Origin: Escherichia coli
Lineage (GTDB): Bacteria; Pseudomonadota; Gammaproteobacteria; Enterobacterales; Enterobacteriaceae
DNA: 64,000 nucleotides
Direction: 5' to 3' (one strand)
Assembly (NCBI RefSeq): GCF_003018235.1
Contig: NZ_CP027437.1
Shown: piece after piece, positions 1 through 64,000 of the stretch
How the letters are laid out: each line of letters begins with the position of its first letter
Position numbering within the stretch: position 1 is the stretch's first letter
Position numbers and translations under genes: made by a program
The notes under the pieces: model-generated
What the model saw: the letters and a program-made list of their open reading frames with translations, nothing else
The model's database searches: none
What the model was told of the DNA's origin: nothing

Positions 1-2
1 AT

Positions 3-560
3 GTGCAGGGTAGTGGGTATATCGACTTTGGTGATGGCAGTCCGCTTAACTTTTTCAGCTATGCAGGGAAAAACGGTCATGCATATCGCAGCATTGGTAA
101 GGTGCTGATTGACCGTGGCGAAGTGAAAAAAGAAGATATGTCGATGCAGGCGATTCGTCACTGGGGTGAAACACACAGTGAAGCCGAGGTTCGCGAGCTG
201 CTGGAACAGAACCCGTCTTTCGTCTTCTTTAAACCGCAATCTTTTGCACCGGTGAAAGGGGCAAGTGCGGTGCCGCTGGTTGGCCGTGCTTCTGTTGCCT
301 CCGATCGTTCAATTATTCCGCCAGGTACTACCTTGCTGGCAGAAGTGCCGCTGCTGGATAATAACGGCAAATTTAACGGTCAGTACGAATTGCGTCTGAT
401 GGTGGCGCTGGATGTCGGTGGCGCAATCAAAGGCCAACACTTCGATATCTATCAAGGGATCGGGCCGGAAGCCGGGCACCGCGCAGGTTGGTACAACCAC
501 TATGGACGTGTCTGGGTGCTGAAAACGGCTCCGGGCGCAGGTAACGTCTTTAGCGGCTGA
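3..560 (+). CDS. mltA: Membrane-bound lytic murein transglycosylase A, C-terminal part; the 5' end lies outside the window
   Basis: ORF open from the window edge to a stop at 558-560; the translation matches the MltA C-terminal domain as I recall it; position upstream of tcdA fits known synteny. Confidence 0.85.
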   Translation: MQGSGYIDFGDGSPLNFFSYAGKNGHAYRSIGKVLIDRGEVKKEDMSMQAIRHWGETHSEAEVRELLEQNPSFVFFKPQSFAPVKGASAVPLVGRASVASDRSIIPPGTTLLAEVPLLDNNGKFNGQYELRLMVALDVGGAIKGQHFDIYQGIGPEAGHRAGWYNHYGRVWVLKTAPGAGNVFSG

Positions 561-636
561 TGTGATATTCTGTATGCCGTTTTTACGGATACGACAGGGT
601 GAGGGATAACCTCGCCCTTTTTAATTCTGAGGTGCT

Positions 637-1443
637 ATGTCTGTGGTAATTAGTGATGCATGGCGTCAGCGTTTTGGTGGCACAGCGCGTCTGTATGGTG
701 AAAAAGCGTTGCAACTGTTTGCTGACGCGCATATTTGTGTGGTCGGTATTGGCGGTGTCGGTTCCTGGGCGGCGGAAGCGCTGGCGCGCACAGGGATTGG
801 CGCAATCACGCTTATCGATATGGATGATGTGTGCGTCACCAATACCAATCGGCAAATTCATGCCCTGCGCGATAACGTTGGGCTGGCAAAAGCGGAAGTT
901 ATGGCGGAGCGTATTCGCCAGATTAACCCGGAGTGCCGTGTAACGGTGGTGGATGATTTCGTGACGCCGGATAACGTAGCGCAGTATATGAGCGTGGGTT
1001 ATTCGTACGTGATTGATGCCATTGATAGTGTACGGCCCAAAGCGGCGCTGATTGCTTATTGTCGGCGCAATAAAATCCCACTGGTCACAACCGGTGGCGC
1101 GGGTGGGCAGATTGACCCGACGCAGATTCAGGTTACCGATCTGGCGAAAACGATTCAGGACCCGCTGGCGGCGAAGTTGCGTGAGCGCCTGAAAAGCGAT
1201 TTTGGCATAGTGAAAAACAGTAAAGGTAAGCTCGGCGTGGATTGCGTGTTCTCTACCGAAGCATTGGTGTACCCGCAGTCAGACGGTACGGTGTGTGCTA
1301 TGAAAGCCACGGCGGAAGGGCCGAAGCGGATGGATTGTGCATCTGGATTTGGCGCGGCGACGATGGTGACCGCCACCTTTGGTTTTGTTGCGGTTTCTCA
1401 TGCGCTGAAGAAGATGATGGCGAAAGCGGCCCGTCAGGGGTAA
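637..1443 (+). CDS. tcdA: tRNA threonylcarbamoyladenosine dehydratase (ThiF/MoeB-like E1 enzyme, CsdL)
   Basis: 268-aa ORF with the nucleotide-binding motif VVGIGGVGSW typical of ThiF/MoeB-like proteins; adjacent to csdE-csdA. Confidence 0.9.
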   Translation: MSVVISDAWRQRFGGTARLYGEKALQLFADAHICVVGIGGVGSWAAEALARTGIGAITLIDMDDVCVTNTNRQIHALRDNVGLAKAEVMAERIRQINPECRVTVVDDFVTPDNVAQYMSVGYSYVIDAIDSVRPKAALIAYCRRNKIPLVTTGGAGGQIDPTQIQVTDLAKTIQDPLAAKLRERLKSDFGIVKNSKGKLGVDCVFSTEALVYPQSDGTVCAMKATAEGPKRMDCASGFGAATMVTATFGFVAVSHALKKMMAKAARQG

Positions 1444-1493
1444 ACAATCAGGTCGGATGCGACGCGAACGTCTTATCCGACCTGGTTCTGTGC

Positions 1494-1937
1494 TTAAACC
1501 TGCTTCGCCACAGCGATAATCGCCTCGCTTAACGCATTCAACCCCTGGCTGCGTGAGGCGCTAAGCTGCGCACGCAATCCCAGCTCATCAAACAATGTCA
1601 GCGGCGACTGTGCCTGCAATTCGGCGGCGGTTTTCCCCTCAACGGCAGTCAACAACACCGCCAGCAGGCCGCGCACAATGCGCCCTTCGCTGTCGCCAAA
1701 GAAGTGCATTTTACCGTTTTCAGCCACGGTATATCCCAGCCAGACGCGGTTTTCGCATCCGGCAATCTCTTTAGCCTGCGCTTTTAACTCGTCTGGCAAA
1801 GCCGGAAGCTGTTTCCCCAGCATGATCAACTGGCGATATTTATCTTCCCATTGCGTCAACGGTGCGAAGGTATTGCGTAACGTTTCTGCGGTTACGGTTG
1901 TGCCGAACGGATGTCCGGCGAATTGCGGGTTCGTCAT
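1494..1937 (-). CDS. csdE: SufE-like sulfur acceptor protein CsdE
   Basis: 147-aa ORF, SufE-family sequence; its start overlaps the csdA stop (ATGA coupling). Confidence 0.9.
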
Positions 1938-3142
1938 TAATCCACCAATAATTCCAGCGCGCGGTCAACGGCATTCACCAGCGCATCCACATCACTCTTT
2001 GTATTATATGGCGCAAAAGAGGCGCGCAGTGTGCCGGTTACGCCTAATTCTGCCAGTAGCGGCTGAGCGCAATGCTGCCCGGCCCGCAGGGCAATACCGT
2101 ACTCCGCCAGCAGCGTCACCATATCGCTGTGATGAACGCCAGCAAAATCAAAGGCCAGCAGGCTGGAATCCTGGCAGCGAAATGAGCGGAAGCCAGGACG
2201 TTTTGCCAGCGCATCTTCCGCCAGCGTTGCTAAGCTACGGCTCCAGCTTTCGGCCTGGTTGATATCGTAATCTGCCAGCCATTCCAGCGCCGCGCTTAAT
2301 CCTATGACACCAGCGACATTTGGCGTTCCGGCTTCCAGTTTCCACGGCGCAGATTGAGTCGTGAAGCCGTCAAAACTCACTTCGTGAATCATTTTGCCGC
2401 CACCCAGCCAGGGTGACATCGCTTCCAGCAGTTCTGATTTGCCATACAGCACGCCGATACCCGTCGGGCCATACAGTTTGTGACCAGAGAAAGCATAGAA
2501 ATCAATATCCAGTTGCTGAACATCCGCAGGGAAATGCACCGCCCCCTGAGCACCATCAACCATCACCACCATCCCGGCTGAATGAGCAAAGGTAATCGCT
2601 CGCGCCAGATCCGGGCAACCGCCAGTGACGTTCGACATTTGTCCCAGAGCAAGAATTCGACTACGAGGTGTGATCAGTTCTGGCAACAAATCGACATCCG
2701 GCAATCGCTGCGCATTAAGCGGCAATTTCACCACTTTGGCTCCCGTTTGTTGGGCGACCATCAGCCAGGGGACGAGGTTAGCGTGGTGTTCTGCCACGCT
2801 GACAATAATCTCATCGCCCGGTTGCAGACGCGGACGCGCATAGCATTGTGCCACCATGTTGATGGATTCAGTGGTGCCGCGCGTCCAGACGATAGTTTTA
2901 TCATCCGGTGCATTCAGTAATTGCGCCACTTTCTCTCGTGCAGCTTCATAACGCGCGGTCAGGCGTTGGGCTTCGGCAAACTGGCTGCGATGGACGTTTC
3001 CGGCGCTCAGGCTGTAAAACTGTCGAGTGGCTTCAACCACGGCTTCAGGTTTAAGCGCGGTCGCGGCGCTGTCGAGATAGACGCCCGCATCCTGTAGCGC
3101 GGGAAACTGGGCGCGAAACTGCGCGGGATTAAAAACGTTCAT
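1937..3142 (-). CDS. csdA: Cysteine desulfurase CsdA (PLP-dependent aminotransferase class V)
   Basis: Track ORF 1937..3178; I place the start at the internal ATG (rc of cat at 3140-3142) giving MNVFNPAQF... and 401 aa, the length I recall for CsdA. Confidence 0.88.
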
Positions 3143-3333
3143 GGTACTCCTCGGCTTGATGCACCGATCGTGACGCAAAATTCACTTTGATACAAGGAGG
3201 GTGCTAACCATCAGAATTATCTGGATATCCTGGCGAAGCCGCGTCAGTAACATATGCTGAATAGTGTTAGGCGTTAATTTTAGCCTGTTAATCAATACTA
3301 TTAAGATTTATTAATCGCTTTAAGGAGAAGATG

Positions 3334-3561
3334 ATGAAAAAGACTGCCGCAATTATTTCTGCCTGTATGCTGACTTTTGCCCTGAGCGCCTGTTCCGGTT
3401 CGAACTATGTGATGCACACCAATGACGGACGTACCATCGTCTCTGACGGCAAACCACAGACTGATAACGATACCGGTATGATTTCGTATAAAGACGCTAA
3501 TGGCAACAAACAGCAGATCAACCGTACCGACGTGAAAGAGATGGTCGAACTGGATCAGTAA
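3334..3561 (+). CDS. ygdI: Small lipoprotein (DUF903 family)
   Basis: 75-aa ORF with signal peptide and lipobox LSAC; tandem ATG, second one chosen; located between csdA and gcvB. Confidence 0.8.
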
Positions 3562-3577
3562 TTCGCGATCGCAAGGT

Positions 3578-3783
3578 AAAAAAAAGCACCGCAATTAGGC
3601 GGTGCTACATTAATCACTATGGACAGACAGGGTAAATGTACAGGAAGTGAAAAAAGGTAGCTTTGCTACCATGGTCTGAATCGCAGACCAATTGCAAACA
3701 CAACAACACAACATCACAACCGTAAGCCAAAAGTTCACCAGAACACGCATTCCGATAAAACTTTTCGTTCCGGCTCAGGAAGT
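3578..3783 (-). ncRNA. gcvB: GcvB small regulatory RNA (Hfq-dependent, represses amino-acid transporter mRNAs)
   Basis: The reverse complement of this interval reads ACTTCCTGAGCCGGAACGAAAAGTTTTATCGG...GT-rich stretch TGTGATGTTGTGTTGTTGTGTTTG...terminator hairpin GCACCGCCTAATTGCGGTGC followed by a T-run, matching the gcvB sequence as I remember it; it is divergent from gcvA as expected and 206 nt long. Confidence 0.9.
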
Positions 3784-3911
3784 GCCGCCACTATAGGTAT
3801 TTGCTGGTAGAAGCTCAACGGACAATTTATAATGGCTCAGATTAAAAAAACTAATAGGTTACACAGTGTGATCTAATTGTTAAATTCATTTAACATCAAA
3901 GTTTAAAAGCC

Positions 3912-4829
3912 ATGTCTAAACGATTACCACCGCTAAATGCCTTACGAGTTTTTGATGCCGCAGCACGCCATTTAAGTTTCACTCGCGCAGCAGAAGAGCT
4001 TTTTGTGACCCAGGCCGCAGTAAGTCATCAAATCAAGTCTCTTGAGGATTTTCTGGGGCTAAAACTATTCCGCCGCCGTAATCGTTCACTCCTGCTGACC
4101 GAGGAAGGTCAAAGCTATTTCCTCGATATCAAAGAGATATTTTCGCAATTAACCGAAGCGACGCGTAAACTCCAGGCCCGTAGCGCCAAGGGGGCGTTGA
4201 CGGTCAGTTTACTCCCCAGTTTCGCCATTCATTGGTTGGTTCCGCGACTTTCCAGCTTTAATTCAGCTTATCCGGGAATTGACGTTCGAATCCAGGCGGT
4301 TGATCGTCAGGAAGATAAGCTGGCGGATGATGTTGATGTGGCGATATTTTATGGTCGGGGCAACTGGCCGGGGCTACGGGTGGAAAAACTGTACGCCGAA
4401 TATTTATTGCCGGTGTGTTCGCCGCTACTGCTGACTGGCGAAAAACCCTTGAAGACCCCGGAAGATCTGGCTAAACATACGTTATTACATGATGCGTCAC
4501 GCCGTGACTGGCAGACATATACTCGCCAATTGGGGTTAAATCATATCAACGTTCAGCAAGGGCCAATTTTTAGCCATAGCGCCATGGTGCTGCAAGCGGC
4601 TATTCACGGGCAGGGAGTGGCGCTGGCAAATAACGTGATGGCGCAATCTGAAATCGAGGCCGGACGTCTTGTTTGCCCGTTTAATGATGTTCTGGTCAGT
4701 AAAAATGCTTTTTATCTGGTTTGTCATGACAGTCAGGCAGAACTGGGTAAAATAGCCGCCTTTCGCCAATGGATCCTGGCGAAAGCCGCTGCTGAACAAG
4801 AAAAATTCCGCTTTCGTTATGAACAATAA
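3912..4829 (+). CDS. gcvA: LysR-family transcriptional regulator of the glycine cleavage system
   Basis: 305-aa ORF with an N-terminal LysR helix-turn-helix (LNALRVFDAAARHLSFTRAAEELFVTQAAVSHQIKSLE); divergent from gcvB. Confidence 0.92.
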   Translation: MSKRLPPLNALRVFDAAARHLSFTRAAEELFVTQAAVSHQIKSLEDFLGLKLFRRRNRSLLLTEEGQSYFLDIKEIFSQLTEATRKLQARSAKGALTVSLLPSFAIHWLVPRLSSFNSAYPGIDVRIQAVDRQEDKLADDVDVAIFYGRGNWPGLRVEKLYAEYLLPVCSPLLLTGEKPLKTPEDLAKHTLLHDASRRDWQTYTRQLGLNHINVQQGPIFSHSAMVLQAAIHGQGVALANNVMAQSEIEAGRLVCPFNDVLVSKNAFYLVCHDSQAELGKIAAFRQWILAKAAAEQEKFRFRYEQ

Positions 4830-4847
4830 TTTACGTAGGGTACGACC

Positions 4848-5243
4848 ATGACCAGCCGTTTTATGCTGATTTTCGCCGCCATTAGCGGCTTCATTTTTGT
4901 GGCTCTGGGCGCTTTTGGCGCGCATGTGTTAAGTAAAACCATGGGGGCCGTTGAGATGGGCTGGATCCAGACCGGTCTCGAATATCAGGCGTTCCATACG
5001 CTGGCGATCTTAGGTCTGGCGGTGGCAATGCAGCGTCGCATCAGTATCTGGTTTTACTGGAGTAGCGTTTTCCTCGCGTTAGGCACGGTGCTGTTCAGCG
5101 GCAGCCTTTATTGCCTGGCGCTGTCCCATCTGCGTTTGTGGGCATTTGTCACACCGGTTGGCGGCGTGAGCTTCCTCGCGGGCTGGGCGTTAATGTTAGT
5201 TGGTGCTATCCGTTTAAAGCGCAAGGGCGTAAGTCATGAATAA
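4848..5243 (+). CDS. ygdD: Small inner-membrane protein (DUF423)
   Basis: 131-aa hydrophobic ORF; its 3' end overlaps the rlmM start. Confidence 0.85.
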
Positions 5244-6336
5244 GGTTGTATTGCTGTGCCGTCCGGGCTTTGAAAAAGAGTGCGCCGCAGAAATTACCGA
5301 TAAAGCCGGCCAGCGGGAAATTTTCGGTTTTGCCCGCGTGAAAGAGAATGCGGGTTATGTCATTTATGAATGTTATCAACCTGATGATGGCGATAAGTTA
5401 ATCCGTGAGCTGCCGTTCAGTTCATTAATTTTTGCCCGCCAGTGGTTTGTGGTGGGGGAACTCCTGCAGCATTTGCCGCCAGAAGATCGTATTACCCCCA
5501 TTGTCGGCATGTTACAGGGTGTAGTAGAGAAGGGCGGTGAACTGCGTGTTGAAGTTGCCGATACCAACGAAAGCAAAGAGTTGCTGAAATTCTGCCGTAA
5601 ATTCACCGTGCCGCTACGCGCTGCCTTGCGCGATGCGGGTGTGCTGGCGAACTATGAAACGCCGAAGCGTCCGGTTGTGCATGTATTCTTTATTGCACCA
5701 GGCTGCTGCTATACCGGTTACTCATACAGCAACAATAATTCGCCGTTCTATATGGGCATTCCGCGCCTGAAATTTCCGGCAGATGCGCCGAGTCGTTCCA
5801 CGCTCAAACTGGAAGAGGCATTTCATGTGTTTATTCCTGCGGATGAGTGGGATGAACGCCTGGCGAACGGGATGTGGGCGGTGGATTTAGGCGCTTGCCC
5901 AGGCGGCTGGACCTACCAACTGGTGAAGCGCAACATGTGGGTTTATTCCGTCGACAACGGCCCGATGGCGCAAAGTCTGATGGATACCGGACAGGTGACG
6001 TGGCTGCGGGAAGACGGTTTCAAATTCCGTCCGATACGCAGCAATATCTCCTGGATGGTATGCGATATGGTTGAAAAACCGGCGAAAGTTGCGGCATTGA
6101 TGGCGCAGTGGCTGGTTAATGGCTGGTGCCGTGAAACCATTTTCAACCTCAAACTGCCGATGAAAAAACGCTACGAAGAAGTGTCACACAATCTGGCGTA
6201 TATTCAGGCACAGCTTGATGAACATGGCATAAATGCTCAGATTCAGGCGCGGCAGTTGTATCACGATCGCGAAGAAGTGACGGTGCACGTCCGCCGCATC
6301 TGGGCTGCGGTGGGTGGTCGTCGCGACGAGCGATAA
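5236..6336 (+). CDS. rlmM: 23S rRNA 2'-O-ribose C2498 methyltransferase
   Basis: 366-aa ORF matching RlmM (YgdE) in length and sequence as I recall it. Confidence 0.9.
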
Positions 6337-6379
6337 CAGGCAAGGCCGGGGCGTCGTCTCCGGCCTGCTACCCTTTCCG

Positions 6380-7111
6380 TCAGGCTGTTACCAAAGAAGT
6401 TGCAACCTGGCGCTCATCAGAAATAATGTGCGTTACCTCATCCAGATGCCCGATGCGGGCTTCCCCTGAACGATTAAATTTACTTTTATCAATCAATAAC
6501 AACGATTGCGCGGCACGTTTTAATAGCATCGATTTGTAATCAGCGTTGATGGCATTGGAGTCCCACAGTGCGCCGCTGCTATCGATCCCTTCACAAGAAA
6601 AAATAAACAGATCGATTTCCAGCGATTTAAGTTGGGAAATCAGCGAGGGATTGACGTAACAGCCATATTTGCGCTCAAGTGTGCCGCCGGAACTGATCAG
6701 TTGAATGCGTTCGCGTTTACCGAGTTCATGGCAAATCGGATGGCTATTGGTGAAGACCTGAATGTTGATGTCAGGCAACTGGCGTGCCAGATACCAGCAA
6801 GTTGAACTGGCGTCTAAGGCTATCACCATCCCTTCTTCAATCCACGCGAGCGCCTCGCGCGCGATATCTGCTTTATGCGCATAATGGCTTTTCAGCCGGA
6901 TGTGAAAGGGATCGCCACTGTCTTGATTTTGACGGTGGATATATTTAGCGCGCCCATGATTGCGCAGAATTTTACCCTGCGTCTGTAATTCATTGAGATC
7001 GCGACGAATGGTTTCTTTACTGACCTTTAGCTGTTCAGAGAGAGCTTCCGTGGTCAGGCTGGTATGGTTCAGCAGCAGGTCGACTATCGCTTGCTGGCGT
7101 GCCGCTTTCAT
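6380..7111 (-). CDS. fucR: DeoR-family activator of the L-fucose regulon
   Basis: Track ORF of 246 aa starts at a GTG; I place the start at the ATG three codons in (MKAARQQ...), giving 243 aa; DeoR-type HTH and sugar-binding domain. Confidence 0.88.
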   Translation of the reverse strand: MKAARQQAIVDLLLNHTSLTTEALSEQLKVSKETIRRDLNELQTQGKILRNHGRAKYIHRQNQDSGDPFHIRLKSHYAHKADIAREALAWIEEGMVIALDASSTCWYLARQLPDINIQVFTNSHPICHELGKRERIQLISSGGTLERKYGCYVNPSLISQLKSLEIDLFIFSCEGIDSSGALWDSNAINADYKSMLLKRAAQSLLLIDKSKFNRSGEARIGHLDEVTHIISDERQVATSLVTA

Positions 7112-7168
7112 ATTTTTCACCCCATCATTCGATAACCGCCCGCGTCATGCGGGCGTACCGGTATGAGA

Positions 7169-7591
7169 TTACGGTGTTACCCCTTTTTTTAAAAGAATAT
7201 TCCCGTACTTCGCTCGTTCGCCTGTGATAACGATCGCAAAGGCTTTTTGTGCCCGTTCATAAAACGCAAAACGATTGATGCGGATGATGTCAGGACACGG
7301 GGCTTGTAGTGAAAGCGCATTACGGTAACGTCGTTCTACTTCAGGATCGAGAGTGTCACCTTCTACCGCCGCCATCATCACCAGCGGCGGTGCATAACTG
7401 TCCAGTTCAAATAACGGGATAATCGCCTGGAGCAAGTCGCTCACCAACAGGCCATCAGCGCGGATCACCTGCGGTCCCATCGAATGGGCGGGAAAGTGAG
7501 CATCGGAAAAAATAATTTCATCTCCATGCCCCATCTCTGCCAGCACTTTCAATAGTTCGGGAGAAATTAACGGCGAAATTGTTTTCAGCAT
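7169..7591 (-). CDS. fucU: L-fucose mutarotase
   Basis: 140-aa ORF, RbsD/FucU family. Confidence 0.9.
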
Positions 7592-7592
7592 T

Positions 7593-9011
7593 TCACACTT
7601 CCTCTATAAATTCAGGTTCAGTTTGCGGGTAGAAATAACGGTACTGATAATGAATCTGCGCGCGGGCTTCCTCCGGGCTGTTAAATTCCCCTACGCCATA
7701 CCAACCGAACAGCGCAGCTCCTGCGACGGTCGTTTCGGCGTCGTCGAGAACTTTTACCGGAATATCAAGCATATTGGCTTTAATCTGATTCCACAATGTG
7801 TTGCGACTTCCTCCACCGACTAACAATAATTCAGAGGCTTTAAAGTGCCCGATTTTTTCCAGCATCTGTAGATTGTGCTGTAATTGCGCAGTTAACCCTT
7901 CCAGCGCCGCGCGATAGAAATGCCCCCGCGTGGTATTAAGCGTCACTCCTTGCCAGCCAGCGTTCTGACACGACAATAAATCACACTGCATTTTCACGCC
8001 ATCCGCGCCAGGTGCGATCAGACGAGCTTCTTCAATCAACATTTGCCAGGGTGTTTCAGCCGTCCAGAACAGTTTTCTCACCCATTCCAGCACGCCGGAT
8101 GCCAGCCATTGCATACCTGGGTTATACAACCCTGCCTGGCTATCCAGTTCGCAGGTGGAACCGGCGTACTGACTTAACAGCGAAGTATCAACTTGGGCGC
8201 TGCGGACCATTAAAATTTCCCATGTACCGGAAGAGAGCACGGGTTCATTTTGTTCGGCACCAGCGCCAAAAAGGGCGAACTGGGTATCGTGACCTGCGGA
8301 AATCACCGGTATGCCAACGGGTAAGCCGAGCATTGCTGCGGCGCTGTTCTGTAACGTACCAATCTGTTCACCCGCTTCCACCAGACGAGGGAAGAGTCGG
8401 CGTGGAATACCGGTGGCTTGTAAAATTTGCGGACTGAAATCGCGTTGCTGGATATCCAGCATCTGGCTGGTTCCGGCCATCGTGATATCAGTAGTGAATT
8501 CGCCGGTTAAACGGTGGTTAATCAGCGACGAAATAAAGAGCCAGGCGTGCGCGCGTTCCAGCAGTTGTGGATGATTTTCTTTCAACCACACCAACTTATA
8601 TAACGTATTGAAACTAAAGGCTCCGACGCCAGAAATAGCCTGCAACTGCTGTGCGGAGATCAACCGTTCAATATTGTCCATTACCGCTGCTGTTCGCGGA
8701 CATTTCCAGCTAATGATCGGATAGAGCAGATTGCCTTGCTTATCTACCAGAGCGCCATCCACACCAAAGGTGGTGACGGCGATACCGCGGATGTGGCAAT
8801 CAGTCAGTTCACTATTGATTTGCCGACAGCAATCAGCAAAGCGTTGCAAAATGGCGTCTAAAGACCACTGGTGCCAGGTGTTGTTTTCCATCGCGATATC
8901 GCTGGCATTAGGCGTTGAGGCGCGGGCAACAATTTTTCCCTGCCGATTAACCGCGATGGCCCTGACATTGGTCGCGCCACAGTCGAGTACCAGGATAACT
9001 TCTTGTTTCAT
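7593..9011 (-). CDS. fucK: L-fuculokinase (FGGY family)
   Basis: Track ORF 7593..9041 (482 aa). The internal ATG at 9011 is preceded by a good Shine-Dalgarno (GCAGGAGCGATT-ATG), whereas the ATG at 9041 has none and sits inside a hairpin; I favour 9011 (472 aa) but the longer form is possible. Confidence 0.85.
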
Positions 9012-9119
9012 AATCGCTCCTGCAATATAGCCGGATAACATTGCTTATCCGGCTAACCACTCTTGCTTGTTCAGGCCCGGTAGCCGGAGCGACCGGGCAT
9101 CACATCAGGGAGTAATGTA

Positions 9120-10895
9120 TTAACGCTTGTACAACGGGCCGTAGTTCTGGCAAGCGCGGTAATCCTGGCCTTCAATATCCATGCCGTGCGCGGCCCAGGC
9201 AGAAGGACGATACACTTTGGTCTCTTCAACGTTGTGCATACATACCGGGATACGCAGCATGGAGGCAAGAGTGATAAAGTCTGCGCCAACGTGGCCGATG
9301 GTCAGAACCCCGTGGTTAGCGCCCCAGTTCGCCATTACCGAGTACACATCCGTAAACGGCCCTTTACCGGTGAGGCGCGGTGCAAACCAGGTGGTTGGCC
9401 AGGTTGAGTTGGTGCGTTTGTTGAGGATGTCATGCACATCCTTCGGCAATTCCACGCTCCAGCCTTCCGCGATTTGCAGTACCGGTCCCAGGCCTTTGAT
9501 GATGTTGACACGAGTCATGGTGAACGGGACGCCGCCTTCGGTAAGGAAGCGGGAAGAGTAACCGCCGCCACGGAAGTATTCGTGGATCGCCGGGCACCAT
9601 TCGGTAGCGGCGAGGCAAGCGTCAGCCTCTTGCTGAGAGATTTCCCAGTGTGGCTTCATCGTCGGGTTACCTTCGCTGTCGCGTTGTTTACAGGAACCGT
9701 CCAGCGCAGCAGAACCGGAGTTGATCAAATGGATGATGCCGTGTTCTGCCAGTCCATCCAGTTTATGCCCCGTTACACGTTCAATTGCTTCTGGTGACCA
9801 GTAGGTACGCACATCGGCAAATACCTGAGCGGTGCCGGTGAGCTGGTGACCCATTAGCATTGCCACGCCGTTAAGACTGTCGTTTTCAGTCGCCACGACA
9901 AAGGGTTCGCGCACGCCATTCCAGTCAAATGAACTGTTAAGGATCGCTTCGGCGGTGTCGCCATTGGGATATTGATCGGTCCAGTGGCGTTGCCCCTGGA
10001 AGCCCGCAGCGATGGCGTTGTAGCCAAGTGATTCTTCCACGCGACCGATATCGGCCAGTTTGCTGTTGCCTTGCATCATGTCGCGGATACACATCGCCAT
10101 CAGTAAACTTTCGCGCAGAACTGCGCGGCTTTGCTCGGCATTGCGTTGATACTGTTTGTTATTTTCATCTTCGCCATAGCGGAAGTTTTTATCAGCCCAG
10201 GCCAGCGCCATTTCCAGTTCGGCTTCGTCGTAAATCTTCTGATCGATACGGCGACGCAGTTCGGTCATATCCACCGCCTGGACTTTCATTCCCAGCCAGG
10301 ATTCAAAGAAGTTGTGATCAACAATAGAACCGGCGATACCCATCGAAACGCCGCCCAGCGACAGATAGCTTTTACCTTTCATGCTGGCGACGGCCAAACC
10401 GGCGCGGGCAAAGCGCAGCAGTTTTTCTTCAACATCAGCAGGAATCGATGTGTCATCGGCATCCTGAACGTCATGACCGTAAATGGAGAATGCCGGGATG
10501 CCTTTCTGGCTGTGAGCTGCCAGAGCCGCTGCCAGGTAAACAGCGCCGGGGCGTTCAGTGCCGTTAAAGCCCCAAATGGCTTTCGGGCGGGTTGGATCCA
10601 TGTCGATAGTTTCACTGCCATAGCACCAGCAAGGCGTTACCGTAATGGTGAGGCCTACATTCTGACTGCTGAATTTTTCTTCGCAAGCAGCGGCTTCAGC
10701 CATACCCGCGATACAGGTATCGGAAATGACACACTCGACGGCAGCTTCGCAGGCATGGCGCAGTTTCTCGGTCAGCAGTGCGGCCGTAGCTTTCGCCATA
10801 TTCATTGTTTGTTCTTCAAGCGACTCACGAACACCCATGCGACGACCGTCAATAACCGGGCGGATACCAATTTTCGGTAAGCTGATTTTTTTCAT
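9120..10895 (-). CDS. fucI: L-fucose isomerase
   Basis: 591-aa ORF matching FucI. Confidence 0.93.
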
Positions 10896-10927
10896 TACAG
10901 ATTCCTCACTTTATTCGGAAAATATGT

Positions 10928-12244
10928 TCAGTTAGTTGCCGTTTGAGAACGGAAACGGGCAAAGATAAAGATGACTGCGAAGCAGAGTGCCGGGATCAGT
11001 TCGGCAGTGGGGATGTTGCCCGCTGCGTCACTGACAAAACCCATGACCGGAGTGACAATACCGCCGCCAATAATGGTCATAACGATGAAGGACGAACCGT
11101 ATTTGGTGTCCTGGCCGAGATTCTTAATGCCCAGCGAGAAGATTGTTGGGTACTGAATCGACATAAAGGCACTGCATAATGTCAGGGCTATTAAGCCCAC
11201 ATGACCGCCAGCGAAGGCTGAGATCAGGCACAGTGCCATAGCGATTAATGCGTAGGCTGCCAGGACTTTGTGTGGTGCGAAGCGACTGATGAGCCAGGTA
11301 CCGGTGAAACGACCAATAAAGAAGCACACCATGGTTCCGGTTAAATAGTTAGCGGCAAAGCCTGCGGTCATACCTGGAATTTCTTCTACAGCGTAGCGAA
11401 TCAAATAGCTCCAGCAGGCCGTTTGCGCGCCGACATAGCAGAATTGCGCTAATACCGCCCAGCGCCAGTGACGAATACGCGCCAGACGAGAAAGCGATGC
11501 GGAGAACGATCCTTGTTTGGCGTCACTGTGATTATCACTCTGCAATGCCGGGAATTTCGTCAGCATGATCAGCAGGGCGACCAGTAACACGATAGCCACG
11601 ATGATCATATAAGGTGTCTGTACCGATAATACCAGGCTGTGTTTATACGCACTCAATTGCTCTGGAGACATTTTATCGAGAACGTCTTGCGATTGATGTG
11701 GCACGTTAGACAAAATAAGACTTTGCCCAAAGACAACCGCGATAATTGCGCCAAACGAGTTAAATGTTTGCGCAAGATTTAAGCGGAAGTGACCACTGCT
11801 TTCCGGCCCTAATACCGTAACAAAAGGGTTTGCGGCAGTTTCCAGACAACCTAATCCGGCTGCAATAATAAATAGGCCAACTAAAAATAAGGTGTAGTTC
11901 ATTATTTCTGCAGCGGGCCAGAATAATGCAGCGCCCAAGGCATATAAAAATAATCCGGTAATAATCCCTGCTTTATAACTGAGTTTTTTCATCAATATCC
12001 CAGCAGGGATTGGGATAATGAAATAACCAAAGTAAAAGGCCGATTGGATCAGGCCAGCCTGGAAATTTGTCAGCGTAAAAGCCTGCTGGAATTGAGGTAA
12101 TAAAATGTCGTTAAGGTTATTGGCTACCGCCCAAAGAAAAAACAGTGAGCACAGCAGCGCGAATGGAATAATGTAACTTCTGCTTTGCCCTGCATCTTTA
12201 TCTACCGCACGGTAACTCTGCGTTTGTATTGATGTGTTTCCCAT
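10928..12244 (-). CDS. fucP: L-fucose:H+ symporter (MFS)
   Basis: 438-aa polytopic membrane ORF, first gene of the fucPIKUR operon. Confidence 0.92.
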   Translation of the reverse strand: MGNTSIQTQSYRAVDKDAGQSRSYIIPFALLCSLFFLWAVANNLNDILLPQFQQAFTLTNFQAGLIQSAFYFGYFIIPIPAGILMKKLSYKAGIITGLFLYALGAALFWPAAEIMNYTLFLVGLFIIAAGLGCLETAANPFVTVLGPESSGHFRLNLAQTFNSFGAIIAVVFGQSLILSNVPHQSQDVLDKMSPEQLSAYKHSLVLSVQTPYMIIVAIVLLVALLIMLTKFPALQSDNHSDAKQGSFSASLSRLARIRHWRWAVLAQFCYVGAQTACWSYLIRYAVEEIPGMTAGFAANYLTGTMVCFFIGRFTGTWLISRFAPHKVLAAYALIAMALCLISAFAGGHVGLIALTLCSAFMSIQYPTIFSLGIKNLGQDTKYGSSFIVMTIIGGGIVTPVMGFVSDAAGNIPTAELIPALCFAVIFIFARFRSQTATN

Positions 12245-12790
12245 AGCATCCTCTTAGGTTCAGAAGCTTAAGCACGTAATCGGTTATGTTTTCAAAAGTG
12301 CAAAACCAGCGAGTTCGGGCTTCATATCAGTGAATATTTGCCTGTCAGAAATGAACTCATGGATTCATTTTCAAATAAAAAACGCTCTGTAATATGACGG
12401 CGGTCACACTTATTAGCTGGGAGGTGACTTTATGTGACTACCATCACTTTAATAATCGAAATTTCATGCCCGTTTCAGAAAATAAATCATAAAAAACACA
12501 AACCCGATGACCGTATTAATTGTTTGTGCCGAAAACGGGCATTTCTGGCGAGGGGGAATGGAAAAATGACCGTTTTGATAAATATTTTTAAGAGCGGTCA
12601 TTTTTAATAGGGTTATAAAAAGAGAACTTGCAGTTATTTACTGTGATTAGTTGAACCAGGTCACAAAATATAAGCTTGTGAATTTCTTTCTGGTTAATCA
12701 GGAAGAAGATGGTGGGTAATTAAACGGCTAATTCAATAGTGTGAAAGGAACAACATTATTGCCCTGTTTTGAATCAGAGAGAGGTAGCTA
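12245..12790. promoter_or_regulatory. Divergent fucPIKUR / fucAO control region with a candidate CRP site
   Basis: 546-bp AT-rich non-coding interval between divergent operons; TGTGA-N6-TCACT at 12433-12448 is a near-consensus CRP half-site pair. No FucR site could be assigned from sequence alone. Confidence 0.5.
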
Positions 12791-13438
12791 ATGGAACGAA
12801 ATAAACTTGCTCGTCAGATTATTGACACTTGCCTGGAAATGACCCGCCTAGGACTGAACCAGGGGACAGCGGGTAACGTCAGTGTACGTTATCAGGATGG
12901 GATGCTGATTACGCCTACTGGTATTCCATATGAAAAACTGACGGAGTCGCATATTGTCTTTATTGATGGCAACGGTAAACATGAGGAAGGAAAACTCCCC
13001 TCAAGCGAATGGCGTTTCCATATGGCGGCCTATCAAAGCAGACCGGATGCCAACGCGGTTGTTCACAATCATGCCGTTCATTGCACAGCAGTTTCCATTC
13101 TTAACCGACCGATCCCCGCTATTCACTACATGATTGCGGCGGCTGGCGGTAATTCTATTCCTTGCGCGCCTTATGCGACCTTTGGAACACGCGAACTTTC
13201 TGAACATGTTGCGCTGGCTCTCAAAAATCGTAAGGCAACTTTGTTACAACATCATGGGCTTATCGCTTGTGAGGTGAATCTGGAGAAAGCGTTATGGCTG
13301 GCGCATGAAGTTGAAGTGCTGGCGCAACTTTACCTGACGACCCTGGCGATTACGGACCCGGTGCCAGTGCTGAGCGATGAAGAGATTGCCGTAGTGCTGG
13401 AGAAATTCAAAACCTACGGGTTACGGATTGAAGAGTAA
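12791..13438 (+). CDS. fucA: L-fuculose-1-phosphate aldolase
   Basis: 215-aa ORF, class II aldolase. Confidence 0.92.
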   Translation: MERNKLARQIIDTCLEMTRLGLNQGTAGNVSVRYQDGMLITPTGIPYEKLTESHIVFIDGNGKHEEGKLPSSEWRFHMAAYQSRPDANAVVHNHAVHCTAVSILNRPIPAIHYMIAAAGGNSIPCAPYATFGTRELSEHVALALKNRKATLLQHHGLIACEVNLEKALWLAHEVEVLAQLYLTTLAITDPVPVLSDEEIAVVLEKFKTYGLRIEE

Positions 13439-13465
13439 TTTCGTAAAGCAACAAGGAGAAGGATG

Positions 13466-14614
13466 ATGGCTAACAGAATGATTCTGAACGAAACGGCATG
13501 GTTTGGTCGGGGGGCTGTTGGAGCTTTAACCGATGAGGTGAAACGCCGTGGTTATCAGAAGGCGCTGATCGTCACCGATAAAACGCTGGTGCAATGCGGC
13601 GTGGTGGCAAAAGTGACCGATAAGATGGATGCTGCAGGGCTGGCATGGGCGATTTACGACGGCGTAGTGCCCAACCCAACAATTACTGTCGTCAAAGAAG
13701 GGCTCGGTGTATTCCAGAATAGCGGCGCGGATTACCTGATCGCTATTGGTGGTGGTTCTCCACAGGATACTTGTAAAGCGATTGGCATTATCAGCAACAA
13801 CCCGGAGTTTGCCGATGTGCGTAGCCTGGAAGGGCTTTCCCCGACCAATAAACCCAGTGTACCGATTCTGGCAATCCCCACCACAGCAGGCACTGCGGCA
13901 GAAGTGACCATTAACTACGTGATTACTGACGAAGAGAAACGGCGCAAGTTTGTTTGCGTTGATCCGCATGATATCCCGCAGGTGGCGTTTATTGACGCTG
14001 ACATGATGGATGGTATGCCTCCAGCGCTGAAAGCTGCGACGGGTGTCGATGCGCTCACTCATGCTATTGAGGGGTATATTACCCGTGGCGCGTGGGCGCT
14101 AACCGATGCACTGCACATTAAAGCGATTGAAATCATTGCTGGGGCGCTGCGAGGATCGGTTGCTGGTGATAAGGATGCCGGAGAAGAAATGGCGCTCGGG
14201 CAGTATGTTGCGGGTATGGGCTTCTCGAATGTTGGGTTAGGGTTGGTGCATGGTATGGCGCATCCACTGGGCGCGTTTTATAACACTCCACACGGTGTTG
14301 CGAACGCCATCCTGTTACCGCATGTCATGCGCTATAACGCTGACTTTACCGGTGAGAAGTACCGCGATATCGCGCGCGTTATGGGCGTGAAAGTGGAAGG
14401 TATGAGCCTGGAAGAGGCGCGTAATGCCGCTGTTGAAGCGGTGTTTGCTCTCAACCGTGATGTCGGTATTCCGCCACATTTGCGTGACGTTGGTGTACGC
14501 AAGGAAGACATTCCGGCACTGGCGCAGGCGGCGCTTGATGACGTTTGTACCGGTGGCAACCCGCGCGAAGCAACGCTTGAGGATATTGTAGAGCTTTACC
14601 ATACCGCCTGGTAA
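13466..14614 (+). CDS. fucO: Lactaldehyde reductase (L-1,2-propanediol oxidoreductase, Fe-dependent alcohol dehydrogenase)
   Basis: Tandem ATGs at 13463 and 13466; the second has the better spacing from AAGGAG at 13453-13458 and gives the 382-aa form. Confidence 0.9.
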   Translation: MANRMILNETAWFGRGAVGALTDEVKRRGYQKALIVTDKTLVQCGVVAKVTDKMDAAGLAWAIYDGVVPNPTITVVKEGLGVFQNSGADYLIAIGGGSPQDTCKAIGIISNNPEFADVRSLEGLSPTNKPSVPILAIPTTAGTAAEVTINYVITDEEKRRKFVCVDPHDIPQVAFIDADMMDGMPPALKAATGVDALTHAIEGYITRGAWALTDALHIKAIEIIAGALRGSVAGDKDAGEEMALGQYVAGMGFSNVGLGLVHGMAHPLGAFYNTPHGVANAILLPHVMRYNADFTGEKYRDIARVMGVKVEGMSLEEARNAAVEAVFALNRDVGIPPHLRDVGVRKEDIPALAQAALDDVCTGGNPREATLEDIVELYHTAW

Positions 14615-14632
14615 ATGCGCTGATGTGATAAT

Positions 14633-14665
14633 GCCGGATGCGACGCTAGCTGCGTCTTATCCGGC
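14633..14665. repeat. REP (repetitive extragenic palindrome) element between fucO and xni
   Basis: GCCGGATGCGACGCTAGCTGCGTCTTATCCGGC, an imperfect palindrome of the REP type in a convergent intergenic gap. Confidence 0.6.
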
Positions 14666-14718
14666 GTATAAGTTCATTAAATTCAATGTGTTGATAATCG
14701 TTTGCATCCGGCACGCCG

Positions 14719-16952
<2,234 letters not shown>

Positions 16953-17009
16953 AGGAAATACATCGCGTTAAAACGGAGGAAGCGCCGCCCGAAAGCGGCG
17001 CGAAAGGAC

Positions 17010-18299
17010 TTAGCTGAACAGAGAGTAGAAGATTGCGGAGATTGCAATCAGACCCATCACGACAACGAATACGTTGCTGATGTGACCGCTGTACTTACGC
17101 ATTGCCGGTACTTTCTGAATTGCGTACATCGGCATCAGGAACAGGATCATCGCGATGATTGGGCCGCCCAGGGTTTCAATCATACCCAGGATGCTCGGGT
17201 TCAGGGTGGCAACAATCCAGGTCGTTACCAGCATGAACAGCGCAGTGATACGGTTCAGCTTGTTGATTTCGATAGACTTACCTTTACCACGCAGAGATTT
17301 AATCACCATACCGTTGAAGCCTTCACGTGCGCCCAGGTAGTGGCCGAGGAAGGATTTGGTGATAGCGATAATCGCGATAATCGGAGCCATCCACGCGATA
17401 ACCGGTGCGTTAAAGTGGTTAGCCAGGTAAGACAGAATCGAGATGTTCTGCTCTTTAGCCGCAGCCAGGTCTGCCGGAGTCAGGCTCAGTACGCAGCTGA
17501 AGACGAAGAACATTACGGTCAGCACCATCATGATGTGTGCGAATGCCAGGATCTTCGAACATTTCTGTTCTGCCATATCGCCGTACTCTTCACGCTTCGC
17601 AACGGCGAAAGAAGAGATGATCGGAGAGTGGTTGAACGAGAACACCATTACCGGAATTGCCAGCCACAGGGTCATCCACAGACCGTTTCCGGTTGCAGAT
17701 GCAGTGTCCAGAGACAGCGTTTCCAGTGCTGCGCCGTTCCACTGCGGGATCAGGTACAGAGCCAGCAGCATCAGTACGCCAACAAACGGGAATACCAGAA
17801 TACTCATCGCTTTAACGATCATCTGCTCACCGAAGCGAACGATGGTCATCATACCCACGATCAGGATCAGCGACAGAATCGCACGCGGCGGTGGCGTCAT
17901 ACCCAGCTGGTGAGACATGAAGCTTTCAACTGTATTGGTGATTGCCACGCTATAAACCAGCAGGATCGGGTAGATAGCGAAGAAGTAGAGCAGGGTAATC
18001 AGTTTACCTGCGCCAATACCAAAGTGTTCTTCTACAACCTCGGTGATGTCTTCGCCCGGGTTTTTACCAGACAGTACGAAGCGAGTCAGACCGCGGTGAG
18101 CAAAAAATGTCATCGGGAACGCAAGGATAGCCATGATGATCAGCGGGATCATACCGCCAACACCGGCGTTGATTGGCAGGAACAGCACGCCCGCGCCGAT
18201 TGCCGTGCCGTAAAGGCCCAGCATCCACATGGTGTCTGTCTTGCGCCAGGCACTACGAGAGTCTTTCGACGCAATCGTGCTGGTTTGAGTCGTTTCCAT
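17010..18299 (-). CDS. sdaC: Serine:H+ symporter (HAAAP family)
   Basis: 429-aa polytopic membrane ORF. Confidence 0.92.
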
Positions 18300-18807
18300 C
18301 TATTTCTCCTGGAGGAATGCAAATAATTCAGCTTTTAGCCAGTTCAGCCCGGGAAGGTGCCTGACCGTAAAAATGAAATCTGTCTATCGGCGATGGCTTA
18401 ATCATTTACCGCCGTAATAATTTGAGGGCGGAAAGATACACACAAGTTATGTATCTATCAGTGATCTTGATCCCAAATACAATAATCTACTTGGAAGATA
18501 GATTATCCCAACGCTTTACTCTGTAAATCAAAAGTAAAGAGAATTTAAGGGCAATATTTGCCCATTAAACGACATCTGACTTCTTCCGGGGCGCGCAATA
18601 TATGTAGGTTGAACTGAAAAAATCAATACTTTTAGTTAATCATGGCGATAATTTCTTTTTCATAGCGATAAAATGTGGTTTATGAAAATAGGGAAACGTT
18701 TGCGTTACAGCATAAATTGTATGACATATTAACTGTAATGATATTTATCGCGTGAGGGTGGTAAGAAACATTCATATAACAAATGAAATAAATTGATGGG
18801 TATGTGA

Positions 18808-18844
18808 CCAAAAACGAGAAAACCCGGCAACAAACGTCACCGGG
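18808..18844 (-). terminator. Probable intrinsic terminator of ppnN
   Basis: Immediately 3' of the ppnN stop on the minus strand: GC-rich hairpin CCCGGTGACGTTTGTTGCCGGG followed by TTTTCTCGTTTTTGG. Confidence 0.55.
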
Positions 18845-18853
18845 GGAGGGAGA

Positions 18854-20218
18854 TTACGTGCAGATTTCGTAGCAAGGGATGTAGGCTGAGCCTGGCAACT
18901 TCATACGATGCTGGGCAACAAAACCCTGTAGCAGGTCATCCATACGACGCATAATCTCTTTATCGCCGTTGATTTTATAAGGACCAAACTCTTCAATGGC
19001 GCGAATACCGACTTCTTTTACGTTACCCGCCACAATACCGGAGAACGCACGGCGCAGGTCGGCAGCCAGCACTTCAACGGGTTGATCCGGGTAAAGCTTC
19101 AGATTAGCCATATTCTCGTGAGACGGCTCAAACGGCATTTGCAAATCTGGCGCAATGCGCATTGACCAGTTAAAGCTGTAGGCATCGCCTGTGTCGCGGC
19201 GATTTTCTTTCACCAGCGGCATCGATTTTTTCATCTGACGAGCGACTTCAGCGGCGTCATCAATGATGATGCGGTAATGGCGGCGCGCGTTTTCACCCAA
19301 CGTATGCACGACAAACTCGTCCAGTACGCGGAAGTAGTCGGCGCTCTCTTTCGGGCCGGTGAGGATCAATGGTAAAACCTGATCTTTGTTGGCCGGGTTC
19401 ATTAAAATTCCCAGCAAATACAGCAACTCTTCTGCCGTACCCACACCGCCAGGGAAGATAATGATACCGTGAGCGATACGGACAAACGCTTCCAGACGTT
19501 TTTCGATATCCGGCATGATGATCAATTCGTTGATCAGCGGGTTAGGCGGTTCAGCGGCGATAATCGACGGCTCTGTCATACCAATAAAACGACTGTCTTT
19601 GTAACGCTGCTGTGCGTGTCCGACCGCAGCGCCTTTCATCGGCGCTTCCATCGCTCCCGGACCACAGCCGGTGCAGATATTCAGCTCACGCAGGCCCAGC
19701 TGATTCCCGACGCGACGGGCATACAAATACTCGTTTTCGTTAATTGAGTGCCCGCCCCAGCAGACCACCATATTTGGCGCTTCACCAACATGCAGCGCGC
19801 GAGCGTTACGCAAGATGGAAAAGACCAGGTTAGTGATGTGGACGGAGTTGTCGAGATTCAGGTTGGGAAAACGAACAGTATTATGGATTTGCCCGTAAAC
19901 GAAGAGAATGTCGCGCAGAACCGCGAACAAGTTGGCCTGCAAAGCGCGAATAATTCGCCCATCGACAAAAGCCTCTTCCGGGGGATTAATCAGTTCCAGC
20001 TTTACGCCGCGTTCACGGCGCAAGACGTTAATATCGAAATTTTCAAAACGAGACAGCAATTCTTTGCTGTTATCGGTCAAACTACCGGAGTTCAGTACGG
20101 CAAGTGAACAGTTGCGAAACAGTTGATAGAGGTCGCTGCTGGCGGTGCGTTTAAGCATATCCACTTCCAGCTGCGACAACATATCCATGGAGCCAAGCGG
20201 GCTAATATGTGTAATCAA
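18854..20218 (-). CDS. ppnN: Pyrimidine/purine nucleotide 5'-monophosphate nucleosidase (LOG-family, YgdH)
   Basis: 454-aa ORF with a LOG-family core (PGGxGTxEE motif present as PGGVGTAEE). Confidence 0.9.
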
Positions 20219-20329
20219 GAAAAACTCCTTATGGGACGAATATCGTCATTCCCTTTGATTACAATAGCCCTGCCTGATGACCTTTCACAACCTTCTGCGT
20301 GAATCCAGCACGCAAAATTGAGAAAAAAT

Positions 20330-21178
20330 TTATTGCCGAACCAGTCTTGTGGTCGATGGGACAAAATCGCTATTACTGCGCCACGGGTTAATGTCCAGAC
20401 CGCCACGACGGGTATAACGTGCGTAAACGCTCAATTTCTCTGGCTGGCAGAAGCGTAACAGGTCATTAAAGATGCGTTCCACGCACTGTTCGTGGAACTC
20501 GTTGTGATGACGGAAAGAAACCAGGTAACGCAGCAGTTTTTCTCTGTCAATTTGGCGTCCACGATACTGAATTTGGATCGATCCCCAATCTGGTTGATGG
20601 GTGATCAGGCAATTTGATTTCAGCAGGTGGCTGACGAGCGTCTCTTCTACTACTTTTTCGCCACTGGTGGCATTCTCCAGATAGTCAGTAGTGAATTCAT
20701 AGTTATCGATAGTGATATCCTGGTCATCAATGCAAGTGCCATTGAAATGACCTATCGGTTGGCCTTCCAGATCATCAAGACGATATAACGCCACGCTAAC
20801 CTTACCCTGAGCGCAAGTGCTTAAGTCGCGCTCCAGCGTCTGGCGCACCTCATCCCAGTTATTAAAACGCGTCTGGTTAAAACTGTTGAGATAGAGCTTA
20901 AAACTCTTCGACTCAATCAGATTTGCGCTGGTGTAATCAAGTGCAACATGACCGACGGCGACCTGCGGCAAACCTTTCGCATTCAGCCAGGAAAGTTCAT
21001 ACAGCGTCCAGATATCCGTACCGTGAAAAGGCAGGTTATCCGCTTTCAGACCCAGCGGATCGCGATTCAGACTACGTGGAACGCCTTGCAGTAGGCTGGC
21101 GTCATAGGTATCCCGGTAATCGGTTGATTTTCCAAGAGTCAGGCCCGCAAGTGCCTGATGGTTTGCATAAGAAGACAT
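20330..21178 (-). CDS. queF: NADPH-dependent 7-cyano-7-deazaguanine (preQ0) reductase
   Basis: 282-aa ORF of the two-domain QueF type. Confidence 0.92.
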
Positions 21179-21245
21179 GTTTCACCGTCATAAACCAGAT
21201 AAACTAAACGACAAGTGTATCTGGTTTAAGTGAAGAGAGAAATTA

Positions 21246-21791
21246 GTGGACGATTTGACCGCACAAGCCCTGAAAGATTTTACTGCACGCTACTGCGATG
21301 CGTGGAATGAAGAGCATAAAAGCTGGCCGTTGAGTGAGGAACTGTACGGCGTTCCTTCACCGTGCATTATTTCAACCACCGAAGACGCCGTATACTGGCA
21401 ACCCCAGCCGTTTACCGGGGAACAAAATGTAAACGCGGTTGAACGCGCTTTTGATATTGTGATACAACCCACAATTCATACCTTTTATACGACTCAGTTT
21501 GCCGGGGATATGCACGCGCAGTTTGGCGATATTAAACTGACATTGCTGCAAACCTGGAGTGAAGACGACTTCCGTCGGGTGCAGGAAAATCTGATTGGTC
21601 ATCTGGTGACTCAGAAAAGGCTAAAACTGCCGCCCACGCTATTTATCGCGACGCTGGAAGAAGAGTTAGAGGTGATCTCGGTGTGTAATCTCTCCGGTGA
21701 AGTGTGCAAAGAGACGCTGGGAACACGTAAACGGACGCATTTAGCCTCAAATCTTGCGGAATTCCTTAATCAACTTAAGCCTCTTCTGTAA
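21246..21791 (+). CDS. syd: SecY-interacting protein Syd
   Basis: 181-aa ORF starting at GTG 21246. Confidence 0.9.
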
Positions 21792-21810
21792 TCCAAATAC
21801 CCCATCTGGT

Positions 21811-21828
21811 TGTGAGAGATCTCTTACA
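21811..21828. promoter_or_regulatory. UvrY (BarA/UvrY two-component response regulator) binding palindrome upstream of csrB
   Basis: Perfect 18-bp inverted repeat TGTGAGAGATCTCTTACA about 175 bp upstream of the csrB start; this is the type of site described for UvrY/SirA at csrB. Confidence 0.6.
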
Positions 21829-22001
21829 GACTCTGTAGGAGATCGCCAGGAAATAAGCGAATACTTAAAAAGATAAGAATCGTTATTTTCATTTAAAATC
21901 AATATATTGCTTGTCAATTCTTAACTTTCATATGAAATTTTCCTTAAGGCATTGTCTGTAAGCGCCTTGTAAGACTTCGCGAAAAAGACGATTCTATCTT
22001 C

Positions 22002-22367
22002 GTCGACAGGGAGTCAGACAACGAAGTGAACATCAGGATGATGACACTTCTGAAGGACACACCAGGATGGTGTTTCAGGGAAAGGCTTCTGGATGAAGCG
22101 AAGAGGATGACGCAGGACGCGTTAAAGGACACCTCCAGGATGGAGAATGAGAACCGGTCAGGATGATTCGGTGGGTCAGGAAGGCTAGGGACACTTCAGG
22201 ATGAAGTATCACATCGGGGTGGTGTGAGCAGGAAGCAATAGTTCAGGATGAACGATTGGCCGCAAGGCCAGAGGAAAAGTTGTCAAGGATGAGCAGGGAG
22301 CAACAAAAGTAGCTGGAATGCTGCGAAACGAACCGGGAGCACTGTGAATACAGTGCTCCCTTTTTTT
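22002..22367 (+). ncRNA. csrB: CsrB regulatory RNA (CsrA-sequestering sRNA)
   Basis: About 365 nt with no long ORF, carrying roughly twenty GGA-containing motifs (I count about 22 by eye, many as CAGGATG), ending in hairpin GGGAGCACTG-TGAATA-CAGTGCTCCC plus T7. The 5' end is placed from my recollection of the csrB sequence. Confidence 0.88.
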
Positions 22368-22412
22368 ATTCCTGCTATCCTTCGCGGCAGTTTTTCTTAT
22401 TGAGGTTGCTTT

Positions 22413-22742
22413 ATGACCACTCATGACCGCGTTCGTCTCCAGCTGCAGGCGCTTGAAGCATTACTGCGTGAACATCAGCACTGGCAAAACGATGAACCCC
22501 AGCCGCATCAATTTAACAGTACCCAACCGTTCTTTATGGACACCATGGAACCACTGGAGTGGTTGCAGTGGGTGCTGATCCCGCGAATGCACGATTTGTT
22601 AGATAACAACCAGCCGTTACCGGGCGCTTTTGCCGTCGCACCCTATTATGAAATGGCGCTGGCGACGGACCACCCGCAACGCGCGCTTATTCTGGCTGAG
22701 CTGGAAAAACTGGATGCTCTTTTTGCGGATGATGCGAGCTAA
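22413..22742 (+). CDS. yqcC: DUF446 family protein
   Basis: 109-aa ORF directly upstream of and coupled to truC. Confidence 0.85.
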   Translation: MTTHDRVRLQLQALEALLREHQHWQNDEPQPHQFNSTQPFFMDTMEPLEWLQWVLIPRMHDLLDNNQPLPGAFAVAPYYEMALATDHPQRALILAELEKLDALFADDAS

Positions 22743-23524
22743 TGCTGGAAATACTCTATCAGGATGAATGGCTGGTTGCGGTAAATAAACCCTCCGGCTG
22801 GCTGGTTCACCGCAGCTGGATGGATCGCGACGAGAAAGTAGTGGTCATGCAAACCGTGCGTGACCAGATAGGCCAGCATGTGTTTACTGCTCATCGTCTG
22901 GACCGACCAACTTCTGGTGTGTTGTTGATGGGATTATCCAGCGAGGCCGGACGGCTGCTGGCACAACAGTTTGAACAGCACCAAATCCAGAAACGTTACC
23001 ATGCGATTGTGCGCGGCTGGTTGATGGAAGAAGCAGTTCTGGATTATCCACTGGTGGAAGAACTGGACAAAATCGCTGATAAATTTGCCCGCGAAGATAA
23101 AGGCCCACAGCCAGCAGTGACGCATTATCGCGGTCTGGCGACCGTAGAAATGCCGGTAGCGACCGGACGTTACCCGACCACGCGCTACGGCCTGGTGGAA
23201 CTGGAGCCGAAAACCGGACGTAAGCACCAGCTCCGTCGCCATCTTGCCCATTTGCGCCACCCGATTATTGGCGACAGCAAACATGGTGATTTACGCCAGA
23301 ATCGCAGCGGTGCTGAACATTTTGGCCTTCAGCGGTTAATGCTGCATGCCAGTCAGTTGTCATTGACGCATCCTTTTACTGGCGAGCCGCTGACTATTCA
23401 CGCGGGCCTGGACGACACCTGGATGCAGGCGTTATCACAATTTGGCTGGCGGGGTCTGCTTCCTGAAAATGAAAGGGTTGAGTTCAGTGCGCCATCGGGT
23501 CAGGATGGAGAGATAAGTTCCTAA
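22742..23524 (+). CDS. truC: tRNA pseudouridine(65) synthase
   Basis: 260-aa ORF, RluA family (motif [12 protein letters not shown]). Confidence 0.9.
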
Positions 23525-23541
23525 TCCAGGGAGAAAACGGT

Positions 23542-23991
23542 ATGGCGGAAATTGGTATTTTTGTCGGCACTATGTACGGAAATTCGCTGTTAGTGGCGGA
23601 AGAAGCGGAAGCAATTCTGACCGCGCAGGGCCACAAAGCAACGGTATTTGAAGATCCTGAATTAAGCGACTGGCTGCCCTATCAGGATAAGTATGTTCTG
23701 GTGGTTACGTCCACGACCGGGCAGGGCGACCTTCCTGATAGCATTGTGCCGCTCTTTCAGGGAATCAAAGATACCCTGGGCTTCCAGCCGAATCTGCGTT
23801 ATGGCGTGATTGCGCTCGGCGACAGTAGTTATGTGAATTTCTGCAATGGCGGCAAACAGTTCGATGCCTTGTTGCAGGAACAGAGCGCTCAGCGGGTTGG
23901 CGAAATGCTGTTGATTGACGCCAGTGAGAACCCGGAACCGGAAACGGAATCAAATCCGTGGGTCGAACATTGGGGCACGCTGTTGTCCTGA
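23542..23991 (+). CDS. yqcA: Flavodoxin-like protein
   Basis: 149-aa ORF with a flavodoxin fold signature ([11 protein letters not shown]). Confidence 0.88.
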
Positions 23992-24044
23992 TATGTTCAG
24001 CGAGCGGTAAATGCCGTTTTAGCGGTGCTGAATCGAATCTTTTC

Positions 24045-24100
24045 AGGCAAATGCCAGTAAAAACTGCTTCATAGCGCGGATTTTTACTGGCGTTTGCCTG
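24045..24100 (+). other. Long inverted repeat / stable stem-loop in the yqcA-gudP intergenic region
   Basis: Arms CAGGCAAATGCCAGTAAAAA (24045-24063) and TTTTTACTGGCGTTTGCCTG (24081-24100) pair over about 19 bp with one G-U position, loop about 17 nt; no U-tract follows. Confidence 0.4.
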
Positions 24101-24425
24101 GAGTCAAGCGATCCATTTCATACTCTTCTTTATTTCTTCGTTTTAACCCTTCCTTTCTTGTTCTTGTTTTCATTTCCGTGAAGTGGATTCCACCGTCCAG
24201 GGCTAATGCCAAAATCGGGCCTCATTGAACGCATTAATGTTGTGTTGTTGCACGGTGAGCCGCTATGGCGCGCTTTTTATACTGCTATTGCCAGATATAA
24301 ACACGCGCCGTATTCGGCGAACGACCTATAAAAACGGCAAAAAACACCCTACGTCACCTCTGATTTCCTGGCGATGTCGCAGTCCAGAGTGAGCGTGGCT
24401 AACGCGAATTTTCAGGAGTGCAACA

Positions 24426-25778
24426 ATGAGTTCTTTAAGTCAGGCTGCGAGCAGTGTGGAAAAACGCACAAATGCTCGTTACTGGATAGTGGTGATGTTG
24501 TTTATCGTCACATCCTTCAACTACGGCGACCGCGCTACGCTCTCTATCGCCGGTTCGGAAATGGCCAAAGATATCGGCCTTGATCCTGTGGGAATGGGCT
24601 ATGTGTTCTCTGCCTTCTCATGGGCTTATGTTATCGGGCAGATCCCTGGTGGTTGGTTGCTGGATCGTTTTGGTTCAAAACGCGTCTACTTCTGGTCGAT
24701 CTTTATCTGGTCGATGTTTACCTTGCTGCAAGGTTTCGTCGATATTTTTAGTGGATTCGGCATTATCGTTGCCCTGTTTACGCTGCGCTTCCTGGTCGGG
24801 CTTGCTGAAGCGCCATCTTTCCCCGGTAACAGTCGCATTGTAGCGGCCTGGTTTCCGGCGCAGGAAAGGGGAACGGCGGTGTCGATTTTTAACTCCGCCC
24901 AATACTTCGCAACGGTGATCTTCGCGCCGATTATGGGCTGGCTGACGCATGAAGTGGGCTGGTCACACGTCTTCTTCTTTATGGGCGGTCTGGGCATTGT
25001 CATCAGCTTTTTCTGGCTGAAAGTCATCCACGAGCCAAATCAACATCCGGGTGTAAATCAGAAAGAGCTGGAGTACATCGCGGCGGGTGGCGCGCTGATC
25101 AATATGGATCAGCAAAACACCAAAGTTAAAGTACCGTTCAGCGTGAAGTGGGGGCAGATCAAACAGCTGCTCGGGTCACGGATGATGATCGGCGTTTATA
25201 TCGGTCAGTACTGTATCAACGCCCTGACTTACTTCTTTATTACCTGGTTCCCGGTTTATCTGGTGCAGGCACGCGGGATGTCGATTCTGAAAGCGGGCTT
25301 TGTGGCTTCCGTTCCGGCGGTTTGCGGTTTTATCGGCGGTGTGCTGGGTGGGATTATTTCCGACTGGCTGATGCGCCGCACGGGATCGCTGAACATTGCG
25401 CGTAAAACACCGATCGTAATGGGCATGTTGCTGTCGATGGTGATGGTGTTCTGCAACTACGTCAACGTTGAGTGGATGATCATCGGCTTTATGGCGCTGG
25501 CCTTCTTCGGTAAGGGCATCGGGGCGCTGGGTTGGGCAGTAATGGCAGATACCGCGCCAAAAGAGATCAGCGGTCTTTCCGGTGGCCTGTTCAACATGTT
25601 CGGTAACATTTCTGGCATCGTCACGCCAATCGCAATTGGTTATATCGTTGGCACGACTGGCTCGTTTAATGGGGCGCTGATTTATGTTGGTGTTCATGCC
25701 TTAATCGCGGTACTGAGCTACCTGGTGCTGGTGGGCGATATCAAGCGTATCGAGCTGAAACCTGTTGCGGGGCAATAA
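24426..25778 (+). CDS. gudP: Glucarate/galactarate transporter (MFS, anion:cation symporter family)
   Basis: 450-aa polytopic ORF, first gene of the gud operon. Confidence 0.9.
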
Positions 25779-25779
25779 G

Positions 25780-27120
25780 ATGGCGACACAATCCAGTCCT
25801 GTTATTACTGATATGAAAGTCATTCCGGTGGCCGGGCATGACAGCATGTTGCTTAATATTGGTGGTGCACATAACGCATATTTCACCCGCAATATTGTGG
25901 TACTCACCGATAACGCCGGGCATACCGGTATTGGTGAAGCGCCGGGCGGAGAGGTGATTTATCAAACACTGGTCGATGCTATTCCGATGGTGTTGGGCCA
26001 GGAGATCGCACGACTGAATAAAGTGGTTCAGCAGGTGCATAAAGGTAATCAGGCAGCCGATTTTGATACCTTCGGCAAAGGTGCCTGGACTTTTGAATTG
26101 CGCGTTAATGCCGTGGCGGCGCTGGAAGCCGCCTTGCTTGACCTGCTAGGTAAGGCGCTGAATGTTCCGGTCTGCGAACTGTTAGGGCCAGGCAAGCAAC
26201 GCGATGCTATTACCGTCCTCGGTTATCTGTTTTATATCGGTGATCGGACCAAAACCGATCTTCCTTATCTGGAAAATACGCCGGGCAACCATGAGTGGTA
26301 TCAATTGCGGCATCAGAAAGCCATGAACAGCGAAGCCGTTGTGCGTCTGGCGGAAGCTTCACAGGATCGCTATGGCTTTAAAGATTTCAAACTTAAGGGC
26401 GGCGTGTTACCTGGCGAGCAAGAAATCGACACTGTTCGTGCATTGAAGAAACGCTTCCCGGATGCGCGGATTACCGTTGATCCCAACGGTGCATGGCTGC
26501 TTGATGAAGCCATTTCTTTGTGCAAAGGGCTGAATGATGTTCTTACCTATGCCGAAGATCCATGCGGCGCAGAACAGGGTTTCTCCGGTCGTGAAGTGAT
26601 GGCGGAGTTTCGGCGGGCGACCGGCTTGCCCGTCGCGACTAACATGATCGCCACCAACTGGCGTGAAATGGGTCATGCGGTAATGCTCAATGCAGTAGAT
26701 ATTCCACTTGCCGATCCGCACTTCTGGACGCTTTCCGGTGCAGTCCGCGTGGCGCAGCTTTGCGACGACTGGGGGCTGACCTGGGGCTGTCATTCCAACA
26801 ACCACTTTGATATCTCTCTGGCGATGTTTACCCATGTGGGGGCGGCGGCACCGGGTAATCCTACCGCTATCGATACCCACTGGATTTGGCAGGAGGGAGA
26901 TTGTCGCCTGACCAAAAATCCGCTGGAGATTAAAAACGGAAAAATTGCCGTTCCTGATGCGCCCGGTCTGGGCGTGGAACTGGACTGGGAGCAGGTACAA
27001 AAGGCGCATGAGGCCTATAAACGTCTGCCTGGCGGTGCGCGTAACGACGCGGGCCCGATGCAGTACCTGATCCCCGGCTGGACCTTTGACCGTAAACGTC
27101 CCGTTTTCGGCCGTCATTGA
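25780..27120 (+). CDS. gudX: Glucarate dehydratase-related protein (enolase superfamily)
   Basis: Start placed at ATG 25780 ([17 protein letters not shown]...), 446 aa; paralogous to the next gene. Confidence 0.9.
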
Positions 27121-27140
27121 TTTTGAAAAAGGACATAAAT

Positions 27141-28481
27141 ATGAGTTCTCAATTTACGACGCCTGTTGTTACTGAAATGCAGGTCATCCCGGTGGCGGGC
27201 CATGACAGTATGCTGATGAATCTGAGTGGTGCACACGCACCGTTCTTCACGCGTAATATTGTGATTATCAAAGATAATTCTGGTCACACCGGCGTAGGGG
27301 AAATTCCCGGCGGCGAGAAAATCCGTAAAACGCTGGAAGATGCGATTCCGCTAGTGGTGGGTAAAACGCTGGGTGAATACAAAAACGTTCTGACGCTGGT
27401 GCGTAATACATTTGCCGATCGTGATGCCGGCGGGCGCGGTTTGCAGACATTTGATTTGCGGACCACTATTCATGTGGTTACCGGTATAGAAGCGGCAATG
27501 CTGGATCTGCTGGGGCAGCATCTGGGGGTTAACGTGGCATCGCTGCTGGGCGATGGTCAACAGCGTAGCGAAGTCGAAATGCTCGGTTATCTGTTCTTCG
27601 TCGGTAATCGCAAAGCCACACCGCTTCCGTATCAAAGCCAGCCGGATGATAAATGTGACTGGTATCGCCTGCGTCACGAAGAAGCGATGACGCCGGATGC
27701 GGTGGTGCGCCTGGCGGAAGCGGCATATGAAAAATATGGCTTCAACGATTTCAAACTGAAGGGCGGTGTACTGGCCGGGGAAGAAGAAGCAGAATCTATT
27801 GTGGCACTGGCGCAACGCTTCCCACAGGCGCGTATTACCCTCGATCCTAACGGTGCCTGGTCGCTGAACGAAGCGATTAAAATTGGTAAATACCTGAAAG
27901 GTTCGCTGGCTTATGCAGAAGATCCGTGTGGTGCGGAGCAAGGTTTCTCCGGGCGTGAAGTGATGGCAGAGTTCCGTCGCGCGACTGGCCTGCCGACCGC
28001 AACCAATATGATCGCCACCGACTGGCGGCAGATGGGCCATACGCTCTCCCTGCAATCCGTTGATATCCCGCTGGCGGATCCGCATTTCTGGACGATGCAA
28101 GGTTCGGTACGTGTGGCGCAAATGTGCCATGAATTTGGCCTGACCTGGGGTTCACACTCTAACAACCACTTCGATATTTCCCTGGCGATGTTTACCCATG
28201 TAGCCGCTGCTGCACCGGGTAAAATTACTGCTATTGATACGCACTGGATCTGGCAGGAAGGCAATCAGCGTCTGACCAAAGAACCGTTTGAGATCAAAGG
28301 CGGGCTGGTACAGGTGCCGCAAAAACCAGGATTGGGCGTAGAAATCGATATGGATCAGGTGATGAAAGCCCACGAGCTGTATCAGAAACATGGGCTTGGT
28401 GCGCGTGACGATGCGATGGGAATGCAGTACCTGATTCCTGGCTGGACGTTTGATAACAAGCGCCCGTGCATGGTGCGTTAA
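27141..28481 (+). CDS. gudD: Glucarate dehydratase (enolase superfamily)
   Basis: Start placed at ATG 27141 ([18 protein letters not shown]...), 446 aa. Confidence 0.92.
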
Positions 28482-28494
28482 GACAGAAAACCAA

Positions 28495-28518
28495 AACCGG
28501 CTTCATAAGAAGTCGGTT
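28495..28518. terminator. Hairpin between convergent gudD and barA (possible bidirectional terminator)
   Basis: AACCGGCTTC-ATAA-GAAGTCGGTT stem-loop flanked by an A-tract on the plus strand (a U-tract for the minus-strand transcript). Confidence 0.4.
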
Positions 28519-28554
28519 TGAGATTACTGACGAAGTGGTTTACGGGGCCGGTTT

Positions 28555-28656
28555 TCCCCCTCGCCCTTTCAGGGAGAGGGGCGGGGTGAGGGTAATCATT
28601 CGCACTTGCGTTGGCCTGTTCCCCTCACCCTAACCCTCTCCCCGGAGGGGCGAGGG
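28555..28656. repeat. Pair of GC-rich inverted intergenic repeat units
   Basis: Unit A CCCCCTCGCCCTTTCAGGGAGAGGGGCGGGGTGAGGG (28555-28591) and unit B CCCCTCACCCTAACCCTCTCCCCGGAGGGGCGAGGG (28621-28656) are approximate reverse complements of each other, about 30 bp apart; I cannot assign them with certainty to a named repeat family. Confidence 0.5.
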
Positions 28657-28721
28657 GACTGTCTGTGCTGCTCCCAGCATTGGCATTGGACGGAACCTAT
28701 TTTGACTCGACAAGACGTCCA

Positions 28722-31478
28722 TTACCCGAGAATTTTGCTGGCTTCGCGCGCGACATTATCCATCTCGTCCAACAGTTCCAGCAGCTCCGGCTCCAAATCT
28801 TCTTCTTTAGTACCGCTACGTAGCTGTTGTTCGATCAGCTGGCAGAGATTCTTCATACGCGGCACACCGCTATAGCCGCAACTGCCATGCAGTTTATGAA
28901 TCAAATCAACCAGGCCTTCCGGGTTTTCTCCAACCAGCTGTTCCTCAACTTTGTTGCGAACTTCAGGCAGGAAATCGAGTAACATTTGCAGCATATCGCG
29001 CGCTAAATCGGTTTTTCCTGCTGCCTGGCGTAGTGCCAGTTGCCAGTCGAGGGTCGCATTCGGGTTCACCACAATTTCGTTGACTTCGGGCGTCACGACG
29101 CGAGAGGAAATACCGCTGCCAGGCTTGTAGCGCAACAGCAAATTATGCAATCGCTCTTCTTCAATCGGTTTCGCCAGATAATCGCTCATCCCTGCGCCAA
29201 GCAGCTTCTCTTTTTGCCCGGCCATTGCATGCGCCGTTACCGCGATAACCGGCGTTTGTTGCTGATGGGGGAGCTGGTGGATGAGTTCGCAGGCCCGAAT
29301 GCCGTCCATGTCCGGCATTTGAATATCCATTAAGATCAAATCGAACGGCATCTGTTTCGCCCGTTCAACCGCCTGATGCCCGCTATCGCAAAGTTCCACA
29401 TGTTGCACCATATCTTCCAGCAATGCGCCGATAAGTTTCAGGTTAGCGGGGTTGTCATCAACCGCCATGACTGTCATTGCCAGCTTACTTTCATCGGTTA
29501 CAGGCAAAAGCGTGTTTTGTTTGTGATGACAAAATTCCGTCAGGGCAGGTAACAGGCGCGTAGGTGTTAATGGTTTCAGCAGACACGCGCCGATACCATC
29601 TTGCTTAAGTTTTTCAGCATTGACTTGTGCATGGCAAGGAAGTGCCAGCATCAGAAAATCGGTCATCGATACCGCTTTCGCTAATCGCTCATGTTGCATT
29701 GTTAGCGGCTCGCGGAAGGTCACCGCAATGCCTAATAACATCATGTCGTAATGCGCGGGAGGCAGCGCGGAGAACGTTGGGCTATAAACCACTTCCAGCG
29801 GCGTTTCACTTAAAATATCCAGCGTGCATTGCGCTGCTGCGGAGTTTGGTTCGACATAGGCCAGGCGCTTGCCGGCGAGGCACTGGGTGGATGGCCCTTC
29901 GATAATAATGTTCGGATTCAGATCGAGATTAATGTGGAACCAGAAAGTTGAACCGCGATTCGGCTGGCTATGGAACGAAATATCGCCGCCCATTTCATTA
30001 ACCAGTTTTTGTGTAATCACCAGCCCCAGCCCGGTGCCACCATGACGGCGGGAAATACTGGCATCAGCCTGTCGGAAGGCCTGGAATAAGCGCGATTGAT
30101 CGCGTTCAGGAATACCAATGCCGGTATCCCGAATCTGCACTTCAATCTGCACTTTGGTATTACTCAGCGCACGTTTTTCTACCAGAATATCAATGTTGCC
30201 ATTCTCGGTGAATTTAATTGCATTCCCCACCAGGTTAGTGATGATTTGCTGTAATCGTAGTGGGTCGCCGATCACGTTATCAGGCACGTCGCTTTTAATA
30301 TTGAGCGTCAGTTCCAGCCCTTTATCGTGAGAAGAATGTGCCAGCAGGGTAACGACTTCATCCAGCGTGCTGCGTAGTGGGAATGGAATACTTTCCAGAA
30401 TCAGCTTACCGGCTTCCAGTTTCGAGAAGTCGAGAACATCATTAATAATTGCCAGCAAATTATTTGCCGAACGTTCAATCGTATTCAGGTGATCGCGCTG
30501 CGTTGGTGTTAATTCTGTTTTCAGCGTCAGGCGGGTAAAGCCAATAACACCATTCAGTGGTGTACGCAGCTCGTGTGACATATTTGCCAAAAACTCGGAT
30601 TTAATACGCGCCGCTTCCTGGGCGCGCTTTTTCGCCAGATCCAACTCAACGTTCTGAATTTCCATCTGCTCCAGCGTTTCACGCAGATCGGACGTCGCCT
30701 GGTCGATATTGTGCTGCATCTCTTCGTGATAAGCAGCCAGCGACATTGCCATCGAGTTGATACCGTTTTTCAGCATATCCAGCTCGCCGAGCATAAATCC
30801 TTCCACCCGGCTGTCGAGTTGCCCGCGACGGATGCGGTCGACGGTATTCACCATATTGCGAATCGGACCGGTTACATCGCGCATTAAGCGCCAGCCAAAA
30901 ATAAGCGCAATACCGATACAAAACAGCATCATCACGCTGGAAATAAAGATCTCTTTATATTGCTGCAAGCGAACCGATTTAAGATCCAGCTCAAGCGCAA
31001 TATATCCCAACATATTTTGACTATTTTTGGCATCGCTACTGGGCGATTCGTCGGGGGAGTAACTCTCAGAAATAATCGGTGTGCGGAGGATCATAATATC
31101 GCCGTCACGAGTGACAGTGAGCTGGCGAGGAAACGGCACGTTGCTGCCGAGCTGCATTGATGAGGGATCAAGATGAAAATTGGAGGTGACAAAGAGTCGA
31201 TTATTTTCATCATAAACCGAAATCGCGCGAACAATATCGGAATGGCGACGATGCAGTACGCTTATTAACTGACCGATAGATTCGCGATTTTGCAGGCTCA
31301 TGCCATATTCAGTAGAAACTGCAAGCGGCTCAATAATGCTGGCTCCGGCATCTTCCAGTTGACGCTGCAAGTCGTTATAGCGATGCACAACGAAAAAGAT
31401 ACTCAGCAATAAACCAATAAGGACGGTCGGTGCCAGGATCAGAATCATCATGCGTGCGCGCAGGCTGTAGTTGGTCAT
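28722..31478 (-). CDS. barA: Hybrid sensor histidine kinase BarA (tripartite HK with receiver and HPt domains)
   Basis: 918-aa ORF with two N-terminal TM segments, HAMP, HisKA (H-box SHELRTPLN), ATPase, receiver and HPt domains. Confidence 0.93.
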
Positions 31479-31534
31479 GGAGTTCCGTTATGGGACAATT
31501 AAGGTCACACTGTTAAATTGAGAAAGTCTCGCCA

Positions 31535-32836
31535 ATGGCGCAATTCTACTCTGCAAAACGACGCACGACGACGCGTCAGATCATAACCGTTTCAGTCAAC
31601 GACCTCGACTCTTTTGGTCAGGGCGTGGCGCGACATAACGGCAAAACGTTATTTATCCCCGGATTATTGCCGCAGGAAAACGCTGAAGTTACTGTTACTG
31701 AAGATAAAAAACAATACGCCCGCGCTAAAGTCGTACGCCGGTTAAGCGATAGCCCGGAACGCGAAACGCCACGCTGTCCTCATTTTGGCGTATGCGGCGG
31801 TTGTCAGCAACAACACGCCAGCGTGGATTTACAGCAGCGAAGCAAAAGTGCGGCACTCGCCCGATTAATGAAACACGAAGTCTCTGAAGTGATCGCCGAT
31901 GTTCCCTGGGGCTATCGCCGTCGCGCGCGTTTAAGTCTGAACTACTTACCGAAAACACAGCAACTTCAGATGGGGTTTCGCAAAGCGGGCTCCAGTGACA
32001 TTGTCGACGTTAAACAATGCCCCATTTTAGTGCCCCAACTTGAAGCATTGCTGCCCAAAGTCAGGGCATGCCTGGACAGCTTACAAGCTATGCGCCATCT
32101 TGGTCATGTTGAACTGGTACAGGCAACCAGCGGCACGCTGATGATTTTGCGCCATACCGCACCGCTAAGTTCGGCTGATCGCGAAAAACTGGAACGCTTT
32201 TCGCATTCTGAAGGCCTGGATCTGTATCTCGCCCCCGATAGTGAGATACTCGAAACCGTCGCTGGTGAGATGCCCTGGTATGACTCAAACGGGTTGCGCT
32301 TAACTTTTAGCCCGCGCGATTTTATTCAGGTCAATGCGGGTGTGAACCAAAAAATGGTAGCGCGTGCGTTGGAATGGCTGGATGTGCAACCTGAAGATCG
32401 CGTACTGGATCTGTTCTGCGGTATGGGCAACTTTACACTGCCATTGGCGACACAAGCTGCCAGTGTGGTGGGTGTAGAAGGCGTTCCGGCGCTGGTGGAA
32501 AAAGGCCAGCAGAATGCGCGTCTTAATGGCTTACACAATGTGACGTTTTATCACGAAAATCTTGAAGAAGATGTCACAAAGCAGCCGTGGGCGAAAAACG
32601 GCTTCGATAAAGTGTTGCTGGACCCGGCGCGAGCAGGTGCCGCAGGTGTTATGCAGCAAATTATAAAACTGGAACCTATTCGTATAGTTTATGTATCCTG
32701 TAACCCTGCAACGCTGGCTCGGGATAGCGAAGCGTTATTAAAAGCAGGATATACCATTGCGCGACTGGCGATGCTGGATATGTTCCCACACACGGGACAT
32801 CTGGAATCGATGGTACTTTTCTCGCGCGTTAAATAG
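31535..32836 (+). CDS. rlmD: 23S rRNA (uracil1939-C5)-methyltransferase
   Basis: 433-aa ORF with an N-terminal TRAM domain, a CxxxxxxCxxC cluster ([10 protein letters not shown]) and a SAM-MTase core. Confidence 0.9.
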
Positions 32837-32883
32837 TTACGATTTGCCGATTTCGGCAGGTCTGGTCCCTAAAGGAGAGGACG

Positions 32884-35118
32884 ATGGTTGCGGTAAGAAG
32901 TGCACATATCAATAAGGCTGGTGAATTTGATCCGGAAAAATGGATCGCAAGTCTGGGTATTACCAGCCAGAAGTCGTGTGAGTGCTTAGCCGAAACCTGG
33001 GCGTATTGTCTGCAACAGACGCAGGGGCATCCGGATGCCAGTCTGTTATTGTGGCGTGGTGTTGAGATGGTGGAGATCCTCTCGACATTAAGTATGGACA
33101 TTGACACGCTGCGGGCGGCGCTGCTGTTCCCTCTGGCCGATGCCAACGTAGTCAGCGAAGATGTGCTGCGTGAGAGCGTCGGTAAGTCGGTCGTTAACCT
33201 TATTCACGGTGTGCGTGATATGGCGGCGATCCGCCAGCTGAAAGCGACGCATACCGATTCTGTTTCCTCCGAACAGGTCGATAACGTTCGCCGGATGTTA
33301 TTGGCGATGGTCGATGATTTTCGCTGCGTGGTCATCAAACTGGCAGAGCGTATTGCTCATCTGCGCGAAGTAAAAGACGCGCCGGAAGATGAACGCGTAC
33401 TGGCGGCAAAAGAGTGCACCAATATCTACGCGCCGTTGGCGAACCGTCTTGGGATTGGACAACTGAAATGGGAGCTGGAAGATTACTGCTTCCGTTATCT
33501 CCACCCGACCGAATACAAACGCATCGCAAAACTGCTGCATGAACGCCGTCTCGACCGCGAACACTATATCGAAGAGTTTGTCGGTCATCTGCGCGCTGAG
33601 ATGAAAGCTGAAGGCGTTAAAGCTGAAGTGTATGGTCGTCCGAAACACATCTACAGCATCTGGCGCAAAATGCAGAAAAAGAACCTCGCCTTCGATGAGC
33701 TGTTTGATGTGCGTGCGGTACGTATTGTCGCCGAGCGTTTACAGGATTGTTATGCCGCACTGGGGATAGTGCACACTCACTATCGCCACCTGCCGGATGA
33801 GTTTGACGATTACGTCGCTAACCCGAAACCAAACGGTTATCAGTCTATTCATACCGTGGTTCTGGGACCAGGTGGCAAAACCGTAGAGATCCAAATCCGC
33901 ACCAAACAGATGCATGAAGATGCAGAGTTGGGTGTTGCTGCGCACTGGAAATATAAAGAAGGCGCGGCAGCTGGCGGCGCACGTTCGGGACATGAAGACC
34001 GAATTGCCTGGCTGCGTAAACTGATTGCGTGGCAGGAAGAGATGGCTGATTCCGGCGAAATGCTCGACGAAGTACGCAGCCAGGTCTTTGACGACCGGGT
34101 GTATGTCTTTACGCCGAAAGGTGATGTCGTTGATTTGCCTGCGGGATCAACACCGCTGGACTTCGCTTACCACATCCACAGTGATGTCGGACACCGCTGC
34201 ATCGGGGCAAAAATTGGCGGGCGCATTGTGCCGTTCACCTACCAGCTGCAGATGGGCGACCAGATTGAAATTATCACCCAGAAACAGCCGAACCCCAGCC
34301 GTGACTGGTTAAACCCAAACCTCGGTTACGTCACAACCAGCCGTGGGCGTTCGAAAATTCACGCCTGGTTCCGTAAACAGGACCGTGACAAAAACGTTCT
34401 GGCTGGGCGGCAAATCCTTGACGACGAGCTGGAACATCTGGGGATCAGCCTGAAAGAAGCAGAAAAACATCTGCTGCCGCGTTACAACTTCAATGATGTC
34501 GACGAGTTGCTGGCGGCGATTGGTGGCGGGGATATCCGTCTCAATCAGATGGTGAACTTCCTGCAATCGCAATTTAATAAGCCGAGTGCCGAAGAGCAGG
34601 ACGCCGCCGCGCTGAAGCAACTTCAGCAAAAAAGCTACACGCCGCAAAACCGCAGTAAAGATAACGGTCGTGTGGTGGTTGAAGGTGTCGGTAACCTGAT
34701 GCACCACATCGCGCGCTGCTGCCAGCCGATTCCTGGAGATGAGATTGTCGGCTTCATTACCCAGGGACGCGGTATTTCAGTACACCGCGCCGATTGCGAA
34801 CAACTGGCGGAACTGCGCTCCCATGCGCCAGAACGCATTGTTGACGCGGTATGGGGTGAGAGCTACTCCGCCGGATATTCGCTGGTGGTCCGCGTGGTGG
34901 CTAATGATCGTAGTGGGTTGTTACGTGATATCACGACCATTCTTGCCAACGAGAAGGTGAACGTACTTGGCGTTGCCAGCCGTAGCGACACCAAACAGCA
35001 ACTGGCGACTATCGACATGACCATTGAGATTTACAATCTGCAAGTGCTGGGCCGCGTGCTGGGTAAACTCAATCAGGTGCCAGACGTTATCGACGCGCGT
35101 CGGTTGCACGGGAGTTAG
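32884..35118 (+). CDS. relA: GTP pyrophosphokinase, (p)ppGpp synthetase I
   Basis: 744-aa ORF with RelA/SpoT synthetase, TGS and ACT domains. Confidence 0.93.
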   Translation: MVAVRSAHINKAGEFDPEKWIASLGITSQKSCECLAETWAYCLQQTQGHPDASLLLWRGVEMVEILSTLSMDIDTLRAALLFPLADANVVSEDVLRESVGKSVVNLIHGVRDMAAIRQLKATHTDSVSSEQVDNVRRMLLAMVDDFRCVVIKLAERIAHLREVKDAPEDERVLAAKECTNIYAPLANRLGIGQLKWELEDYCFRYLHPTEYKRIAKLLHERRLDREHYIEEFVGHLRAEMKAEGVKAEVYGRPKHIYSIWRKMQKKNLAFDELFDVRAVRIVAERLQDCYAALGIVHTHYRHLPDEFDDYVANPKPNGYQSIHTVVLGPGGKTVEIQIRTKQMHEDAELGVAAHWKYKEGAAAGGARSGHEDRIAWLRKLIAWQEEMADSGEMLDEVRSQVFDDRVYVFTPKGDVVDLPAGSTPLDFAYHIHSDVGHRCIGAKIGGRIVPFTYQLQMGDQIEIITQKQPNPSRDWLNPNLGYVTTSRGRSKIHAWFRKQDRDKNVLAGRQILDDELEHLGISLKEAEKHLLPRYNFNDVDELLAAIGGGDIRLNQMVNFLQSQFNKPSAEEQDAAALKQLQQKSYTPQNRSKDNGRVVVEGVGNLMHHIARCCQPIPGDEIVGFITQGRGISVHRADCEQLAELRSHAPERIVDAVWGESYSAGYSLVVRVVANDRSGLLRDITTILANEKVNVLGVASRSDTKQQLATIDMTIEIYNLQVLGRVLGKLNQVPDVIDARRLHGS

Positions 35119-35133
35119 GCCGAAATTAGCTCG

Positions 35134-35178
35134 TATCTACAATGTAGATTGATATATACTGTATCTACATATGATAGC
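35134..35178 (+). promoter_or_regulatory. mazEF promoter region with the alternating palindrome
   Basis: TATCTACAATGTAGATTGATATATACTGTATCTACATATGATAGC just upstream of mazE; overlapping palindromic arms are characteristic of the autoregulated mazEF P2 promoter. Confidence 0.6.
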
Positions 35179-35195
35179 GGTTTGAGGAAAGGGTT

Positions 35196-35444
35196 ATGAT
35201 CCACAGTAGCGTAAAGCGTTGGGGAAATTCACCGGCGGTGCGGATCCCGGCTACGTTAATGCAGGCGCTCAATCTGAATATTGATGATGAAGTGAAGATT
35301 GACCTGGTGGATGGCAAATTAATTATTGAGCCAGTACGTAAAGAGCCCGTATTTACGCTTGCTGAACTGGTCAACGACATCACGCCGGAAAACCTCCACG
35401 AGAATATCGACTGGGGGGAGCCGAAAGATAAGGAAGTCTGGTAA
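35196..35444 (+). CDS. mazE: Type II antitoxin MazE
   Basis: 82-aa ORF (AbrB/SpoVT-like fold), overlapping the mazF start. Confidence 0.92.
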
Positions 35445-35779
35445 TGGTAAGCCGATACGTACCCGATATGGGCGATCTGATTTGGGTTGATTTTGACCCG
35501 ACAAAAGGTAGCGAGCAAGCCGGACATCGTCCGGCTGTTGTCCTGAGTCCGTTCATGTACAACAACAAAACAGGTATGTGTCTGTGTGTTCCTTGTACAA
35601 CGCAATCAAAAGGATATCCGTTCGAAGTTGTTTTATCCGGTCAGGAACGTGATGGCGTAGCGTTAGCTGATCAGGTAAAAAGTATCGCCTGGCGGGCAAG
35701 AGGAGCAACGAAGAAAGGAACGGTTGCCCCAGAGGAATTACAGCTCATTAAAGCCAAAATTAACGTGCTGATTGGGTAG
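35444..35779 (+). CDS. mazF: Type II toxin MazF (ACA-specific mRNA interferase)
   Basis: 111-aa ORF of the PemK/MazF family. Confidence 0.92.
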   Translation: MVSRYVPDMGDLIWVDFDPTKGSEQAGHRPAVVLSPFMYNNKTGMCLCVPCTTQSKGYPFEVVLSGQERDGVALADQVKSIAWRARGATKKGTVAPEELQLIKAKINVLIG

Positions 35780-35850
35780 GTGTTACTAACTCACTTCTAT
35801 TCTGGTCACAGGTTTCCACCTGACAGACCCGCAATTTTCAGGACATTCTA

Positions 35851-36642
35851 ATGAATCAAATCGACCGTTTGCTCACTATTATGCAGCGCCTGCGCGACCC
35901 GGAAAACGGCTGCCCGTGGGATAAAGAGCAGACATTTGCCACCATTGCACCTTACACCCTTGAAGAAACCTACGAAGTGCTGGACGCTATTGCCCGTGAA
36001 GATTTTGACGATCTGCGCGGTGAACTCGGCGATCTACTGTTCCAGGTGGTTTTTTACGCACAAATGGCCCAGGAAGAAGGGCGCTTTGATTTTAATGATA
36101 TTTGCGCCGCGATTAGCGATAAATTAGAACGTCGCCATCCGCATGTTTTTGCTGACAGTTCTGCCGAAAACAGTAGTGAAGTGCTTGCCCGTTGGGAGCA
36201 AATCAAAACCGAAGAGCGCGCGCAGAAAGCGCAGCATTCGGCGCTGGACGATATTCCTCGTAGTTTACCAGCCTTAATGCGTGCACAAAAAATCCAGAAA
36301 CGTTGCGCCAACGTTGGTTTTGACTGGACGACGCTTGGTCCGGTAGTCGATAAAGTCTACGAAGAGATCGACGAGGTGATGTACGAGGCACGGCAGGCTG
36401 TTATCGACCAGGCTAAACTGGAGGAGGAAATGGGCGACCTGCTGTTTGCCACGGTCAATCTGGCTCGTCATTTAGGGACAAAAGCGGAAATCGCATTGCA
36501 AAAAGCGAACGAAAAATTCGAGCGTCGTTTTCGCGAAGTGGAGCGTATTGTTGCCGCGCGTGGACTGGAAATGACAGGTGTTGACCTCGAAACAATGGAA
36601 GAAGTCTGGCAACAGGTAAAACGGCAGGAAATTGATCTCTAA
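35851..36642 (+). CDS. mazG: Nucleoside triphosphate pyrophosphohydrolase MazG
   Basis: 263-aa ORF with tandem MazG domains. Confidence 0.92.
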   Translation: MNQIDRLLTIMQRLRDPENGCPWDKEQTFATIAPYTLEETYEVLDAIAREDFDDLRGELGDLLFQVVFYAQMAQEEGRFDFNDICAAISDKLERRHPHVFADSSAENSSEVLARWEQIKTEERAQKAQHSALDDIPRSLPALMRAQKIQKRCANVGFDWTTLGPVVDKVYEEIDEVMYEARQAVIDQAKLEEEMGDLLFATVNLARHLGTKAEIALQKANEKFERRFREVERIVAARGLEMTGVDLETMEEVWQQVKRQEIDL

Positions 36643-36854
36643 GGGAATTACGTGGTCAAGCGCGATTTGTGTCATTTTTTAAATGACAAGCGCTTGATTT
36701 GCGTCAAAAACATTTACCCCAAAGGGGCTATTTTCTCACTCCTGATTTCAATAGTGCGCTGGCGAAGAGGAGGGATAATGAAAGTTTGTGGCACAGGTCA
36801 TGTTCGGGTATACTGCTTTCCCGTCCTGGTTATTCCATCGTCTTTTCAACCTAA

Positions 36855-38507
<1,653 letters not shown>

Positions 38508-38526
38508 GTAAAAAAGTTAGAACGGC

Positions 38527-38549
38527 AACGCGTACCCTGGGTACGCGTT
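38527..38549 (+). terminator. Intercistronic hairpin between pyrG and eno (possible partial terminator or processing site)
   Basis: AACGCGTACCC-TGG-GTACGCGTT perfect palindrome followed by GTTTGT, located 20 bp after the pyrG stop. Confidence 0.4.
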
Positions 38550-38579
38550 GTTTGTCTGGAGTTTCAGTTTAACTAGTGA

Positions 38580-39893
<1,314 letters not shown>

Positions 39894-39913
39894 GTCTGAC
39901 TTTATCTGATTTA

Positions 39914-39943
39914 AAAATGCCAGCCTTCGGGCTGGCATTTTTT
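39914..39943. terminator. Bidirectional intrinsic terminator between eno and ygcG
   Basis: AAAATGCCAGCC-TTCG-GGCTGGCATTTTTT: a GC stem with A-tract and T-tract flanks serving both convergent genes. Confidence 0.65.
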
Positions 39944-39952
39944 ATGGTTGAG

Positions 39953-40825
39953 TTACCAGCGACCGGACGCGCCGCCACCGCCAGAAGAACCGCCCCCGCC
40001 GCTAAATCCGCCGCCACTTGAGCCGCCACCGGAACCGCTGTTGTCTGAATGATAACTTCTACCAGATGCTTTTTTCTGAAGTACACATAAACAGGTAAAG
40101 ACCATAATGGTGGTGAAAGTAAAAAAGAAGAAAAATACAGCAATGGAAAAAGTTTTATCGGAGAACAGGAATAAATCTAAAAGATAGATTGCTGAAATAC
40201 AGACACTGCTTTTACATGCGCGACAAAAATTACTGCCTTGATGAAAAAACCAGAAAGGGAAGAACATCACTGCAAATACCCAAAAAATAGCAAAGTAGTA
40301 ATGATCGCTGGAATACGCTGATTCACTTTCTGAAGGATTAGCCGAATATTGGTGTTGTGAAGTGAGTTGGTTATTTAAAGCGATTATAGCTAACTCTAAT
40401 CCCTTAGCTAATTTTTGTTGTTTAAATGCGGGTATCATGTTGCTACGGATGATATCTCCAGCCAGAGCATCGGTTACCTTTTCTTCCAGCCCATAACCTA
40501 CCTGGATGCGGACAGCACGATCCGACAAGGCAACAATGATCAGTATCCCATCATTGCGTTTGGCATCTCCTAAACGCCAATTGTTAAAAACCCTTGTAGC
40601 ATATTGTTCAATTGTCTCGTCTTTGGTTGTGGGAATAATTAATACAGCAATTTGTACTTGGGTATTATTGAAAATAGATTCTAACTTCCGCGTCAGTTCT
40701 TTCTTTTCTTGTGAGTTTAAGCTACTCGTAAGATCCGTAACTTGTTGCTGTAATGATGGGACAATAGTTGGTTGGGCTGCAACAAAGGAACACACGAATG
40801 TAAACATTAGTATGAAATAGCGCAT
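39953..40825 (-). CDS. ygcG: TPM-domain membrane protein with a Gly/Ser-rich C-terminal tail
   Basis: Track ORF of 313 aa; start placed at [11 protein letters not shown]... (about 290 aa) giving a signal peptide; TPM/phosphatase-like domain, TM segments and a [22 protein letters not shown] tail. Confidence 0.8.
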
Positions 40826-41118
40826 TATAAATTTCTCATTAAATCTGGATAAATAAATTGACGGCGGCATCGGTAATTTGAGATTCGTTATCATTAAAAA
40901 CGAACACAGAAAAAATAAATATAAATTTGGTGAATGTTTTTGACATGATTAAATCCCTTTACTTTATTTATTTCTGACATAATACGTTACTCCCTTTTAT
41001 TATTAACGATCTGTTTCTCATTTTTCTTTAAACCTGCCTGTAACAGAATGTTAATAAGACATGATTGTTGTGGCAGGATCTGCAATAATTAACAATTATC
41101 CACTTCACAGAGAATGCT

Positions 41119-41790
41119 ATGCAGTACCCGATTAACGAGATGTTCCAGACCCTGCAAGGTGAGGGTTACTTTACCGGCGTCCCCGCTATTTTTATTCGTT
41201 TACAGGGATGCCCGGTCGGCTGTGCCTGGTGCGACACCAAACACACATGGGAAAAGCTTGAGGATCGGGAAGTTTCCCTTTTCAGCATTCTGGGTAAAAC
41301 GAAAGAGAGTGATAAGTGGGGAGCAGCAAGCAGTGAAGACTTACTCGCAGTCATCGGTCGTCAGGGATACACCGCGCGTCACGTGGTGATTACGGGTGGT
41401 GAGCCTTGCATTCATGATTTGCTACCACTGACTGATCTGCTCGAAAAGAACGGTTTTAGCTGCCAGATCGAAACCAGTGGTACTCATGAGGTACGCTGCA
41501 CACCGAATACCTGGGTTACCGTATCACCAAAGCTGAACATGCGCGGCGGCTATGAAGTGTTGTCACAGGCACTGGAGCGAGCCAACGAAATCAAGCATCC
41601 AGTGGGACGCGTACGTGATATTGAAGCACTGGATGAACTTTTGGCGACGCTGACCGATGATAAACCGCGAGTCATTGCACTGCAGCCGATTAGCCAAAAG
41701 GATGATGCCACACGATTGTGCATTGAAACCTGCATTGCGCGTAATTGGCGTTTGTCGATGCAAACACATAAATATCTAAATATTGCCTGA
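41119..41790 (+). CDS. queE: 7-carboxy-7-deazaguanine synthase (radical SAM)
   Basis: 223-aa ORF with a CxxxCxxC-type cluster (CPVGCAWC). Confidence 0.92.
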   Translation: MQYPINEMFQTLQGEGYFTGVPAIFIRLQGCPVGCAWCDTKHTWEKLEDREVSLFSILGKTKESDKWGAASSEDLLAVIGRQGYTARHVVITGGEPCIHDLLPLTDLLEKNGFSCQIETSGTHEVRCTPNTWVTVSPKLNMRGGYEVLSQALERANEIKHPVGRVRDIEALDELLATLTDDKPRVIALQPISQKDDATRLCIETCIARNWRLSMQTHKYLNIA

Positions 41791-42129
41791 TTAAACATTT
41801 ATAAGCGTTATAAATGGGTGGAACCTGTAAAGATTTCTACTCATTTATATTGTTTGTCGCCTCTGAAAACTCCTCCATTTTACCCATCCAGGGCTAATCA
41901 TTAGCATTCTCTACAAATTCTGCGGCATTAATTTTTCGCTGGAGTGAAAATTATTGCGGTAAAGTTTGGTAGATTTTAGTCGGTATAGGATTACTTTAAA
42001 TATTTAGCTTTTCAATCAATGAATTAAGTGCTCTTTAACATAATGGATGTGTTGTTTGTGTGATACTGTAAAGTTGGTAGATTGTGACTGGCTTAAAAAA
42101 TCATTAATTAATAATAGGTTATGTTTAGA
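41791..42129 (+). promoter_or_regulatory. AT-rich CRISPR leader
   Basis: About 340 bp of very AT-rich non-coding DNA ending ...TAATAGGTTATGTTTAGA immediately before the first repeat, the arrangement typical of type I-E leaders. Confidence 0.6.
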
Positions 42130-42438
42130 GAGTTCCCCGCGCGAGCGGGGATAAACCGGCCGTCGCCGGATCAGCCTGGCTATGCCAGCAGAGTTCCCCG
42201 CGCCAGCGGGGATAAACCGGACGAACAAAATAAAAACCAACTGAATGATGCGAGTTCCCCGCGCCAGCGGGGATAAACCGCGAACCCTTGAACCGATAAG
42301 GGCGCTGTTTTGGAGTTCCCCGCGCCAGCGGGGATAAACCGGATAGGTGTTACACATATGACCTGGCACTGGCGAGTTTCCCGCGCCAGCGGGGATAACC
42401 ATTCAGGTATGTTCAGGCCGGGCAGTTTCCCGCCCGGC
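42130..42438 (+). CRISPR. Orphan CRISPR array with type I-E 29-bp repeats (5 repeats, 4 x 32-bp spacers, plus a degenerate terminal unit)
   Basis: Repeats GAGTTCCCCGCGCCAGCGGGGATAAACCG at 42130-42158 (one C-to-G change), 42191-42219, 42252-42280, 42313-42341, and a degenerate 42374-42401; spacers at 42159-42190, 42220-42251, 42281-42312, 42342-42373. A further partial repeat-like GTTTCCCGCCCGGCC lies at 42425-42439 within a GC hairpin. No cas gene occurs in the window. Confidence 0.9.
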
Positions 42439-42447
42439 CTTCCTCAC

Positions 42448-43925
42448 TTACGCATTCGACCAGCTCTGGATCGAATCCGCATTCCCCAATTCCCCATGCA
42501 TCACTTCATACGATTTTTTCAGGATTACATCAGTATGTTTGGTTAACTCCTTGAAAATGCTTTTATTCATCGCGTCGTAGCGTTTGGCACTGTTCTCAAC
42601 AGGCATAAAGATATCTTTCACGCGAACCATTTTGTCGACAGCCGTTGCGTAATCCGGGTATAGCCCCAGACCTACCGCCGTATTAATCGCTGCCCCCAGA
42701 CTTGCACAACCATTAATGGCGTTACGGCGTGCCGGAAGGTTGAACACGTCGGCAAAAATCTGCATAAACAGATCGCTGTTCGAACCGCCGCCAGTAATGA
42801 TCACATGCTTTGCAAAGTGATTCATTTCATTACACATATTGTCGTAATTGTTCTTCAGCGTCAGGCCACGCTTTCCAGTATCGAACGATATATCCATGCG
42901 TAATCCATGCTGGAATCAAAGCCAATCATAATCCCGCGTTTGTACGGTTCCCACGGATTGGTCAGCCAGTCCAGCACCGTCATCAGACCATTACAGCCTG
43001 GCGGCACACAAGACGCTTTTTTGTTGAGCAAATCTTCCGGTGAAAGATCCTGTGCTTTGGCATCCTGAATTAACGACTCGCCTAACATGTCGCGTAGCCA
43101 GCTCACCGTCCACATGCCTTTGCGAATACCGTAACCTTCATACAGCAAGGTTTGCGGAATAGAAGACATAATCGGCCAGTACGCTACCGGATCTTTCGGT
43201 AGTAATTTGCCGTTCATCATCAACGCGATGTAAGTGCCAAGAGAAATTACCGCAGTTTCATCATCCAGTAACCCGGCTCCCAGTGCTTCTACCGGTTTAT
43301 CACTGGTGGTACAAACAACCGGCAGCCCAGCCGGGAAATGTGTCGCCAGCGCGGCTTGAGGAGTGATATGCCCAAGAACAGTGCCCGGCATTTGCACATC
43401 AAACAGCATATGACGGGGGATATTAAACTTCTCCATGACTGCGGCATCTTCACTCCATGCCCAGGTCTTATAATCCACCGGCCACTGACCAAAATAGTTG
43501 GCGATATTGTCTTTAAACTCGCCGGTTAAGCGATGCGTCAGATAACCTGAAAAAGAGGTGACATATGCCACGTCAGGATTCGTATGTTCGTAAGGGCGTG
43601 TAACGCGTGCATCCTGCCAGCTAATCAACGGCGCAGCTGGCGTGCCATCGGCTTTCAATAACGCACGGCAGCAACGGATGGATCCCAGACCAATACCGAC
43701 AATATCTTCTTTATTCCCGGCAAACTGACTCATCAAATCGTGACCGGCAAAACATAATGATGCCCATAAATCGTCGTCAGGATGTTCTGCGGTATCGGCA
43801 TCTGGCGTGTGCATCGGCTGCAATAAGCCTTTGCCTTCGCAAACCACATTACCTTCCAGATCATACATCACCACTTTTGTGCTCTGACTTCCGCCATCAA
43901 TCCCTATGATGTATTTTTTCGACAT
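42448..43925 (-). pseudogene. ygcE: FGGY-family sugar kinase split by an apparent frameshift
   Basis: N-terminal 354 codons (42861..43925) and C-terminal 149-codon ORF (42448..42897) are in different frames. The N-frame ends ...AWIYRSILESVA-stop and the other frame continues ...LTLKNNYDNMCNE...ITGGGSNSDLF, both matching conserved FGGY kinase regions, so the switch lies near 42861-42867 (GGCC run). Confidence 0.7.
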
Positions 43926-43951
43926 GATTTTTCTCCTGTAATTTTCTGGAC

Positions 43952-45229
43952 TTACTTGCTGCTAGCCATAGCAGGGGCGCTATCAGCAGTACGAATTTTT
44001 TGGAACAGCAAAAAGGTAAAGACGATCACCATGGCAAGCGCCGCCATGCCCATCAGCCACATATTGCGGTAGGCTTCTGCAGCGGGCAGGGTGTCTTGCC
44101 AGTAGCCGATAATCGGGTAAACGAAGACATCCGGCAGGAATCCAATCACCGAACAAATACCTACCGTGGTGCCCATAATGTAAGACGGTGTTCTCGCTTC
44201 GCCAGGGCAGGCCCAGTACAGCCCGCGTGAGGCGTAACAGGTGAATCCCAGCAGTAAAATCAGGCCAATCCCCATCGCGACCGATTGCGGGTTAGAGTTC
44301 GTGACGAGCAGGGCAGTTAACGCCAGCAAGCCGAGTACGGAAAGGATTTGGATCACGCGGGTAGGGGATTTCACTTTGCTGTAAGTGGTGATAATGCCGC
44401 CAAGCGGACCGCACAGTGCGCGGAAGATTTTGTTGATCACAATCCCCATGTAGCTCGCCGCCACCAGCGACATACCGTACATTTCGGTCAGATAGTTGGT
44501 GGAGTAACTCAGAATGGCGTAGATGGTGAAGACACCAAAAATCACCATGCTGCAATACCAGGTGGTGCTGATGCGCAAAACGGCCAGGATGTCGCTAAGC
44601 TGGAATGACTGTTTTTCTTCGTTATTGGTATTGCGTAGGTTGTTGTTATCGCTAACAAAAAACCAACACAAAATGCCCAGCAGAATGTAAACCACACTAT
44701 AGATAATAATGACCGTTTTCAGGCTGGCGCTGTCATCCGGTGCAAAGCGAGAAAAGACCCACATGGTAAACACCGCCAGCGACATTACACCGACGCCGCG
44801 CAGCCCTTCCATCCAGCCCATAATTTTCCCTTGCTCGCTATGATCGCCCAGCAACGATGCGGCTTTAATCGACACCGACCACAGCATTAAAATCGTCGTT
44901 ATCGCAAAGGCGACCTGAATACAGAGCATTACCCACAGCGGTGGATATGTTGCCATTAACAGACCCAGTAATCCGGTAATGATCATCGCGGAAGTAATCA
45001 TTTTGCGGTGTGAAAATTTATCGGCAATAACGCCGCTGGGGGCATAAAGAATAATAGCCGCAATACCAAAGGTACTCATTATTAAACCTATCTCGGTATT
45101 GCTGAATCCCATAAATTTCGCCATGGGAATTTGATAAATATAACGTAAATAAGCCAGGTCGAAACTAACGCCGCCGCTAAAACTAATTATCGCGAGGGTT
45201 ATCCAACGGCGATATGAGTTGTGTTGCAT
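43952..45229 (-). CDS. yqcE: MFS transporter
   Basis: 425-aa polytopic membrane ORF in the same orientation as ygcE. Confidence 0.85.
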   Translation of the reverse strand: MQHNSYRRWITLAIISFSGGVSFDLAYLRYIYQIPMAKFMGFSNTEIGLIMSTFGIAAIILYAPSGVIADKFSHRKMITSAMIITGLLGLLMATYPPLWVMLCIQVAFAITTILMLWSVSIKAASLLGDHSEQGKIMGWMEGLRGVGVMSLAVFTMWVFSRFAPDDSASLKTVIIIYSVVYILLGILCWFFVSDNNNLRNTNNEEKQSFQLSDILAVLRISTTWYCSMVIFGVFTIYAILSYSTNYLTEMYGMSLVAASYMGIVINKIFRALCGPLGGIITTYSKVKSPTRVIQILSVLGLLALTALLVTNSNPQSVAMGIGLILLLGFTCYASRGLYWACPGEARTPSYIMGTTVGICSVIGFLPDVFVYPIIGYWQDTLPAAEAYRNMWLMGMAALAMVIVFTFLLFQKIRTADSAPAMASSK

Positions 45230-45547
45230 ATCGTATTCCCATTTGTAATAGACAAAAAAAAGAGAAAAGTAAGCCGCCCTTTCAGGTGGATTACTTTTCT
45301 CAGGTCTCTAGTAATTGCAATAAGAAATAACATGGAAAGTAGTGGTGTTGTGTGAGAGTAATCACGCTTCTGCTTTTTAAAATTATTTGACAATTCGAAT
45401 ATCACACTGTGATTACGATCACATTAGCGATTATGCCCTTATGATAAAAATTATCTCCAGTTACCAGAGATAATGAGAAAGGTAACTTCCCTCTCGCGGG
45501 GGAAGTTACCTTTCTTTTTTTTTGCCTTACGGAAATTGGAGCTAACT

Positions 45548-46333
45548 ATGTCAATCGAATCTCTCAATGCGTTCTCAATGGATTTTTTCTCCCTGAAAGG
45601 TAAAACCGCAATTGTTACCGGCGGGAATAGCGGTTTAGGCCAGGCATTTGCCATGGCGCTGGCCAAAGCAGGCGCAAATATCTTTATTCCAAGCTTCGTT
45701 AAAGATAACGGTGAAACAAAGGAAATGATTGAAAAACAGGGTGTTGAGGTGGACTTCATGCAGGTGGATATCACCGCAGAAGGCGCGCCGCAGAAGATAA
45801 TCGCCGCCTGTTGCGAACGTTTCGGTACCGTCGATATTCTGATTAACAATGCCGGTATTTGTAAGCTGAATAAGGTGCTGGACTTCGGTCGTGCCGACTG
45901 GGACCCGATGATTGATGTGAACCTGACCGCCGCATTCGAGTTAAGCTATGAAGCTGCAAAAATTATGATCCCGCAGAAAAGCGGTAAAATCATTAATATC
46001 TGTTCATTATTCTCTTACTTAGGTGGACAATGGTCACCTGCATATTCTGCCACTAAACATGCTCTTGCCGGGTTCACCAAAGCTTATTGTGATGAACTAG
46101 GTCAATATAATATTCAGGTAAATGGTATTGCTCCGGGATATTACGCTACCGATATCACTCTGGCGACCCGTAGTAATCCAGAAACTAACCAGCGCGTTCT
46201 TGATCATATTCCGGCAAACCGTTGGGGCGATACTCAGGATTTAATGGGCGCAGCCGTATTCCTCGCAAGTCCGGCATCGAATTATGTCAACGGACATTTA
46301 TTAGTGGTTGATGGCGGTTATTTAGTGCGCTAA
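45548..46333 (+). CDS. ygcW: Short-chain dehydrogenase/reductase (SDR)
   Basis: Start placed at MSIESLN... (261 aa); Rossmann motif TGGNSGLG and catalytic YxxxK (YSATK). Confidence 0.85.
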   Translation: MSIESLNAFSMDFFSLKGKTAIVTGGNSGLGQAFAMALAKAGANIFIPSFVKDNGETKEMIEKQGVEVDFMQVDITAEGAPQKIIAACCERFGTVDILINNAGICKLNKVLDFGRADWDPMIDVNLTAAFELSYEAAKIMIPQKSGKIINICSLFSYLGGQWSPAYSATKHALAGFTKAYCDELGQYNIQVNGIAPGYYATDITLATRSNPETNQRVLDHIPANRWGDTQDLMGAAVFLASPASNYVNGHLLVVDGGYLVR

Positions 46334-46402
46334 TCCATAACGGTGGTTTCTGTTTTCTCTTATTAATGATTATTCCATTTTTATTATCAGGAAGGAATTA
46401 CT

Positions 46403-47857
46403 ATGTCTTTATCTCGCGCAGCGATTGTCGACCAGCTAAAGGAAATTGTTGGTGCAGATCGCGTAATTACCGATGAAACAGTATTAAAGAAGAACAGTAT
46501 TGACCGTTTTCGCAAATTTCCGGATATTCATGGCATTTATACTTTGCCGATTCCGGCAGCGGTCGTAAAACTCGGTTCCACAGAACAAGTATCCCGTGTG
46601 CTGAATTTTATGAATGCGCACAAAATTAACGGTGTGCCGCGTACCGGTGCTTCCGCTACCGAAGGTGGGCTGGAAACCGTTGTGGAAAACTCGGTGGTGC
46701 TCGACGGCTCTGCCATGAATCAAATCATTAATATTGATATTGAGAATATGCAGGCCACGGCGCAATGCGGAGTTCCGCTGGAAGTGCTGGAAAACGCGTT
46801 GCGTGAAAAAGGTTACACCACGGGGCATTCTCCGCAGTCAAAGCCGCTGGCGCAGATGGGCGGCCTGGTAGCAACCCGCAGTATCGGGCAGTTCTCCACA
46901 CTCTACGGCGCAATCGAAGATATGGTCGTTGGTCTGGAAGCAGTATTGGCTGATGGCACCGTAACACGCATTAAAAACGTACCACGCCGCGCGGCAGGCC
47001 CGGACATTCGTCACATCATCATCGGCAACGAAGGTGCATTGTGCTATATCACTGAAGTAACTGTGAAAATCTTTAAGTTCACCCCGGAAAACAACCTCTT
47101 CTACGGCTATATCCTGGAAGACATGAAAACCGGCTTCAACATCCTGCGTGAAATCATGGTGGAAGGGTATCGTCCGTCGATCGCTCGTTTGTATGACGCT
47201 GAAGATGGCACCCAACACTTCACCCATTTTGCTGACGGAAAATGCGTGCTGATCTTTATGGCTGAAGGTAACCCTCGCATTGCGAAGGCGACGGGCGAAG
47301 GGATTGCTGAAATCGTGGCACGTTACCCGCAATGCCAGCGAGTGGACAGCAAGCTGATCGAAACCTGGTTTAACAACCTGAACTGGGGACCGGATAAAGT
47401 GGCCGCTGAACGTGTGCAGATCCTCAAAACCGGCAACATGGGCTTTACCACCGAAGTGTCCGGCTGCTGGAGCTGCATCCACGAAATCTACGAAAGCGTT
47501 ATTAACCGTATTCGTACCGAGTTCCCGCACGCCGACGACATCACCATGCTGGGCGGTCACTCCTCTCACAGCTACCAGAACGGCACCAACATGTACTTCG
47601 TTTACGACTACAACGTTGTTGACTGTAAGCCGGAAGAGGAAATCGACAAGTACCACAATCCGCTCAACAAAATCATCTGCGAAGAAACCATTCGCCTCGG
47701 CGGTTCGATGGTGCACCACCACGGTATTGGTAAACATCGCGTTCACTGGAGCAAACTGGAACACGGCAGCGCGTGGACGTTGCTGGAAGGTCTGAAAAAA
47801 CAGTTCGATCCTAACGGCATTATGAATACGGGTACTATCTATCCGATTGAAAAATAA
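46403..47857 (+). CDS. ygcU: FAD-linked oxidase (FAD-binding PCMH-type domain)
   Basis: 484-aa ORF resembling glycolate oxidase GlcD / alkyl-DHAP synthase-type flavoproteins. Confidence 0.88.
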   Translation: MSLSRAAIVDQLKEIVGADRVITDETVLKKNSIDRFRKFPDIHGIYTLPIPAAVVKLGSTEQVSRVLNFMNAHKINGVPRTGASATEGGLETVVENSVVLDGSAMNQIINIDIENMQATAQCGVPLEVLENALREKGYTTGHSPQSKPLAQMGGLVATRSIGQFSTLYGAIEDMVVGLEAVLADGTVTRIKNVPRRAAGPDIRHIIIGNEGALCYITEVTVKIFKFTPENNLFYGYILEDMKTGFNILREIMVEGYRPSIARLYDAEDGTQHFTHFADGKCVLIFMAEGNPRIAKATGEGIAEIVARYPQCQRVDSKLIETWFNNLNWGPDKVAAERVQILKTGNMGFTTEVSGCWSCIHEIYESVINRIRTEFPHADDITMLGGHSSHSYQNGTNMYFVYDYNVVDCKPEEEIDKYHNPLNKIICEETIRLGGSMVHHHGIGKHRVHWSKLEHGSAWTLLEGLKKQFDPNGIMNTGTIYPIEK

Positions 47858-47950
47858 TGTGTGAGGCAGCGTTCCGCTATGACGGGGCGTTGCCTTTTCG
47901 GCTTCTCAGGCGAGAAGCCGTTCTTATTACCGGACAATGAAGGGGTAAAG

Positions 47951-49288
47951 ATGAACACTTCACCGGTGCGAATGGATGATTTACCGCTTAACCGTTTTCA
48001 CTGTCGAATTGCTGCGCTCACTTTCGGCGCGCACCTGACCGACGGTTATGTTCTCGGCGTCATTGGTTACGCCATTATTCAGCTTACGCCCGCCATGCAA
48101 CTGACGCCGTTAATGGCGGGAATGATTGGCGGCTCGGCGCTCCTTGGTTTGTTTCTTGGCAGCCTGGTTCTTGGATGGATCTCCGACCATATTGGTCGGC
48201 AAAAAATCTTCACCTTCAGCTTTTTGCTGATTACGCTCGCTTCGTTTTTACAATATTTTGCCACCACGCCAGAGCATCTTATAGGACTACGCATTTTGAT
48301 TGGCATTGGTCTGGGAGGCGATTACTCAGTAGGTCACACTTTGCTGGCTGAATTTTCTCCGCGCCGCCATCGCGGTGTTTTGCTGGGCGCGTTCAGCGTG
48401 GTGTGGACCGTAGGCTATGTGTTAGCAAGTATTGCCGGACATCACTTTATTAGCGAAAGCCCGGAGGCCTGGCGCTGGCTGCTGGCATCGGCAGCTCTGC
48501 CCGCGTTGTTGATTACGTTATTACGCTGGGGAACGCCAGAATCGCCACGCTGGCTACTGCGCCAGGGGCGTTTTGCAGAAGCTCACGCTATCGTGCATCG
48601 CTATTTTGGTCCCCATGTTTTACTGGGCGATGAAGTGGCAACGGCGACCCATAAACACATCAAAACCTTGTTCTCTTCGCGCTACTGGCGGCGCACAGCG
48701 TTTAACAGCGTCTTCTTTGTCTGCCTCGTAATCCCATGGTTTGTGATTTATACCTGGCTGCCAACTATCGCCCAGACTATTGGACTGGAAGATGCGCTGA
48801 CTGCCAGCCTGATGCTTAATGCGTTGTTAATTGTGGGCGCGCTGTTGGGATTAGTTCTGACGCACCTGCTGGCACATCGCAAATTTTTGCTGGGAAGTTT
48901 TTTGCTGCTGGCGGCAACGCTGGTCGTGATGGCCTGTTTGCCTTCCGGCAGTTCATTAACGCTGCTGCTTTTTGTTCTCTTCAGCACCACCATTTCGGCA
49001 GTCAGTAATCTGGTGGGCATTTTGCCTGCGGAAAGTTTTCCTACTGACATTCGCTCGCTGGGCGTCGGTTTTGCCACCGCCATGAGTCGACTTGGCGCGG
49101 CGGTAAGTACTGGCCTGCTGCCGTGGGTGCTGGCGCAGTGGGGAATGCAAGTCACCTTATTGCTCCTGGCGGCAGTGTTGTTGGTTGGTTTTGTTGTGAC
49201 CTGGCTATGGGCACCAGAAACCAAAGCACTCCCGCTGGTGGCGGCGGGAAATGTAGGAGGTGCGAATGAACATTCTGTTAGCGTTTAA
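47951..49288 (+). CDS. ygcS: MFS transporter (sugar porter-like)
   Basis: Start placed at MNTSPVRMDD... (445 aa); 12-TM profile. Confidence 0.85.
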   Translation: MNTSPVRMDDLPLNRFHCRIAALTFGAHLTDGYVLGVIGYAIIQLTPAMQLTPLMAGMIGGSALLGLFLGSLVLGWISDHIGRQKIFTFSFLLITLASFLQYFATTPEHLIGLRILIGIGLGGDYSVGHTLLAEFSPRRHRGVLLGAFSVVWTVGYVLASIAGHHFISESPEAWRWLLASAALPALLITLLRWGTPESPRWLLRQGRFAEAHAIVHRYFGPHVLLGDEVATATHKHIKTLFSSRYWRRTAFNSVFFVCLVIPWFVIYTWLPTIAQTIGLEDALTASLMLNALLIVGALLGLVLTHLLAHRKFLLGSFLLLAATLVVMACLPSGSSLTLLLFVLFSTTISAVSNLVGILPAESFPTDIRSLGVGFATAMSRLGAAVSTGLLPWVLAQWGMQVTLLLLAAVLLVGFVVTWLWAPETKALPLVAAGNVGGANEHSVSV

Positions 49289-50045
49289 AGCCGAACCGGA
49301 TGCCGGAATGCTGGCGGAAAAAGAGTGGCAGGCGGCGGCTCAGGGTAATAGCGGACCGGATGTTTCGCTACTGCGAAGTTTACTCGGTGCTGATGAACAG
49401 GCTGCCGCCGCGCTGCTGTTGGCGCAGAGAAAAAACGGTACGTCGATGTCTTTAACCGCGTTGAGCATGGGGGATGAACGGGCGTTGCACTGGCTGCGCT
49501 ATCTCATGGCTCTTGGGTTTGAGGAAGCTGTATTGCTGGAGACGGCGGCAGATCTGCGCTTTGCGCCGGAATTTGTCGCTCGCCATATTGCCGAATGGCA
49601 GCGTCAGAATCCGCTGGATCTGATAATTACCGGCTGCCAAAGCAGCGAAGGGCAGAATGGGCAAACGCCATTTTTGCTGGCGGAAATGCTGGGCTGGCCC
49701 TGCTTCACCCAGGTGGAGCGTTTCACTCTCGACGCGCCGTTTATCACCCTCGAACAGCGTACTGAACATGGGCTGCGCTGTTGCCGGGTTCGCTTGCCTG
49801 CGGTGATTGCCGTGCGTCAGTGCGGTGAAGTGGCCTTGCCAGTACCGGGAATGCGTCAGCGAATGGCGGCGGGGAAAGCAGAAATTATCCGTAAAACTGT
49901 TGCTGCCGAATCGCCAGCGATGCTGTGTCTGCAACTGGCAAGAGCAGAGCAACGACGCGGAGCGACGCTGATTGATGGGCAAACGGTAGCAGAAAAAGCG
50001 CAAAAGCTATGGCAGGACTATTTACGCCAAAGGATGCAGCCATGA
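49266..50045 (+). CDS. ygcR: Electron transfer flavoprotein beta-subunit-like (FixA-like)
   Basis: About 259 aa; ETF beta-like sequence; the 3' end overlaps the ygcQ start. Confidence 0.85.
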   Translation: MNILLAFKAEPDAGMLAEKEWQAAAQGNSGPDVSLLRSLLGADEQAAAALLLAQRKNGTSMSLTALSMGDERALHWLRYLMALGFEEAVLLETAADLRFAPEFVARHIAEWQRQNPLDLIITGCQSSEGQNGQTPFLLAEMLGWPCFTQVERFTLDAPFITLEQRTEHGLRCCRVRLPAVIAVRQCGEVALPVPGMRQRMAAGKAEIIRKTVAAESPAMLCLQLARAEQRRGATLIDGQTVAEKAQKLWQDYLRQRMQP

Positions 50046-50902
50046 ATATCGCAATTGTGACAATAAATCAGGAGAATGCCGCAATAGTGAGCTGGCTGGC
50101 AGAACAGGATTTCAGCGGTTGTACCCTGGCACACTGGCAGATTGAACCTCAGCCCGCTGTGGCGGAACAGGTACTGGATGCGCTGGTGGAACAGTGGCAG
50201 CGAACGCCTGCGGACGTTGTTATCTTTCCGCCGGGAACGTTTGGCGATGAACTGTCGACCCGGCTGGCCTGGCGTTTACATGGTGCAAGCATCTGCCAGG
50301 TGACTTCGTTAGATATTCCAACCGTAAGCGTGCGCAAATCCCACTGGGGAAATGCGCTAACGGCGACGCTGCAAACAGAAAAACGCCCGCTATGCCTTTC
50401 GCTGGCACGTCAGGCGGGAGCAGATAAAAACGCCACGTTGCCCTCTGGTATGCAGCAACTGAACATTGTCCCAGGTGCGCTTCCCGACTGGCTGGTTAGC
50501 ATAGAAAACCTGAAAAATGTTACCCGCGACCCATTAGCTGAAGCCAGACGGGTGCTGGTGGTGGGGCAGGGCGGAGAGGCAGATAACCAGGAAATCGCTA
50601 TGCTGGTAGAAAAGCTGGGAGCCGAAGTGGGCTACAGTCGGGCGCGAGTGATGAACGGTGGCGTTGATGCCGAAAAAGTGATTGGTATTTCCGGACATTT
50701 GCTGGCACCTGAGGTGTGTATTGTTGTTGGCGCTTCCGGCGCAGCAGCGTTAATGGCGGGCGTACGCAATAGCAAGTTTGTGGTGGCGATTAATCATGAC
50801 GCCAGTGCAGCGGTATTTTCACAGGCAGATGTTGGCGTGGTTGATGACTGGAAAGTGGTGCTGGAGGCACTGGTGACAAACATTCACGCAGATTGCCAAT
50901 AA
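50042..50902 (+). CDS. ygcQ: Electron transfer flavoprotein alpha-subunit-like (FixB-like)
   Basis: Start placed at MNIAIVTINQ... (286 aa); ETF alpha C-terminal FAD-binding region. Confidence 0.85.
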   Translation: MNIAIVTINQENAAIVSWLAEQDFSGCTLAHWQIEPQPAVAEQVLDALVEQWQRTPADVVIFPPGTFGDELSTRLAWRLHGASICQVTSLDIPTVSVRKSHWGNALTATLQTEKRPLCLSLARQAGADKNATLPSGMQQLNIVPGALPDWLVSIENLKNVTRDPLAEARRVLVVGQGGEADNQEIAMLVEKLGAEVGYSRARVMNGGVDAEKVIGISGHLLAPEVCIVVGASGAAALMAGVRNSKFVVAINHDASAAVFSQADVGVVDDWKVVLEALVTNIHADCQ

Positions 50903-50950
50903 CGTGCAGCCGGATGATCCTGCCTACGGTTCTGGGCTGGGGACTTGTAA

Positions 50951-50983
50951 GCCTGATAAGACGCGTCAAGCGTCGCATCAGGC
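50951..50983. repeat. REP element (inside a small BIME-like cluster spanning about 50903-51020)
   Basis: GCCTGATAAGACGCGTCAAGCGTCGCATCAGGC palindrome between convergent ygcQ and ygcP; flanking GCCGGATG / GGATGTGGCGTGCAGCC motifs are also REP-like. Confidence 0.6.
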
Positions 50984-51049
50984 GCTGAATGTCGGATGTG
51001 GCGTGCAGCCTACAAATCACACCAAATTCAACTTGTTACGATTATCCCG

Positions 51050-51625
51050 TCAAAGCAATTTTTTCGCTAACGTCCAGACCCCGGTATTCGTGGTGGAAAG
51101 CGCCACGACACCTGCGTTAATCGCATTACGCGCATCTTCTTCATCGCACACCAGCCCGCCAGCAATCAGCGGTTGGCGGATTTTCTCCGTTACCCAGCCC
51201 AGCACTTTGGGCATACAGCCAGGCAGGATCTCAATACAATCCGGATTCGATTGCGCAACTTGCTTATCAATGTTGTGAAACGAAATCGAATCAACAATAA
51301 ACAGGCGATGAATACAGAAAAAACCTTCCGCTCTTGCCGCTTTCAGCATTGAGGCTTTGGTACTGATAATGCCGTCCGCCTCGGTCACCAGTTTCAGAAA
51401 CTGAATCACCACTTCTTTGTTCGATGCGCCTTCCAGCAAATCAACATGAATAAAGGCATATTTTCCGGCGTGTTTAATCTTTTTCACGATTTGACTAATG
51501 GTGCAGATATTGCCGTACAACACGGAAATAAACTGGCATTCAGAATCGATTGCCAGTTGCAGGCTGGCATTATCTTTAACGGCAGCAATCACCGGATTCT
51601 GGCGGAGCAGGTGTAAGAGGGGCAT
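51050..51625 (-). CDS. ygcP: GlpP-like glycerol-3-phosphate-responsive antiterminator family protein
   Basis: 191-aa ORF of the GlpP family. Confidence 0.85.
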   Translation of the reverse strand: MPLLHLLRQNPVIAAVKDNASLQLAIDSECQFISVLYGNICTISQIVKKIKHAGKYAFIHVDLLEGASNKEVVIQFLKLVTEADGIISTKASMLKAARAEGFFCIHRLFIVDSISFHNIDKQVAQSNPDCIEILPGCMPKVLGWVTEKIRQPLIAGGLVCDEEDARNAINAGVVALSTTNTGVWTLAKKLL

Positions 51626-51641
51626 AAATTATCCTTATTAT

Positions 51642-51902
51642 TTATCCAAAGCGGTAGGTGATGCCGAATCCGGAAGGCGGATAGCGCCACTGTTGTAGTG
51701 TTGATTCGTCACACAGCAAACGGCAGGTGCCACACTCCAGGCAGCCGCGATAATCAACGCGTAAGTCACCTTCCGGTGTGAGCGAAAAAAGACCTGCCGG
51801 ACAGGCGTTAATCAACCGTTGTACCATCTGACGCTCAACGGAGTCAGCCGGAACAATGTGCGGCGCATCGGCAACGCGCCAGAGATTACGGGCTACAGAC
51901 AT
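51642..51902 (-). CDS. ygcO: Ferredoxin-like protein (FixX-like)
   Basis: Start placed at MSVARNLWRV... (86 aa); Cys cluster CLECGTCRLLC. Confidence 0.8.
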   Translation of the reverse strand: MSVARNLWRVADAPHIVPADSVERQMVQRLINACPAGLFSLTPEGDLRVDYRGCLECGTCRLLCDESTLQQWRYPPSGFGITYRFG

Positions 51903-53164
51903 CGCAGACTCCTGATAACATCGCCCGCCAGATGCCACAGGCCGTGACGACGTAAATGACGCCAGAATAACTGGCGCAGCGATGGAACAGGTTTATCACC
52001 CTGATCCCATAAATCGCGGGAAATATCCTGCATTAACGCAGGCCACGCACGGTACCATCCAGGGCGTTGCAAAAGCGCCGGAACATGCTGATAACGTTGT
52101 AGAACATCCCATAGCAGGCTGCGCTCGACGTTGTGATGATAAAGCGGAAACAGATTTTGCGGCTCGCGGTGCTGGCAGGCGCTTATCAGCGTTTGTGCCG
52201 CCGCCTGTGCGCCAGCCAGCGCCATATCCATACCGCGCACGGAAATTCCGGTATTGACGCAACTGCGCAACGCATCGCCCACCAGCAGCCAGCCGTTACC
52301 GGCGTATTGCACTGGCATACTGTGCAAGCCACCTTCTGGCACCAGATGCGCACCATACTCCAGTGATTCCGTGTTTTTGATAAGCGGGCGCACTGCCGGA
52401 TGCGTTTTAAAGCGAGCCAGCAGCTCGCTTGCCGGAACACGACTTTGCGTAAGGGAAGAGAGCGGGCAAACAATCCCTAACGAGAGCGTTTGTTGATTAG
52501 TATAAAGAAATGCGCCGCCGGGTAAGTCATCACAGATCCTGCCGCTGAACAGCAACGCTGCGCCTTCGTTATTCTCCAGATGAAAACGTTCTTCAATAGC
52601 GGATGTTTCCAGCGACAGCACTTCTTTGATCCCCAACGCCATCGCTTCGCCAGCAGGACGAGTCACTAACCCGTGACGTTCAGCCAGGACGCTGTTGGCA
52701 CCTTCTGCCAGCACCACATAACGGGCGCGGAGAATATCGTCACCACAAATGACACCACACACCCTGCCGTTTTCTTCATACAGCGCATCCACCGTCGCAC
52801 CAGGGATGCATTCGACACCTTCTTTTTCGGCTTCGGCAACCAGCCACGGATCGAACCGTGCACGTAATACACTCCAGGATTCACCGCCGGGCTGTAAGCT
52901 GGAAAACGTCGTTGCGCCATCCGGCGTTAGCAGAGAAAGGCTTTCGTGAGTGATGCGTCGTTCAAGAGGCGCGGTCAGATGAAATTGCGGGAGGAGTTCC
53001 GCGAGTGCATGGGTATATAACCGCCCGCCGGAAAGATTTTTGCTGCCGGGGATTTCAGCGCGTTCCAGTAACAAAACGGATAAACCCGCTCGCGCGCAGT
53101 GTAACGCGCAAGCGGTGCCTGCAATACCGGCACCAATAATAATAATGTCGCAGTCGTCTTCCAT
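51893..53164 (-). CDS. ygcN: FAD-dependent oxidoreductase (ETF-quinone oxidoreductase / FixC-like)
   Basis: Start placed at MEDDCDIIIIGAGIAGTACA... (423 aa) with an N-terminal FAD dinucleotide-binding motif; the 3' end overlaps the ygcO start. Confidence 0.85.
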   Translation of the reverse strand: MEDDCDIIIIGAGIAGTACALHCARAGLSVLLLERAEIPGSKNLSGGRLYTHALAELLPQFHLTAPLERRITHESLSLLTPDGATTFSSLQPGGESWSVLRARFDPWLVAEAEKEGVECIPGATVDALYEENGRVCGVICGDDILRARYVVLAEGANSVLAERHGLVTRPAGEAMALGIKEVLSLETSAIEERFHLENNEGAALLFSGRICDDLPGGAFLYTNQQTLSLGIVCPLSSLTQSRVPASELLARFKTHPAVRPLIKNTESLEYGAHLVPEGGLHSMPVQYAGNGWLLVGDALRSCVNTGISVRGMDMALAGAQAAAQTLISACQHREPQNLFPLYHHNVERSLLWDVLQRYQHVPALLQRPGWYRAWPALMQDISRDLWDQGDKPVPSLRQLFWRHLRRHGLWHLAGDVIRSLRCL

Positions 53165-53241
53165 GTCATGCCCCGGATATCCAGAACACAACACCCTAAC
53201 ATAGCGTTACTTAAGGGAAATTGACCGCCGACATACTCTTA

Positions 53242-53607
53242 TCATTCGCCGCGATAGATGCAACCTGCGGTGCAGGTTTCTTTCACCATAACCGCACTTA
53301 ACAGCGGAACAACCGGTTTAACCTGATCCCAAATCCATTTTGCTAAAACTTCGCTGGTTGGGTTTTCCAGACCTGGAATATCATTGAGATAATGGTGATC
53401 GAGGCGCTCATAAGTTGGCTTAAACGCCGCTTTCAGTTCAGCGAAATCGATAATCCAGCCCGTATGCGGATCGACTTCCCCGGTAATTTCCAGTCGCACC
53501 ATAAAGGAATGCCCGTGCAGGCGACCACATTTATGCCCTTCCGGGACGTGTGGTAAGCGGTGAGCGGCTTCGAAGGTGAAATCTTTAAATAACGTGGTGG
53601 ACATCAT
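53242..53607 (-). CDS. queD: 6-carboxy-5,6,7,8-tetrahydropterin synthase
   Basis: Start placed at [10 protein letters not shown]... (121 aa); Zn-binding His residues and CGRLHGH motif. Confidence 0.9.
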
Positions 53608-53922
53608 AATTTCTCTACAGGACGATAAAACCGCCGTAGAGTACCGGAAAGGCTGTTTTTTCGCATTATCTAAAACGACTTTGTTGCGCAAAATCGCTGA
53701 TTTATCTTAATGATTGGCTAAATTCATTTGTTTTTCATTGGGTTGGTTAATCTGTTTTGTTGTTAAAGACTATTGCTAAAACAGGTTAGTCGATTTGGTT
53801 ATTAGTTATCGCTATCCCGTCTTTAATCCACACCGTTCACCCCGTTAACCTTACCTTCTCTTCTGTTTTATGGGCGCTGACAGGGCGCAGAAACAGCTTT
53901 GCTTACTGGAACATAACGACGC

Positions 53923-55722
53923 ATGACGACACAGGTCCCACCTTCCGCGTTGCTTCCGTTGAACCCGGAGCAACTGGCACGCCTTCAGGCGGCCACGACC
54001 GATTTAACTCCCACCCAGCTTGCCTGGGTTTCTGGCTATTTCTGGGGCGTGCTCAACCAGCAGCCTGCTGCGCTTGCAGCGACGCCAGCGCCCGCCGCAG
54101 AAATGCCGGGTATAACTATTATCTCCGCTTCGCAAACCGGCAATGCGCGCCGGGTTGCTGAAGCATTACGCGATGATTTATTAGCGGCAAAACTGAACGT
54201 TAAGCTGGTGAACGCGGGCGACTATAAATTCAAACAAATCGCCAGCGAAAAACTGCTTATCGTGGTGACGTCAACGCAAGGGGAAGGGGAACCGCCGGAA
54301 GAAGCCGTCGCGCTGCATAAGTTCCTGTTCTCCAAAAAAGCGCCAAAGCTGGAAAACACCGCGTTTGCCGTGTTTAGCCTCGGCGATAGTTCTTATGAAT
54401 TTTTCTGCCAGTCCGGGAAAGATTTTGACAGTAAGCTGGCGGAACTGGGCGGTGAACGCCTGCTCGACCGTGTCGATGCCGACGTTGAATACCAGGCTGC
54501 TGCCAGCGAGTGGCGCGCCCGCGTGGTTGATGCGCTTAAATCGCGTGCGCCTGTCGCGGCACCTTCGCAATCCGTCGCTACTGGCGCGGTAAATGAAATC
54601 CACACCAGCCCGTACAGCAAAGACGCGCCGCTGGTGGCGAGCCTCTCTGTTAACCAGAAAATTACCGGGCGTAACTCTGAAAAAGACGTTCGCCATATCG
54701 AAATTGACTTAGGTGACTCTGGCCTGCGTTACCAGCCGGGTGACGCGCTGGGCGTCTGGTATCAGAACGATCCGGCACTGGTGAAAGAACTTGTCGAACT
54801 GCTGTGGCTGAAAGGCGATGAAACTGTCACCGTTGACGGCAAAACCCTGCCGCTGAACGAAGCGCTACAGTGGCACTTCGAACTGACCGTCAACACCGCC
54901 AACATTGTTGAGAACTATGCCACGCTTACCCGCAGCGAAACGCTGCTGCCGCTGGTGGGCGATAAAGCGAAGTTACAGCATTACGCCGCGACCACGCCGA
55001 TTGTCGACATGGTGCGTTTCTCTCCGGCGCAACTGGATGCCGAAGCGCTGATTAATCTGCTGCGCCCGCTGACCCCGCGCCTGTATTCCATCGCCTCCTC
55101 GCAGGCGGAAGTCGAGAACGAAGTACACGTCACCGTTGGTGTGGTGCGTTACGACGTGGAAGGCCGCGCCCGTGCCGGTGGTGCCTCCAGCTTCCTCGCG
55201 GACCGCGTGGAAGAAGAGGGCGAAGTCCGCGTATTTATCGAACATAACGACAACTTCCGCCTGCCAGCCAACCCAGAAACCCCGGTGATTATGATTGGCC
55301 CAGGCACCGGCATCGCGCCGTTCCGAGCCTTTATGCAGCAGCGCGCCGCTGACGAAGCGCCGGGTAAAAACTGGCTGTTCTTTGGCAATCCGCACTTTAC
55401 GGAAGATTTCCTCTACCAGGTGGAATGGCAGCGCTACGTCAAAGAGGGCGTGCTGACGCGTATCGATCTTGCCTGGTCGCGCGATCAAAAAGAAAAAATT
55501 TACGTACAAGACAAACTGCGCGAACAGGGCGCGGAGCTGTGGCGCTGGATCAATGACGGTGCCCACATTTATGTCTGCGGCGACGCTAATCGCATGGCGA
55601 AAGACGTTGAGCAGGCACTTCTGGAAGTGATTGCCGAATTTGGTGGCATGGACACCGAAGCGGCGGATGAATTTTTAAGTGAGCTGCGCGTAGAGCGCCG
55701 TTATCAGCGAGATGTCTACTAA
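53923..55722 (+). CDS. cysJ: Sulfite reductase [NADPH] flavoprotein alpha-component
   Basis: 599-aa ORF with flavodoxin and FAD/NADPH reductase domains. Confidence 0.95.
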
Positions 55723-57434
55723 TGAGCGAAAAACATCCAGGGCCTTCAGTGGTCGAAGGAAAACTGACAGACGCCGAGCGCATGAAGCTTGAAAGCAACT
55801 ACCTGCGCGGCACCATTGCGGAAGATTTAAACGACGGTCTGACCGGTGGTTTTAAGGGCGACAACTTCCTGCTGATCCGCTTCCACGGCATGTATCAGCA
55901 GGATGACCGCGACATCCGCGCCGAACGTGCTGAACAGAAGCTGGAGCCACGTCATGCAATGCTGTTGCGCTGTCGTCTGCCGGGTGGGGTGATTACCACC
56001 AAACAGTGGCAGGCGATCGATAAATTTGCCGGTGAAAACACCATCTATGGCAGCATTCGCCTGACCAACCGCCAGACGTTTCAGTTCCACGGCATTCTGA
56101 AAAAGAACGTCAAACCGGTGCACCAGATGCTGCACTCGGTCGGTCTTGATGCGCTGGCGACTGCTAACGACATGAACCGTAACGTGCTGTGCACTTCGAA
56201 CCCGTTCGAGTCGCAGCTGCACGCGGAAGCCTATGAATGGGCGAAGAAAATCTCTGAACATCTGCTGCCTCGTACCCGCGCGTATGCAGAGATCTGGCTC
56301 GATCAGGAAAAAGTCGCCACTACTGATGAAGAGCCGATCCTTGGTCAGACCTACCTGCCGCGTAAGTTCAAAACCACGGTAGTGATCCCGCCGCAGAACG
56401 ATATCGATCTGCACGCCAACGACATGAACTTCGTGGCGATCGCCGAAAACGGCAAGCTGGTGGGCTTTAACCTGCTGGTGGGCGGTGGGCTTTCCATCGA
56501 GCACGGCAACAAGAAAACCTACGCCCGCACCGCGAGTGAGTTTGGCTATCTGCCGCTGGAGCATACACTGGCAGTGGCGGAAGCCGTCGTGACAACTCAG
56601 CGTGACTGGGGTAACCGAACCGATCGTAAAAATGCCAAAACCAAATACACGCTGGAGCGCGTGGGGGTTGAGACGTTTAAAGCGGAAGTGGAGCGTCGCG
56701 CGGGGATCAAATTTGAACCGATCCGTCCGTATGAGTTCACCGGACGCGGCGATCGTATTGGTTGGGTTAAGGGCATTGATGATAACTGGCACCTGACGCT
56801 GTTTATCGAAAATGGTCGCATCCTTGATTATCCGGGGCGTCCGCTGAAAACTGGCCTGCTGGAGATCGCGAAGATCCACAAAGGTGATTTCCGCATTACG
56901 GCGAACCAGAATCTGATCATCGCCGGTGTGCCGGAAAGCGAGAAAGCGAAGATCGAGAAGATCGCCAAAGAGAGCGGGTTAATGAATGCCGTCACGCCGC
57001 AGCGTGAAAACTCAATGGCCTGCGTGTCATTCCCGACTTGCCCGCTGGCGATGGCCGAAGCCGAGCGTTTCCTGCCGTCTTTTATCGACAACATCGATAA
57101 TTTAATGGCGAAACATGGTGTCAGCGATGAGCATATCGTGATGCGTGTAACAGGCTGCCCGAACGGTTGTGGTCGCGCGATGCTGGCGGAAGTGGGCCTG
57201 GTGGGTAAAGCGCCGGGTCGCTACAACCTGCATCTTGGCGGCAACCGCATTGGGACACGTATCCCACGGATGTATAAAGAAAACATCACCGAGCCGGAAA
57301 TCCTGGCGTCGCTTGATGAACTGATAGGGCGCTGGGCGAAAGAGCGCGAAGCGGGTGAAGGCTTCGGCGACTTTACGGTGCGTGCGGGCATCATTCGCCC
57401 GGTGCTCGATCCGGCGCGCGATTTGTGGGATTAA
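55722..57434 (+). CDS. cysI: Sulfite reductase [NADPH] hemoprotein beta-component
   Basis: 570-aa ORF; start overlaps the cysJ stop; siroheme/4Fe-4S Cys motifs ([10 protein letters not shown]...CPNGC). Confidence 0.95.
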
Positions 57435-57454
57435 CCATCAGCCCGGTCTTGTAG

Positions 57455-57486
57455 GCCTGATAAGACGCGTGAGCGTCGCATCAGGC
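57455..57486. repeat. REP element between cysI and cysH
   Basis: GCCTGATAAGACGCGTGAGCGTCGCATCAGGC, nearly identical to the REP at 50951-50983. Confidence 0.6.
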
Positions 57487-57507
57487 AAGGCAAACAGTGA
57501 GGAATCT

Positions 57508-58242
57508 ATGTCCAAACTCGATCTAAACGCCCTGAACGAACTGCCGAAGGTAGATCGCATTCTGGCGCTGGCAGAAACTAACGCCGAACTGGAAAAACTG
57601 GATGCTGAAGGCCGCGTTGCCTGGGCGCTGGATAATCTGCCCGGTGAATATGTACTTTCTTCCAGTTTCGGCATTCAGGCGGCGGTGAGCCTGCATCTGG
57701 TGAATCAGATTCACCCGGATATCCCGGTGATCCTGACCGATACGGGTTATCTGTTCCCGGAAACCTACCGCTTTATTGACGAGTTAACGGACAAACTCAA
57801 GCTCAACCTGAAAGTGTACCGCGCTACCGAAAGCGCCGCCTGGCAGGAAGCGCGCTACGGCAAACTGTGGGAGCAGGGTGTTGAAGGCATTGAAAAGTAC
57901 AATGACATCAACAAAGTCGAACCGATGAACCGGGCGCTGAAAGAACTGAATGCGCAAACGTGGTTTGCTGGCCTGCGCCGCGAACAATCCGGCAGTCGCG
58001 CCAATTTACCGGTGCTGGCAATTCAGCGTGGCGTATTTAAAGTGCTGCCGATTATCGACTGGGATAACCGAACGATATATCAGTATCTGCAAAAACATGG
58101 CCTGAAATATCACCCATTATGGGACGAAGGATATTTATCGGTCGGTGATACCCATACAACCCGTAAATGGGAACCCGGCATGGCGGAAGAAGAAACGCGT
58201 TTCTTTGGCTTAAAAAGAGAATGTGGTTTACACGAAGGGTAA
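57508..58242 (+). CDS. cysH: Phosphoadenosine phosphosulfate (PAPS) reductase
   Basis: Track ORF extends upstream through the REP; start placed at ATG 57508 ([14 protein letters not shown]...), 244 aa. Confidence 0.92.
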
Positions 58243-58260
58243 ATGTTATCCGGATAAATT

Positions 58261-58298
58261 AAACGCCTCTGTCAGAAATGATGGGGGCGTTTTTATTT
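58261..58298 (+). terminator. Probable cysH terminator
   Basis: AAACGCC...GGCGTTT stem followed by TTATTTT, about 20 bp after the cysH stop; the stem is short and the loop long, so this is tentative. Confidence 0.4.
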
Positions 58299-58507
58299 TG
58301 CGAGCAGCATTCCTGATTTTAAACGTGAACGCCGCTGGAAGAATCAACAGGTATAGAATGGTGTCGGGTGCTTGAGGCTGTCTGGCGTTAAGCATTCGCG
58401 AGGTTCCAGATGGACAAAAGCCCCAGGCGATATTTCTATCAACCTGAGGCCAGCGTTCGAACCCAAACAATTCGAATGTTAGTCTCTTCTTTGCAGGGAG
58501 GCAAGAC

Positions 58508-58660
58508 ATGCTGACAAAATATGCCCTTGTGGCAATCATAGTGCTGTGTTTTACAGTACTGGGATTCACGCTGATGGTAGGCGACTCGTTGTGTGAGTTG
58601 AGTATCAGAGAACGTGGTATGGAGTTTAAGGCAGTTCTCGCTTACGAATCGAAGAAGTAG
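58508..58660 (+). CDS. hokX: Hok-family type I toxin (small membrane-depolarising peptide), positionally the hokX/sokX locus
   Basis: 50-codon ORF absent from the ORF track (under 60 aa): [50 protein letters not shown], with a single TM helix, the Hok signature DSLCE and C-terminal AYES; Shine-Dalgarno GGAGG 6 nt upstream. The symbol is inferred from position next to cysH. Confidence 0.8.
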
Positions 58661-58786
58661 CCACCACGCGGGGGTAAAACCCCGCGTACTGAATTGTTAA
58701 AGTTTGGCCTCCTGCACCCCTTTTTTATACTCTGTTTCTGGTGGCATTGATTTCCTGCAGGCAAGGGAGTAATCATTTCAAACCCA

Positions 58787-59824
58787 TCAAGACGCCTTCG
58801 CCAGCTCCTTCACCAGCGGTAGCATTATCCGCATAACATCACGGCAGCGACGTTCTATTCTTCCTGGAAGTGCCTTATCAATATGTTGTTGATTATCCAG
58901 TCTTACGTCATGCCAGCTATTTCCCGCAGGGAATGCAGCTGTTTTTGCGCGTTGCTGATAACCATCCTTATTCCCAAGATTCCAATTTGTTGCTTCTACC
59001 GAAAGTACGGCAATACCGGCTTTGTCGAAAACTTCGGCGTCATTACAACAGCCAGTACCCTTCGGATAATTTTTATTCAAACCCGGATTGGTCGTTGCGG
59101 CAATTCCATGACTACGCGCAATTGCCAGCGCCCTGTCGCGCGTTAATTTCCTTACTGCTTCAGGGGTTTTTACGCCGCTGTTGAAATACAATTTATCGCC
59201 AACAATTAAGTTATCGAGATTAATCACCAGCAGCGTATTTTTCTTTTCGGTGTCACTCATCCGCTTGAGTAAATTCTCAGCACCTAATTTCCCTTCCTCT
59301 TCACCACTGGTCGCCACAAATCGAATACCATACTCGGTAGGCGTATTTTTCAGGCGTTCTGCCAATTCCAGCATGACACCTAAACCTGCAGCGTTATCAT
59401 CCATTCCTTGTAACGTCAGTCCGCCGAGATTGGCATCGGCGTCAGCATCGCTCAGCGGGGCGTAAGTATCCAGATGCGCCATAATGATGATCTGCTGCGG
59501 CGCTTTGCCTTCATGAGCGGCAATCACCGTACTTCCCGTCACGTTATGCCAGCTCTTGCGATTATCGCGGGCGGTATAAATATACCGACTATTAAATGTC
59601 CGAATATCACTGCGATAACCCATTTGCTGAAACTGTTGGCGAATATAATCGGCAGATAACATTTCTGCTGGAGTTCCGGTCATGCGTCCCGGAAAGAAAG
59701 TAGCAATATGTCGTGCCTGAGTATTAGCAAAATCGCCAGGTTTAGATGACGAGGCGTGTACGGGGAGAATAAAGCATACGCCGAGCGCCAGGGCAGCGGT
59801 ACGGTGGCGCAATGCGGAAAACAT
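58787..59824 (-). CDS. iap: Alkaline phosphatase isozyme conversion aminopeptidase (M28 family)
   Basis: 345-aa ORF with signal peptide. Confidence 0.9.
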   Translation of the reverse strand: MFSALRHRTAALALGVCFILPVHASSSKPGDFANTQARHIATFFPGRMTGTPAEMLSADYIRQQFQQMGYRSDIRTFNSRYIYTARDNRKSWHNVTGSTVIAAHEGKAPQQIIIMAHLDTYAPLSDADADANLGGLTLQGMDDNAAGLGVMLELAERLKNTPTEYGIRFVATSGEEEGKLGAENLLKRMSDTEKKNTLLVINLDNLIVGDKLYFNSGVKTPEAVRKLTRDRALAIARSHGIAATTNPGLNKNYPKGTGCCNDAEVFDKAGIAVLSVEATNWNLGNKDGYQQRAKTAAFPAGNSWHDVRLDNQQHIDKALPGRIERRCRDVMRIMLPLVKELAKAS

Positions 59825-60075
59825 AGTGAGTCCTTAAATACCATGCAAATTTTTTTACCGCCATAGTATGAAACTGCCGATGCGCTAAAACAATTTCAAA
59901 TCTTCCTAAACGCCCGAAATCCGGTGCCTTAAGCACTTTTTGATATTAGCTTTGCCAAATCGTTATTCCGTTAAGGAACTACTCATTCTAATTGGTAATT
60001 TCATTCGTTCTCCTGCGCTCCCTATAGTCGAAACATCTGATGGCAAGAAAATAGCGGTATTGCAAAGGAACGGTT

Positions 60076-60984
60076 ATGGATCAAAAACGACTTACTCACC
60101 TGCGGCAACTGGAGGCGGAAAGCATCCACATTATTCGCGAGGTGGCGGCAGAATTCTCAAATCCGGTGATGCTCTACTCTATCGGTAAAGATTCCAGCGT
60201 CATGCTGCATCTGGCGCGCAAGGCGTTTTATCCAGGTACGCTGCCTTTCCCGTTGCTGCATGTCGATACCGGCTGGAAATTCCGCGAGATGTATGAGTTC
60301 CGCGATCGTACGGCTAAAGCCTACGGCTGCGAGCTGCTGGTGCATAAAAACCCGGAAGGCGTGGCGATGGGGATTAATCCATTCGTTCATGGCAGCGCGA
60401 AACATACCGATATTATGAAAACTGAAGGCCTGAAACAGGCGCTGAATAAATACGGTTTTGATGCCGCCTTCGGTGGTGCACGCCGCGACGAAGAGAAATC
60501 CCGCGCTAAAGAGCGAATCTACTCTTTCCGTGACCGCTTCCATCGCTGGGATCCGAAAAATCAGCGCCCGGAGCTGTGGCACAACTACAACGGGCAAATT
60601 AACAAAGGCGAAAGCATTCGCGTCTTCCCGCTCTCTAACTGGACCGAGCAGGATATCTGGCAATACATCTGGCTGGAAAATATCGATATTGTTCCGCTGT
60701 ATCTCGCTGCGGAACGACCGGTTCTGGAACGCGACGGTATGTTGATGATGATTGATGACAACCGTATCGACCTGCAACCGGGCGAAGTGATTAAAAAACG
60801 GATGGTGCGTTTCCGTACGCTGGGCTGCTGGCCGCTGACCGGCGCGGTGGAGTCAAATGCGCAAACACTGCCGGAGATCATCGAAGAGATGCTGGTCTCC
60901 ACCACCAGTGAACGTCAGGGCCGCGTGATTGACCGCGACCAGGCGGGGTCTATGGAGCTGAAAAAACGTCAGGGGTATTTTTAA
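60076..60984 (+). CDS. cysD: Sulfate adenylyltransferase subunit 2
   Basis: 302-aa ORF of the PAPS reductase-like fold. Confidence 0.95.
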
Positions 60985-60985
60985 G

Positions 60986-62413
60986 ATGAACACCGCACTT
61001 GCACAACAAATCGCCAATGAAGGCGGCGTCGAAGCCTGGATGATTGCGCAACAACATAAAAGCCTGCTGCGTTTTCTGACCTGTGGTAGCGTCGATGACG
61101 GCAAAAGTACCCTGATTGGTCGCCTGTTGCACGATACCCGCCAAATCTACGAAGATCAGCTCTCATCGCTGCATAACGACAGTAAACGTCACGGCACCCA
61201 GGGCGAAAAACTGGATCTGGCACTGCTGGTGGACGGCCTGCAAGCTGAGCGCGAACAGGGCATCACCATTGACGTGGCTTACCGTTATTTCTCTACCGAG
61301 AAGCGTAAATTTATTATCGCCGATACCCCAGGGCACGAGCAGTACACTCGCAATATGGCGACTGGCGCATCGACATGTGAACTGGCGATCTTACTGATCG
61401 ATGCCCGTAAAGGCGTGCTCGATCAAACCCGTCGTCACAGTTTTATCTCCACACTGTTGGGGATCAAACATCTGGTCGTGGCGATCAACAAAATGGATCT
61501 GGTGGATTACAGTGAAGAGACGTTCACCCGTATTCGTGAAGATTATTTGACCTTTGCCGGGCAGCTGCCGGGTAATCTGGATATCCGCTTTGTGCCGCTC
61601 TCTGCACTGGAAGGCGACAACGTGGCTTCGCAAAGTGAAAGTATGCCGTGGTACAGCGGTCCGACACTGCTCGAAGTGCTGGAAACCGTGGAGATCCAGC
61701 GAGTGGTGGATGCCCAGCCAATGCGCTTCCCGGTGCAGTACGTTAATCGCCCGAATCTCGATTTTCGTGGCTACGCCGGAACGCTGGCATCCGGTCGCGT
61801 GGAAGTCGGGCAACGTGTAAAAGTGCTGCCCTCTGGTGTGGAATCAAACGTCGCGCGGATCGTGACTTTTGATGGCGATTGCAAAGAAGCCTTTGCCGGA
61901 GAAGCGATCACCCTGGTGCTGACGGATGAGATCGACATCAGCCGTGGCGATCTGCTGCTGGCGGCAGACGAAGCGTTACCGGCTGTGCAGAGCGCGTCGG
62001 TGGATGTGGTATGGATGGCGGAACAGCCGCTTTCCCCGGGCCAGAGTTATGACATCAAAATTGCCGGTAAGAAGACGCGTGCTCGTGTTGATGGCATTCG
62101 TTATCAGGTTGATATTAATAACCTTACCCAACGCGAAGTTGAAAACCTGCCGCTGAACGGCATCGGCCTGGTGGATCTCACTTTTGACGAGCCACTGGTG
62201 TTAGATCGTTATCAGCAAAATCCGGTTACCGGTGGGCTGATTTTTATCGATCGCCTGAGCAATGTGACCGTGGGTGCCGGTATGGTGCACGAGCCAGTTA
62301 GCCAGGCAACTGCTGCGCCATCTGAATTCAGTGCATTCGAACTGGAATTGAATGCCCTGGTTCGTCGCCACTTTCCGCACTGGGGCGCGCGCGATTTGCT
62401 GGGGGATAAATAA
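60986..62413 (+). CDS. cysN: Sulfate adenylyltransferase subunit 1 (GTPase)
   Basis: 475-aa ORF with GTPase motifs ([19 protein letters not shown]). Confidence 0.95.
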
Positions 62414-63018
62414 TGGCGCTGCATGACGAAAACGTCGTCTGGCATAGCCATCCGGTCACTGTGCAACAACGCGAGCTACACCACGGTCATCGTGGTGTAG
62501 TGCTGTGGTTTACCGGCCTCTCCGGGTCCGGTAAATCAACGGTCGCCGGGGCGCTGGAGGAGGCGTTACATAAACTCGGCGTCAGTACGTATCTGCTGGA
62601 TGGCGACAATGTTCGCCACGGATTATGCAGCGATCTCGGTTTTAGCGATGCCGATCGTAAAGAGAATATCCGTCGCGTCGGTGAAGTGGCGAATTTGATG
62701 GTTGAAGCCGGACTGGTGGTGCTGACCGCATTCATCTCGCCACACCGCGCCGAACGCCAGATGGTTCGTGAACGCGTAGGAGAAGGGCGCTTTATCGAAG
62801 TGTTTGTCGATACGCCGCTGGCGATTTGCGAAGCCCGCGATCCAAAAGGCTTATATAAGAAAGCGCGTGCCGGTGAACTGCGCAACTTTACGGGAATAGA
62901 TTCCGTTTACGAAGCGCCTGAATCGGCAGAAATTCATCTCAATGGTGAACAATTAGTAACAAATTTGGTACAGCAATTATTAGATCTGTTGAGACAGAAC
63001 GATATTATCAGATCCTGA
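62413..63018 (+). CDS. cysC: Adenylyl-sulfate (APS) kinase
   Basis: 201-aa ORF with P-loop GLSGSGKST; start overlaps the cysN stop. Confidence 0.95.
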
Positions 63019-63067
63019 GACACCACCGGGTTTCCATGCCCGGTTCGTCAAAGTAACAGGATCAAAT

Positions 63068-63391
63068 ATGCGTAATAGCCATAACATTACACTAACAAAT
63101 AACGACAGCCTTACTGAGGATGAAGAAACCACATGGTCACTGCCTGGTGCCGTGGTCGGTTTTATCTCCTGGTTATTTGCGCTGGCGATGCCGATGTTGA
63201 TTTATGGCTCTAACACGCTGTTTTTCTTTATCTACACCTGGCCTTTCTTTCTGGCACTGATGCCTGTCGCGGTAGTGGTGGGGATTGCGCTGCATTCATT
63301 GATGGACGGAAAGCTACGCTACAGTATTGTTTTCACCCTGGTGACAGTAGGCATTATGTTTGGCGCACTGTTTATGTGGCTACTGGGCTAA
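63068..63391 (+). CDS. ygbE: DUF3561 inner-membrane protein
   Basis: 107-aa hydrophobic ORF between cysC and ftsB. Confidence 0.8.
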   Translation: MRNSHNITLTNNDSLTEDEETTWSLPGAVVGFISWLFALAMPMLIYGSNTLFFFIYTWPFFLALMPVAVVVGIALHSLMDGKLRYSIVFTLVTVGIMFGALFMWLLG

Positions 63392-63584
63392 TTTGTACTT
63401 TCTTGTCTCCTCTGTTCATAATTCAAACCGTAACTAATAATGAGATTATGTTCTGCACGCCCTGGGTATACGTAACAATGGACAAATGTGGTACATTTGC
63501 CCGCGTTGTCGCGGTATCCCCAACAGAGGATGTAGAGTCGTCTTCGGATGCATGGGATGATGATGCCGTTTTTCAGGGGGCAGG

Positions 63585-63896
63585 ATGGGTAAACTAACGC
63601 TGCTGTTGCTGGCTATTCTGGTCTGGCTACAGTATTCGCTGTGGTTCGGTAAGAACGGTATACATGACTATACCCGCGTCAATGATGATGTGGCGGCACA
63701 GCAAGCTACAAACGCGAAACTTAAAGCGCGAAACGATCAACTTTTTGCCGAAATTGACGATCTCAATGGCGGCCAGGAGGCGCTCGAAGAGCGTGCGCGT
63801 AATGAACTCAGCATGACCAGGCCGGGCGAAACTTTTTATCGTCTGGTGCCTGACGCGTCGAAGCGCGCACAGTCTGCGGGGCAAAACAATCGATAA
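63585..63896 (+). CDS. ftsB: Cell division protein FtsB
   Basis: 103-aa ORF with an N-terminal TM segment and coiled coil. Confidence 0.9.
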
Positions 63897-63914
63897 ATCA
63901 GCCCGGGAATTAAC

Positions 63915-64000
63915 ATGGCAACCACTCATTTGGATGTTTGCGCCGTGGTTCCGGCGGCCGGATTTGGCCGTCGAATGCAAACGGAATGTCCTAAGCAATA
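63915..64000 (+). CDS. ispD: 2-C-methyl-D-erythritol 4-phosphate cytidylyltransferase, N-terminal 28 codons only (3' end outside window)
   Basis: ATG at 63915 followed by [28 protein letters not shown], matching the IspD N-terminus and its position after ftsB. Confidence 0.8.

Follow-up and report, generated by a model that had tools for sequence, protein, structure and literature searches.

The glycine- and serine-rich C-terminus of YgcG, encoded in a 64,000-nt stretch of Escherichia coli DNA (hereafter the window), is interpreted here, with moderate confidence, as the tail typical of its protein family, i.e. a variable, disordered linker followed by a conserved terminal peptide, which probably lies in the cytoplasm and is likely to act as a tethered binding motif. 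The binding role is read from the pattern of conservation only, as the most likely one. At the DNA level, the tail-coding region is not a slippage or phase-variation tract.

The features of the region are summarized in Table 1. RefSeq calls the same gene ygcG, the region was matched in 5,072 of 5,426 complete E. coli genomes, and the exact 290-aa protein was found in public collections as 'YgcG family protein'. The mechanical longest ORF at ygcG is a 313-aa frame from an ATG at 40894, which differs from the annotated start (MRYF).

Table 1. Features of the eno-ygcG-queE region and segments of YgcG (window positions).
Feature	Position	Strand	Description	Basis
pyrG	36870-38507	+		
eno	38595-39893	+		
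Perfect 13-bp hairpin	39913..39942	.	AAAAATGCCAGCC/GGCTGGCATTTTT with A- and T-run flanks; between convergent eno and ygcG	Inverted repeat and sequence
ygcG coding sequence including stop	39953..40825	-	290 aa, annotated start MRYF	
Conserved C-terminal 17-residue motif	39956..40006	-	aa 274-290	Position frequencies in 115 relatives
Variable Gly/Ser linker	40007..40039	-	aa 263-273 (11 residues)	Sole weak tandem-repeat signal; all indels seen in E. coli
Basic juxtamembrane segment, modelled disordered	40040..40075	-	aa 251-262	Sequence; pLDDT <50 for aa 252-272; family-wide positive charge
Membrane region, three predicted helices	40076..40306	-	aa 174-193, 199-220, 226-250	Hydropathy; AlphaFold2, full-length and truncated
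TPM domain, predicted periplasmic	40373..40741	-	aa 29-151	Pfam; AlphaFold2 pLDDT 95-98; Foldseek
N-terminal signal peptide (putative)	40769..40825	-	~aa 1-19	Hydrophobic aa 3-23; relatives' consensus begins likewise; cleavage site inferred
queE	41119-41790	+		

YgcG belongs to the TPM family by profile and by fold. The Pfam profile TPM_phosphatase (PF04536) matches the TPM domain with E=3.7e-36 and 124.3 bits (gathering cut-off 22.1) over profile positions 1-123 of 125. Foldseek searches with the TPM fold returned BA41 (5anp; E=4.6e-12, target-normalised TM-score 0.90) and 7tbr (0.89), and further PG0361 (2kw7), TLP18.3 (3pvh; E=2.6e-6) and Psb32 (8c7i; E=2.3e-5); the matches in the PDB are isolated TPM domains only, and the solved structures omit the tail. 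Foldseek matches to serralysin (probability 0.05-0.08) were dismissed as noise. In the NCBIfam scan Psb32 alone was reported for YgcG, below threshold, and the RefSeq name 'YgcG family' had no HMM match there; identity with Psb32 in the sense of the NF047379 equivalog was ruled out (36.3 bits against a cut-off of 160). By architecture and motif, with a predicted signal peptide and a predicted membrane region between TPM domain and tail, YgcG is a member of the tailed YgcG/Psb32-like subgroup.

The minus strand of 39953-40060 comprises the ygcG stop codon (39953-39955) and the last 35 codons. The first-pass annotation had described this end of the gene as encoding a Gly/Ser-rich tail, and the description is correct: the 22-residue string that it quoted is exactly YgcG residues 264-285, and the last 28 residues contain 16 Gly and 8 Ser, a composition far beyond chance (for Gly alone, P ~1e-11 at an assumed background of 7.4%). 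It had also taken the tail to be unusual for a TPM protein, and the relatives contradict this. A total of 1.84 billion cluster representatives were searched with the TPM domain alone (aa 1-161, tail excluded), a query chosen in order to avoid circularity, and 118 of the 150 best relatives end in F-S-G-G-G-G-x-[SF]-G-G-G-G-A-S-G-x-W-COOH; the remaining 32 are mostly short fragments or apparent frameshifted calls. When 115 relatives were anchored at their terminal Trp, G at -8 to -6, S at -4 and W at -1 were each invariant (100%), accompanied by F at -17 (63%), A at -5 (85%) and the G (88%) of A-S-G-x-W, and the C-terminus of YgcG matches this consensus exactly. A locus-finding tool, asked for the most conserved parts of the family alignment, selected the two stretches [SF]GGGG[AS]SGxW and IEVG[YR]GLE[GED].

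Eighty loci, drawn from one-genome-per-species contigs, were then compared; they span Gamma-, Beta-, Alpha- and Deltaproteobacteria, Bacteroidota, Leptospira, Planctomycetota, Armatimonadota and the candidate phyla radiation (CPR). A tailed TPM protein is encoded in 75 of the 80, and of 80 ORFs with the motif at their end, 79 encode TPM proteins. The region that follows the last helix is 22-92 aa long (median 46) in 118 relatives and 39 aa in YgcG, and the composition of the relatives' linker varies (G/F-rich, S/D-rich, or R/G-rich), while the tip stays fixed. The Gly-rich extension itself is already known and annotated for the protein family; two papers mention the tail in passing, as a 'glycine-rich extension' or a 'low-complexity segment' (one of them from 2024, PMC11237479). 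The literature searched for YgcG, and for TPM domain together with LemA, contained nothing about the tail, and searches with the motif strings gave unrelated peptidomics papers only, with no description of the motif itself. A by-product of the present analysis is a clear definition of a position-specific, conserved C-terminal motif inside a 'low-complexity' extension.

The paralogues of E. coli 042 indicate at which level this motif is maintained. The three 042 paralogues and the window YgcG share 15-17 of the last 17 residues and are 29-43% identical elsewhere. Between the window gene and 042 paralogues b and c, for which the rest of the protein is only 30-36% identical to window YgcG, the last 17 codons show nine synonymous and one to two nonsynonymous differences; differences that are mostly synonymous imply constraint on the protein rather than homogenisation of the DNA. 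Judged from these substitutions and from the indels described below, purifying selection on the protein maintains the motif, and only the linker tolerates changes in length. Variants of the tip are rare, and two were observed, both in the middle paralogue: in E. albertii (L008, 2356-3492) the protein ends in ...GGGGASGR, with the terminal Trp lost, and in O157:H7 (L002, 3465-4613) it ends in ...SSVRW, not ...SSGRW.

The tail DNA looks repetitive because the peptide is glycine-rich; the repeat flavour is forced by the peptide. Perfect head-to-tail repeat units were sought with Tandem Repeats Finder and by direct-repeat scans, and none were found in the tail DNA. Tandem Repeats Finder reported one sub-threshold array (40011-40038; period 12, 2.3 copies, 81% matches, score 35), and exact direct repeats in the 84 nt of tail DNA reach 10 nt at most, the copies of the longest being 51 nt apart, i.e. 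not in tandem. Among 5,000 random synonymous re-codings of the tail peptide, which served as the null, the longest repeat was 9.1 +/- 1.6 nt (P(>=observed)=0.35), and the self-identity of the tail DNA at a shift of 12 was likewise unremarkable (P=0.11). Of the near-repetitive codons noted earlier, the weak period-12 array stands, but the repeat content equals that expected from synonymous codons.

The length of the tail among E. coli genomes was taken from rank-spread samples of 40 and 60 rows (at most 60 ranked rows per search), not from a full count. Within the allele class of the window (~4,200 genomes), the sampled full-length matches have exactly the length of the query (1001 or 181 nt), with two exceptions. 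One is a +1 frameshift in strain 22AR0750, an annotated pseudogene, in which A6 became A7 in the KK codons (~40066-40071), outside the Gly tract; the other is a loss of 3 nt in the linker of a ygcG pseudogene remnant that is cut by IS1 (isolate LR4). In the 90% protein cluster (1,681 members), 11 of the 15 members listed have 290 aa, and the rest are partial or frameshifted outside the tail. The sequence of a 315-aa database variant, P0154, diverges at the T-run that encodes FFFFF (~40119-40135). Slip-prone DNA in ygcG appears to be its A/T homopolymer runs and not the Gly tract; these frameshifts could also be sequencing errors.

The 042/O157 allele class (about 783 of 5,426 genomes) has two lengths, which are 12 nt (one GGGS) apart, and the longer form was seen in ~13 of 21 sampled rows. 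The 12-nt GGGS insertion of the O157-type alleles maps to the linker and looks like an imperfect local duplication; substitutions in the linker are carried by K-12 ygcG as well. All indels seen (+12 nt, -3 nt) fall in the 11-residue linker, and none in the last 17 codons. The sampled rows of the 5,072 genomes thus do not display frequent repeat-number polymorphism among close strains. For the claims that the tail varies in length and that orthologues would bear this out, the outcome is divided: lengths are not identical, given the range among the relatives and the GGGS polymorphism, but the variation is discrete, rare and confined to the linker, and the sampled intact genes of the window class have a single length. 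The claim that the tail is prone to replication slippage is not upheld, in view of the lack of a perfect tandem repeat, the codon-null repeat content and the location of the frameshifts at A/T runs elsewhere.

The hydrophobic segments of YgcG by hydropathy are aa 3-23, 176-196, 203-221 and 224-251, and AlphaFold2 (78-sequence alignment) modelled the three helices of the membrane region, which recur in a model of aa 166-290. Directly after the last helix stands KKASGR, and 8 of the 19 residues past the last hydrophobic segment of the 042 allele are K/R (own count from sequence). Charge is asymmetric about the membrane region in 76 relatives: the 17 residues that lead into the first helix have a net charge of -0.93, and the stretch behind the last one has +2.36 (Wilcoxon P=6e-11). 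A crude hydropathy count of helices has a modal value of three, and is odd in 57 and even in 20 of 77 relatives. Hydropathy and charge rules are the basis of the topology, and the charge asymmetry was weighted above this crude count. According to the positive-inside rule, together with three helices, the TPM domain is placed in the periplasm and the tail in the cytoplasm. YgcG, which the first-pass annotation had called periplasmic, would therefore be an inner-membrane protein and not a soluble periplasmic one, and its tail probably lies on the cytoplasmic side, with the membrane between it and the TPM domain in the periplasm.

In the full-length AlphaFold2 model, pLDDT is <50 for aa 252-272 and 70-87 in the last 20 residues (block means 70 and 87). 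Residues 281-289 form a strand in this model, and residues 87 (in a conserved W-x-L-G loop) and 278 take part in isolated bridges. When aa 166-290 were modelled alone, the pLDDT of the tail was 47-52 and the strand was gone. A confident tip that is obtained only with aa 1-165 present implies that the model contains a contact with the TPM domain or the signal peptide; such a contact in cis would be at odds with the predicted topology, in which the membrane separates the tail from the TPM domain.

The slot between eno and queE (39900-41118) is a low-GC variable island (ygcG body 37.8% and ygcG-queE spacer 29%, against 50.9% for the window). No lemA was found immediately upstream of ygcG, where the 293 nt between ygcG and queE hold small yqcG-related ORFs only. 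The window and K-12 have no lemA partner beside ygcG, whereas E. coli 042 and 66 of the 80 related loci carry one. Comparison of four loci (L001, L002, L007 and L008) gave, for the slot of E. coli 042 and E. albertii, lemA and three tailed TPM genes in tandem, in place of yqcG and a single ygcG; in the O157:H7 stretch fetched, three TPM genes were seen and lemA was not shown there. The gene yqcG, a small envelope-stress gene (46 aa in K-12), is split in the window at 40839-40980 (minus strand) into ORFs of 28 aa and 35 aa in different frames, and in the closest genomes RefSeq annotates a 'hypothetical protein' there. Insertion sequences were observed in the slot of two other genomes: in RMDEC465 an IS4 separates eno from the TPM gene (L004, 3102-4448), and in LR4 an IS1 interrupts ygcG (L006, 1103-1800).

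A mosaic junction lies inside the tail-coding DNA (~39900-40034). The 042-type allele has 42% protein identity to the window outside the last 17 residues and 100% nucleotide identity over the terminator region and the last 27 codons; the identical stretch ends at window position 40034 for the 042 type and at 40015 for O157. The conserved tail DNA may serve as the eno-side recombination anchor of the island. The hairpin between eno and ygcG, which was not reported by a simple terminator scan, is near-invariant across E. coli and is, from its sequence and its position, likely a bidirectional terminator.

Beyond E. coli, a widespread module (L009-L087; e.g. L021, 4308-4805, and L037, 4367-4864) comprises lemA, a tailed membrane TPM gene, and a short tail-less TPM gene (TPM-B). 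The TPM-B proteins have ~165 aa, no signal peptide, and a conserved C-terminal HFP..NELPDxPxxL, and were present in 38 of the 80 loci; 27 of these 38 are without a hydrophobic segment, and TPM-B is apparently cytoplasmic. In Bacteroidota, the two TPM genes of the module stand in the opposite order.

For the function of the tail, several explanations were weighed. The reading of the first-pass annotation, a functionless low-complexity tail that is an oddity for its family and whose codon repeats expand and contract by replication slippage, could draw on the differing linker lengths of relatives, on the 12-nt GGGS insertion that separates O157-type from 042-type alleles, and on the weak period-12 signal; however, the last 17 residues are conserved position by position across phyla and paralogues, the repeats are those of the codon null, the length is invariant in the sampled intact genes of the window allele class, and the tail is the norm for the family, so that this reading is largely refuted and very improbable. 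A passive flexible spacer or 'entropic bristle', for which only Gly/Ser composition would count (for solubility or distance from the membrane), is quite unlikely: it would suit the linker, whose length and composition vary freely among relatives and whose surroundings (aa 252-272) are disordered in AlphaFold2, but leaves unexplained the invariant positions (GGG at -8 to -6, S at -4 and the terminal W, besides the frequent A at -5 and F at -17), the constant spacing between motif and C-terminus, and the retention of the motif through 7-9 synonymous changes between paralogues. We give similarly little credence to a membrane-interacting element or a sorting/degradation signal, e.g. a glycine loop at the inner leaflet anchored by F274 and W290, or a C-terminal degron. 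The aromatics conserved at -17 and -1, the F/Y/W residues dotted through the Gly runs of relatives, and the basic residues that precede the tail would fit, yet no known sorting-signal model was matched in Pfam or NCBIfam, and the motif strings had no relevant paper in the literature searched. The DGSGW sequence is the TolB box of colicins, and a likeness of ...GASGxW to it was rejected on account of a different spacing and of the predicted cytoplasmic location of the tail.

Docking of the tip as a beta-strand on a TPM domain, either its own (if the tail were periplasmic) or, in trans, that of TPM-B, has somewhat better prospects and is still unlikely. It is favoured by the tip being confident and strand-like only when aa 1-165 are included, by the isolated bridges in the full-length model, and by the abundance of TPM-B without hydrophobic segment in the loci compared; against it, the membrane separates the tail from its own TPM domain in the predicted topology, the motif is perfectly kept in the E. 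coli loci examined although they are without TPM-B, and 37 of 75 tailed loci show no TPM-B within 3.5 kb. A more specific version, in which the tip is a dedicated TPM-domain-binding peptide on a cytoplasmic leash that adds a beta-strand and, in lemA operons, often docks TPM-B, is speculative and rather unlikely. If it were true, the contact between tip and TPM-B would join two units across the membrane, a LemA/TPM sensor or assembly unit in the periplasm and a TPM unit in the cytoplasm, and would provide a first mechanistic handle on the widespread lemA-TPM modules.

The explanation preferred here remains the linker with a conserved terminal peptide. In this proposal, the signal peptide would export the TPM domain to the periplasm, the three membrane helices and the positive-inside charge would place the tail in the cytoplasm, the Gly/Ser linker would merely give reach, and the 17-residue tip, as a short tethered peptide, would contact a partner specifically and in a strand-like manner. 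The tail is the ordinary and stable end of an E. coli gene that is known but uncharacterised, and it calls for neither a slippage hypothesis nor a check of the assembly. The motif should be regarded as a functional element that is worth mutating in studies of lemA-TPM modules; it should also be kept in alignments, domain models and expression constructs, and not be discarded as low-complexity.

Known systems resemble the YgcG tail to different degrees. With simple-sequence contingency loci, it has in common the repeat flavour of its Gly/Ser codons and a single 12-nt polymorphism; it differs in having no perfect units, codon-null repeats and a stable length within the allele class, and its in-frame units could not switch the gene off. 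The bacterial Psb32-like tailed TPM proteins share with YgcG the signal peptide, the TPM domain, the membrane segment(s) and the Gly-rich C-terminal extension, i.e. the same architecture, whereas the window ygcG stands alone without lemA. For YdjH (2024, PMC11237479), the genomic context is pspA/band-7 rather than lemA. Psb32/TLP18.3, a repair and assembly factor of photosystem II, shares the TPM fold with YgcG, and has, as is predicted for YgcG, the TPM domain on the lumenal/periplasmic side, with a C-terminal membrane helix; unlike YgcG, it has a single membrane helix and no Gly-rich extension. The C-terminal tip of SSB, and the C-terminal linker and conserved peptide of FtsZ, are tethered motifs with known partners. 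Although their sequences and proteins are unrelated to YgcG, and the analogy is one of design only, they may be likened to the YgcG tail in that a variable low-complexity linker is followed by a strict C-terminal motif.

Follow-up and report, generated by a model that had tools for sequence, protein, structure and literature searches.

An orphan type I-E CRISPR array with an intact leader between queE and ygcE of Escherichia coli

The window, by which we mean the whole 64-kb stretch of Escherichia coli DNA that was analysed, is colinear with K-12 in reverse orientation and runs through eno, ygcG, queE, the array described here, ygcE and yqcE, and then through cysJIH, hok/sok, iap and cysDNC. 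For a 15-kb core block, identity to the 5426 complete E. coli genomes nowhere exceeds 99.0%. The strain therefore belongs to E. coli broadly taken, and this collection holds no close complete relative of it. The array is bounded on the left by queE, so annotated in matching E. coli genomes, and on the right by ygcE, which is annotated as an intact gene of 1479 bp in K-12, WP4-S18, XJ6.1 and 18KM2445. In the window, ygcE carries a 1-bp deletion relative to K-12 near 42864/42865 (within 42861-42897, minus strand; GTGGC-CTGACG versus GTGGCGCTGACG), and the frameshift reflects either a pseudogene or a sequencing error. The small RNA genes CsrB (22011-22370, 381 bits) and GcvB (3578-3783, 199 bits) are also present, as is ordinary and expected in this chromosomal region. 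The features of the locus are the following.

41119-41790, plus strand: queE (ygcF), an ORF of 223 aa, left boundary of the CRISPR-II locus
41791-42129, plus strand: leader 2.3, 339 bp, beginning directly after queE and ending in ATGTTTAGA; GC content 0.32, against 0.51 for the window
42070-42129, plus strand: integration module, the 60 bp of the leader nearest the array (mapped IHF and integrase anchoring sites)
42130-42158, plus strand: repeat R1, GAGTTCCCCGCGCGAGCGGGGATAAACCG, A-type with the loop variant GCGA (C14 to G)
42159-42190, plus strand: spacer S1, GCCGTCGCCGGATCAGCCTGGCTATGCCAGCA, the newest
42191-42219, plus strand: repeat R2, the consensus GAGTTCCCCGCGCCAGCGGGGATAAACCG with 0 mismatches
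42220-42251, plus strand: spacer S2, GACGAACAAAATAAAAACCAACTGAATGATGC
42252-42280, plus strand: repeat R3, consensus GAGTTCCCCGCGCCAGCGGGGATAAACCG
42281-42312, plus strand: spacer S3, CGAACCCTTGAACCGATAAGGGCGCTGTTTTG
42313-42341, plus strand: repeat R4, consensus GAGTTCCCCGCGCCAGCGGGGATAAACCG
42342-42373, plus strand: spacer S4, GATAGGTGTTACACATATGACCTGGCACTGGC, the oldest, at the trailer end
42374-42400, plus strand: repeat R5, GAGTTTCCCGCGCCAGCGGGGATAACC, terminal and degenerate
42415-42438, minus strand: GC hairpin, GGCCGGGCAGTTTCCCGCCCGGCC, with arms GGCCGGGC...GCCCGGCC, 9 nt downstream of the ygcE stop codon
42448-43925, minus strand: ygcE, right boundary, with its stop codon at 42448-42450 and its ORF split into 149 aa and 354 aa

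Between 42130 and 42400, five type I-E repeats follow one another at a start-to-start distance of exactly 61 bp (all four intervals) and are separated by four unrelated 32-nt spacers. A preliminary description of this DNA had given coordinates, among them those of the four spacers, that all proved correct on re-check, and its assignment of the repeats to type I-E is borne out by alignment to the consensus: three copies are exact, R1 has a single mismatch and the terminal copy is degenerate, where none would be expected by chance. The window contains four matches to the consensus repeat at up to three mismatches, compared with none in 100 shuffled sequences, and no other copy occurs in the 64 kb. 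The repeat is identical in sequence to repeats in the K-12 I-E arrays, and its length of 29 nt comprises 28 nt plus the PAM-derived G, with which the spacers measure 33 nt instead of 32 nt. The repeats begin with GAGTT, the start that distinguishes the A-type repeat variant (Díez-Villaseñor et al. 2013, PMC3737337). The C-to-G change in the loop of R1 and the degeneracy of the last repeat, both remarked upon earlier, are present in the sequence. The former converts the tetraloop from GCCA to GCGA and leaves the 7-bp stem in place, with a folding energy of -15.1 kcal/mol for both versions. In R5, C6 is replaced by T and one A is missing from ATAAACCG; its stem is retained via a U-G pair (-12.2 kcal/mol) and the structure is the same as that of the consensus and R1. 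Folding of R1 and of the consensus thus predicts for R1-R4 a 7-bp stem and tetraloop of the kind that Cas6e recognises. No Rfam model detects the repeats, neither at the gathering threshold nor at E<=10, which is uninformative either way. Within their coding sequences, queE (41659-41680) and ygcE (43292-43309) contain short stretches that match the repeat in its 3' part (GATAAACCG...), probably by chance.

The leader fits its earlier description as an intact, AT-rich element of about 340 bp. From -1 to -60 it is 100% identical to the leaders of BL21 and K-12, and over its full length it shows only about ten differences in 339 positions from the K-12 CRISPR-II leader (four-strain alignment, mean column identity 94%). 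The identical part includes the positions at which, on the pCSIR-T reporter leader, an IHF site within 35 bp of the repeat and an integrase anchoring site at -50 to -53 have been mapped (PMC5224486), and the proximal 40-60 bp of the BL21-AI CRISPR2.3 leader are required according to Yosef et al., as cited in PMC3737337. The BL21 array at the queE-ygcE locus expands when Cas1-Cas2 is provided in trans from a plasmid (PMC5224486, PMC3737337), and leader 2.3 is similar across all strains, including those without cas-E genes (Almendros et al. 2014, PMC3903273). Because its leader is identical to those of BL21 and K-12 from -1 to -60, the array should still take up spacers if Cas1-Cas2 were supplied. 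A simple promoter scan called no sigma-70-like site on the plus strand of the leader.

The GC hairpin beside ygcE is identical in K-12, ATCC 8739, PCN033 and WP4-S18. On the strand that is sense for ygcE (minus) it folds into an 11-bp stem with a tetraloop at -27.5 kcal/mol, compared with -21.7 kcal/mol on the plus strand, and neither strand has a clear U-tract. It is probably a 3' hairpin or terminator of ygcE and not part of the array, and it possibly also ends the array transcript. The preliminary description had placed it accurately, at 42415-42438 by the ygcE stop codon, and had in addition read a partial repeat-like sequence in it, which is less likely to be a relic of a repeat. The reading as a sixth, decayed repeat was not adopted: the 10-nt identity with R5 lies 48 nt from R5, off the 61-bp register, the similarity is weaker with the terminal repeats of other strains, and the hairpin is identical in all strains examined. 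A simple terminator scan made one weak call, inside S3, which is taken as chance.

Between leader 2.3 and the terminal repeat near ygcE the array is uninterrupted, the 0.5-kb separator being absent, and the same single-array layout is found in WP4-S18, PCN033 and 18KM2445. In K-12, queE and ygcE enclose the six-spacer CRISPR2.3, 0.53 kb of AT-rich DNA and a two-spacer remnant, CRISPR2.2, which ends in a degenerate repeat (...GGGGATAACC) followed by ATTCAGGTATGTTCAGGCCGGGCAGTTTCCCGCCCGGCC; ATCC 8739 is arranged alike. R5 stands where K-12 CRISPR2.2 has its terminal repeat, and the sequences downstream of the two are identical. The mention, in the preliminary description, of a six-spacer array at this position in K-12 was right, although K-12 has the second, two-spacer array there too, and the last repeat, rightly called degenerate, can be specified as the conserved terminal repeat found at the end of K-12 CRISPR2.2. 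CRISPR-II is known to occur either as one array (CRISPR2.2-3) or as two arrays, CRISPR2.2 and CRISPR2.3, which lie 0.5 kb apart (Almendros et al. 2014, PMC3903273), and the site is annotated as CRISPR by NCBI in all annotated E. coli records examined. We are highly confident that the element is E. coli CRISPR-II in the form with one array (CRISPR2.2-3), that its repeats are of the A type and that the strain is without the type I-E cas operon.

A tblastn search with two sets of E. coli Cas-E proteins (K-12, and strain C4 for the other variant) found no homologue of Cas1, Cas2, Cas3 or Cascade in the 64-kb window. In cas-positive strains, the I-E operon and the first array are located between cysH/hok and iap. 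Comparison of the K-12 and strain C4 cas loci with the window by blastn identified, at this place, a short junction.

58729-58775, no strand assigned: empty cas site, a junction of 47 bp

The junction replaces the whole of cas3...cas2, the leader and CRISPR2.1 of cas-positive strains; in strain C4, the stretch that these 47 bp stand for begins 68 bp past hok and ends 11 bp short of the iap stop codon. It is situated 16 kb from the array, and 1292 of the 5426 complete E. coli genomes have this cas-less junction too. Since the 64 kb contain no cas-E genes and the iap-cysH site is empty, the element is classed as an orphan array instead of a CRISPR-Cas system; the earlier remark that no cas genes lie nearby thus applies to the entire window and to the canonical site. 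A complete hok/sok pair lies at 58366-58661, exactly where the cas operon would begin. Its sok scores 111 bits against RF01794 and its Hok ORF, of 50 aa, is 98% identical to that of strain C4; homology to K-12 ends at 58510, so that K-12 retains only the sokX part.

The origin of one spacer could be traced directly. S2 has a 32/32 protospacer with an ATG PAM in the IMG/VR contig IMGVR_UViG_2529293142_000021, where the protospacer directly follows the ATG with which a phrog_2600 gene of 241 aa starts. This gene adjoins two repressor-like genes and a replication O-like gene, and by this gene content the matched region appears to be the early region of a lambdoid phage, concerned with immunity and replication. 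On the same contig, 125 nt from the S2 site, on the opposite strand and likewise with an ATG PAM, the CRISPR-I spacer that strain C4 carries next to its leader has a match of 32/32 (the two 32/32 sites occupy 1362-1393, minus strand, and 1518-1549, plus strand, of the extracted contig sequence). Strain C4, which carries cas-E genes, is one of 31 E. coli genomes that match this second site. Neither GenBank phages nor the 5426 complete E. coli genomes contain the phage segment matched by S2.

The remaining spacers are placed by their counterparts in other arrays. S1 shares 28 nt with a spacer of 390 E. coli genomes that starts 4 nt earlier: in ATCC 8739 this spacer (1498-1529 of the extracted locus sequence) consists of TAAG followed by the 28 nt, and S1 consists of the same 28 nt followed by AGCA. 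Because the ATCC 8739 spacer reads TAAG before the shared 28 nt, the source of S1 had AAG, the canonical I-E PAM, just before S1. The two spacers appear to derive from the same source sequence in different lineages. Copying of S1 from the array of another strain was considered and rejected, as it would need both an indel and a mismatch at the repeat junction. The PAMs of S2 (ATG, in the phage contig) and S1 (AAG, from the shifted counterpart) both conform to AWG. S3 is found in the same register, with one mismatch (G/T), in the iap-side (CRISPR-I) array of strain R32_14_1F (1201-1232 of the extracted sequence), which suggests either that a favoured protospacer was acquired independently or that the spacer passed between arrays. 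S4 occurs with one mismatch in 36 complete E. coli genomes; comparison with the same locus elsewhere, as suggested in the preliminary description, located it at the same trailer-end place of the queE-ygcE array in WP4-S18, PCN033 and 7CC, the strains examined, and it is the shared ancestral spacer. None of the 5426 complete E. coli genomes has S2, or S1 in the register of the window, and therefore the spacer set is strain-specific, as had been supposed. The database search for protospacers that had also been proposed succeeded in part: beside the phage match of S2, no protospacer of S1, S3 or S4 was found in GenBank phages, PLSDB plasmids, IMG/VR, JGI metagenomes or GTDB species representatives, the only real spacer hit in PLSDB being a mis-filed chromosome with the ATCC-type spacer. 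The array as a whole has no match among the GTDB species representatives. The window contains no self-target, the best spacer matches being 12 nt long, and no spacer matches any non-CRISPR site in the 5426 E. coli genomes.

The sequence further bears on which cas operon was lost, and when. The ATG motif (written CAT) is sampled by Cas1-Cas2 of the O157 type and not of the K-12 type (PMC3737337), and hok/sok is intact in every strain except carriers of the E2 variant (PMC3903273). Taken together, the two PAMs (ATG and AAG), the A-type repeats and the intact hok/sok suggest that the lost cas operon was of an O157-like variant. Since insertions duplicate R1, the difference between the GCGA loop of R1 and the GCCA loop of R2 is as expected if no insertion has taken place since R1 mutated. 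WP4-S18 and PCN033, which share S4, have GCGA in all non-terminal repeats, whereas the window has it in R1 only; R1 would have gained this loop either by a parallel C-to-G mutation or by a recombination that replaced the leader and R1. In WP4-S18, repeats with the GCGA loop have passed through at least three insertions, and therefore this loop does not block adaptation.

The anatomy of the locus, its homology to that of K-12 and BL21, the lack of cas genes in the window, the S2 protospacer with its PAM and the spacers in common with other strains are direct observations; how events succeeded one another, which cas variant was lost and that the array is silent today are inferred, as follows. 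The four spacers would have been inserted singly at the leader-repeat junction by the Cas1-Cas2 integrase of an O157-type I-E variant, which sampled AAG and ATG PAMs, with at least one spacer taken from a lambdoid temperate phage. Both the cas operon and the array on the iap side are now gone from their only usual site. Without Cas1-Cas2 the array could not grow, and without Cas6e, Cascade and Cas3 any leader-driven pre-crRNA would be neither processed nor used, leaving a silent immune memory. The array appears not to have decayed, the stems of R1-R4 and the 60-bp IHF-guided integration module being intact, and were a cas-E module to be supplied or re-acquired, both acquisition and interference should resume. 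The array had been called probably frozen in the preliminary description; this agrees with the lack of cas genes in the window and at the cysH-iap site, and may be refined in that the array would be frozen only while cas is absent, its leader looking competent. It is conceivable, but quite improbable, that selection has kept the array intact as a landing pad for re-acquired cas-E modules. If so, and given that E. coli exchanges cas-E modules by recombination, a lineage regaining one would instantly have immunity against the lambdoid phage that S2 matches and could resume adaptation, and the identity of the integration module across cas-less lineages would be explained. The conservation of the 60 bp is within neutral expectation, as zero differences are not significant at a background divergence of about 1-2%.

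Four other explanations of the locus were weighed against an array orphaned by the loss of its cas operon. The array, or its leader-proximal part, may have been imported or reshuffled by homologous recombination, in which case the spacers would be silent on the encounters of this lineage and on the timing of cas loss. This agrees with the leader, which in the four-strain alignment is a mosaic of K-12-like and XJ6.1-like sites, with an R1 loop (GCGA) that is typical of the WP4-S18/PCN033 group next to GCCA in R2-R4, with the counterparts of S1 and S3 in unrelated strains and in a different array, and with the frequent exchange of CRISPR-Cas modules in E. coli (PMC3903273). However, no other complete genome has S2, or S1 in this register, and the 4-nt shift of the S1 counterpart indicates a separate acquisition and not a copied unit. 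We regard recombination as rather unlikely, though to be reckoned with, and it would change the history of the element, not its identity. Continued activity, in which the array would be served in trans by a type I-E cas operon at another genomic site or on a plasmid, has precedents at this locus, where K-12 CRISPR-II uses cas genes about 17 kb away and the BL21 array expands with plasmid-borne Cas1-Cas2 (PMC5224486, PMC3737337); our cas survey covers the 64-kb window and the canonical site and is compatible with an operon elsewhere, e.g. on a plasmid. Nevertheless, we hold it to be very unlikely, given that E. coli cas-E genes have been described only between iap and cysH (PMC3903273), the site that is empty here, and that the R1 mutation has not been propagated to the other repeats.

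More improbable still is a role independent of cas, be it as a regulatory RNA or through anti-cas spacers that block cas re-acquisition, as is reported of orphan I-F arrays. The proximal leader is invariant among cas-less strains, as such a role might entail, but this identity over 60 bp has no significance at the above background divergence, and no spacer matches either cas-E locus, the rest of the window or non-CRISPR sites in the 5426 genomes. A 14-nt exact match of S1 inside cas3 of strain C4 was considered as an anti-cas spacer and rejected, as it has no flanking similarity and is at chance level. That the element is no CRISPR at all, and instead coding sequence or another repeat family, can be dismissed: mechanically called ORFs do overlap the array (128 aa on the minus strand, 51 and 78 aa on the plus strand), but they have no family match, and invariant repeats, identical to the K-12 I-E repeat, around 32-nt units that differ wholly between strains are the opposite of a coding pattern. 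The possibility that the spacers are part of a coding sequence, for which the preliminary description had allowed, is thereby refuted.

The orphaned CRISPR2.2-3 array is genuine, yet as a remnant of former immunity to phages it is ordinary and of little import beyond strain typing. Its strain-specific spacers could serve as a lineage marker, and they bear witness to an earlier encounter with a lambdoid phage, which is targeted by other E. coli lineages too. The initial view of an orphan type I-E array with an intact leader and strain-specific spacers next to queE is supported by all of the tests that were run.

The literature already describes this locus, its form with a single array and its retention in E. 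coli strains without cas. The element resembles the published CRISPR2.2-3 (PMC3903273) in its queE-ygcE site, leader 2.3, type-2 (I-E) repeats, 61-bp period, terminal repeat and downstream sequence; only the spacer set differs, and the GCGA loop of R1 is absent from R2-R4. With CRISPR-II of K-12 MG1655 it shares the flanking genes, the terminal repeat, the ygcE-side hairpin and the leader from -1 to -60, whereas the repeats of K-12 are of the T type (GTGTT...), its locus comprises two arrays, a full cas-E operon lies about 17 kb off, and no spacer is common to K-12 and the window. BL21 is not known to carry cas genes, and its array is likewise an orphan. The BL21 queE-ygcE array, which served as the acceptor in acquisition assays with Cas1-Cas2 in trans, lies at the same locus and is identical in the proximal 60 bp of the leader; it differs in that its 13 repeats have the consensus loop, those at the leader end are of the T type and a remnant array stands apart from it, and in that its competence is established by experiment, whereas that of the window array is deduced from its leader. 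Almendros and colleagues are said to have described, in 2016, orphan I-F (CRISPR4) arrays of E. coli that carry anti-cas spacers. These are alike in that an array is kept without its cognate cas genes, but they belong to another subtype and to another locus (clpA-infA), and the array in the window has no anti-cas spacer.

Follow-up and report, generated by a model that had tools for sequence, protein, structure and literature searches.

The closest described counterpart of the gene considered here is ygcE of Escherichia coli K-12 (b2776), which encodes an FGGY-family carbohydrate kinase of 492 aa and is part of the gene order yqcE-ygcE-CRISPR array-queE. In the intact protein, the best stretch of the Pfam FGGY_N profile covers residues 5-110, and FGGY_C covers residues 226-418 (profile positions 2-196 of 198). 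Among FGGY kinases of solved structure, the one closest to it in sequence is the autoinducer-2 kinase LsrK (PDB 5ya0), which has the two-domain FGGY architecture in common with YgcE. The literature calls YgcE an uncharacterised sugar kinase, and a whole-word search found no function assigned to it in papers that mention ygcE. YgcE also reaches no NCBIfam equivalog cut-off in a profile search, and its substrate therefore cannot be inferred.

The same synteny is present in the window, by which we mean the whole 64,000-nucleotide stretch of E. coli DNA that was analyzed and that is approximately 97-98% identical to K-12. A location with yqcE on one side and the queE-proximal CRISPR array on the other, together with a high identity to the K-12 gene, identifies the orthologue of ygcE on the minus strand, where it occurs as two overlapping ORFs (Table 1). 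The first has 354 codons (43925..42861), begins with the ATG at 43925 and has the C-terminal end ...AWIYRSILESVA directly before a TGA stop (42863..42861). The second has 149 codons (42897..42448), runs from the ATG at 42897 to a stop at 42448 and contains ...LTLKNNYDNMCNE...ITGGGSNSDLF... in the -1/+2 frame relative to the first. These two ORFs overlap by 37 nt. When K-12 YgcE is used as a tblastn query, residues 1-354 match 43925-42864 with 98.9% aa identity and residues 355-492 match 42864-42451 with 94.2% aa identity, and the two matches are in different frames and abut exactly. Thus, both the ORF list and the split tblastn match agree with the initial annotation, which had the kinase frame ending at 42861-42863 and the rest of the protein continuing in another frame.

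Table 1. Features of the ygcE locus, with positions numbered from the first nucleotide of the window
Feature	Position	Strand	Basis
yqcE, MFS transporter gene, intact, upstream of ygcE in the same orientation	43952..45229	-	425 aa, 98.4% to K-12 YqcE, no gaps
5' part of ygcE, 354 codons and premature TGA (42863..42861)	42861..43925	-	ORF list, tblastn, Pfam
3' part of ygcE in the original frame, codons 355-492 (42864..42451) and stop (42450..42448)	42448..42864	-	tblastn, Pfam, LsrK alignment
Chance N-terminal extension MDISFDTGKRG of the 149-codon ORF, from the out-of-frame ATG at 42897..42895	42865..42897	-	ORF list
Site of the 1-bp deletion in ygcE	42864..42865	-	Pairwise and multiple alignments with intact alleles
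GCATGGAT-TAC-GCATGGAT direct repeat in ygcE, wild type and intact in the window	42893..42911	-	Alignment with GCA_002546565.1, junction analysis in strain 00-3076

Alignment with intact alleles traces the split to the loss of one base. The nearest intact ygcE is that of strain GMF065 (99.5% nucleotide identity), and the window copy differs from it by seven substitutions and exactly one indel. The base lost between window positions 42865 and 42864 is a G on the coding strand and a C on the plus strand, and it changes GTGGCGCTGACG in the wild type to GTGGCCTGACG in the window. On the coding strand, GTG GCG CTG ACG is converted to GTG GCC TGA. Relative to intact orthologues, this indel is not a multiple of three and is followed immediately by a premature stop, as in a frameshifted pseudogene. 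If any base is inserted between 42865 and 42864, then a continuous ORF of 492 codons results, and the repaired protein has only four amino acid differences from that of GMF065 (residues 445, 446, 451, and 456). Neither half of the gene contains further stops or indels, as judged by alignment with intact alleles and by the repaired translation.

These observations agree with the earlier placement of the frame switch in the GGCC run at 42864-42867, inside which the missing base lies, and with its attribution to a single-base indel. They also agree with the expectation that restoring one base to this run would recover an ORF of full length. An 11-bp duplication at ATGGAT...ATGGAT had been considered and dismissed as the cause of the split. 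This dismissal was sound: the two-copy GCATGGAT arrangement is the wild type and is present in K-12 and GMF065, and the single-copy form belongs to a different pseudogene allele, which occurs in other strains.

Five of the seven substitutions relative to the nearest allele fall within 33 nt on the minus strand (42561-42593), close to the 3' end of the gene, where they give rise to the four amino acid changes at residues 445-456. The 3' 413 nt of the window gene also match other intact alleles at 99.3%. Judged from these alignments, the substitution cluster looks more like allelic mosaicism than decay after inactivation.

The deletion allele is confined to this strain or its lineage. A 69-nt probe for the allele has no match in the 5,364 complete E. 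coli genomes in which the ygcE site is present, all of which have the 70-nt wild-type sequence there. The two-frame structure occurs in none of these genomes (0 of 5,364), and wild-type ygcE consists of one ORF. The deletion-spanning pattern is likewise absent from GTDB species representatives, and the deletion allele is found in no metagenome contig, whereas 68 metagenome stretches have the wild-type site. The truncated YgcE falls into a protein cluster (90% identity) that also holds unrelated PfkB sequences named 'aminoimidazole riboside kinase' (P0003 and P0011), which looks like an oddity of database clustering and not biology; these sequences were disregarded.

The break interrupts the C-terminal domain of the kinase. 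FGGY_N (PF00370) is recognized in the 354-aa ORF with an E value of 1.4e-19 and 71.1 bits, compared to a cut-off of 28.8. FGGY_C (PF02782) is divided between the two ORFs, such that the 354-aa ORF contains profile positions 2-132 of 198 with 19.4 bits, under the cut-off of 27, and the 149-aa ORF contains positions 134-196 of 198. The complete domain (2-196) is obtained only from the intact allele or after the one-base repair, and neither of the two ORFs contains it. Residues 354/355 correspond to FGGY_C profile positions ~132-134 of 198, which places the break about two thirds of the way through the domain and upstream of the conserved GGGS segment. In FGGY kinases, this C-terminal GGGS region contributes to nucleotide binding. 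In LsrK (5ya0), the counterpart of the YgcE sequence past the break is the conserved core, and the alignment takes in GGGS...Q..ADV. Because the break is inside FGGY_C and the GGGS segment is lost, loss of YgcE kinase activity would be the expected result.

A sequencing or assembly error could have dropped one base from a ygcE gene that is really intact in this strain. The deletion allele is unique among thousands of genomes, as an error would also appear. In addition, the source genome is outside the RefSeq set that was searched, and there is no close relative among those 5,426 complete E. coli genomes, in which the best matches are 99.4% (1-25000) and 98.1% (30001-55000) identical. However, the same sequence is recovered in Logan contigs, which are assembled by de Bruijn graph straight from public reads. 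Contig SRR8930575_161, reported for two samples, has gene calls for exactly the 354-aa and 149-aa proteins of the split gene. This contig ends in CRISPR repeats and is 100% identical to window 42314-50981, with zero differences over its whole 8,668 bp, deletion included. The SRR8930575 assembly indicates that the mutation is present in the DNA and is not an assembly artefact; if it derives from the reads behind the source assembly, then the agreement confirms the deletion in the reads but not in a second isolate. The window is also not prone to indels in general. Across 25 kb that can be compared to the 99.4%-identical genome there are only two single-base indels, both intergenic, and in 42376-58727 the ygcE deletion is the sole coding indel relative to near relatives that is attributable to the window. 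The differences at 49930/49932 belong to the reference strain's own ygcR pseudogene. All 29 flanking K-12 orthologues with matches align free of gaps and stops, and all but ygcG align at full length. General assembly indel noise can be ruled out, since in ~57 kb of the window compared to near relatives the ygcE deletion is again the only coding indel that can be assigned to the window. Homopolymer contraction can also be ruled out, since the wild-type context, GGCGCT, has no homopolymer. The initial annotation had proposed either a pseudogene or a homopolymer error. Of these, the pseudogene is supported by the one-base repair, the 5,364 genomes, and the Logan contig, and the homopolymer error is contradicted by GGCGCT. 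A base missing only from the assembly is improbable.

The split gene might instead remain functional in two pieces, with the 354-aa and 149-aa products reassembling as an active kinase or the N-terminal product having a function of its own. An ATG-initiated ORF does span the entire 3' part and overlaps the 5' ORF, gene callers predict both ORFs, and neither half shows further damage. The absence of further decay is explained equally well by a recent event, however, and the split falls within the FGGY_C fold instead of at a domain boundary. The internal ATG at 42897 has a best Shine-Dalgarno pairing of -3.1 kcal/mol, as compared to -7.4 kcal/mol at the true ygcE start. The split arrangement is present in no other genome and is therefore not maintained by selection. 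A working two-piece kinase is very unlikely given these points. Programmed -1 ribosomal frameshifting could also fuse both frames into one protein, and ribosomes that slipped back by one nucleotide at any point of a 57-nt zone (42918-42862) would go on to make full-length YgcE. This zone has no X XXY YYZ sequence, no half-slippery heptamer, and no homopolymer of at least 4 nt, and no slippery heptamer of the canonical or half-slippery type occurs in 42930-42850. The two-frame architecture is absent from the 5,364 other E. coli genomes and the 68 metagenome copies, and wild-type ygcE is one ORF. Lacking both a slippery site and conservation, programmed frameshifting is ruled out as a conserved feature; it had been deemed unlikely from the outset, and we assign it a negligible probability. 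Finally, the loss of ygcE might not be neutral. GlpK and LsrK are examples of FGGY kinases that bind regulatory partners, and the N-terminal FGGY fragment (with or without the C-terminal piece) might keep a regulatory or binding role, or loss of function might itself be adaptive. Either version of this idea is highly doubtful.

The interpretation that we favor, with a probability of roughly 90%, is that ygcE in this strain is a recent, lineage-private pseudogene that was created by a real 1-bp deletion. Spontaneous loss of one G after codon 354 (GGCGCT to GGCCT) would shift the frame and make an immediate TGA. Translation from the normal start would then end after 354 residues and yield a protein with the N-terminal FGGY domain and approximately two thirds of the C-terminal one. 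Missing from it would be the final 138 residues, among them the conserved GGGS segment. The deletion is probably recent, because both halves of the gene are otherwise free of stops and indels and the protein differs by only 4 aa from that of the nearest intact allele. Loss of ygcE may have been selectively tolerated because the ygc cluster is dispensable. The split gene is an ordinary pseudogene and constitutes a point of annotation, not a discovery. In annotation, the locus should appear as one frameshifted ygcE pseudogene and not as two kinase genes, and the strain should be scored as being without whatever sugar-phosphorylating activity YgcE provides.

The genes around ygcE have several features of their own. 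Between queE and ygcE is a type I-E CRISPR array (42130-42400) that consists of four good repeats, at 42130, 42191, 42252, and 42313, and a degenerate terminal repeat near 42375-42400. The array looks orphaned at the queE-ygcE locus, because there are no cas genes in the 64-kb window. At the location where K-12 has cas3 and casA, the window has cysH, then an ORF of the Hok family, and then directly iap and cysD (58243-58790). This ORF between cysH and iap (50 codons, 58508-58660, plus strand) encodes a type I toxin of the Hok/Gef family. It matches the NCBIfam HokA model with an E value of 9e-16, but the match does not reach that model's cut-off, and its counterpart is annotated as Hok/Gef in TUM14771. 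The yqcG homologue (40839-40980, minus strand) has AAAAA where K-12 has AAAA, and the one extra A breaks the 46-codon frame found in K-12. This broken yqcG looks like a common non-K-12 allele, because its counterparts in GMF065 and TUM14771 are also annotated as 'frameshifted'. The ygcG gene (39953-40894, minus strand), which encodes a TPM-domain protein, has 313 codons as compared to 290 in K-12. It aligns to the K-12 protein at residues 1-262 only, and the Gly/Ser-rich tail at the C terminus differs in length.

Both ygcE and the ygcN-ygcE cluster are dispensable in natural E. coli, because an independent 11-bp frameshift exists and many complete genomes have only a 3' remnant of the gene. 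The 11-bp deletion occurs between the GCATGGAT repeats in GCA_002546565.1 and six more contigs. Its site is 35 nt upstream of the 1-bp deletion, and its product is 361 aa in length (P0013). In approximately 302 of 5,373 complete E. coli genomes (5.6%), all that remains of ygcE is its final ~464 nt. The cause in strain 00-3076 is a deletion of 10.2 kb, equivalent to window 42904-53100, which takes out most of ygcN, the 5' two thirds of ygcE, and everything between them. Its junction connects ygcN codon ~20 (equivalent to window 53101) to ygcE (equivalent to 42903) with a 4-nt TTAC overlap, and the GCATGGAT repeat adjoins this junction. Accessory neighbors are also pseudogenes in near relatives: in TUM14771 this applies to ygcR and cas3, and in isolate 362 to fucR. 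Together, the 1-bp, 11-bp, and 10.2-kb deletions indicate that the ygcN-ygcE cluster has been lost repeatedly in natural E. coli.

The 1-bp loss, the 11-bp deletion, and the 10.2-kb deletion all inactivate ygcE, and they occur within ~40 nt of one another at the ygcE end, but they differ in form. The window allele is a single-base loss without a repeat context, whereas the allele of GCA_002546565.1 is a slippage between 8-bp direct repeats. Strain 00-3076 and ~300 other complete genomes have a large deletion with a TTAC overlap at its junction, unlike the single-base loss in the window. Among characterized FGGY kinases of solved structure, LsrK shares the domain architecture of YgcE but is distant from it, with an E value of 6.5e-29 and a partial alignment. 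The K-12 gene has the same Pfam FGGY_N and FGGY_C content as that copy after the one-base repair. It is intact at the site where the window copy is without one G after codon 354, which leaves a truncated or split protein.

Follow-up and report, generated by a model that had tools for sequence, protein, structure and literature searches.

In Bacillus subtilis, GlpP together with glycerol-3-phosphate relieves terminators in 5' UTRs (PMC9604022). Like the B. subtilis glp regulon (glpFK, glpD, and glpTQ), the ygc cluster of Escherichia coli described here joins a full-length PF04309 regulator to several operons of one pathway with promoter-proximal terminators, and its pathway likewise includes an FGGY kinase that probably makes the effector. 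Unlike that regulon, the ygc targets exclude glpF, glpK, and glpD, a distinct sequence is conserved in the leader element (AGUUACY...GAGAAARGUAACUUCC), and the system is found in Gram-negative Enterobacterales, where it is joined to CRP sites in class II positions. In the terminator/antiterminator switches of HutP and TRAP, a protein reads short repeats rich in purines. These switches resemble the ygc system in having a small-molecule-liganded regulator, as we propose for ygc, and short purine repeats beside a terminator, while the protein fold and the RNA motif both differ. For the redox genes, the closest systems are FixABCX and YdiQRST of E. coli, whose four-protein subunit inventory equals YgcRQ plus YgcNO; YgcN can be aligned over its full length with models of the FixC/YdiS type, and YgcO with FixX. 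Unlike those systems, the ygc proteins score under the curated cutoffs, diverge fast, are encoded in two convergent operons, and accompany an enzyme that resembles alkyl-DHAP synthase (AGPS) rather than an acyl-CoA dehydrogenase.

We propose, at about an even chance of being right, that the ygc cluster is a catabolic regulon with two layers of control that would break down a C1-substituted glycerol to dihydroxyacetone phosphate (DHAP). The regulatory part, in which CRP would act together with YgcP-controlled terminator/antiterminator leaders, is well supported by comparative sequence evidence. We have moderate to low confidence in the chemical part, in which the C1-substituted glycerol would be phosphorylated, oxidized, and cleaved to DHAP.

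The ygc cluster and the proposed chemistry of its core

Ten ygc genes occupy positions 42448-53164 of the window (the whole 64-kb stretch of DNA analyzed), flanked by a CRISPR array on one side and queD on the other. Our ORF listing agrees with the earlier note on this layout, as does the RefSeq annotation of the complete E. coli genome nearest to this one (98.8% identity across all 10,717 bases), and NCBIfam and Pfam agree with its family assignments for all ten genes. None of the ten proteins reached the curated cutoff of any named NCBIfam equivalog. Of 5426 complete E. coli genomes, 5060 carry the block at a coverage of at least 80%. A full-text search of the literature under all ten gene names returned no functional study, in keeping with the earlier description of one functional unit with an unassigned substrate.

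On the minus strand, ORFs and NCBIfam identify ygcE (42448-43925), an FGGY-family kinase pseudogene, and yqcE (43952-45229), the first gene of the yqcE-ygcE operon, which encodes an MFS transporter of the anion:cation-symporter type. The divergent plus-strand operon begins with ygcW (45548-46333), an SDR oxidoreductase near KduD by annotation and NCBIfam, and continues with ygcU (46403-47857), a FAD-linked flavoenzyme placed nearest AGPS by profile and fold comparison, and ygcS (47951-49288), an MFS transporter of the sugar-porter/aromatic-acid symporter type (ORFs and NCBIfam). It ends with ygcR (49266-50045) and ygcQ (50042-50902), which are ETF beta-like and ETF alpha-like, respectively, with weak NCBIfam matches only. 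On the minus strand again, the ygcN-O-P operon starts with ygcN (51893-53164), a FixC/YdiS-like FAD-dependent oxidoreductase (NCBIfam, 382 bits; cutoff, 466), followed by ygcO (51642-51902), a FixX-like ferredoxin (NCBIfam, 83.9 bits; cutoff, 166), and ygcP (51050-51625), a full-length G3P_antiterm protein of the GlpP family (Pfam, PF04309).

YgcU is specifically AGPS-like and not a generic polyol or hydroxy-acid dehydrogenase: its best solved relative is AGPS, the peroxisomal ether-lipid enzyme (E 8.5e-56; next family, 7e-36). The top 29 Foldseek hits were all AGPS as well, and the AF2 model of YgcU is weak (mean pLDDT 66.8). Residues R262, Y398, and H438-H440 of YgcU align with the catalytic residues Arg419, Tyr578, and His615-617 (the HHH loop) of AGPS and are invariant across the YgcU family. 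Unlike AGPS, YgcU lacks about 170 N-terminal residues (identity is about 26%), sits in a catabolic, CRP-controlled context tied to transporters of hydrophilic solutes, and is linked to ETF in some lineages, whereas AGPS needs none. The SDR and the kinase of the ygc cluster have parallels in ether-lipid metabolism, namely alkyl-DHAP reductase and alkylglycerol kinase.

Together, the core kinase, dehydrogenase, and AGPS-like flavoenzyme suggest breakdown of a substituted glycerol and not simple polyol oxidation. The conserved enzymes would act on a glycerol-type molecule with a substituent on C1, and YqcE and YgcS would import this molecule or compounds related to it. YgcE would place a phosphate on the free primary hydroxyl, giving a glycerol-3-phosphate analogue that is the likely YgcP effector; YgcW would oxidize C2 with NAD(P)+ to a C1-substituted dihydroxyacetone phosphate; and YgcU would expel the substituent by AGPS-like flavin chemistry to leave DHAP or an oxidized equivalent. 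The overall route would be ether-lipid head-group assembly in reverse. Since GlpP-family regulators sense a glycerol phosphate, the regulator supports glycerol-type chemistry. On the other hand, YgcW, which is 65-82% identical across phyla, scores best on models of KduD, a sugar-acid enzyme (350 bits against a cutoff of 369), and YgcE lies no nearer to glycerol kinase than it does to xylulokinase and AI-2 kinase.

The same KduD score fits the model of the earlier note, in which MFS carriers import a polyol or sugar acid, YgcW and YgcU oxidize it, YgcE phosphorylates it, and electrons from YgcU pass through YgcRQ and YgcNO to quinone. This model also draws on the resemblance of YqcE to D-galactonate-type carriers, the superfamily that YgcU shares with the ETF-using GlcD/LctD dehydrogenases, the presence of the E. 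coli ETF genes in the operon of ygcU, and CRP control, which suits a carbon source. However, YgcU has the AGPS-specific Arg/Tyr/HHH residues and lacks the EHG motif that marks D-2-hydroxy-acid dehydrogenases. A sugar-acid route would call for an aldolase, a dehydratase, or an isomerase, and the core has no such enzyme as a conserved companion. In addition, the co-regulated transporters outside Enterobacterales are of quaternary-amine types (BCCT or OpuC-like), preceded in other phyla by the identical type of leader, and the binding protein is nearest to ergothioneine-, betaine-, and carnitine-binding proteins, which argues against a plain polyol or sugar-acid substrate. With the patchy distribution of the ETF and FixCX-like genes described below also against it, we consider this model unlikely, while still giving it some weight. 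Since the Enterobacterales transporters are of the MFS and not the betaine type, the substrate of the C1-substituted glycerol route may differ by lineage.

ETF and FixCX-like genes

The earlier note described a FixABCX-type electron-transfer set coupled to a dehydrogenase, a kinase, and two transporters, but this set is not the conserved center of the module in the comparison of 82 loci. Nearly all loci share ygcW, ygcU, and ygcE, which form the conserved core, to which ygcP can be added, while the ETF genes are optional: 10 of 37 non-Enterobacterales loci lack them, and so do aerobic lineages and loci of the Erwinia/Pantoea type. The FixCX-like ygcNO genes are confined to Enterobacterales (0/37 loci outside the order). 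Within Enterobacterales, the ETF/Fix proteins diverge much faster than the core, with median identities of 44-60% compared to 87-93%. In anaerobe loci, the ETF pair adjoins a second oxidase with the EHG motif of the D-lactate-dehydrogenase type; this oxidase is closest to LctD, and the EtfB-EtfA-oxidase order mirrors lctBCD, which encodes the Ldh-EtfAB complex of Acetobacterium woodii. Because of this neighbor, ETF is not demonstrably the partner of YgcU. The E. coli cluster, unlike LctBCD, has no second oxidase, and YgcR and YgcQ are 27-36% identical to the ETF proteins of the anaerobe loci. AGPS itself is redox-neutral, which leaves E. coli with a dedicated ETF/FixCX set that has no explanation unless YgcU performs a net oxidation. 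In the substituted-glycerol scheme, YgcRQ and YgcNO would be an Enterobacterales-specific redox accessory joining the quinone pool with a flavoenzyme, which is probably YgcU.

The sharply different distribution and divergence of the two gene sets could also mean that the cluster is a mosaic, in which an ancient ygcW-ygcU-ygcE-ygcP unit with a transporter later received ygcS, ygcRQ, and ygcNO in Enterobacterales as a graft with a partly separate job, for example, a reductive role in which it donates electrons, as FixABCX does in carnitine metabolism, or a role in support of some other dehydrogenase. The Erwinia-type ygcS lies in a different, LysR-linked operon that has no leader element and also holds genes like those of Fae, aldo-keto reductases, and aldehyde dehydrogenases; a leader is likewise missing from ygcNOP, ETF stands beside the LctD-like oxidase in anaerobes, and the FAD motif of YgcQ is deviant (SGAAAL, compared to SGAIQH in canonical ETFs). 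Nevertheless, all ten genes are kept together in unchanged order in 33 Enterobacterales species, and ygcS, ygcR, and ygcQ overlap or abut downstream of ygcU (by 23 nt for ygcS/ygcR) with no second leader element, so that they are most simply co-transcribed with the core. We therefore regard a graft with its own job as rather improbable.

CRP sites and leader elements

Reading of the intergenic sequence revealed a CRP-like site, TGTGAgagtaaTCACg (45351-45366), on the yqcE side and a CRP consensus site, TGTGAttacgaTCACA (45408-45423), on the ygcW side. Each is centered about 41.5 bp upstream of an inferred transcript start (that of ygcW at ~45457), so that both leaders would sit downstream of a CRP site in the class II position. 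An extended -10 element of the ygcW promoter, TGaTAAAAA (45442-45450, plus strand), lies directly 5' of the first leader, at a position where a box of the TGnTAnnnT type is conserved. The ygcW-side CRP site is kept in Enterobacterales leaders, and PhyloScan placed yqcE/ygcW among its top-ranked Crp predictions (PMC1794230).

The divergent operons ygcWUSRQ and yqcE-ygcE both start with the same leader of ~68 nt, a terminator/antiterminator RNA that matches no Rfam family and that we describe here for the first time. In the whole 64-kb window, covariance model R1 found just two elements: copy 1 in the 5' UTR of ygcW (45456-45523, plus strand; 80.9 bits), ending about 25 nt before the ygcW ATG, and copy 2 in the yqcE 5' UTR (45254-45319, minus strand; 56.1 bits, E 3e-10). 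The earlier note had suggested looking upstream of ygcW or ygcN; the first location holds an element and the second, across the same window and with the same model, does not. In copy 1, the antiterminator strands AGUUACC/GGUAACU enclose a 15-nt loop, AGAGAUAAUGAGAAA, and the terminator is a 19-bp stem (45475-45516) followed by U9. In copy 2, the strands AUUACU/AGUAAU enclose a 14-nt loop, AGAGACCUGAGAAA, and the terminator has an 11-bp lower stem followed by U8. Each purine loop holds two GAGA-like repeats. The folding energies are -34.2 kcal/mol (z -6.35) for copy 1 and -22.3 kcal/mol (z -4.3) for copy 2, whereas the isolated antiterminator hairpins reach just -6.7 (ygcW) and -1.4 (yqcE) kcal/mol. 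Since the antiterminator is so much weaker than the terminator, a trans factor would be needed.

Among 36 hand-collected leaders, both mutually exclusive helices were 99.2% paired with 5 compensatory pairs each, a degree of pairing that no shuffled control matched (0/500). Among 62 model-aligned elements, the antiterminator helix was 94.7% paired even though the model leaves it unpaired, and one of its pairs showed 15 G-C to A-U swaps. Conservation within Enterobacterales is strong for the core proteins, for both leaders, and for both CRP sites. Elements occur in Proteobacteria, Bacillota, and Actinomycetota, where they precede ygcW (22), yqcE-type MFS genes (11), BCCT genes (5), ygcU (4), and ABC permease genes. 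The element is almost confined to loci with ygcP: in the 37 non-Enterobacterales loci, it co-occurs with ygcP in 16/17 compared to 2/20 (Fisher p = 2e-7). The earlier guess of GlpP-type attenuation is thus borne out by a conserved leader that precedes both divergent operons and tracks ygcP across phyla.

YgcP matches a solved GlpP-like protein (E 8e-28). Its orthologues form a distinct subgroup, 50-61% identical to one another across phyla and 34-42% identical to the GlpP proteins of glp operons. In a comparison of three leaders from two loci with weak R1 scores (19.8 bits or less), leaders of canonical glpP-glpF-glpK-glpD-like and glpP-glpA-like operons share the ygc design: a helix of 6-8 bp, a loop of 14 nt that holds two GAGA-like repeats, and a terminator that overlaps the hairpin. 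We propose that YgcP is the antiterminator that acts on both elements, a role suggested by these comparisons. The two divergent promoters, with their CRP sites at about -41.5, would be active only under catabolite derepression. By default, the leader would fold into a very stable intrinsic terminator, and transcription would halt before yqcE or ygcW. YgcP loaded with a phosphorylated pathway intermediate would bind the purine-rich loop of the weak hairpin, whose 3' strand is the 5' arm of the terminator; the stabilized hairpin would preclude the terminator and allow read-through.

It is very unlikely that the leader instead works independently of YgcP, as a small-molecule riboswitch or constitutive attenuator, with YgcP being an enzyme of the ribulose-phosphate-binding-barrel type. 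In favor of this reading, PF04309 proteins fold as a TIM-like barrel, and two loci (L061 and L075) have the element with no ygcP found in the sequence covered. However, both loci lie on short contigs and stand against the strong co-occurrence above, a helix of 6-7 bp closing a loop of 14-15 nt leaves too little room for a ligand pocket and could not compete alone, the canonical operons beside glpP show the same architecture, and B. subtilis GlpP is an established antiterminator (PMC9604022).

The ygcE frameshift

As the earlier note had stated, ygcE is frameshifted in this strain: one G is deleted at about position 42864, near codon 354 of 492, splitting the gene into ORFs of 354 aa (42861-43925) and 149 aa (42448-42897). 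The other nine genes have their full annotated length, and an intact 492-aa YgcE orthologue is found in another locus (L007). In the closest complete genome, ygcE has a separate, independent disruption by an internal stop. These two lesions, the lack of a phenotype in the literature under the ten gene names, and the quick divergence of the ETF/Fix genes would suit a cryptic or decaying remnant without a current physiological role in the E. coli lineage, but retention of the block in most complete E. coli genomes, the nine intact genes in this strain, and the strong conservation of core proteins, leaders, and CRP sites make this highly improbable. The frameshift should abolish the kinase in this strain. 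If the effector of YgcP is the kinase product, both operons of this strain would also be locked in the terminated state.

Gene content and conservation of the ygc block

The ygc block (42448-53164), flanked by a CRISPR array on one side and queD on the other, is 98.8% identical over its full length to its nearest counterpart among complete E. coli chromosomes, and at least 80% of it was found in 5060 of 5426 complete E. coli genomes. The RefSeq annotation of that relative, combined with the ORF list of the window, places ygcE (42448-43925) and yqcE (43952-45229) on the minus strand; ygcW (45548-46333), ygcU (46403-47857), ygcS (47951-49288), ygcR (49266-50045), and ygcQ (50042-50902) on the plus strand; and ygcP (51050-51625), ygcO (51642-51902), and ygcN (51893-53164) on the minus strand. 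This confirms the ten genes and positions listed in an earlier note, and our profile searches concur with its family assignments. Three pairs of neighbouring genes share bases, namely ygcS/ygcR (23 nt, 49266-49288), ygcR/ygcQ (4 nt, 50042-50045), and ygcN/ygcO (10 nt, 51893-51902), suggesting translational coupling of the accessory genes. The ygcU-ygcS gap holds a 9-bp GC-rich hairpin with a weak T tail (CGGCUUCUC-AGGC-GAGAAGCCG, 47899-47920, plus strand), which could be an internal attenuator or mRNA-processing site parting the core enzymes from ygcS-ygcRQ. The convergent ygcQ-ygcP gap contains a REP-like element (50950-51033, minus strand) with a sub-threshold match to Rfam naRNA4 (37.7 bits versus a gathering score of 59.5).

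In the NCBIfam profile search, all ten proteins scored below the curated cutoffs for named enzymes. YgcW fell below the equivalog cutoffs of KduD (2-dehydro-3-deoxy-D-gluconate 5-dehydrogenase; 350.1 versus 369 bits and 275.5 versus 338.9 bits), YgcU was GlcD-like, and YgcE was below the cutoffs of the named FGGY kinases (GlpK, XylB, LsrK, GntK, AraB, and FucK), the best score for the N-terminal ORF of the gene, which is frameshifted here, being 84 bits for XylB against a cutoff of 380. By score, YgcN (382 versus 466 for PRK10015 and 365 versus 610 for FixC) and YgcO (83.9 versus 166 for FixX) are relatives, not equivalogs, of FixC/YdiS and FixX. We found no functional study of any ygc gene in the full-text literature under all ten gene names; the matches for ygcO were a typo for ycgO, and the match for ygcU was a negative D-serine test.

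We compared the window proteins by BLASTP with all loci in our set, which comprised 80 YgcU-orthologue loci from one-genome-per-species contigs and three found earlier. Outside Enterobacterales, ygcU was present in 37 of 37 loci, ygcW in 34, ygcE in 32, ygcP in 17, and an ETF-like pair in 26-27, while relatives of ygcN/ygcO were present in none. In these loci, identity to the window proteins was 63-82% for ygcW, 65-76% for ygcU, and 45-60% for syntenic copies of ygcE, whereas the ETF-like pairs were only 26-39% identical to YgcRQ. In the 33 Enterobacterales species where the ten-gene set is complete, the proteins matched those of the window at a median identity of 93% for YgcW, 91% for YgcU, 89% for YgcP, and 87% for YgcE in the core; 87% for YqcE and 76% for YgcS among the transporters; and 48% for YgcR, 44% for YgcQ, 56% for YgcO, and 60% for YgcN in the ETF/Fix set.

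The ETF genes were absent from aerobic Bacillota, Saccharopolyspora, SAR324, and Erwinia/Pantoea-type loci. The best NCBIfam ETF scores were weak (YgcR, 45 bits; YgcQ, 74.5 bits; cutoffs of at least 240), and ETFs in the PDB matched YgcR/YgcQ at E values of 1e-12 to 1e-22. In canonical ETFs, the Gln-His of the FAD motif contacts FAD. This pair is missing in YgcQ: its residues ~231-236 are SGAAAL, as against SGAIQH/SGASQH in ETF alpha of human and Geobacter and SGAVQF in LctC. In 17 loci outside Enterobacterales, a second oxidase follows the ETF-like pair; in anaerobes, its nearest relative is LctD, from the lactate dehydrogenase-EtfAB complex, and it carries the D-lactate dehydrogenase EHG motif, so that the EtfB-EtfA-oxidase arrangement mirrors lctBCD. 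Since the ETF/Fix genes are patchy in presence and low in identity, they are a lineage-specific, fast-evolving accessory rather than the heart of the system and, although prominent in annotation, are probably peripheral to its function.

Leader RNAs and a candidate GlpP-like regulator

The earlier note took the GlpP-like YgcP as a sign of transcription attenuation, with a possible target RNA 5′ of ygcW or ygcN. A consensus scan identified a hairpin of 19 bp at 45475-45516, with a run of nine T after it, ~30 nt 5′ of the ygcW start codon. The hairpin sequence itself, beyond the mere presence of a hairpin, recurs 5′ of ygcW across several groups: we found it in every Enterobacterales locus with enough upstream sequence except that of Limnobaculum (L036), where a terminator hairpin is kept and the upstream antiterminator strand is absent, and also in Photobacterium, Halobacillus, Thalassobacillus, Virgibacillus, Saccharopolyspora, Geosporobacter, Dethiosulfatibacter, and Sporomusa. 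An alignment of 36 leaders (A2) revealed two mutually exclusive helices. In the antiterminator, AGUUACY at the 5′ end pairs with RGUAACU over 7 bp, with 99.2% of cells paired and compensatory changes at five of the seven pairs; 0 of 500 shuffles were as good, and slid controls gave 18-56%. RGUAACU also contributes to the terminator's 5′ arm; the lower stem of the terminator is also 99.2% paired with five compensatory pairs, and one position (columns 10, 30, and 66) shows three-way covariation, the signature of a switch. The most conserved part is a stretch of 14-15 nt in the loop of the upstream helix, AGAGAyrAUGAGAAA, with two GAGA-like repeats. No Rfam family reached its gathering score in the leader, where matches were sub-threshold and at chance level; rliE was rejected as its identity at 26 bits versus a gathering score of 90, the alignment consisting of generic terminator and AT-rich sequence.

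R1, our covariance model of the element, detected exactly two copies in the 64-kb window: the ygcW leader at 45456-45523 on the plus strand (80.9 bits) and the leader of yqcE-ygcE at 45254-45319 on the minus strand (56.1 bits, E 3e-10). The same scan placed none before ygcS or ygcN. Across 62 model-aligned elements, the antiterminator helix was 94.7% paired despite its unpaired status in R1, with 15 G-C to A-U exchanges at one pair, and the terminator was 96.5% paired. The full terminator fold of the ygcW leader reached -34.2 kcal/mol (z -6.35), compared to -6.7 kcal/mol for the antiterminator hairpin alone (-1.4 kcal/mol in the yqcE leader). A strong terminator set against a weak antiterminator suggests termination by default, with read-through requiring a trans-acting factor. 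Attenuation is thus borne out by leader terminators 5′ of both ygcW and yqcE that are conserved with covariation. In several Clostridia-type loci, an extra copy is found within the operon, in the ygcE-ygcU interval (L063 9849-9911; L066 9827-9912; L068 8714-8797; L061 1741-1801), which would gate the downstream flavoenzyme and ETF genes a second time.

Both leaders are also preceded by signs of catabolite control. We read a perfect CRP site, TGTGAttacgaTCACA, at 45408-45423 and a second, TGTGAgagtaaTCACg, at 45351-45366; each predicted site is ~41.5 bp upstream of the start of its leader element, and extended -10 boxes stand directly 5′ of both elements (transcript starts inferred). The yqcE/ygcW region was one of the top-ranked Crp predictions of PhyloScan (PMC1794230).

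Residues 12-184 of YgcP match positions 1-173 of 173 of PF04309 (G3P_antiterm; E 2e-62), making it a full-length member, and solved GlpP-like proteins match at E 8e-28 (3kts) and 1.5e-14 (1vkf). Its barrel fold had raised the reading that YgcP is an enzyme, which we dropped as the main reading after finding a leader RNA that co-occurs with ygcP. Outside Enterobacterales (37 loci), an element of at least 40 bits was present in 16 of 17 loci with ygcP (no such element in 1) and in 2 of 20 without it (no such element in 18; Fisher p = 2e-7), and both loci with the element alone are short contigs ending beside the cluster. Neither the element nor ygcP is present in, among others, the loci of the Desulfobacula group, SAR324, and Alkalihalobacillus; some of the loci without both have sigma-54 activators instead. 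Over the whole locus set, the gene downstream of the element was ygcW 22 times, a yqcE-type MFS gene 11 times, a BCCT gene 5 times, and ygcU 4 times; the element also precedes OpuC-like ABC transporter operons.

For comparison with canonical glp systems, we used six GlpP relatives from 50%-identity cluster representatives, of which only the loci L085, L088/L090, and L093 had informative glp-type context. L093 carries glpP-glpF-glpK and then a glpD/glpA-like gene, and L085 carries glpP and then a glpA-like operon. Despite weak R1 scores (at most 19.8 bits), their leaders share the design of the ygc leaders: a 6-8-bp helix surrounds a 14-nt purine loop (GAGAGAUGAGAGUA, AUAGAAGAUGGAGA, GGAGAAAAAGGAGA), and the 3′ strand of this helix doubles as the 5′ arm of a terminator that is itself strong. 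A metagenomic contig (L088 3512-5558/L090) has three PF04309 genes near genes for a glycerol kinase, a G3P dehydrogenase, a DhaK-like protein, and a PEP-utilising enzyme. Its glpK leader has UUAGAGAGAU directly 5′ of a hairpin covering the ribosome-binding site, suggesting that some PF04309 members may control translation, not termination.

In B. subtilis, GlpP is established to act together with glycerol-3-phosphate to allow read-through of terminators in the 5′ UTRs of glpD, glpFK, and glpTQ (PMC9604022). A conditional intrinsic terminator in the target 5′ UTR is a trait of the GlpP family, and the ygc block has two covarying leader terminators that co-occur with ygcP. Because of this precedent, the co-occurrence, and the likeness to glp leaders, we consider that antitermination of the two ygc operons by YgcP is well supported, on wholly computational grounds. 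The natural effector of YgcP may be other than glycerol-3-phosphate itself. The leader element and its tie to a GlpP-family protein in Gram-negative bacteria appear to be undescribed.

An AGPS-like flavoenzyme and a proposed route to DHAP

A profile of YgcU orthologues matched alkyl-DHAP synthase (AGPS) at E 8.5e-56, compared to 7e-36 for the next family, glycolate oxidase/D-lactate dehydrogenase. Its alignment to 4bby covers both the FAD-binding PCMH and the cap domains and pairs R262, Y398, and H438-H440 of YgcU with Arg419, Tyr578, and the HHH loop (615-617) of AGPS, residue identities that can be read from two mutant structures, 4bc7 and 4bca. YgcU thus has the two domains, catalytic Arg and Tyr, and HHH loop typical of AGPS, and its orthologues conserve HHHG[IV]G in 82 of 82 and RLYD in 81 of 82 cases. 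AGPS swaps the C1 substituent of a DHAP ester or ether and has, besides these domains, an N-terminal domain and a long hydrophobic tunnel that takes acyl or alkyl chains. Its N-terminal domain is absent from YgcU, which has 484 residues versus 658, and the alignment starts at AGPS ~180, leaving YgcU without the N-terminal ~170 residues. An AF2 model of YgcU from a 12-sequence alignment was of modest quality (mean pLDDT 66.8) and was used for fold ranking alone; its best 29 PDB matches were all AGPS. The earlier note envisaged one module that oxidises a polyol or sugar-acid-like substrate and passes electrons through ETF to quinone. The single module and its attenuation stand, but ETF-centred polyol oxidation is doubtful, since the ETF/Fix genes are lineage-specific and YgcU is AGPS-like.

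We found no conserved aldolase, isomerase, or dehydratase accompanying the core among the compared loci. Taken with a regulator from a G3P-sensing family, an FGGY kinase, and an SDR, this led us to propose a route in which YgcE would phosphorylate a glycerol bearing a C1 substituent, YgcW would oxidise C2 of the product, and YgcU, by AGPS-like chemistry, would remove the C1 substituent to leave DHAP. We infer this order from sequence, and two observations count against it: YgcE shows no particular likeness to glycerol kinase, and the best-scoring models for YgcW are those of KduD. Overall, we classify the system as GlpP-type antitermination retargeted to a putative glycerol-derivative pathway around an AGPS-like enzyme.

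The frameshift reported for ygcE in this strain was verified as a single-G deletion near 42864 (~codon 354 of 492), which costs the kinase its C-terminal quarter. The nearest complete genome (E. coli ST2747, L001 4001-5479) differs: there ygcE has an independent lesion, an internal stop leaving ORFs of 283 and 194 aa, which hints at recurrent kinase loss in this lineage. If the product of YgcE is the effector of YgcP, then in this strain substrate would not release either operon from termination.

Substrate clues and biological significance

Transporters of the same regulon outside Enterobacterales are BCCT carriers or OpuC-like ABC systems. The OpuC-like binding protein is nearest to ergothioneine-, glycine-betaine-, and carnitine/choline-binding proteins and keeps their aromatic motifs, which makes a trimethylammonium-like head group likely in these lineages. 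Since Enterobacterales have MFS carriers, the physiological substrate in E. coli may differ. Speculatively, candidate substrates include glyceryl ethers of betaines, such as a betaine-lipid head group. Our literature search found no paper on the catabolism of betaine-lipid head groups (trimethylhomoserine) and nothing relevant joining an FGGY kinase with BCCT or AGPS with ETF.

Several loci carry further genes of interest. In Alkalihalobacillus oceani (L002 612-11443), which has no ygcP and no leader element, BCCT-ygcW-ygcE-ygcU is preceded by genes for an OpuAC binding protein and for aspartate-ammonia-lyase-like (aspartase-like), betaine-aldehyde-dehydrogenase-like, and class-III alcohol-dehydrogenase-like proteins; together, these proteins could serve to oxidise an amino-alcohol betaine once released and to split off trimethylamine. 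Erwinia/Pantoea/Serratia-type loci have ygcS in a separate operon with a formaldehyde-activating-enzyme (Fae) homologue (134.9 bits, above the cutoff of 118), an L-glyceraldehyde-3-phosphate-reductase-like aldo-keto reductase (AKR), and an aldehyde dehydrogenase, divergent from a GcvA/choline-sulfate-type LysR regulator. Fae and AKR genes occur again in a SAR324 genome beside BCCT-ygcW-ygcU-ygcE (loci for both arrangements: L034 1-5402, with L039, L045, L048, and L049 alike; L050 5033-7390). Two public records, a "Planctomycetota" MAG with YgcU 100% identical to the window and a "Chryseobacterium" with YgcU 89% identical and full enterobacterial synteny (L005, L028), probably reflect contamination or mis-binning.

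A broader reading, which we put forward tentatively and think unlikely, is that the core is a hitherto unrecognised multi-phylum pathway that runs ether-lipid chemistry in reverse to free a polar, often quaternary-ammonium, head group, under a new subclass of GlpP riboregulator. The pathway would cut a non-hydrolysable glycerol-head-group link, for example in glyceryl-trimethylhomoserine from betaine lipids or a related glyceryl ether/onium: the kinase would act on the glycerol moiety, the alkyl-DHAP-reductase-like SDR would oxidise C2, the AGPS-like flavoenzyme would free DHAP, and the GlpP-family riboregulator would sense the phosphorylated intermediate and turn the pathway on. If so, the system of E. 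coli would be the first case of GlpP-type antitermination to be described from a Gram-negative model organism.

The ygc block is one of the largest in E. coli for which no role is known, and it now has two defined leader RNAs, one candidate RNA-binding regulator, and a three-enzyme core with a predicted reaction order and DHAP as its predicted product. If confirmed, these findings would extend GlpP-type antitermination, studied in Bacillus until now, to enteric bacteria and would define the RNA architecture recognised by the GlpP family. Glycerol-linked polar head groups are a pool of carbon and nitrogen for which we know of no degradation route, and the ygc system could show how they are reused by bacteria living in the gut, in salt lakes, and in marine sediments.

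Follow-up and report, generated by a model that had tools for sequence, protein, structure and literature searches.

Almendros et al. (2014, mBio) catalogued nine arrangements of the CRISPR-I locus of Escherichia coli (PMC3903273). In that catalogue hok/sok is found in all strains except E2 strains and the segment IG3 is common to E1 and cas-less strains, and an earlier description of one cas-less arrangement, arrangement B, is cited there as reference 19 (PMC3903273). A 2025 survey of urinary E. coli reported that 54% of strains have no CRISPR-Cas components in this region, that hok/sokX adjoins cysH, that strains without CRISPR-Cas systems belong predominantly to phylogroup B2, and that K-12 keeps only the sok/mok part of the unit (PMC12736100). 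The presence or absence of the I-E cas genes in E. coli is a well-studied polymorphism, which is used in typing and in debates on the weight of CRISPR. Reference 19 of the 2014 catalogue is reportedly Díez-Villaseñor et al. 2010, and Touchon & Rocha 2010 are said to have covered the cas-less locus as well. Here we compare with these arrangements the interval between cysH and iap in a 64-kb stretch of E. coli DNA, which we refer to as the window. The sequence comparisons make it very probable that the interval is a natural cas-less allele of the CRISPR-I locus, namely the arrangement B of Almendros et al. 2014.

Content of the cysH–iap interval

In the window cysH and iap are convergent, and 544 bp lie between them (58243–58786). 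A reading made earlier from the letters of this DNA (the sequence-only reading) had placed the end of cysH at 58242 and that of iap at 58787, both of which stand, but had given the gap as 545 bp; it had listed as contents a terminator-like hairpin and a hok-like gene, which are indeed there, and had missed the sok/mok leader region. In order, the elements are cysH, its terminator, a complete hok/sok unit, 46 allele-specific bp, 13 shared bp and the iap stop codon (positions are those of the window):

57508–58242, + strand, cysH (PAPS reductase), the left flank; 244-aa ORF with its TAA at 58240–58242; the orthologue is annotated cysH in RefSeq genomes
58261–58299, + strand, cysH intrinsic-terminator-like hairpin and T run; a 14-pair stem, then TTATTTTG; the hairpin itself is 58261–58292
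58366–58523, + strand, hok mRNA leader, target region of the antisense Sok RNA; Rfam RF01794 'sok', full model 1–157
58410–58514, + strand, mok-like ORF, overlapping the hok start
58508–58660, + strand, hok toxin gene, 50 aa, an intact ORF in the ORF list; the orthologous gene is 'Hok/Gef family protein' in RefSeq
58666–58727, + strand, hok mRNA 3′ region; hairpin 58666–58687, element GGCCTCCTGCACCC at 58706–58719, T run
58728–58773, no strand assigned, 46 bp specific to the cas-less allele and not alignable to cas+ strains
58774–58786, no strand assigned, 13 bp by the iap stop, common to cas+ and cas-less Escherichia (the 'IG6' side)
58787–59824, − strand, iap (aminopeptidase), the right flank; 345-aa ORF, annotated iap in RefSeq genomes

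In both cas+ references, a K-12-type genome and a cas-E1 genome, the gap between cysH and iap is 9.9 kb and holds cas3, casA, casB, cas7, cas5, cas6e, cas1 and cas2 together with an annotated CRISPR array. The K-12 map that the sequence-only reading had given, with cas3 to cas2 and an array at this site, agrees with the K-12-type genome. A tblastn search with 15 Cas proteins (from K-12-type E2 and from E1-type genomes) gave no match at E ≤ 1e-3 over the whole 64-kb window, and the window has no match to the E1 or E2 regions upstream of cas3. The I-E repeat, sought at ≤3 mismatches over the entire window, was found at 42130–42341 only and not between cysH and iap. Within 58716–58786 there is no vestigial repeat, as the real sequence aligns locally with a score no different from the mean of its shuffles, 62–83% of which score at least as high; the candidate of a degenerate repeat remnant by iap was rejected when alignments to the consensus and to terminal degenerate repeats proved no better than those of shuffles. 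FRT and loxP sites were not found at ≤3 mismatches, the interval contains no IS element and is colinear over 99% of its length with other cas-less strains, and an Rfam scan returned sok only, plus a sub-threshold ctRNA match on the cysH terminator. The repeat, tblastn, FRT/loxP and alignment searches thus all bear out the earlier observation that the locus shows no repeat, cas fragment, IS element or FRT- or loxP-like scar.

The hok unit appears to be complete, with an intact ORF, a leader matched by Rfam and a structured mRNA with a 3′ element that ends just before the breakpoint. Rfam model RF01794 ('sok') scores 111.1 bits over 58366–58523 (gathering score 59) and, since the match is on the plus strand, marks the leader of the hok mRNA, the part that Sok acts against. 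The best NCBIfam family for the Hok peptide is HokA (E = 9e-16, 57.7 bits, under the curated cut-off of 89), and the peptide reaches 41 bits with the NCBIfam Hok subfamily, for which the cut-off is 73. The predicted fold of 58366–58727 is that of a structured RNA (z = −3.5), in which the 3′ element GGCCUCCUGCACCC (58706–58719) is predicted to pair with the hok Shine-Dalgarno/ribosome-binding region. Pairing of a 3′ element with the ribosome-binding region is the kind of 3′-end control known for hok mRNAs.

Some 16 kb from the interval the window carries a short CRISPR array:

42060–42400, + strand, CRISPR-II (CRISPR2.3), between queE/ygcF and ygcE; AT-rich leader, four good I-E repeats, one degenerate terminal repeat and four spacers

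The I-E repeat matches are at 42130, 42191, 42252 and 42313, the degenerate fifth repeat occupies 42374–42400, and a related strain has a CRISPR annotated at the same ygcE–queE site. The sequence-only reading had described this array as having no cognate cas genes in the window; the array is real, and with all 15 Cas proteins negative over the 64 kb it is an orphan within the window. Of the parts of a complete I-E system (cas3, the Cascade genes, cas1–cas2 and an array), the window holds the array only. A search for protospacers of the four spacers in phage and plasmid collections gave only repeat-driven matches to CRISPR arrays in mislabelled records, and no complete genome with the whole four-spacer set was found. 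Many cas-less strains have at ygcE–queE an array of exactly equal length, with only 79% identity, so that most spacers differ. The CRISPR-II array may still be transcribed. By analogy with I-E systems, however, an array without Cas6e/Cascade, Cas3 and Cas1–Cas2 would yield no mature crRNA, interference or spacer acquisition, and this one would be a frozen relic unless compatible cas genes lie elsewhere in the genome. For annotation, the strain is to be recorded as lacking an I-E cassette at the canonical site, and the ygcE–queE array is to be treated as an orphan relic and not as evidence of active immunity.

Breakpoints and the 46 allele-specific base pairs

The sequence-only reading had proposed that the interval be aligned to K-12 and to cas-minus genomes in order to locate the breakpoints. 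Such alignment places them at ~58727 and ~58774 relative to a cas-E1 strain and at 58510 relative to a K-12-type genome. The match to the cas-E1 strain extends from cysH to ~58727 and picks up again at ~58774. The stretch 58666–58727 is the last in common with cas-E1 strains (the 'IG3' side), and the left edge falls just 3′ of the hok transcription unit, 7–8 nt past the last paired base of the hok mRNA, which indicates that the hok unit is complete and untouched. The right edge is 13 bp from the iap stop codon; in cas+ strains these 13 shared bp come directly after the terminal degenerate repeat. Between the two edges, the 46 bp stand where cas-E1 strains hold ~9.4 kb comprising IG4, cas3 to cas2, the leader and the CRISPR2.1 array. 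The arrangement relative to the K-12-type genome is different: sequence is shared up to the hok ATG (58510), with 97.4% identity over 58243–58510, and stops exactly after it, so that hok is not intact at the K-12 cysH–iap site. In K-12-type (cas-E2) genomes (L002 12259–12262 in the one aligned corresponds to window 58508–58511) the hok coding sequence and 3′ end are replaced by the E2 module, and the sok/mok leader stays. The cysH terminator-like hairpin is kept in all Escherichia alleles aligned.

We next consider what the 46 bp resemble. A short-word BLAST search of 87 loci, among them the E1 and E2 cassettes and nine further I-E cassettes, gave matches in Escherichia cas-less loci only, and the 46 bp show no similarity to the I-E loci of 11 cas+ species. 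Because they match no E1, E2 or other I-E locus among those searched and contain no recognisable repeat remnant, the cas-less allele does not appear to derive by deletion alone from any cas+ arrangement of the present day. Two other identities for the 46 bp were tried and rejected. As an ancestral iap 3′ end of the type seen in Atlantibacter-type loci, they gave 8 of 13 aligned bases by manual count, which is not significant; as an iap terminator or small RNA, they gave a minus-strand fold of z = +0.9, and Rfam has nothing there. A sigma-70-like match on the plus strand at 58704–58731 (TTGGCC, 16 nt, TATACT) straddles the left breakpoint, with its −10 hexamer mostly within the 46 bp, and would read antisense into iap; the sigma-70-like sites are consensus matches only, two having been found where 1.0 was expected.

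Distribution, natural origin and direction of change

A 121-bp sequence spanning the junction (58690–58810) is present at full length in 1,128 of 5,426 complete E. coli genomes, in one copy per carrier genome and on the chromosome in every case; the carriers include Nissle 1917 (EcN) and isolates of clinical, human, animal and environmental origin. Of the genomes, 3,371 match 80% or more of the interval, hok included, and the remaining 2,054 match less; K-12-type genomes, which match to the hok ATG only, fall in this <80% group. The 61 bp at 58726–58786 are identical in five cas-less strains (the window, AST215, AR_0013, EcN and p4A), whereas the cysH-proximal part of the interval varies among cas-less strains, from 91 to 98%. 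The contrast between an identical 61 bp and a variable cysH-proximal flank indicates a single origin of the junction followed by recombination of the flank. All E. coli carriers examined have the junction unchanged.

The first 24 kb of the window (1–24 kb) are 99.4% identical to the best of the 5,426 complete E. coli genomes. The ygcE–cysJIH–iap stretch (40000–59900) reaches 98.0–98.2% at most with any of them, the range that the best complete genome also gives over 40–64 kb; over 53–59.9 kb identity to complete E. coli genomes does not exceed 98.2%, and when profiled at 2 kb, identity to the nearest strain falls to 95–97.5% at 40–44 kb and 48–52 kb. Judged from these identities, the strain would be either a mosaic or a member of a lineage poorly represented among finished genomes. 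Among the strains nearest to the window, E. coli ETEC1738 has an IS4-like IS421 transposase annotated within the stretch matching 53000–59900. Between relA and mazG (35196–35779) the window carries mazE-like (82 aa) and mazF-like (111 aa) ORFs, named from gene order; in the most similar complete genome, HCP5S3_I2, only ~95 bp separate relA and mazG, which indicates that the mazEF-like pair may be present or absent among close relatives.

The same architecture and junction occur outside E. coli proper, in three other species-level lineages, E. whittamii, 'E. coli' E69 and Escherichia sp. E1V33. In these, 50- and 61-bp stretches spanning the 46 bp are 82–92% identical to the window, and the flanking genes show 90–95% nucleotide identity to it. 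The cas-less allele therefore seems either to predate, or to have crossed, species boundaries within Escherichia, and the finding that other Escherichia species have the junction in common, with divergence at the level of species, argues that the allele is old. A further 'E. coli' genome from a separate species-level lineage (SCPM-O-B-8794, 92–95% nucleotide identity) has eight repeats by iap, hok by cysH and no cas genes in an interval of ~2.3 kb, an intermediate type of cas loss unlike that in the window. None of the titles listed by a literature search concerned the cas-less junction in cryptic clades of Escherichia.

A search for iap, with one genome taken per species, returned 80 Enterobacteriaceae loci. 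In 33 of these iap lies directly by cysH (35–170 bp apart) and in 11 there is an I-E cassette with an array; nine have hok only, seven have solitary I-E repeats without cas, one has hok and repeats without cas, seven hold other inserts and 12 are unresolved. This spread of states suggests that the site is, throughout the family, a hotspot at which I-E systems are gained and lost. I-E cas genes and an array lie at exactly the cysH–iap site in E. albertii, Salmonella and several further genera. Atlantibacter, Lelliottia and Pseudocitrobacter have cysH–hok–iap without cas, but in these genera hok abuts iap and the 46 bp are missing, which marks them as related but different arrangements. The seven loci with solitary repeats (in Citrobacter, Superficieibacter, Phytobacter, Buttiauxella and others) have one to three I-E-type repeats between iap and cysH and no cas genes within 10 kb, and the repeats look like remnants of separate losses of the cassette at this one site. 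In Pseudocitrobacter faecalis and a Pseudocitrobacter MAG, cysH is 91–96% and the cysH–hok intergenic region 93% identical to the window in nucleotides, and Hok is 100% identical in amino acids. This similarity over cysH–hok is at the level of other Escherichia species; iap reaches only 73% and cysN 80%. The pattern looks like transfer of the cysH–hok segment between genera, with a breakpoint at the hok–iap junction.

How the allele arose can be approached from these distributions. Most probably an ancestral I-E cassette was lost, or was exchanged by allelic replacement, after which the allele may have been kept or spread through homologous recombination of its flanks. We favour loss as the direction of change because this very site holds the cassette in E. 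albertii and Salmonella, because the relic repeats in seven cas-less species point to recurrent loss here, and because the published parsimony scenario has arrangement A (cas-E1) as the oldest (PMC3903273). Since the 46 bp are unmatched and no repeat remnant is left, loss as opposed to a cassette that was never inserted is favoured rather than proven.

The opposite history, in which the cas-less hok–iap state is the older one and the I-E module (IG4 to the array) was inserted between the hok 3′ end and iap in other lineages, displacing the 46 bp, is in our judgement unlikely, although several observations speak for it. The 46 bp are unlike any I-E module examined and hold no repeat relic, the junction is found in at least four Escherichia species-level lineages, and cas-less states are widespread in the family, with iap directly by cysH in 33 of the 80 species and the cysH–hok–iap order without cas in Atlantibacter, Lelliottia and Pseudocitrobacter. 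The distant hok-only genera, however, are without the 46 bp and hence do not carry the same allele, and the removal of 46 bp is not normal for an insertion. The cassette at the same site in E. albertii and Salmonella, and the published scenario in which the cas-E1 arrangement is the oldest in E. coli (PMC3903273), also stand against it. Loss of the cassette thus remains the reading that we favour. A related suggestion, which we offer tentatively and think somewhat doubtful, is that the junction did not come from a modern cas+ arrangement by deletion but is ancient and goes back beyond E. coli itself. It would then be either kept beside cas+ alleles in several Escherichia species, as a long-lived, possibly balanced trans-species polymorphism for the presence or absence of CRISPR-Cas, or the state of the genus before CRISPR.

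The sequence-only reading had taken the locus for a natural lack of the I-E system rather than an engineered deletion, and the 1,128 carriers among 5,426 genomes, the occurrence in other Escherichia lineages and the lack of a scar support this. The idea of a laboratory strain whose cas operon and array were removed by recombineering or by Cre/FLP excision has in its favour solely that the cassette is absent whole and cleanly, and we assign it a vanishingly small probability: no FRT or loxP site is present at ≤3 mismatches, the identical junction is found in natural and clinical complete genomes and the same junction in other Escherichia species, hok is intact in the window but missing from K-12-type laboratory backgrounds, and the window is at most 98–99.4% identical to any complete genome and so is no derivative of K-12, B or W. 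Misassembly, which the sequence-only reading had named as a finding that would overturn it, is equally improbable, for although CRISPR arrays and IS elements are able to break assemblies, the junction offers no repeat at which the cas region could have been collapsed or dropped, the 46 allele-specific bp are absent from cas+ genomes, and the same sequence occurs in over a thousand finished genomes. On these sequence comparisons both engineering and misassembly can be considered excluded for practical purposes.

Relation to described loci

The putative toxin gene of the interval can be compared with the hok/sok type I toxin-antitoxin loci (hok/sok of plasmid R1 and the chromosomal hokA–E and hokX/sokX). 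Like these, it has an overlapping mok-like frame, a conserved structured leader that fits the Rfam sok model, and a 3′ element complementary to the ribosome-binding region; its 50-aa Hok/Gef-like peptide scores under the curated NCBIfam cut-offs and is a candidate member of the family. With the CRISPR-I locus of E. coli K-12 MG1655 (cas-E2, with sokX by cysH) the window shares the flanking genes, the cysH terminator and the sok/mok leader to the hok start codon. K-12, however, has cas3 to cas2 and a 763-bp array annotated as CRISPR at this site, and replacement of its hok coding sequence begins at the base that follows the ATG; the window has no such cassette, and its hok is intact. In contrast to the cas-less groups of the 2025 urinary survey, which are without an array at ygcE–queE (PMC12736100), the window combines arrangement B with a short CRISPR-II array.

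The closest match is arrangement B. As in that arrangement, the window is without cas-E genes, the CRISPR2.1 array, its leader and an IS element; hok/sok is kept by cysH, IG3 is present, and the E1- and E2-specific IG4 and IG5 are absent. A CRISPR-II array can still be present in arrangement B, and we see no structural difference between it and the window; the difference lies in the haplotype, for which no complete RefSeq E. coli genome comes closer than 98.2% identity over cysJIH–iap. Taken together, these comparisons identify the cas-less allele as a described polymorphism that is common in E. coli, of which the present finding is a correct re-discovery. To the described allele the present analysis adds that the 46 bp are unlike any I-E module and are without a vestigial repeat. 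The addition to the history of the locus is a modest one: the presence of the junction in other Escherichia species, together with 46 unrelated bp at the site, bears on whether arrangement B originated by simple deletion.

Follow-up and report, generated by a model that had tools for sequence, protein, structure and literature searches.

In the hok/mok/sok system of plasmid R1, mok starts 7 nt behind the mok Shine-Dalgarno (SD) sequence, within the region covered by Sok, and ribosomes have to translate mok as far as the hok SD if Hok is to be produced, with mutations in the mok start codon abolishing Hok translation (PMC9841398). With the exception of hokB, most hok loci on the chromosome of Escherichia coli K-12 have been reported as inactive (PMC12214031). 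A chromosomal member of the family situated between cysH and iap has also been described. Specifically, a survey of toxin-antitoxin systems of AIEC identified the hok gene lying between these two genes as homologous to the hokX gene of E. coli B (PMC7232551); among 237 uropathogenic strains, 90% had hok and sokX beside cysH, the remainder carrying sokX alone as in K-12 (PMC12736100); Almendros et al. treated hok/sok as one module defining the CRISPR-I arrangements, missing only from strains with the E2 cas variant (PMC3903273); and RNA-seq of EHEC gave reads over sok_15/sokX.

We analysed a stretch of 64,000 nucleotides of E. coli DNA, hereafter the window, in which the locus between cysH and iap is very probably an intact copy of the chromosomal hokX/sokX type I toxin-antitoxin system, a close paralogue of hokE/sokE. 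The genes cysJIH lie upstream and iap lies downstream of hokX; being directly downstream of cysH and on the cysH side of iap or CRISPR-Cas I-E, the copy is a member of the hokX/sokX orthologous group. It is an ordinary element, already described, of the hokE-like subgroup of the Hok/Gef family. When positions 58240-58790 were used as the query, a match was obtained in 5,425 of the 5,426 complete E. coli genomes in RefSeq, and in 4,141 of them it spanned 80% or more of the query. The best match of the locus had only 98.4% identity, but positions 20000-24000 of the window were 99.9% identical to several complete E. coli genomes, and the idea that the DNA comes from another species was rejected. 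In most of the 5,426 genomes the matched region bears the RefSeq label "Hok/Gef family protein" and adjoins cysH; the initial annotation had rightly pointed out that the toxin gene is missing from the list of open reading frames (ORFs) of the window, and current RefSeq genomes do annotate it.

The hokX coding sequence (58508-58660, plus strand) runs from an ATG at 58508 to a TAG ending at 58660 and encodes a predicted membrane toxin of 50 aa with a single hydrophobic helix towards its N terminus and the motifs DSLCE and AYES, an assignment based on the Pfam match, the RefSeq label and the mode of selection. The SD sequence, GGAGG (58497-58501, plus strand), was read from the sequence 6 nt before the ATG. 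Pfam HOK_GEF (PF01848) matched the peptide with E=3.5e-11 over model positions 1-42 of 42, and the NCBIfam HokA and Hok-family models also matched, both under their curated cut-offs. The identification of a Hok/Gef toxin with a strong SD, made at the outset from the letters of the DNA, is thus borne out, as is its suggested alignment to Hok proteins, in which the peptide shared 78% identity with HokE, 42% with R1 Hok and 32% with HokB, with HokC, HokD, SrnB and PndA also being alignable. In addition, all seven residues used as a Hok test (M1, C14, T16, L28, C29, E30 and E39) are present in HokX; a 2026 preprint presents a logo of 1,264 Hok peptides in which the residues conserved at more than 80% are M1, C16, T18, L30, C31, E32 and E41 in the logo numbering.

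The longest ORF in the interval is not hokX but one of 107 aa on the opposite strand (58246-58569), so that the 50-codon ORF might be read as a chance ORF and the longer one as the real gene. This reading is refuted by the family matches, with both Pfam and Rfam hitting the plus strand, and by the changes of frame in the minus-strand ORF, the frame and length of which (73-110 aa) vary among close relatives, with frameshifts in 5 of 9. The 107-aa ORF also lacks an NCBIfam match and is left unannotated in RefSeq. We give its being the real gene practically no probability, and the initial annotation was justified in calling it spurious.

To compare hokX with its relatives, one genome per species was scanned, giving 56 related loci, and alignment A1 was built from 51 full-length, non-identical mRNA copies. 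All 51 of the hokX-related ORFs were intact, and the median pairwise dN/dS was 0.14 (1,253 pairs with dS >0.1; 51 loci), indicating that the peptide is under purifying selection. The GAGG core of the hok SD was invariant in A1, and a strong hok SD was kept in all but one of the 51 loci. The exact HokX peptide is entry 991 in the preprint's alignment of 1,264 Hok peptides, and its group falls within HokE's 60%-identity cluster (cluster 46). A variant differing by one residue, 46_982 (F15C), was cloned there for the toxicity test and was not among the three non-toxic constructs, which were only 19_179, 60_1482 and 69_1540 among the 45 constructs; these data suggest that the exact allele, the F15 form, would likewise be toxic.

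The peptide may also be subject to recoding. The sequence TACG at codon Tyr46 (58643-58646, plus strand) is a candidate TadA A-to-I site, proposed on the basis of conservation and of the parallel with hokE, and editing of A58644 would recode Tyr46 to Cys. The codon-46 context was TAC-GAA in 49 of 51 loci and the other two had a genomic TGC, and in hokE, the closest paralogue, 40% editing has been reported at the equivalent position (PMC12214031). Membership in the TadA-edited class is defined by TACG in the loop of a tRNA-Arg2-like hairpin together with an edited A that can be detected in RNA, and the hairpin predicted around the TACG of hokX is weak, with a 9-nt loop and z=-1.2.

The transcription unit as a whole, including the -10 box, extends from about 58354 to 58727, so that the interval of 58410-58690 initially proposed for the locus was too short at both ends. 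A probable hokX -10 box, TAGAAT (58354-58359, plus strand), read from the sequence and placed by its position, lies 6 nt upstream of the conserved 5' end and has no good -35 box; TAnnAT occurs at a near-fixed distance from GGGTGC in nearly all of the homologous loci. We infer a full-length mRNA of 58366-58727 (plus strand) from the start of the Rfam match, the limit of homology and the alignment; in cas3-bearing E. coli strains the homology ends at 58727, and A1 is conserved from GGGTGC to GCACCC across the 51 loci. The predicted fold of this RNA is more stable than those of shuffled sequences (z=-3.5). Rfam family RF01794 (hok/sok, "sok") matched 58366-58523 on the plus strand over the full model, 1-157, with 111.1 bits against a gathering threshold of 59 and E=2e-24 across the 64-kb window; despite its name, the model sits on the hok mRNA strand and not on the Sok strand. 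Taken together, the Pfam E-value of 3.5e-11 and the Rfam score of 111.1 bits place the match far beyond chance. Only three RNA matches in the 64-kb window reached gathering level, the other two being CsrB and GcvB. Hits to PyrR, ctRNA_p42d and Spot 42 (58198-58301) were rejected, being located on the cysH terminator hairpin and far under their thresholds.

The elements of the mRNA were named by mapping the definitions given for plasmid R1 (PMC9841398). At the 5' end, tac, GGGTGCTTGAGGC (58366-58378, plus strand), in which G1-C6 is invariant in the 51 loci, would pair with either fbi or ucb. The ucb/anti-SD element, AAGCCCC (58418-58424, plus strand), would be paired to tac in the open form and to the mok-SD GAGGC in the closed form. 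It is followed by the Sok-target hairpin (58425-58445, plus strand), which was defined from the pairing in A1 and the Rfam consensus structure and the complement of which is the stem of the SokX terminator; by the equivalent of the R1 mok SD, GAGGC (58446-58450, plus strand), conserved with few exceptions in the 51 loci; and by dcb, GTCTC (58482-58486, plus strand), which would pair with the mok-SD in the open form and forms the outer part of helix 58446-58486. Behind the coding sequence is a 3' stem-loop, ACGCGGGG/CCCCGCGT (58666-58687, plus strand), recognized by pairing and covariation in A1, and then the fold-back inhibitory element fbi, GCCTCCTGCACCCC (58707-58720, plus strand), which is complementary to tac and directly followed by a run of T (58721-58726, plus strand). 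The GC hairpin at 58666-58687 had been noticed from the start and is indeed present, but it is not the fold-back element with which it had been equated, since fbi lies at 58707-58720; by the R1 definitions (PMC9841398), the stem-loop should form the end that protects the processed mRNA.

A Sok-like RNA on the minus strand had been anticipated without being delimited, and we found it at 58468 to 58410. SokX, the predicted antitoxin RNA of 59 nt (58410-58468, minus strand, 5' end at 58468), is 100% identical to the annotated ncRNA gene sokX (b4701) of MG1655, and folds as a strong hairpin followed by a U-rich tail, CUUUUGUCCAU (z=-3.3). Its promoter (58476-58504, minus strand), read from the sequence and supported by conservation in A1, consists of a -35 box TTGCCT (58504-58499), a 17-nt spacer and a -10 box TAACAT (58481-58476) located 7 nt before 58468. 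The -35 box thus shares positions with the hok SD; its complement, AGGCAA, was invariant and the -10 box kept TAnnAT in 51 of 51 loci. Both the minus-strand promoter and the short terminated antisense RNA suggested as checks can thus be recognized in the sequence, with -35 and -10 boxes conserved across the 51 loci and a hairpin ending in a U-tail, and SokX has the predicted makeup of a cis-antisense RNA, with its own promoter, a terminator and complementarity to the hok leader. A scan for consensus promoters and terminators reported neither the hok nor the Sok promoter, yielding just two plus-strand sites at chance level and the cysH terminator. The SokX promoter was missed because it matches at 8 of 12 positions and the scan needs 9 of 12; given this blindness of the scan, we relied on the conservation in A1 and on the annotated 5' end of sokX in K-12.

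The alternative pairings of the R1 switch could be traced in the alignment. The predicted tac/fbi helix comprises 13 pairs, with 6+5 bp around a 2x2 internal loop, and was paired in 82.9% of A1, as compared with 32-54% when the partner was slid by 1-3 columns; three of its pairs were changed on both sides, and the long-range 5'-3' closure typical of hok mRNAs is therefore predicted here. Enforcing tac/fbi gave a fold of -129.3 kcal/mol against a minimum free energy (MFE) of -130.2, a cost of 0.9 kcal/mol. The unconstrained MFE structure skips tac/fbi and joins the 3' end to the hok SD region instead; this pairing was not adopted because it is less conserved than tac/fbi, being 66.5% paired across the 51 loci as against 82.9%.

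For the open form, we considered a set made up of tac/ucb with its inner helix, the Sok-target hairpin, mok-SD/dcb and the 3' stem-loop. The helix containing tac/ucb was 91.3% paired; the Sok-target hairpin was 86% paired in A1, with one covarying pair; the mok-SD/dcb helix (58446-58486) was 88.5% paired, with six pairs changed on both sides; and the 3' stem-loop was 97.3% paired, with two covarying pairs. Together, the open-form helices were 90.6% paired and had 18 pairs changed on both sides. The number of cells changed on both sides was 123, compared with an average of 38.5 for shuffles, and not one of the 500 shuffles reached any of the five open-form measures. The ucb/mok-SD stem of the closed form was 84.7% paired, so that tac/ucb, ucb/mok-SD and mok-SD/dcb are all represented as mutually exclusive helices. 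In addition, a helix is predicted between the region of the hok SD and start codon and the 3' end of the coding region, with 93% of cells paired; covariation says nothing for or against it, as the sequence hardly varies. With its conserved and partly covarying helices, hokX has every structural element expected of a hok/sok system.

Homology with hok/sok of R1 suggests the following mode of operation. A weak promoter would give a hokX mRNA of about 360 nt (58366-58727), in which tac at the 5' end pairs with fbi at the 3' end, holding the molecule in a closed form that cannot be translated. Slow shortening from the 3' end as far as the stem-loop (58666-58687) would remove fbi, whereupon tac would pair with ucb, opening the leader and exposing the Sok-target hairpin. 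The 59-nt SokX, made from the stronger antisense promoter that overlaps the hok SD, would pair with 58410-58468, and the duplex would lead to cleavage and to a block of leader translation. Were SokX to be depleted, the 50-aa Hok would be made, enter the inner membrane and collapse the membrane potential. Both the 3' processing and the RNase III cleavage of the Sok duplex are carried over to hokX by analogy and are to be taken as presumptive.

The one point at which hokX departs from this scheme is mok. We found no ATG, GTG or TTG 5-9 nt downstream of the GAGG at 58446-58449 in hokX; the position of the mok start is occupied by TCG (58457-58459), and members of the E. coli hokX group carry either TCG or CCG at this point. 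In the homologues of Kluyvera, Klebsiella and Enterobacter, an ATG is present 7 nt downstream of the mok-SD; in 6 of 8 loci its frame is that of hok, which it extends by 17 codons, and in the other two it is in a frame stopping on the hok start. Judged from its sequence, hokX has no canonical mok. The initial annotation had proposed, as a mok analogue, a 34-codon upstream ORF (58410-58514, plus strand; SD GAGG at 58400-58403) overlapping the hok start in ATGCTGA. This ORF, taken from the ORF list and compared in relatives, is present as described, with a 12-codon ORF nested in it from an ATG at 58476, and both upstream ORFs end in the TGA lying over the hok ATG. However, the ATG at 58410 is confined to the hokX group of Escherichia and Pseudocitrobacter, and an uninterrupted 34-codon frame is limited to the window, AST215, E. 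coli B and the K-12 remnant. In 9 of the 11 further intact hokX loci that were compared, a stop comes earlier and leaves 6-23 codons: 18 in O157:H7, E69, E. whittamii, two more species of Escherichia and two genomes of Pseudocitrobacter, 23 in P. vendiensis and 6 in strain SCPM-O-B-8794. Because of these truncations, the 34-codon ORF is not a conserved mok, and the ATGCTGA overlap is accounted for by the conserved Met-Leu-Thr codons of the toxin. The 12-codon ORF is conserved, ending in TGA or TAA over the hok start; it starts outside the Sok duplex and is without an SD, and the conservation of its ATG at 58476 has another explanation, as the same nucleotides are the complement of the Sok -10 box. 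Coupling of hok to a substitute upstream ORF is therefore no more than possible. A literature search on mokE, mokX, mokA and mokB returned only the monacolin genes of Monascus.

As R1 requires mok, the absence of the mok start and the poor conservation of the 34-codon ORF mean that the locus may make little or no toxin. The locus could in that case be structurally conserved and translationally silent, with both RNAs made and Hok never translated after loss of the mok start, persisting as a harmless or RNA-level relic. We regard such silence as rather unlikely. It would agree with the lack of a start codon 5-9 nt behind the conserved mok-SD, the truncation of the substitute 34-codon ORF in 9 of the 11 other intact loci, the effect of mok start mutations in R1 (PMC9841398) and the description of the K-12 hok loci besides hokB as inactivated (PMC12214031). 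A common natural hokX allele, in which a 5-nt deletion runs through the hok SD and the Sok -35 box, points the same way, since it suggests that loss of function is tolerated. Against silence stand the dN/dS of 0.14 and the 51 of 51 intact ORFs, which include loci without the canonical mok ATG, the strong hok SD in all but one of the 51 loci, the conserved 12-codon upstream ORF ending on the hok start, and the maintenance of all switching helices. Selection on the toxin together with the retention of all switching helices would also fit a tentative and, taken as a whole, improbable proposal, in which E. coli hokX controls Hok translation without a classical mok. Two routes may be envisaged for it: translation of the minimal 12-codon ORF at 58476-58514, which starts outside the Sok duplex, or a fold in which the 3' end of the coding region directly covers the hok SD. 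If control without mok were real, SokX would act mainly via mRNA decay and not by blocking mok initiation.

The position of hokX in relation to CRISPR-Cas was examined as well. In the window, no type I-E CRISPR-Cas is found between cysH and iap, and the complete hokX copy abuts iap; the remainder of the window downstream of hokX contains no CRISPR or other direct repeats, and tRNA genes are absent from the entire 64 kb. A direct hokX-iap junction occurs in 1,129 of the 5,426 genomes, and the hokX 3' region is retained in 4,219; in other E. coli genomes hokX is followed by cas3. The order cysH-hok-iap without cas, found in E. coli and in Pseudocitrobacter, Kluyvera and Lelliottia, suggests that hokX is the older resident and CRISPR-Cas the insert, and the comparison of these gene orders indicates that CRISPR-Cas I-E, where present, sits between hokX and iap. 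It is very unlikely that the function of hokX is tied to CRISPR-Cas I-E, as an addiction module stabilising cas or as part of a defence island. Such a tie might be suspected from cas3 directly following hokX in many E. coli strains and from the K-12 breakpoint falling exactly at the hok ATG, but the cas-less order in 1,129 E. coli genomes, its recurrence in the three other genera, the absence of hok/sok from strains with the E2 cas variant (PMC3903273) and a genome-wide survey, in which 12% of hok loci were near defence systems as against 9.4% by chance, with no enrichment, all speak against it. The initial annotation had found it notable that the gene stands where other strains carry CRISPR-Cas; the site is right, but it reflects a known CRISPR-I component and is not a new clue (PMC3903273, PMC12736100).

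In practical terms, recognition of hokX/sokX matters little beyond correct annotation. The proper labels are hokX for the toxin, sokX for the antitoxin RNA and hokX mRNA for the transcript, and the 107-aa antisense ORF should be dropped. In addition, the hokX alleles (intact, truncated, IS-disrupted and 5-nt-deleted) tell lineages apart and can serve as a marker of the cysH-iap/CRISPR-I region.

Compared with known systems, the locus is closest to the hokX/sokX group of E. coli, with which it shares the site below cysH and of which it is an orthologous member. In K-12, the leader is 100% identical to that of the window from 58366 to 58510, the G of the hok ATG; the toxin gene has been lost, with the region upstream of cas3 following after 58510, and sokX (b4701) remains between cysH and cas3. 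The HokX peptide of E. coli B is identical to that of the window and the O157:H7 protein is 98% identical, but in E. coli B an IS421-family element from 58683 onward removes fbi, whereas the copy in the window is complete.

Next is hokE/sokE of K-12, which occupies a different chromosomal site; its peptide is 78% identical to HokX and falls in the same cluster 46, its mRNA has the same architecture and can be aligned with that of hokX over the full length, and it shares TAC-GAA at codon 46, the site reported to be edited in hokE (PMC12214031). In K-12, an insertion element reportedly interrupts hokE (PMC12214031), and hokE-type loci of other Escherichia have 3 extra nt between the SD and the ATG, which put the upstream ATG in the hok frame. 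With hokB/sokB, the locus has in common a chromosomal Hok toxin and a Sok antisense RNA, but HokB is only 32% identical to HokX; TadA-dependent recoding of Tyr to Cys is reported for hokB (PMC12214031), whereas the counterpart in HokX is a candidate only, and the edited Tyr of HokB is at position 29, where HokX already has Cys, its candidate being Tyr46. Finally, hok/mok/sok of R1 resembles hokX/sokX in the fold family of the toxin, the antisense RNA to the leader, the 3' stem-loop, the tac/fbi, tac/ucb, mok-SD/ucb and mok-SD/dcb helices, and the overlap of the Sok promoter with the dcb and hok-SD region. The R1 Hok peptide is only 42% identical to HokX, however, and as hokX is chromosomal and not plasmid-borne, post-segregational killing is not an obvious role for it; in place of the 70-codon mok that overlaps hok in R1, hokX has upstream ORFs that stop at the hok start.

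The final ~10 codons of hokX, the toxin gene of the type I locus, were near-invariant in nucleotide sequence across 51 aligned hok mRNA loci, synonymous sites included (58630-58661). This segment is complementary to the hok Shine-Dalgarno (SD) and start region (58482-58512), with 93% of alignment cells paired among the 51 loci. The pattern suggests a constraint at the RNA level, either through masking of the SD or through formation of an editing hairpin, although covariation, which would have served as proof, was not found in this pairing among the 51 loci.

The Tyr46 codon, TAC, together with the following G forms TACG (58643-58646), the recognition motif of TadA. TAC-GAA was kept in 49 of the 51 homologous loci, whereas the remaining two have a genomic TGC (Cys), and hokE, the closest paralogue, is reported to be 40% edited at the position equivalent to Tyr46 (PMC12214031). 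On these grounds, the 'AYES' motif of hokX is probably subject to partial recoding to 'ACES'.

Two variants of the locus were observed in E. coli. In the first, a common natural hokX allele (L064:1431-1650 and L066), a 5-nt deletion corresponding to window positions 58499-58503 changes GGGAGGCAAGAC to GGGAGAC. With it the allele loses the SD core of hok as well as the -35 box of the gene for the antisense RNA SokX, and the 34-codon upstream ORF is joined in frame with hok, giving a product of 81 amino acids. The collection index has this product, P0011, in 469 blocks, and the allele adjoins cas3 in the copies examined. In the second, found in an E. coli B derivative (L004), homology ends at 58682, within the 3' stem-loop, and an IS4-like element of the IS421 family is inserted from the position equivalent to 58683, followed by a CRISPR array and then iap. 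The 3' fold-back inhibitory element is lost through this insertion, which fits the published statement that an insertion element has inactivated the hokX copy of E. coli B.

Comparison of Pseudocitrobacter genomes (L007, L008 and L009) with positions 57508-58727 of the window revealed that their cysH is 91-96% identical to the E. coli version. Their hokX mRNA region shares 93-94% identity with it and encodes the same Hok peptide, but identity falls to only ~73% in the neighbouring iap. This contrast suggests inter-genus transfer or recombination of a cysH-hokX segment. Within E. coli, cysH of the window (57508-58242) shared just 96-97.4% identity with those of the other genomes compared, but positions 20000-24000 were 99.9% identical to some strains; the CRISPR-I region flank appears to have a mosaic structure produced by recombination.

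Rfam's 'sok antitoxin' family, RF01794, matched 58366-58523 on the plus strand, which is the hok mRNA strand, over 157 nt of the leader as far as the hok start region, whereas the true SokX RNA is 59 nt long and lies on the opposite strand (58468 to 58410); the name and strand of this family could misdirect automated annotation. Sub-threshold matches to PyrR, ctRNA_p42d and Spot 42 at 58261-58292 are explained by the strong intrinsic terminator of cysH located there (plus strand; 14-bp stem, then TTATTTT). Full-length matches to the small RNA genes csrB (22011-22370, plus strand) and gcvB (3578-3783, minus strand) are ordinary E. coli features.

In several genomes, belonging to Klebsiella spallanzanii, Escherichia sp. 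MOD1-EC7003, E. whittamii and Enterobacter sp., two hok mRNA copies lie 500-1,200 bp apart (L028, L031, L032, L042 and L048), and these pairs are tandem 'islets' of the type described in the 2026 Hok survey.
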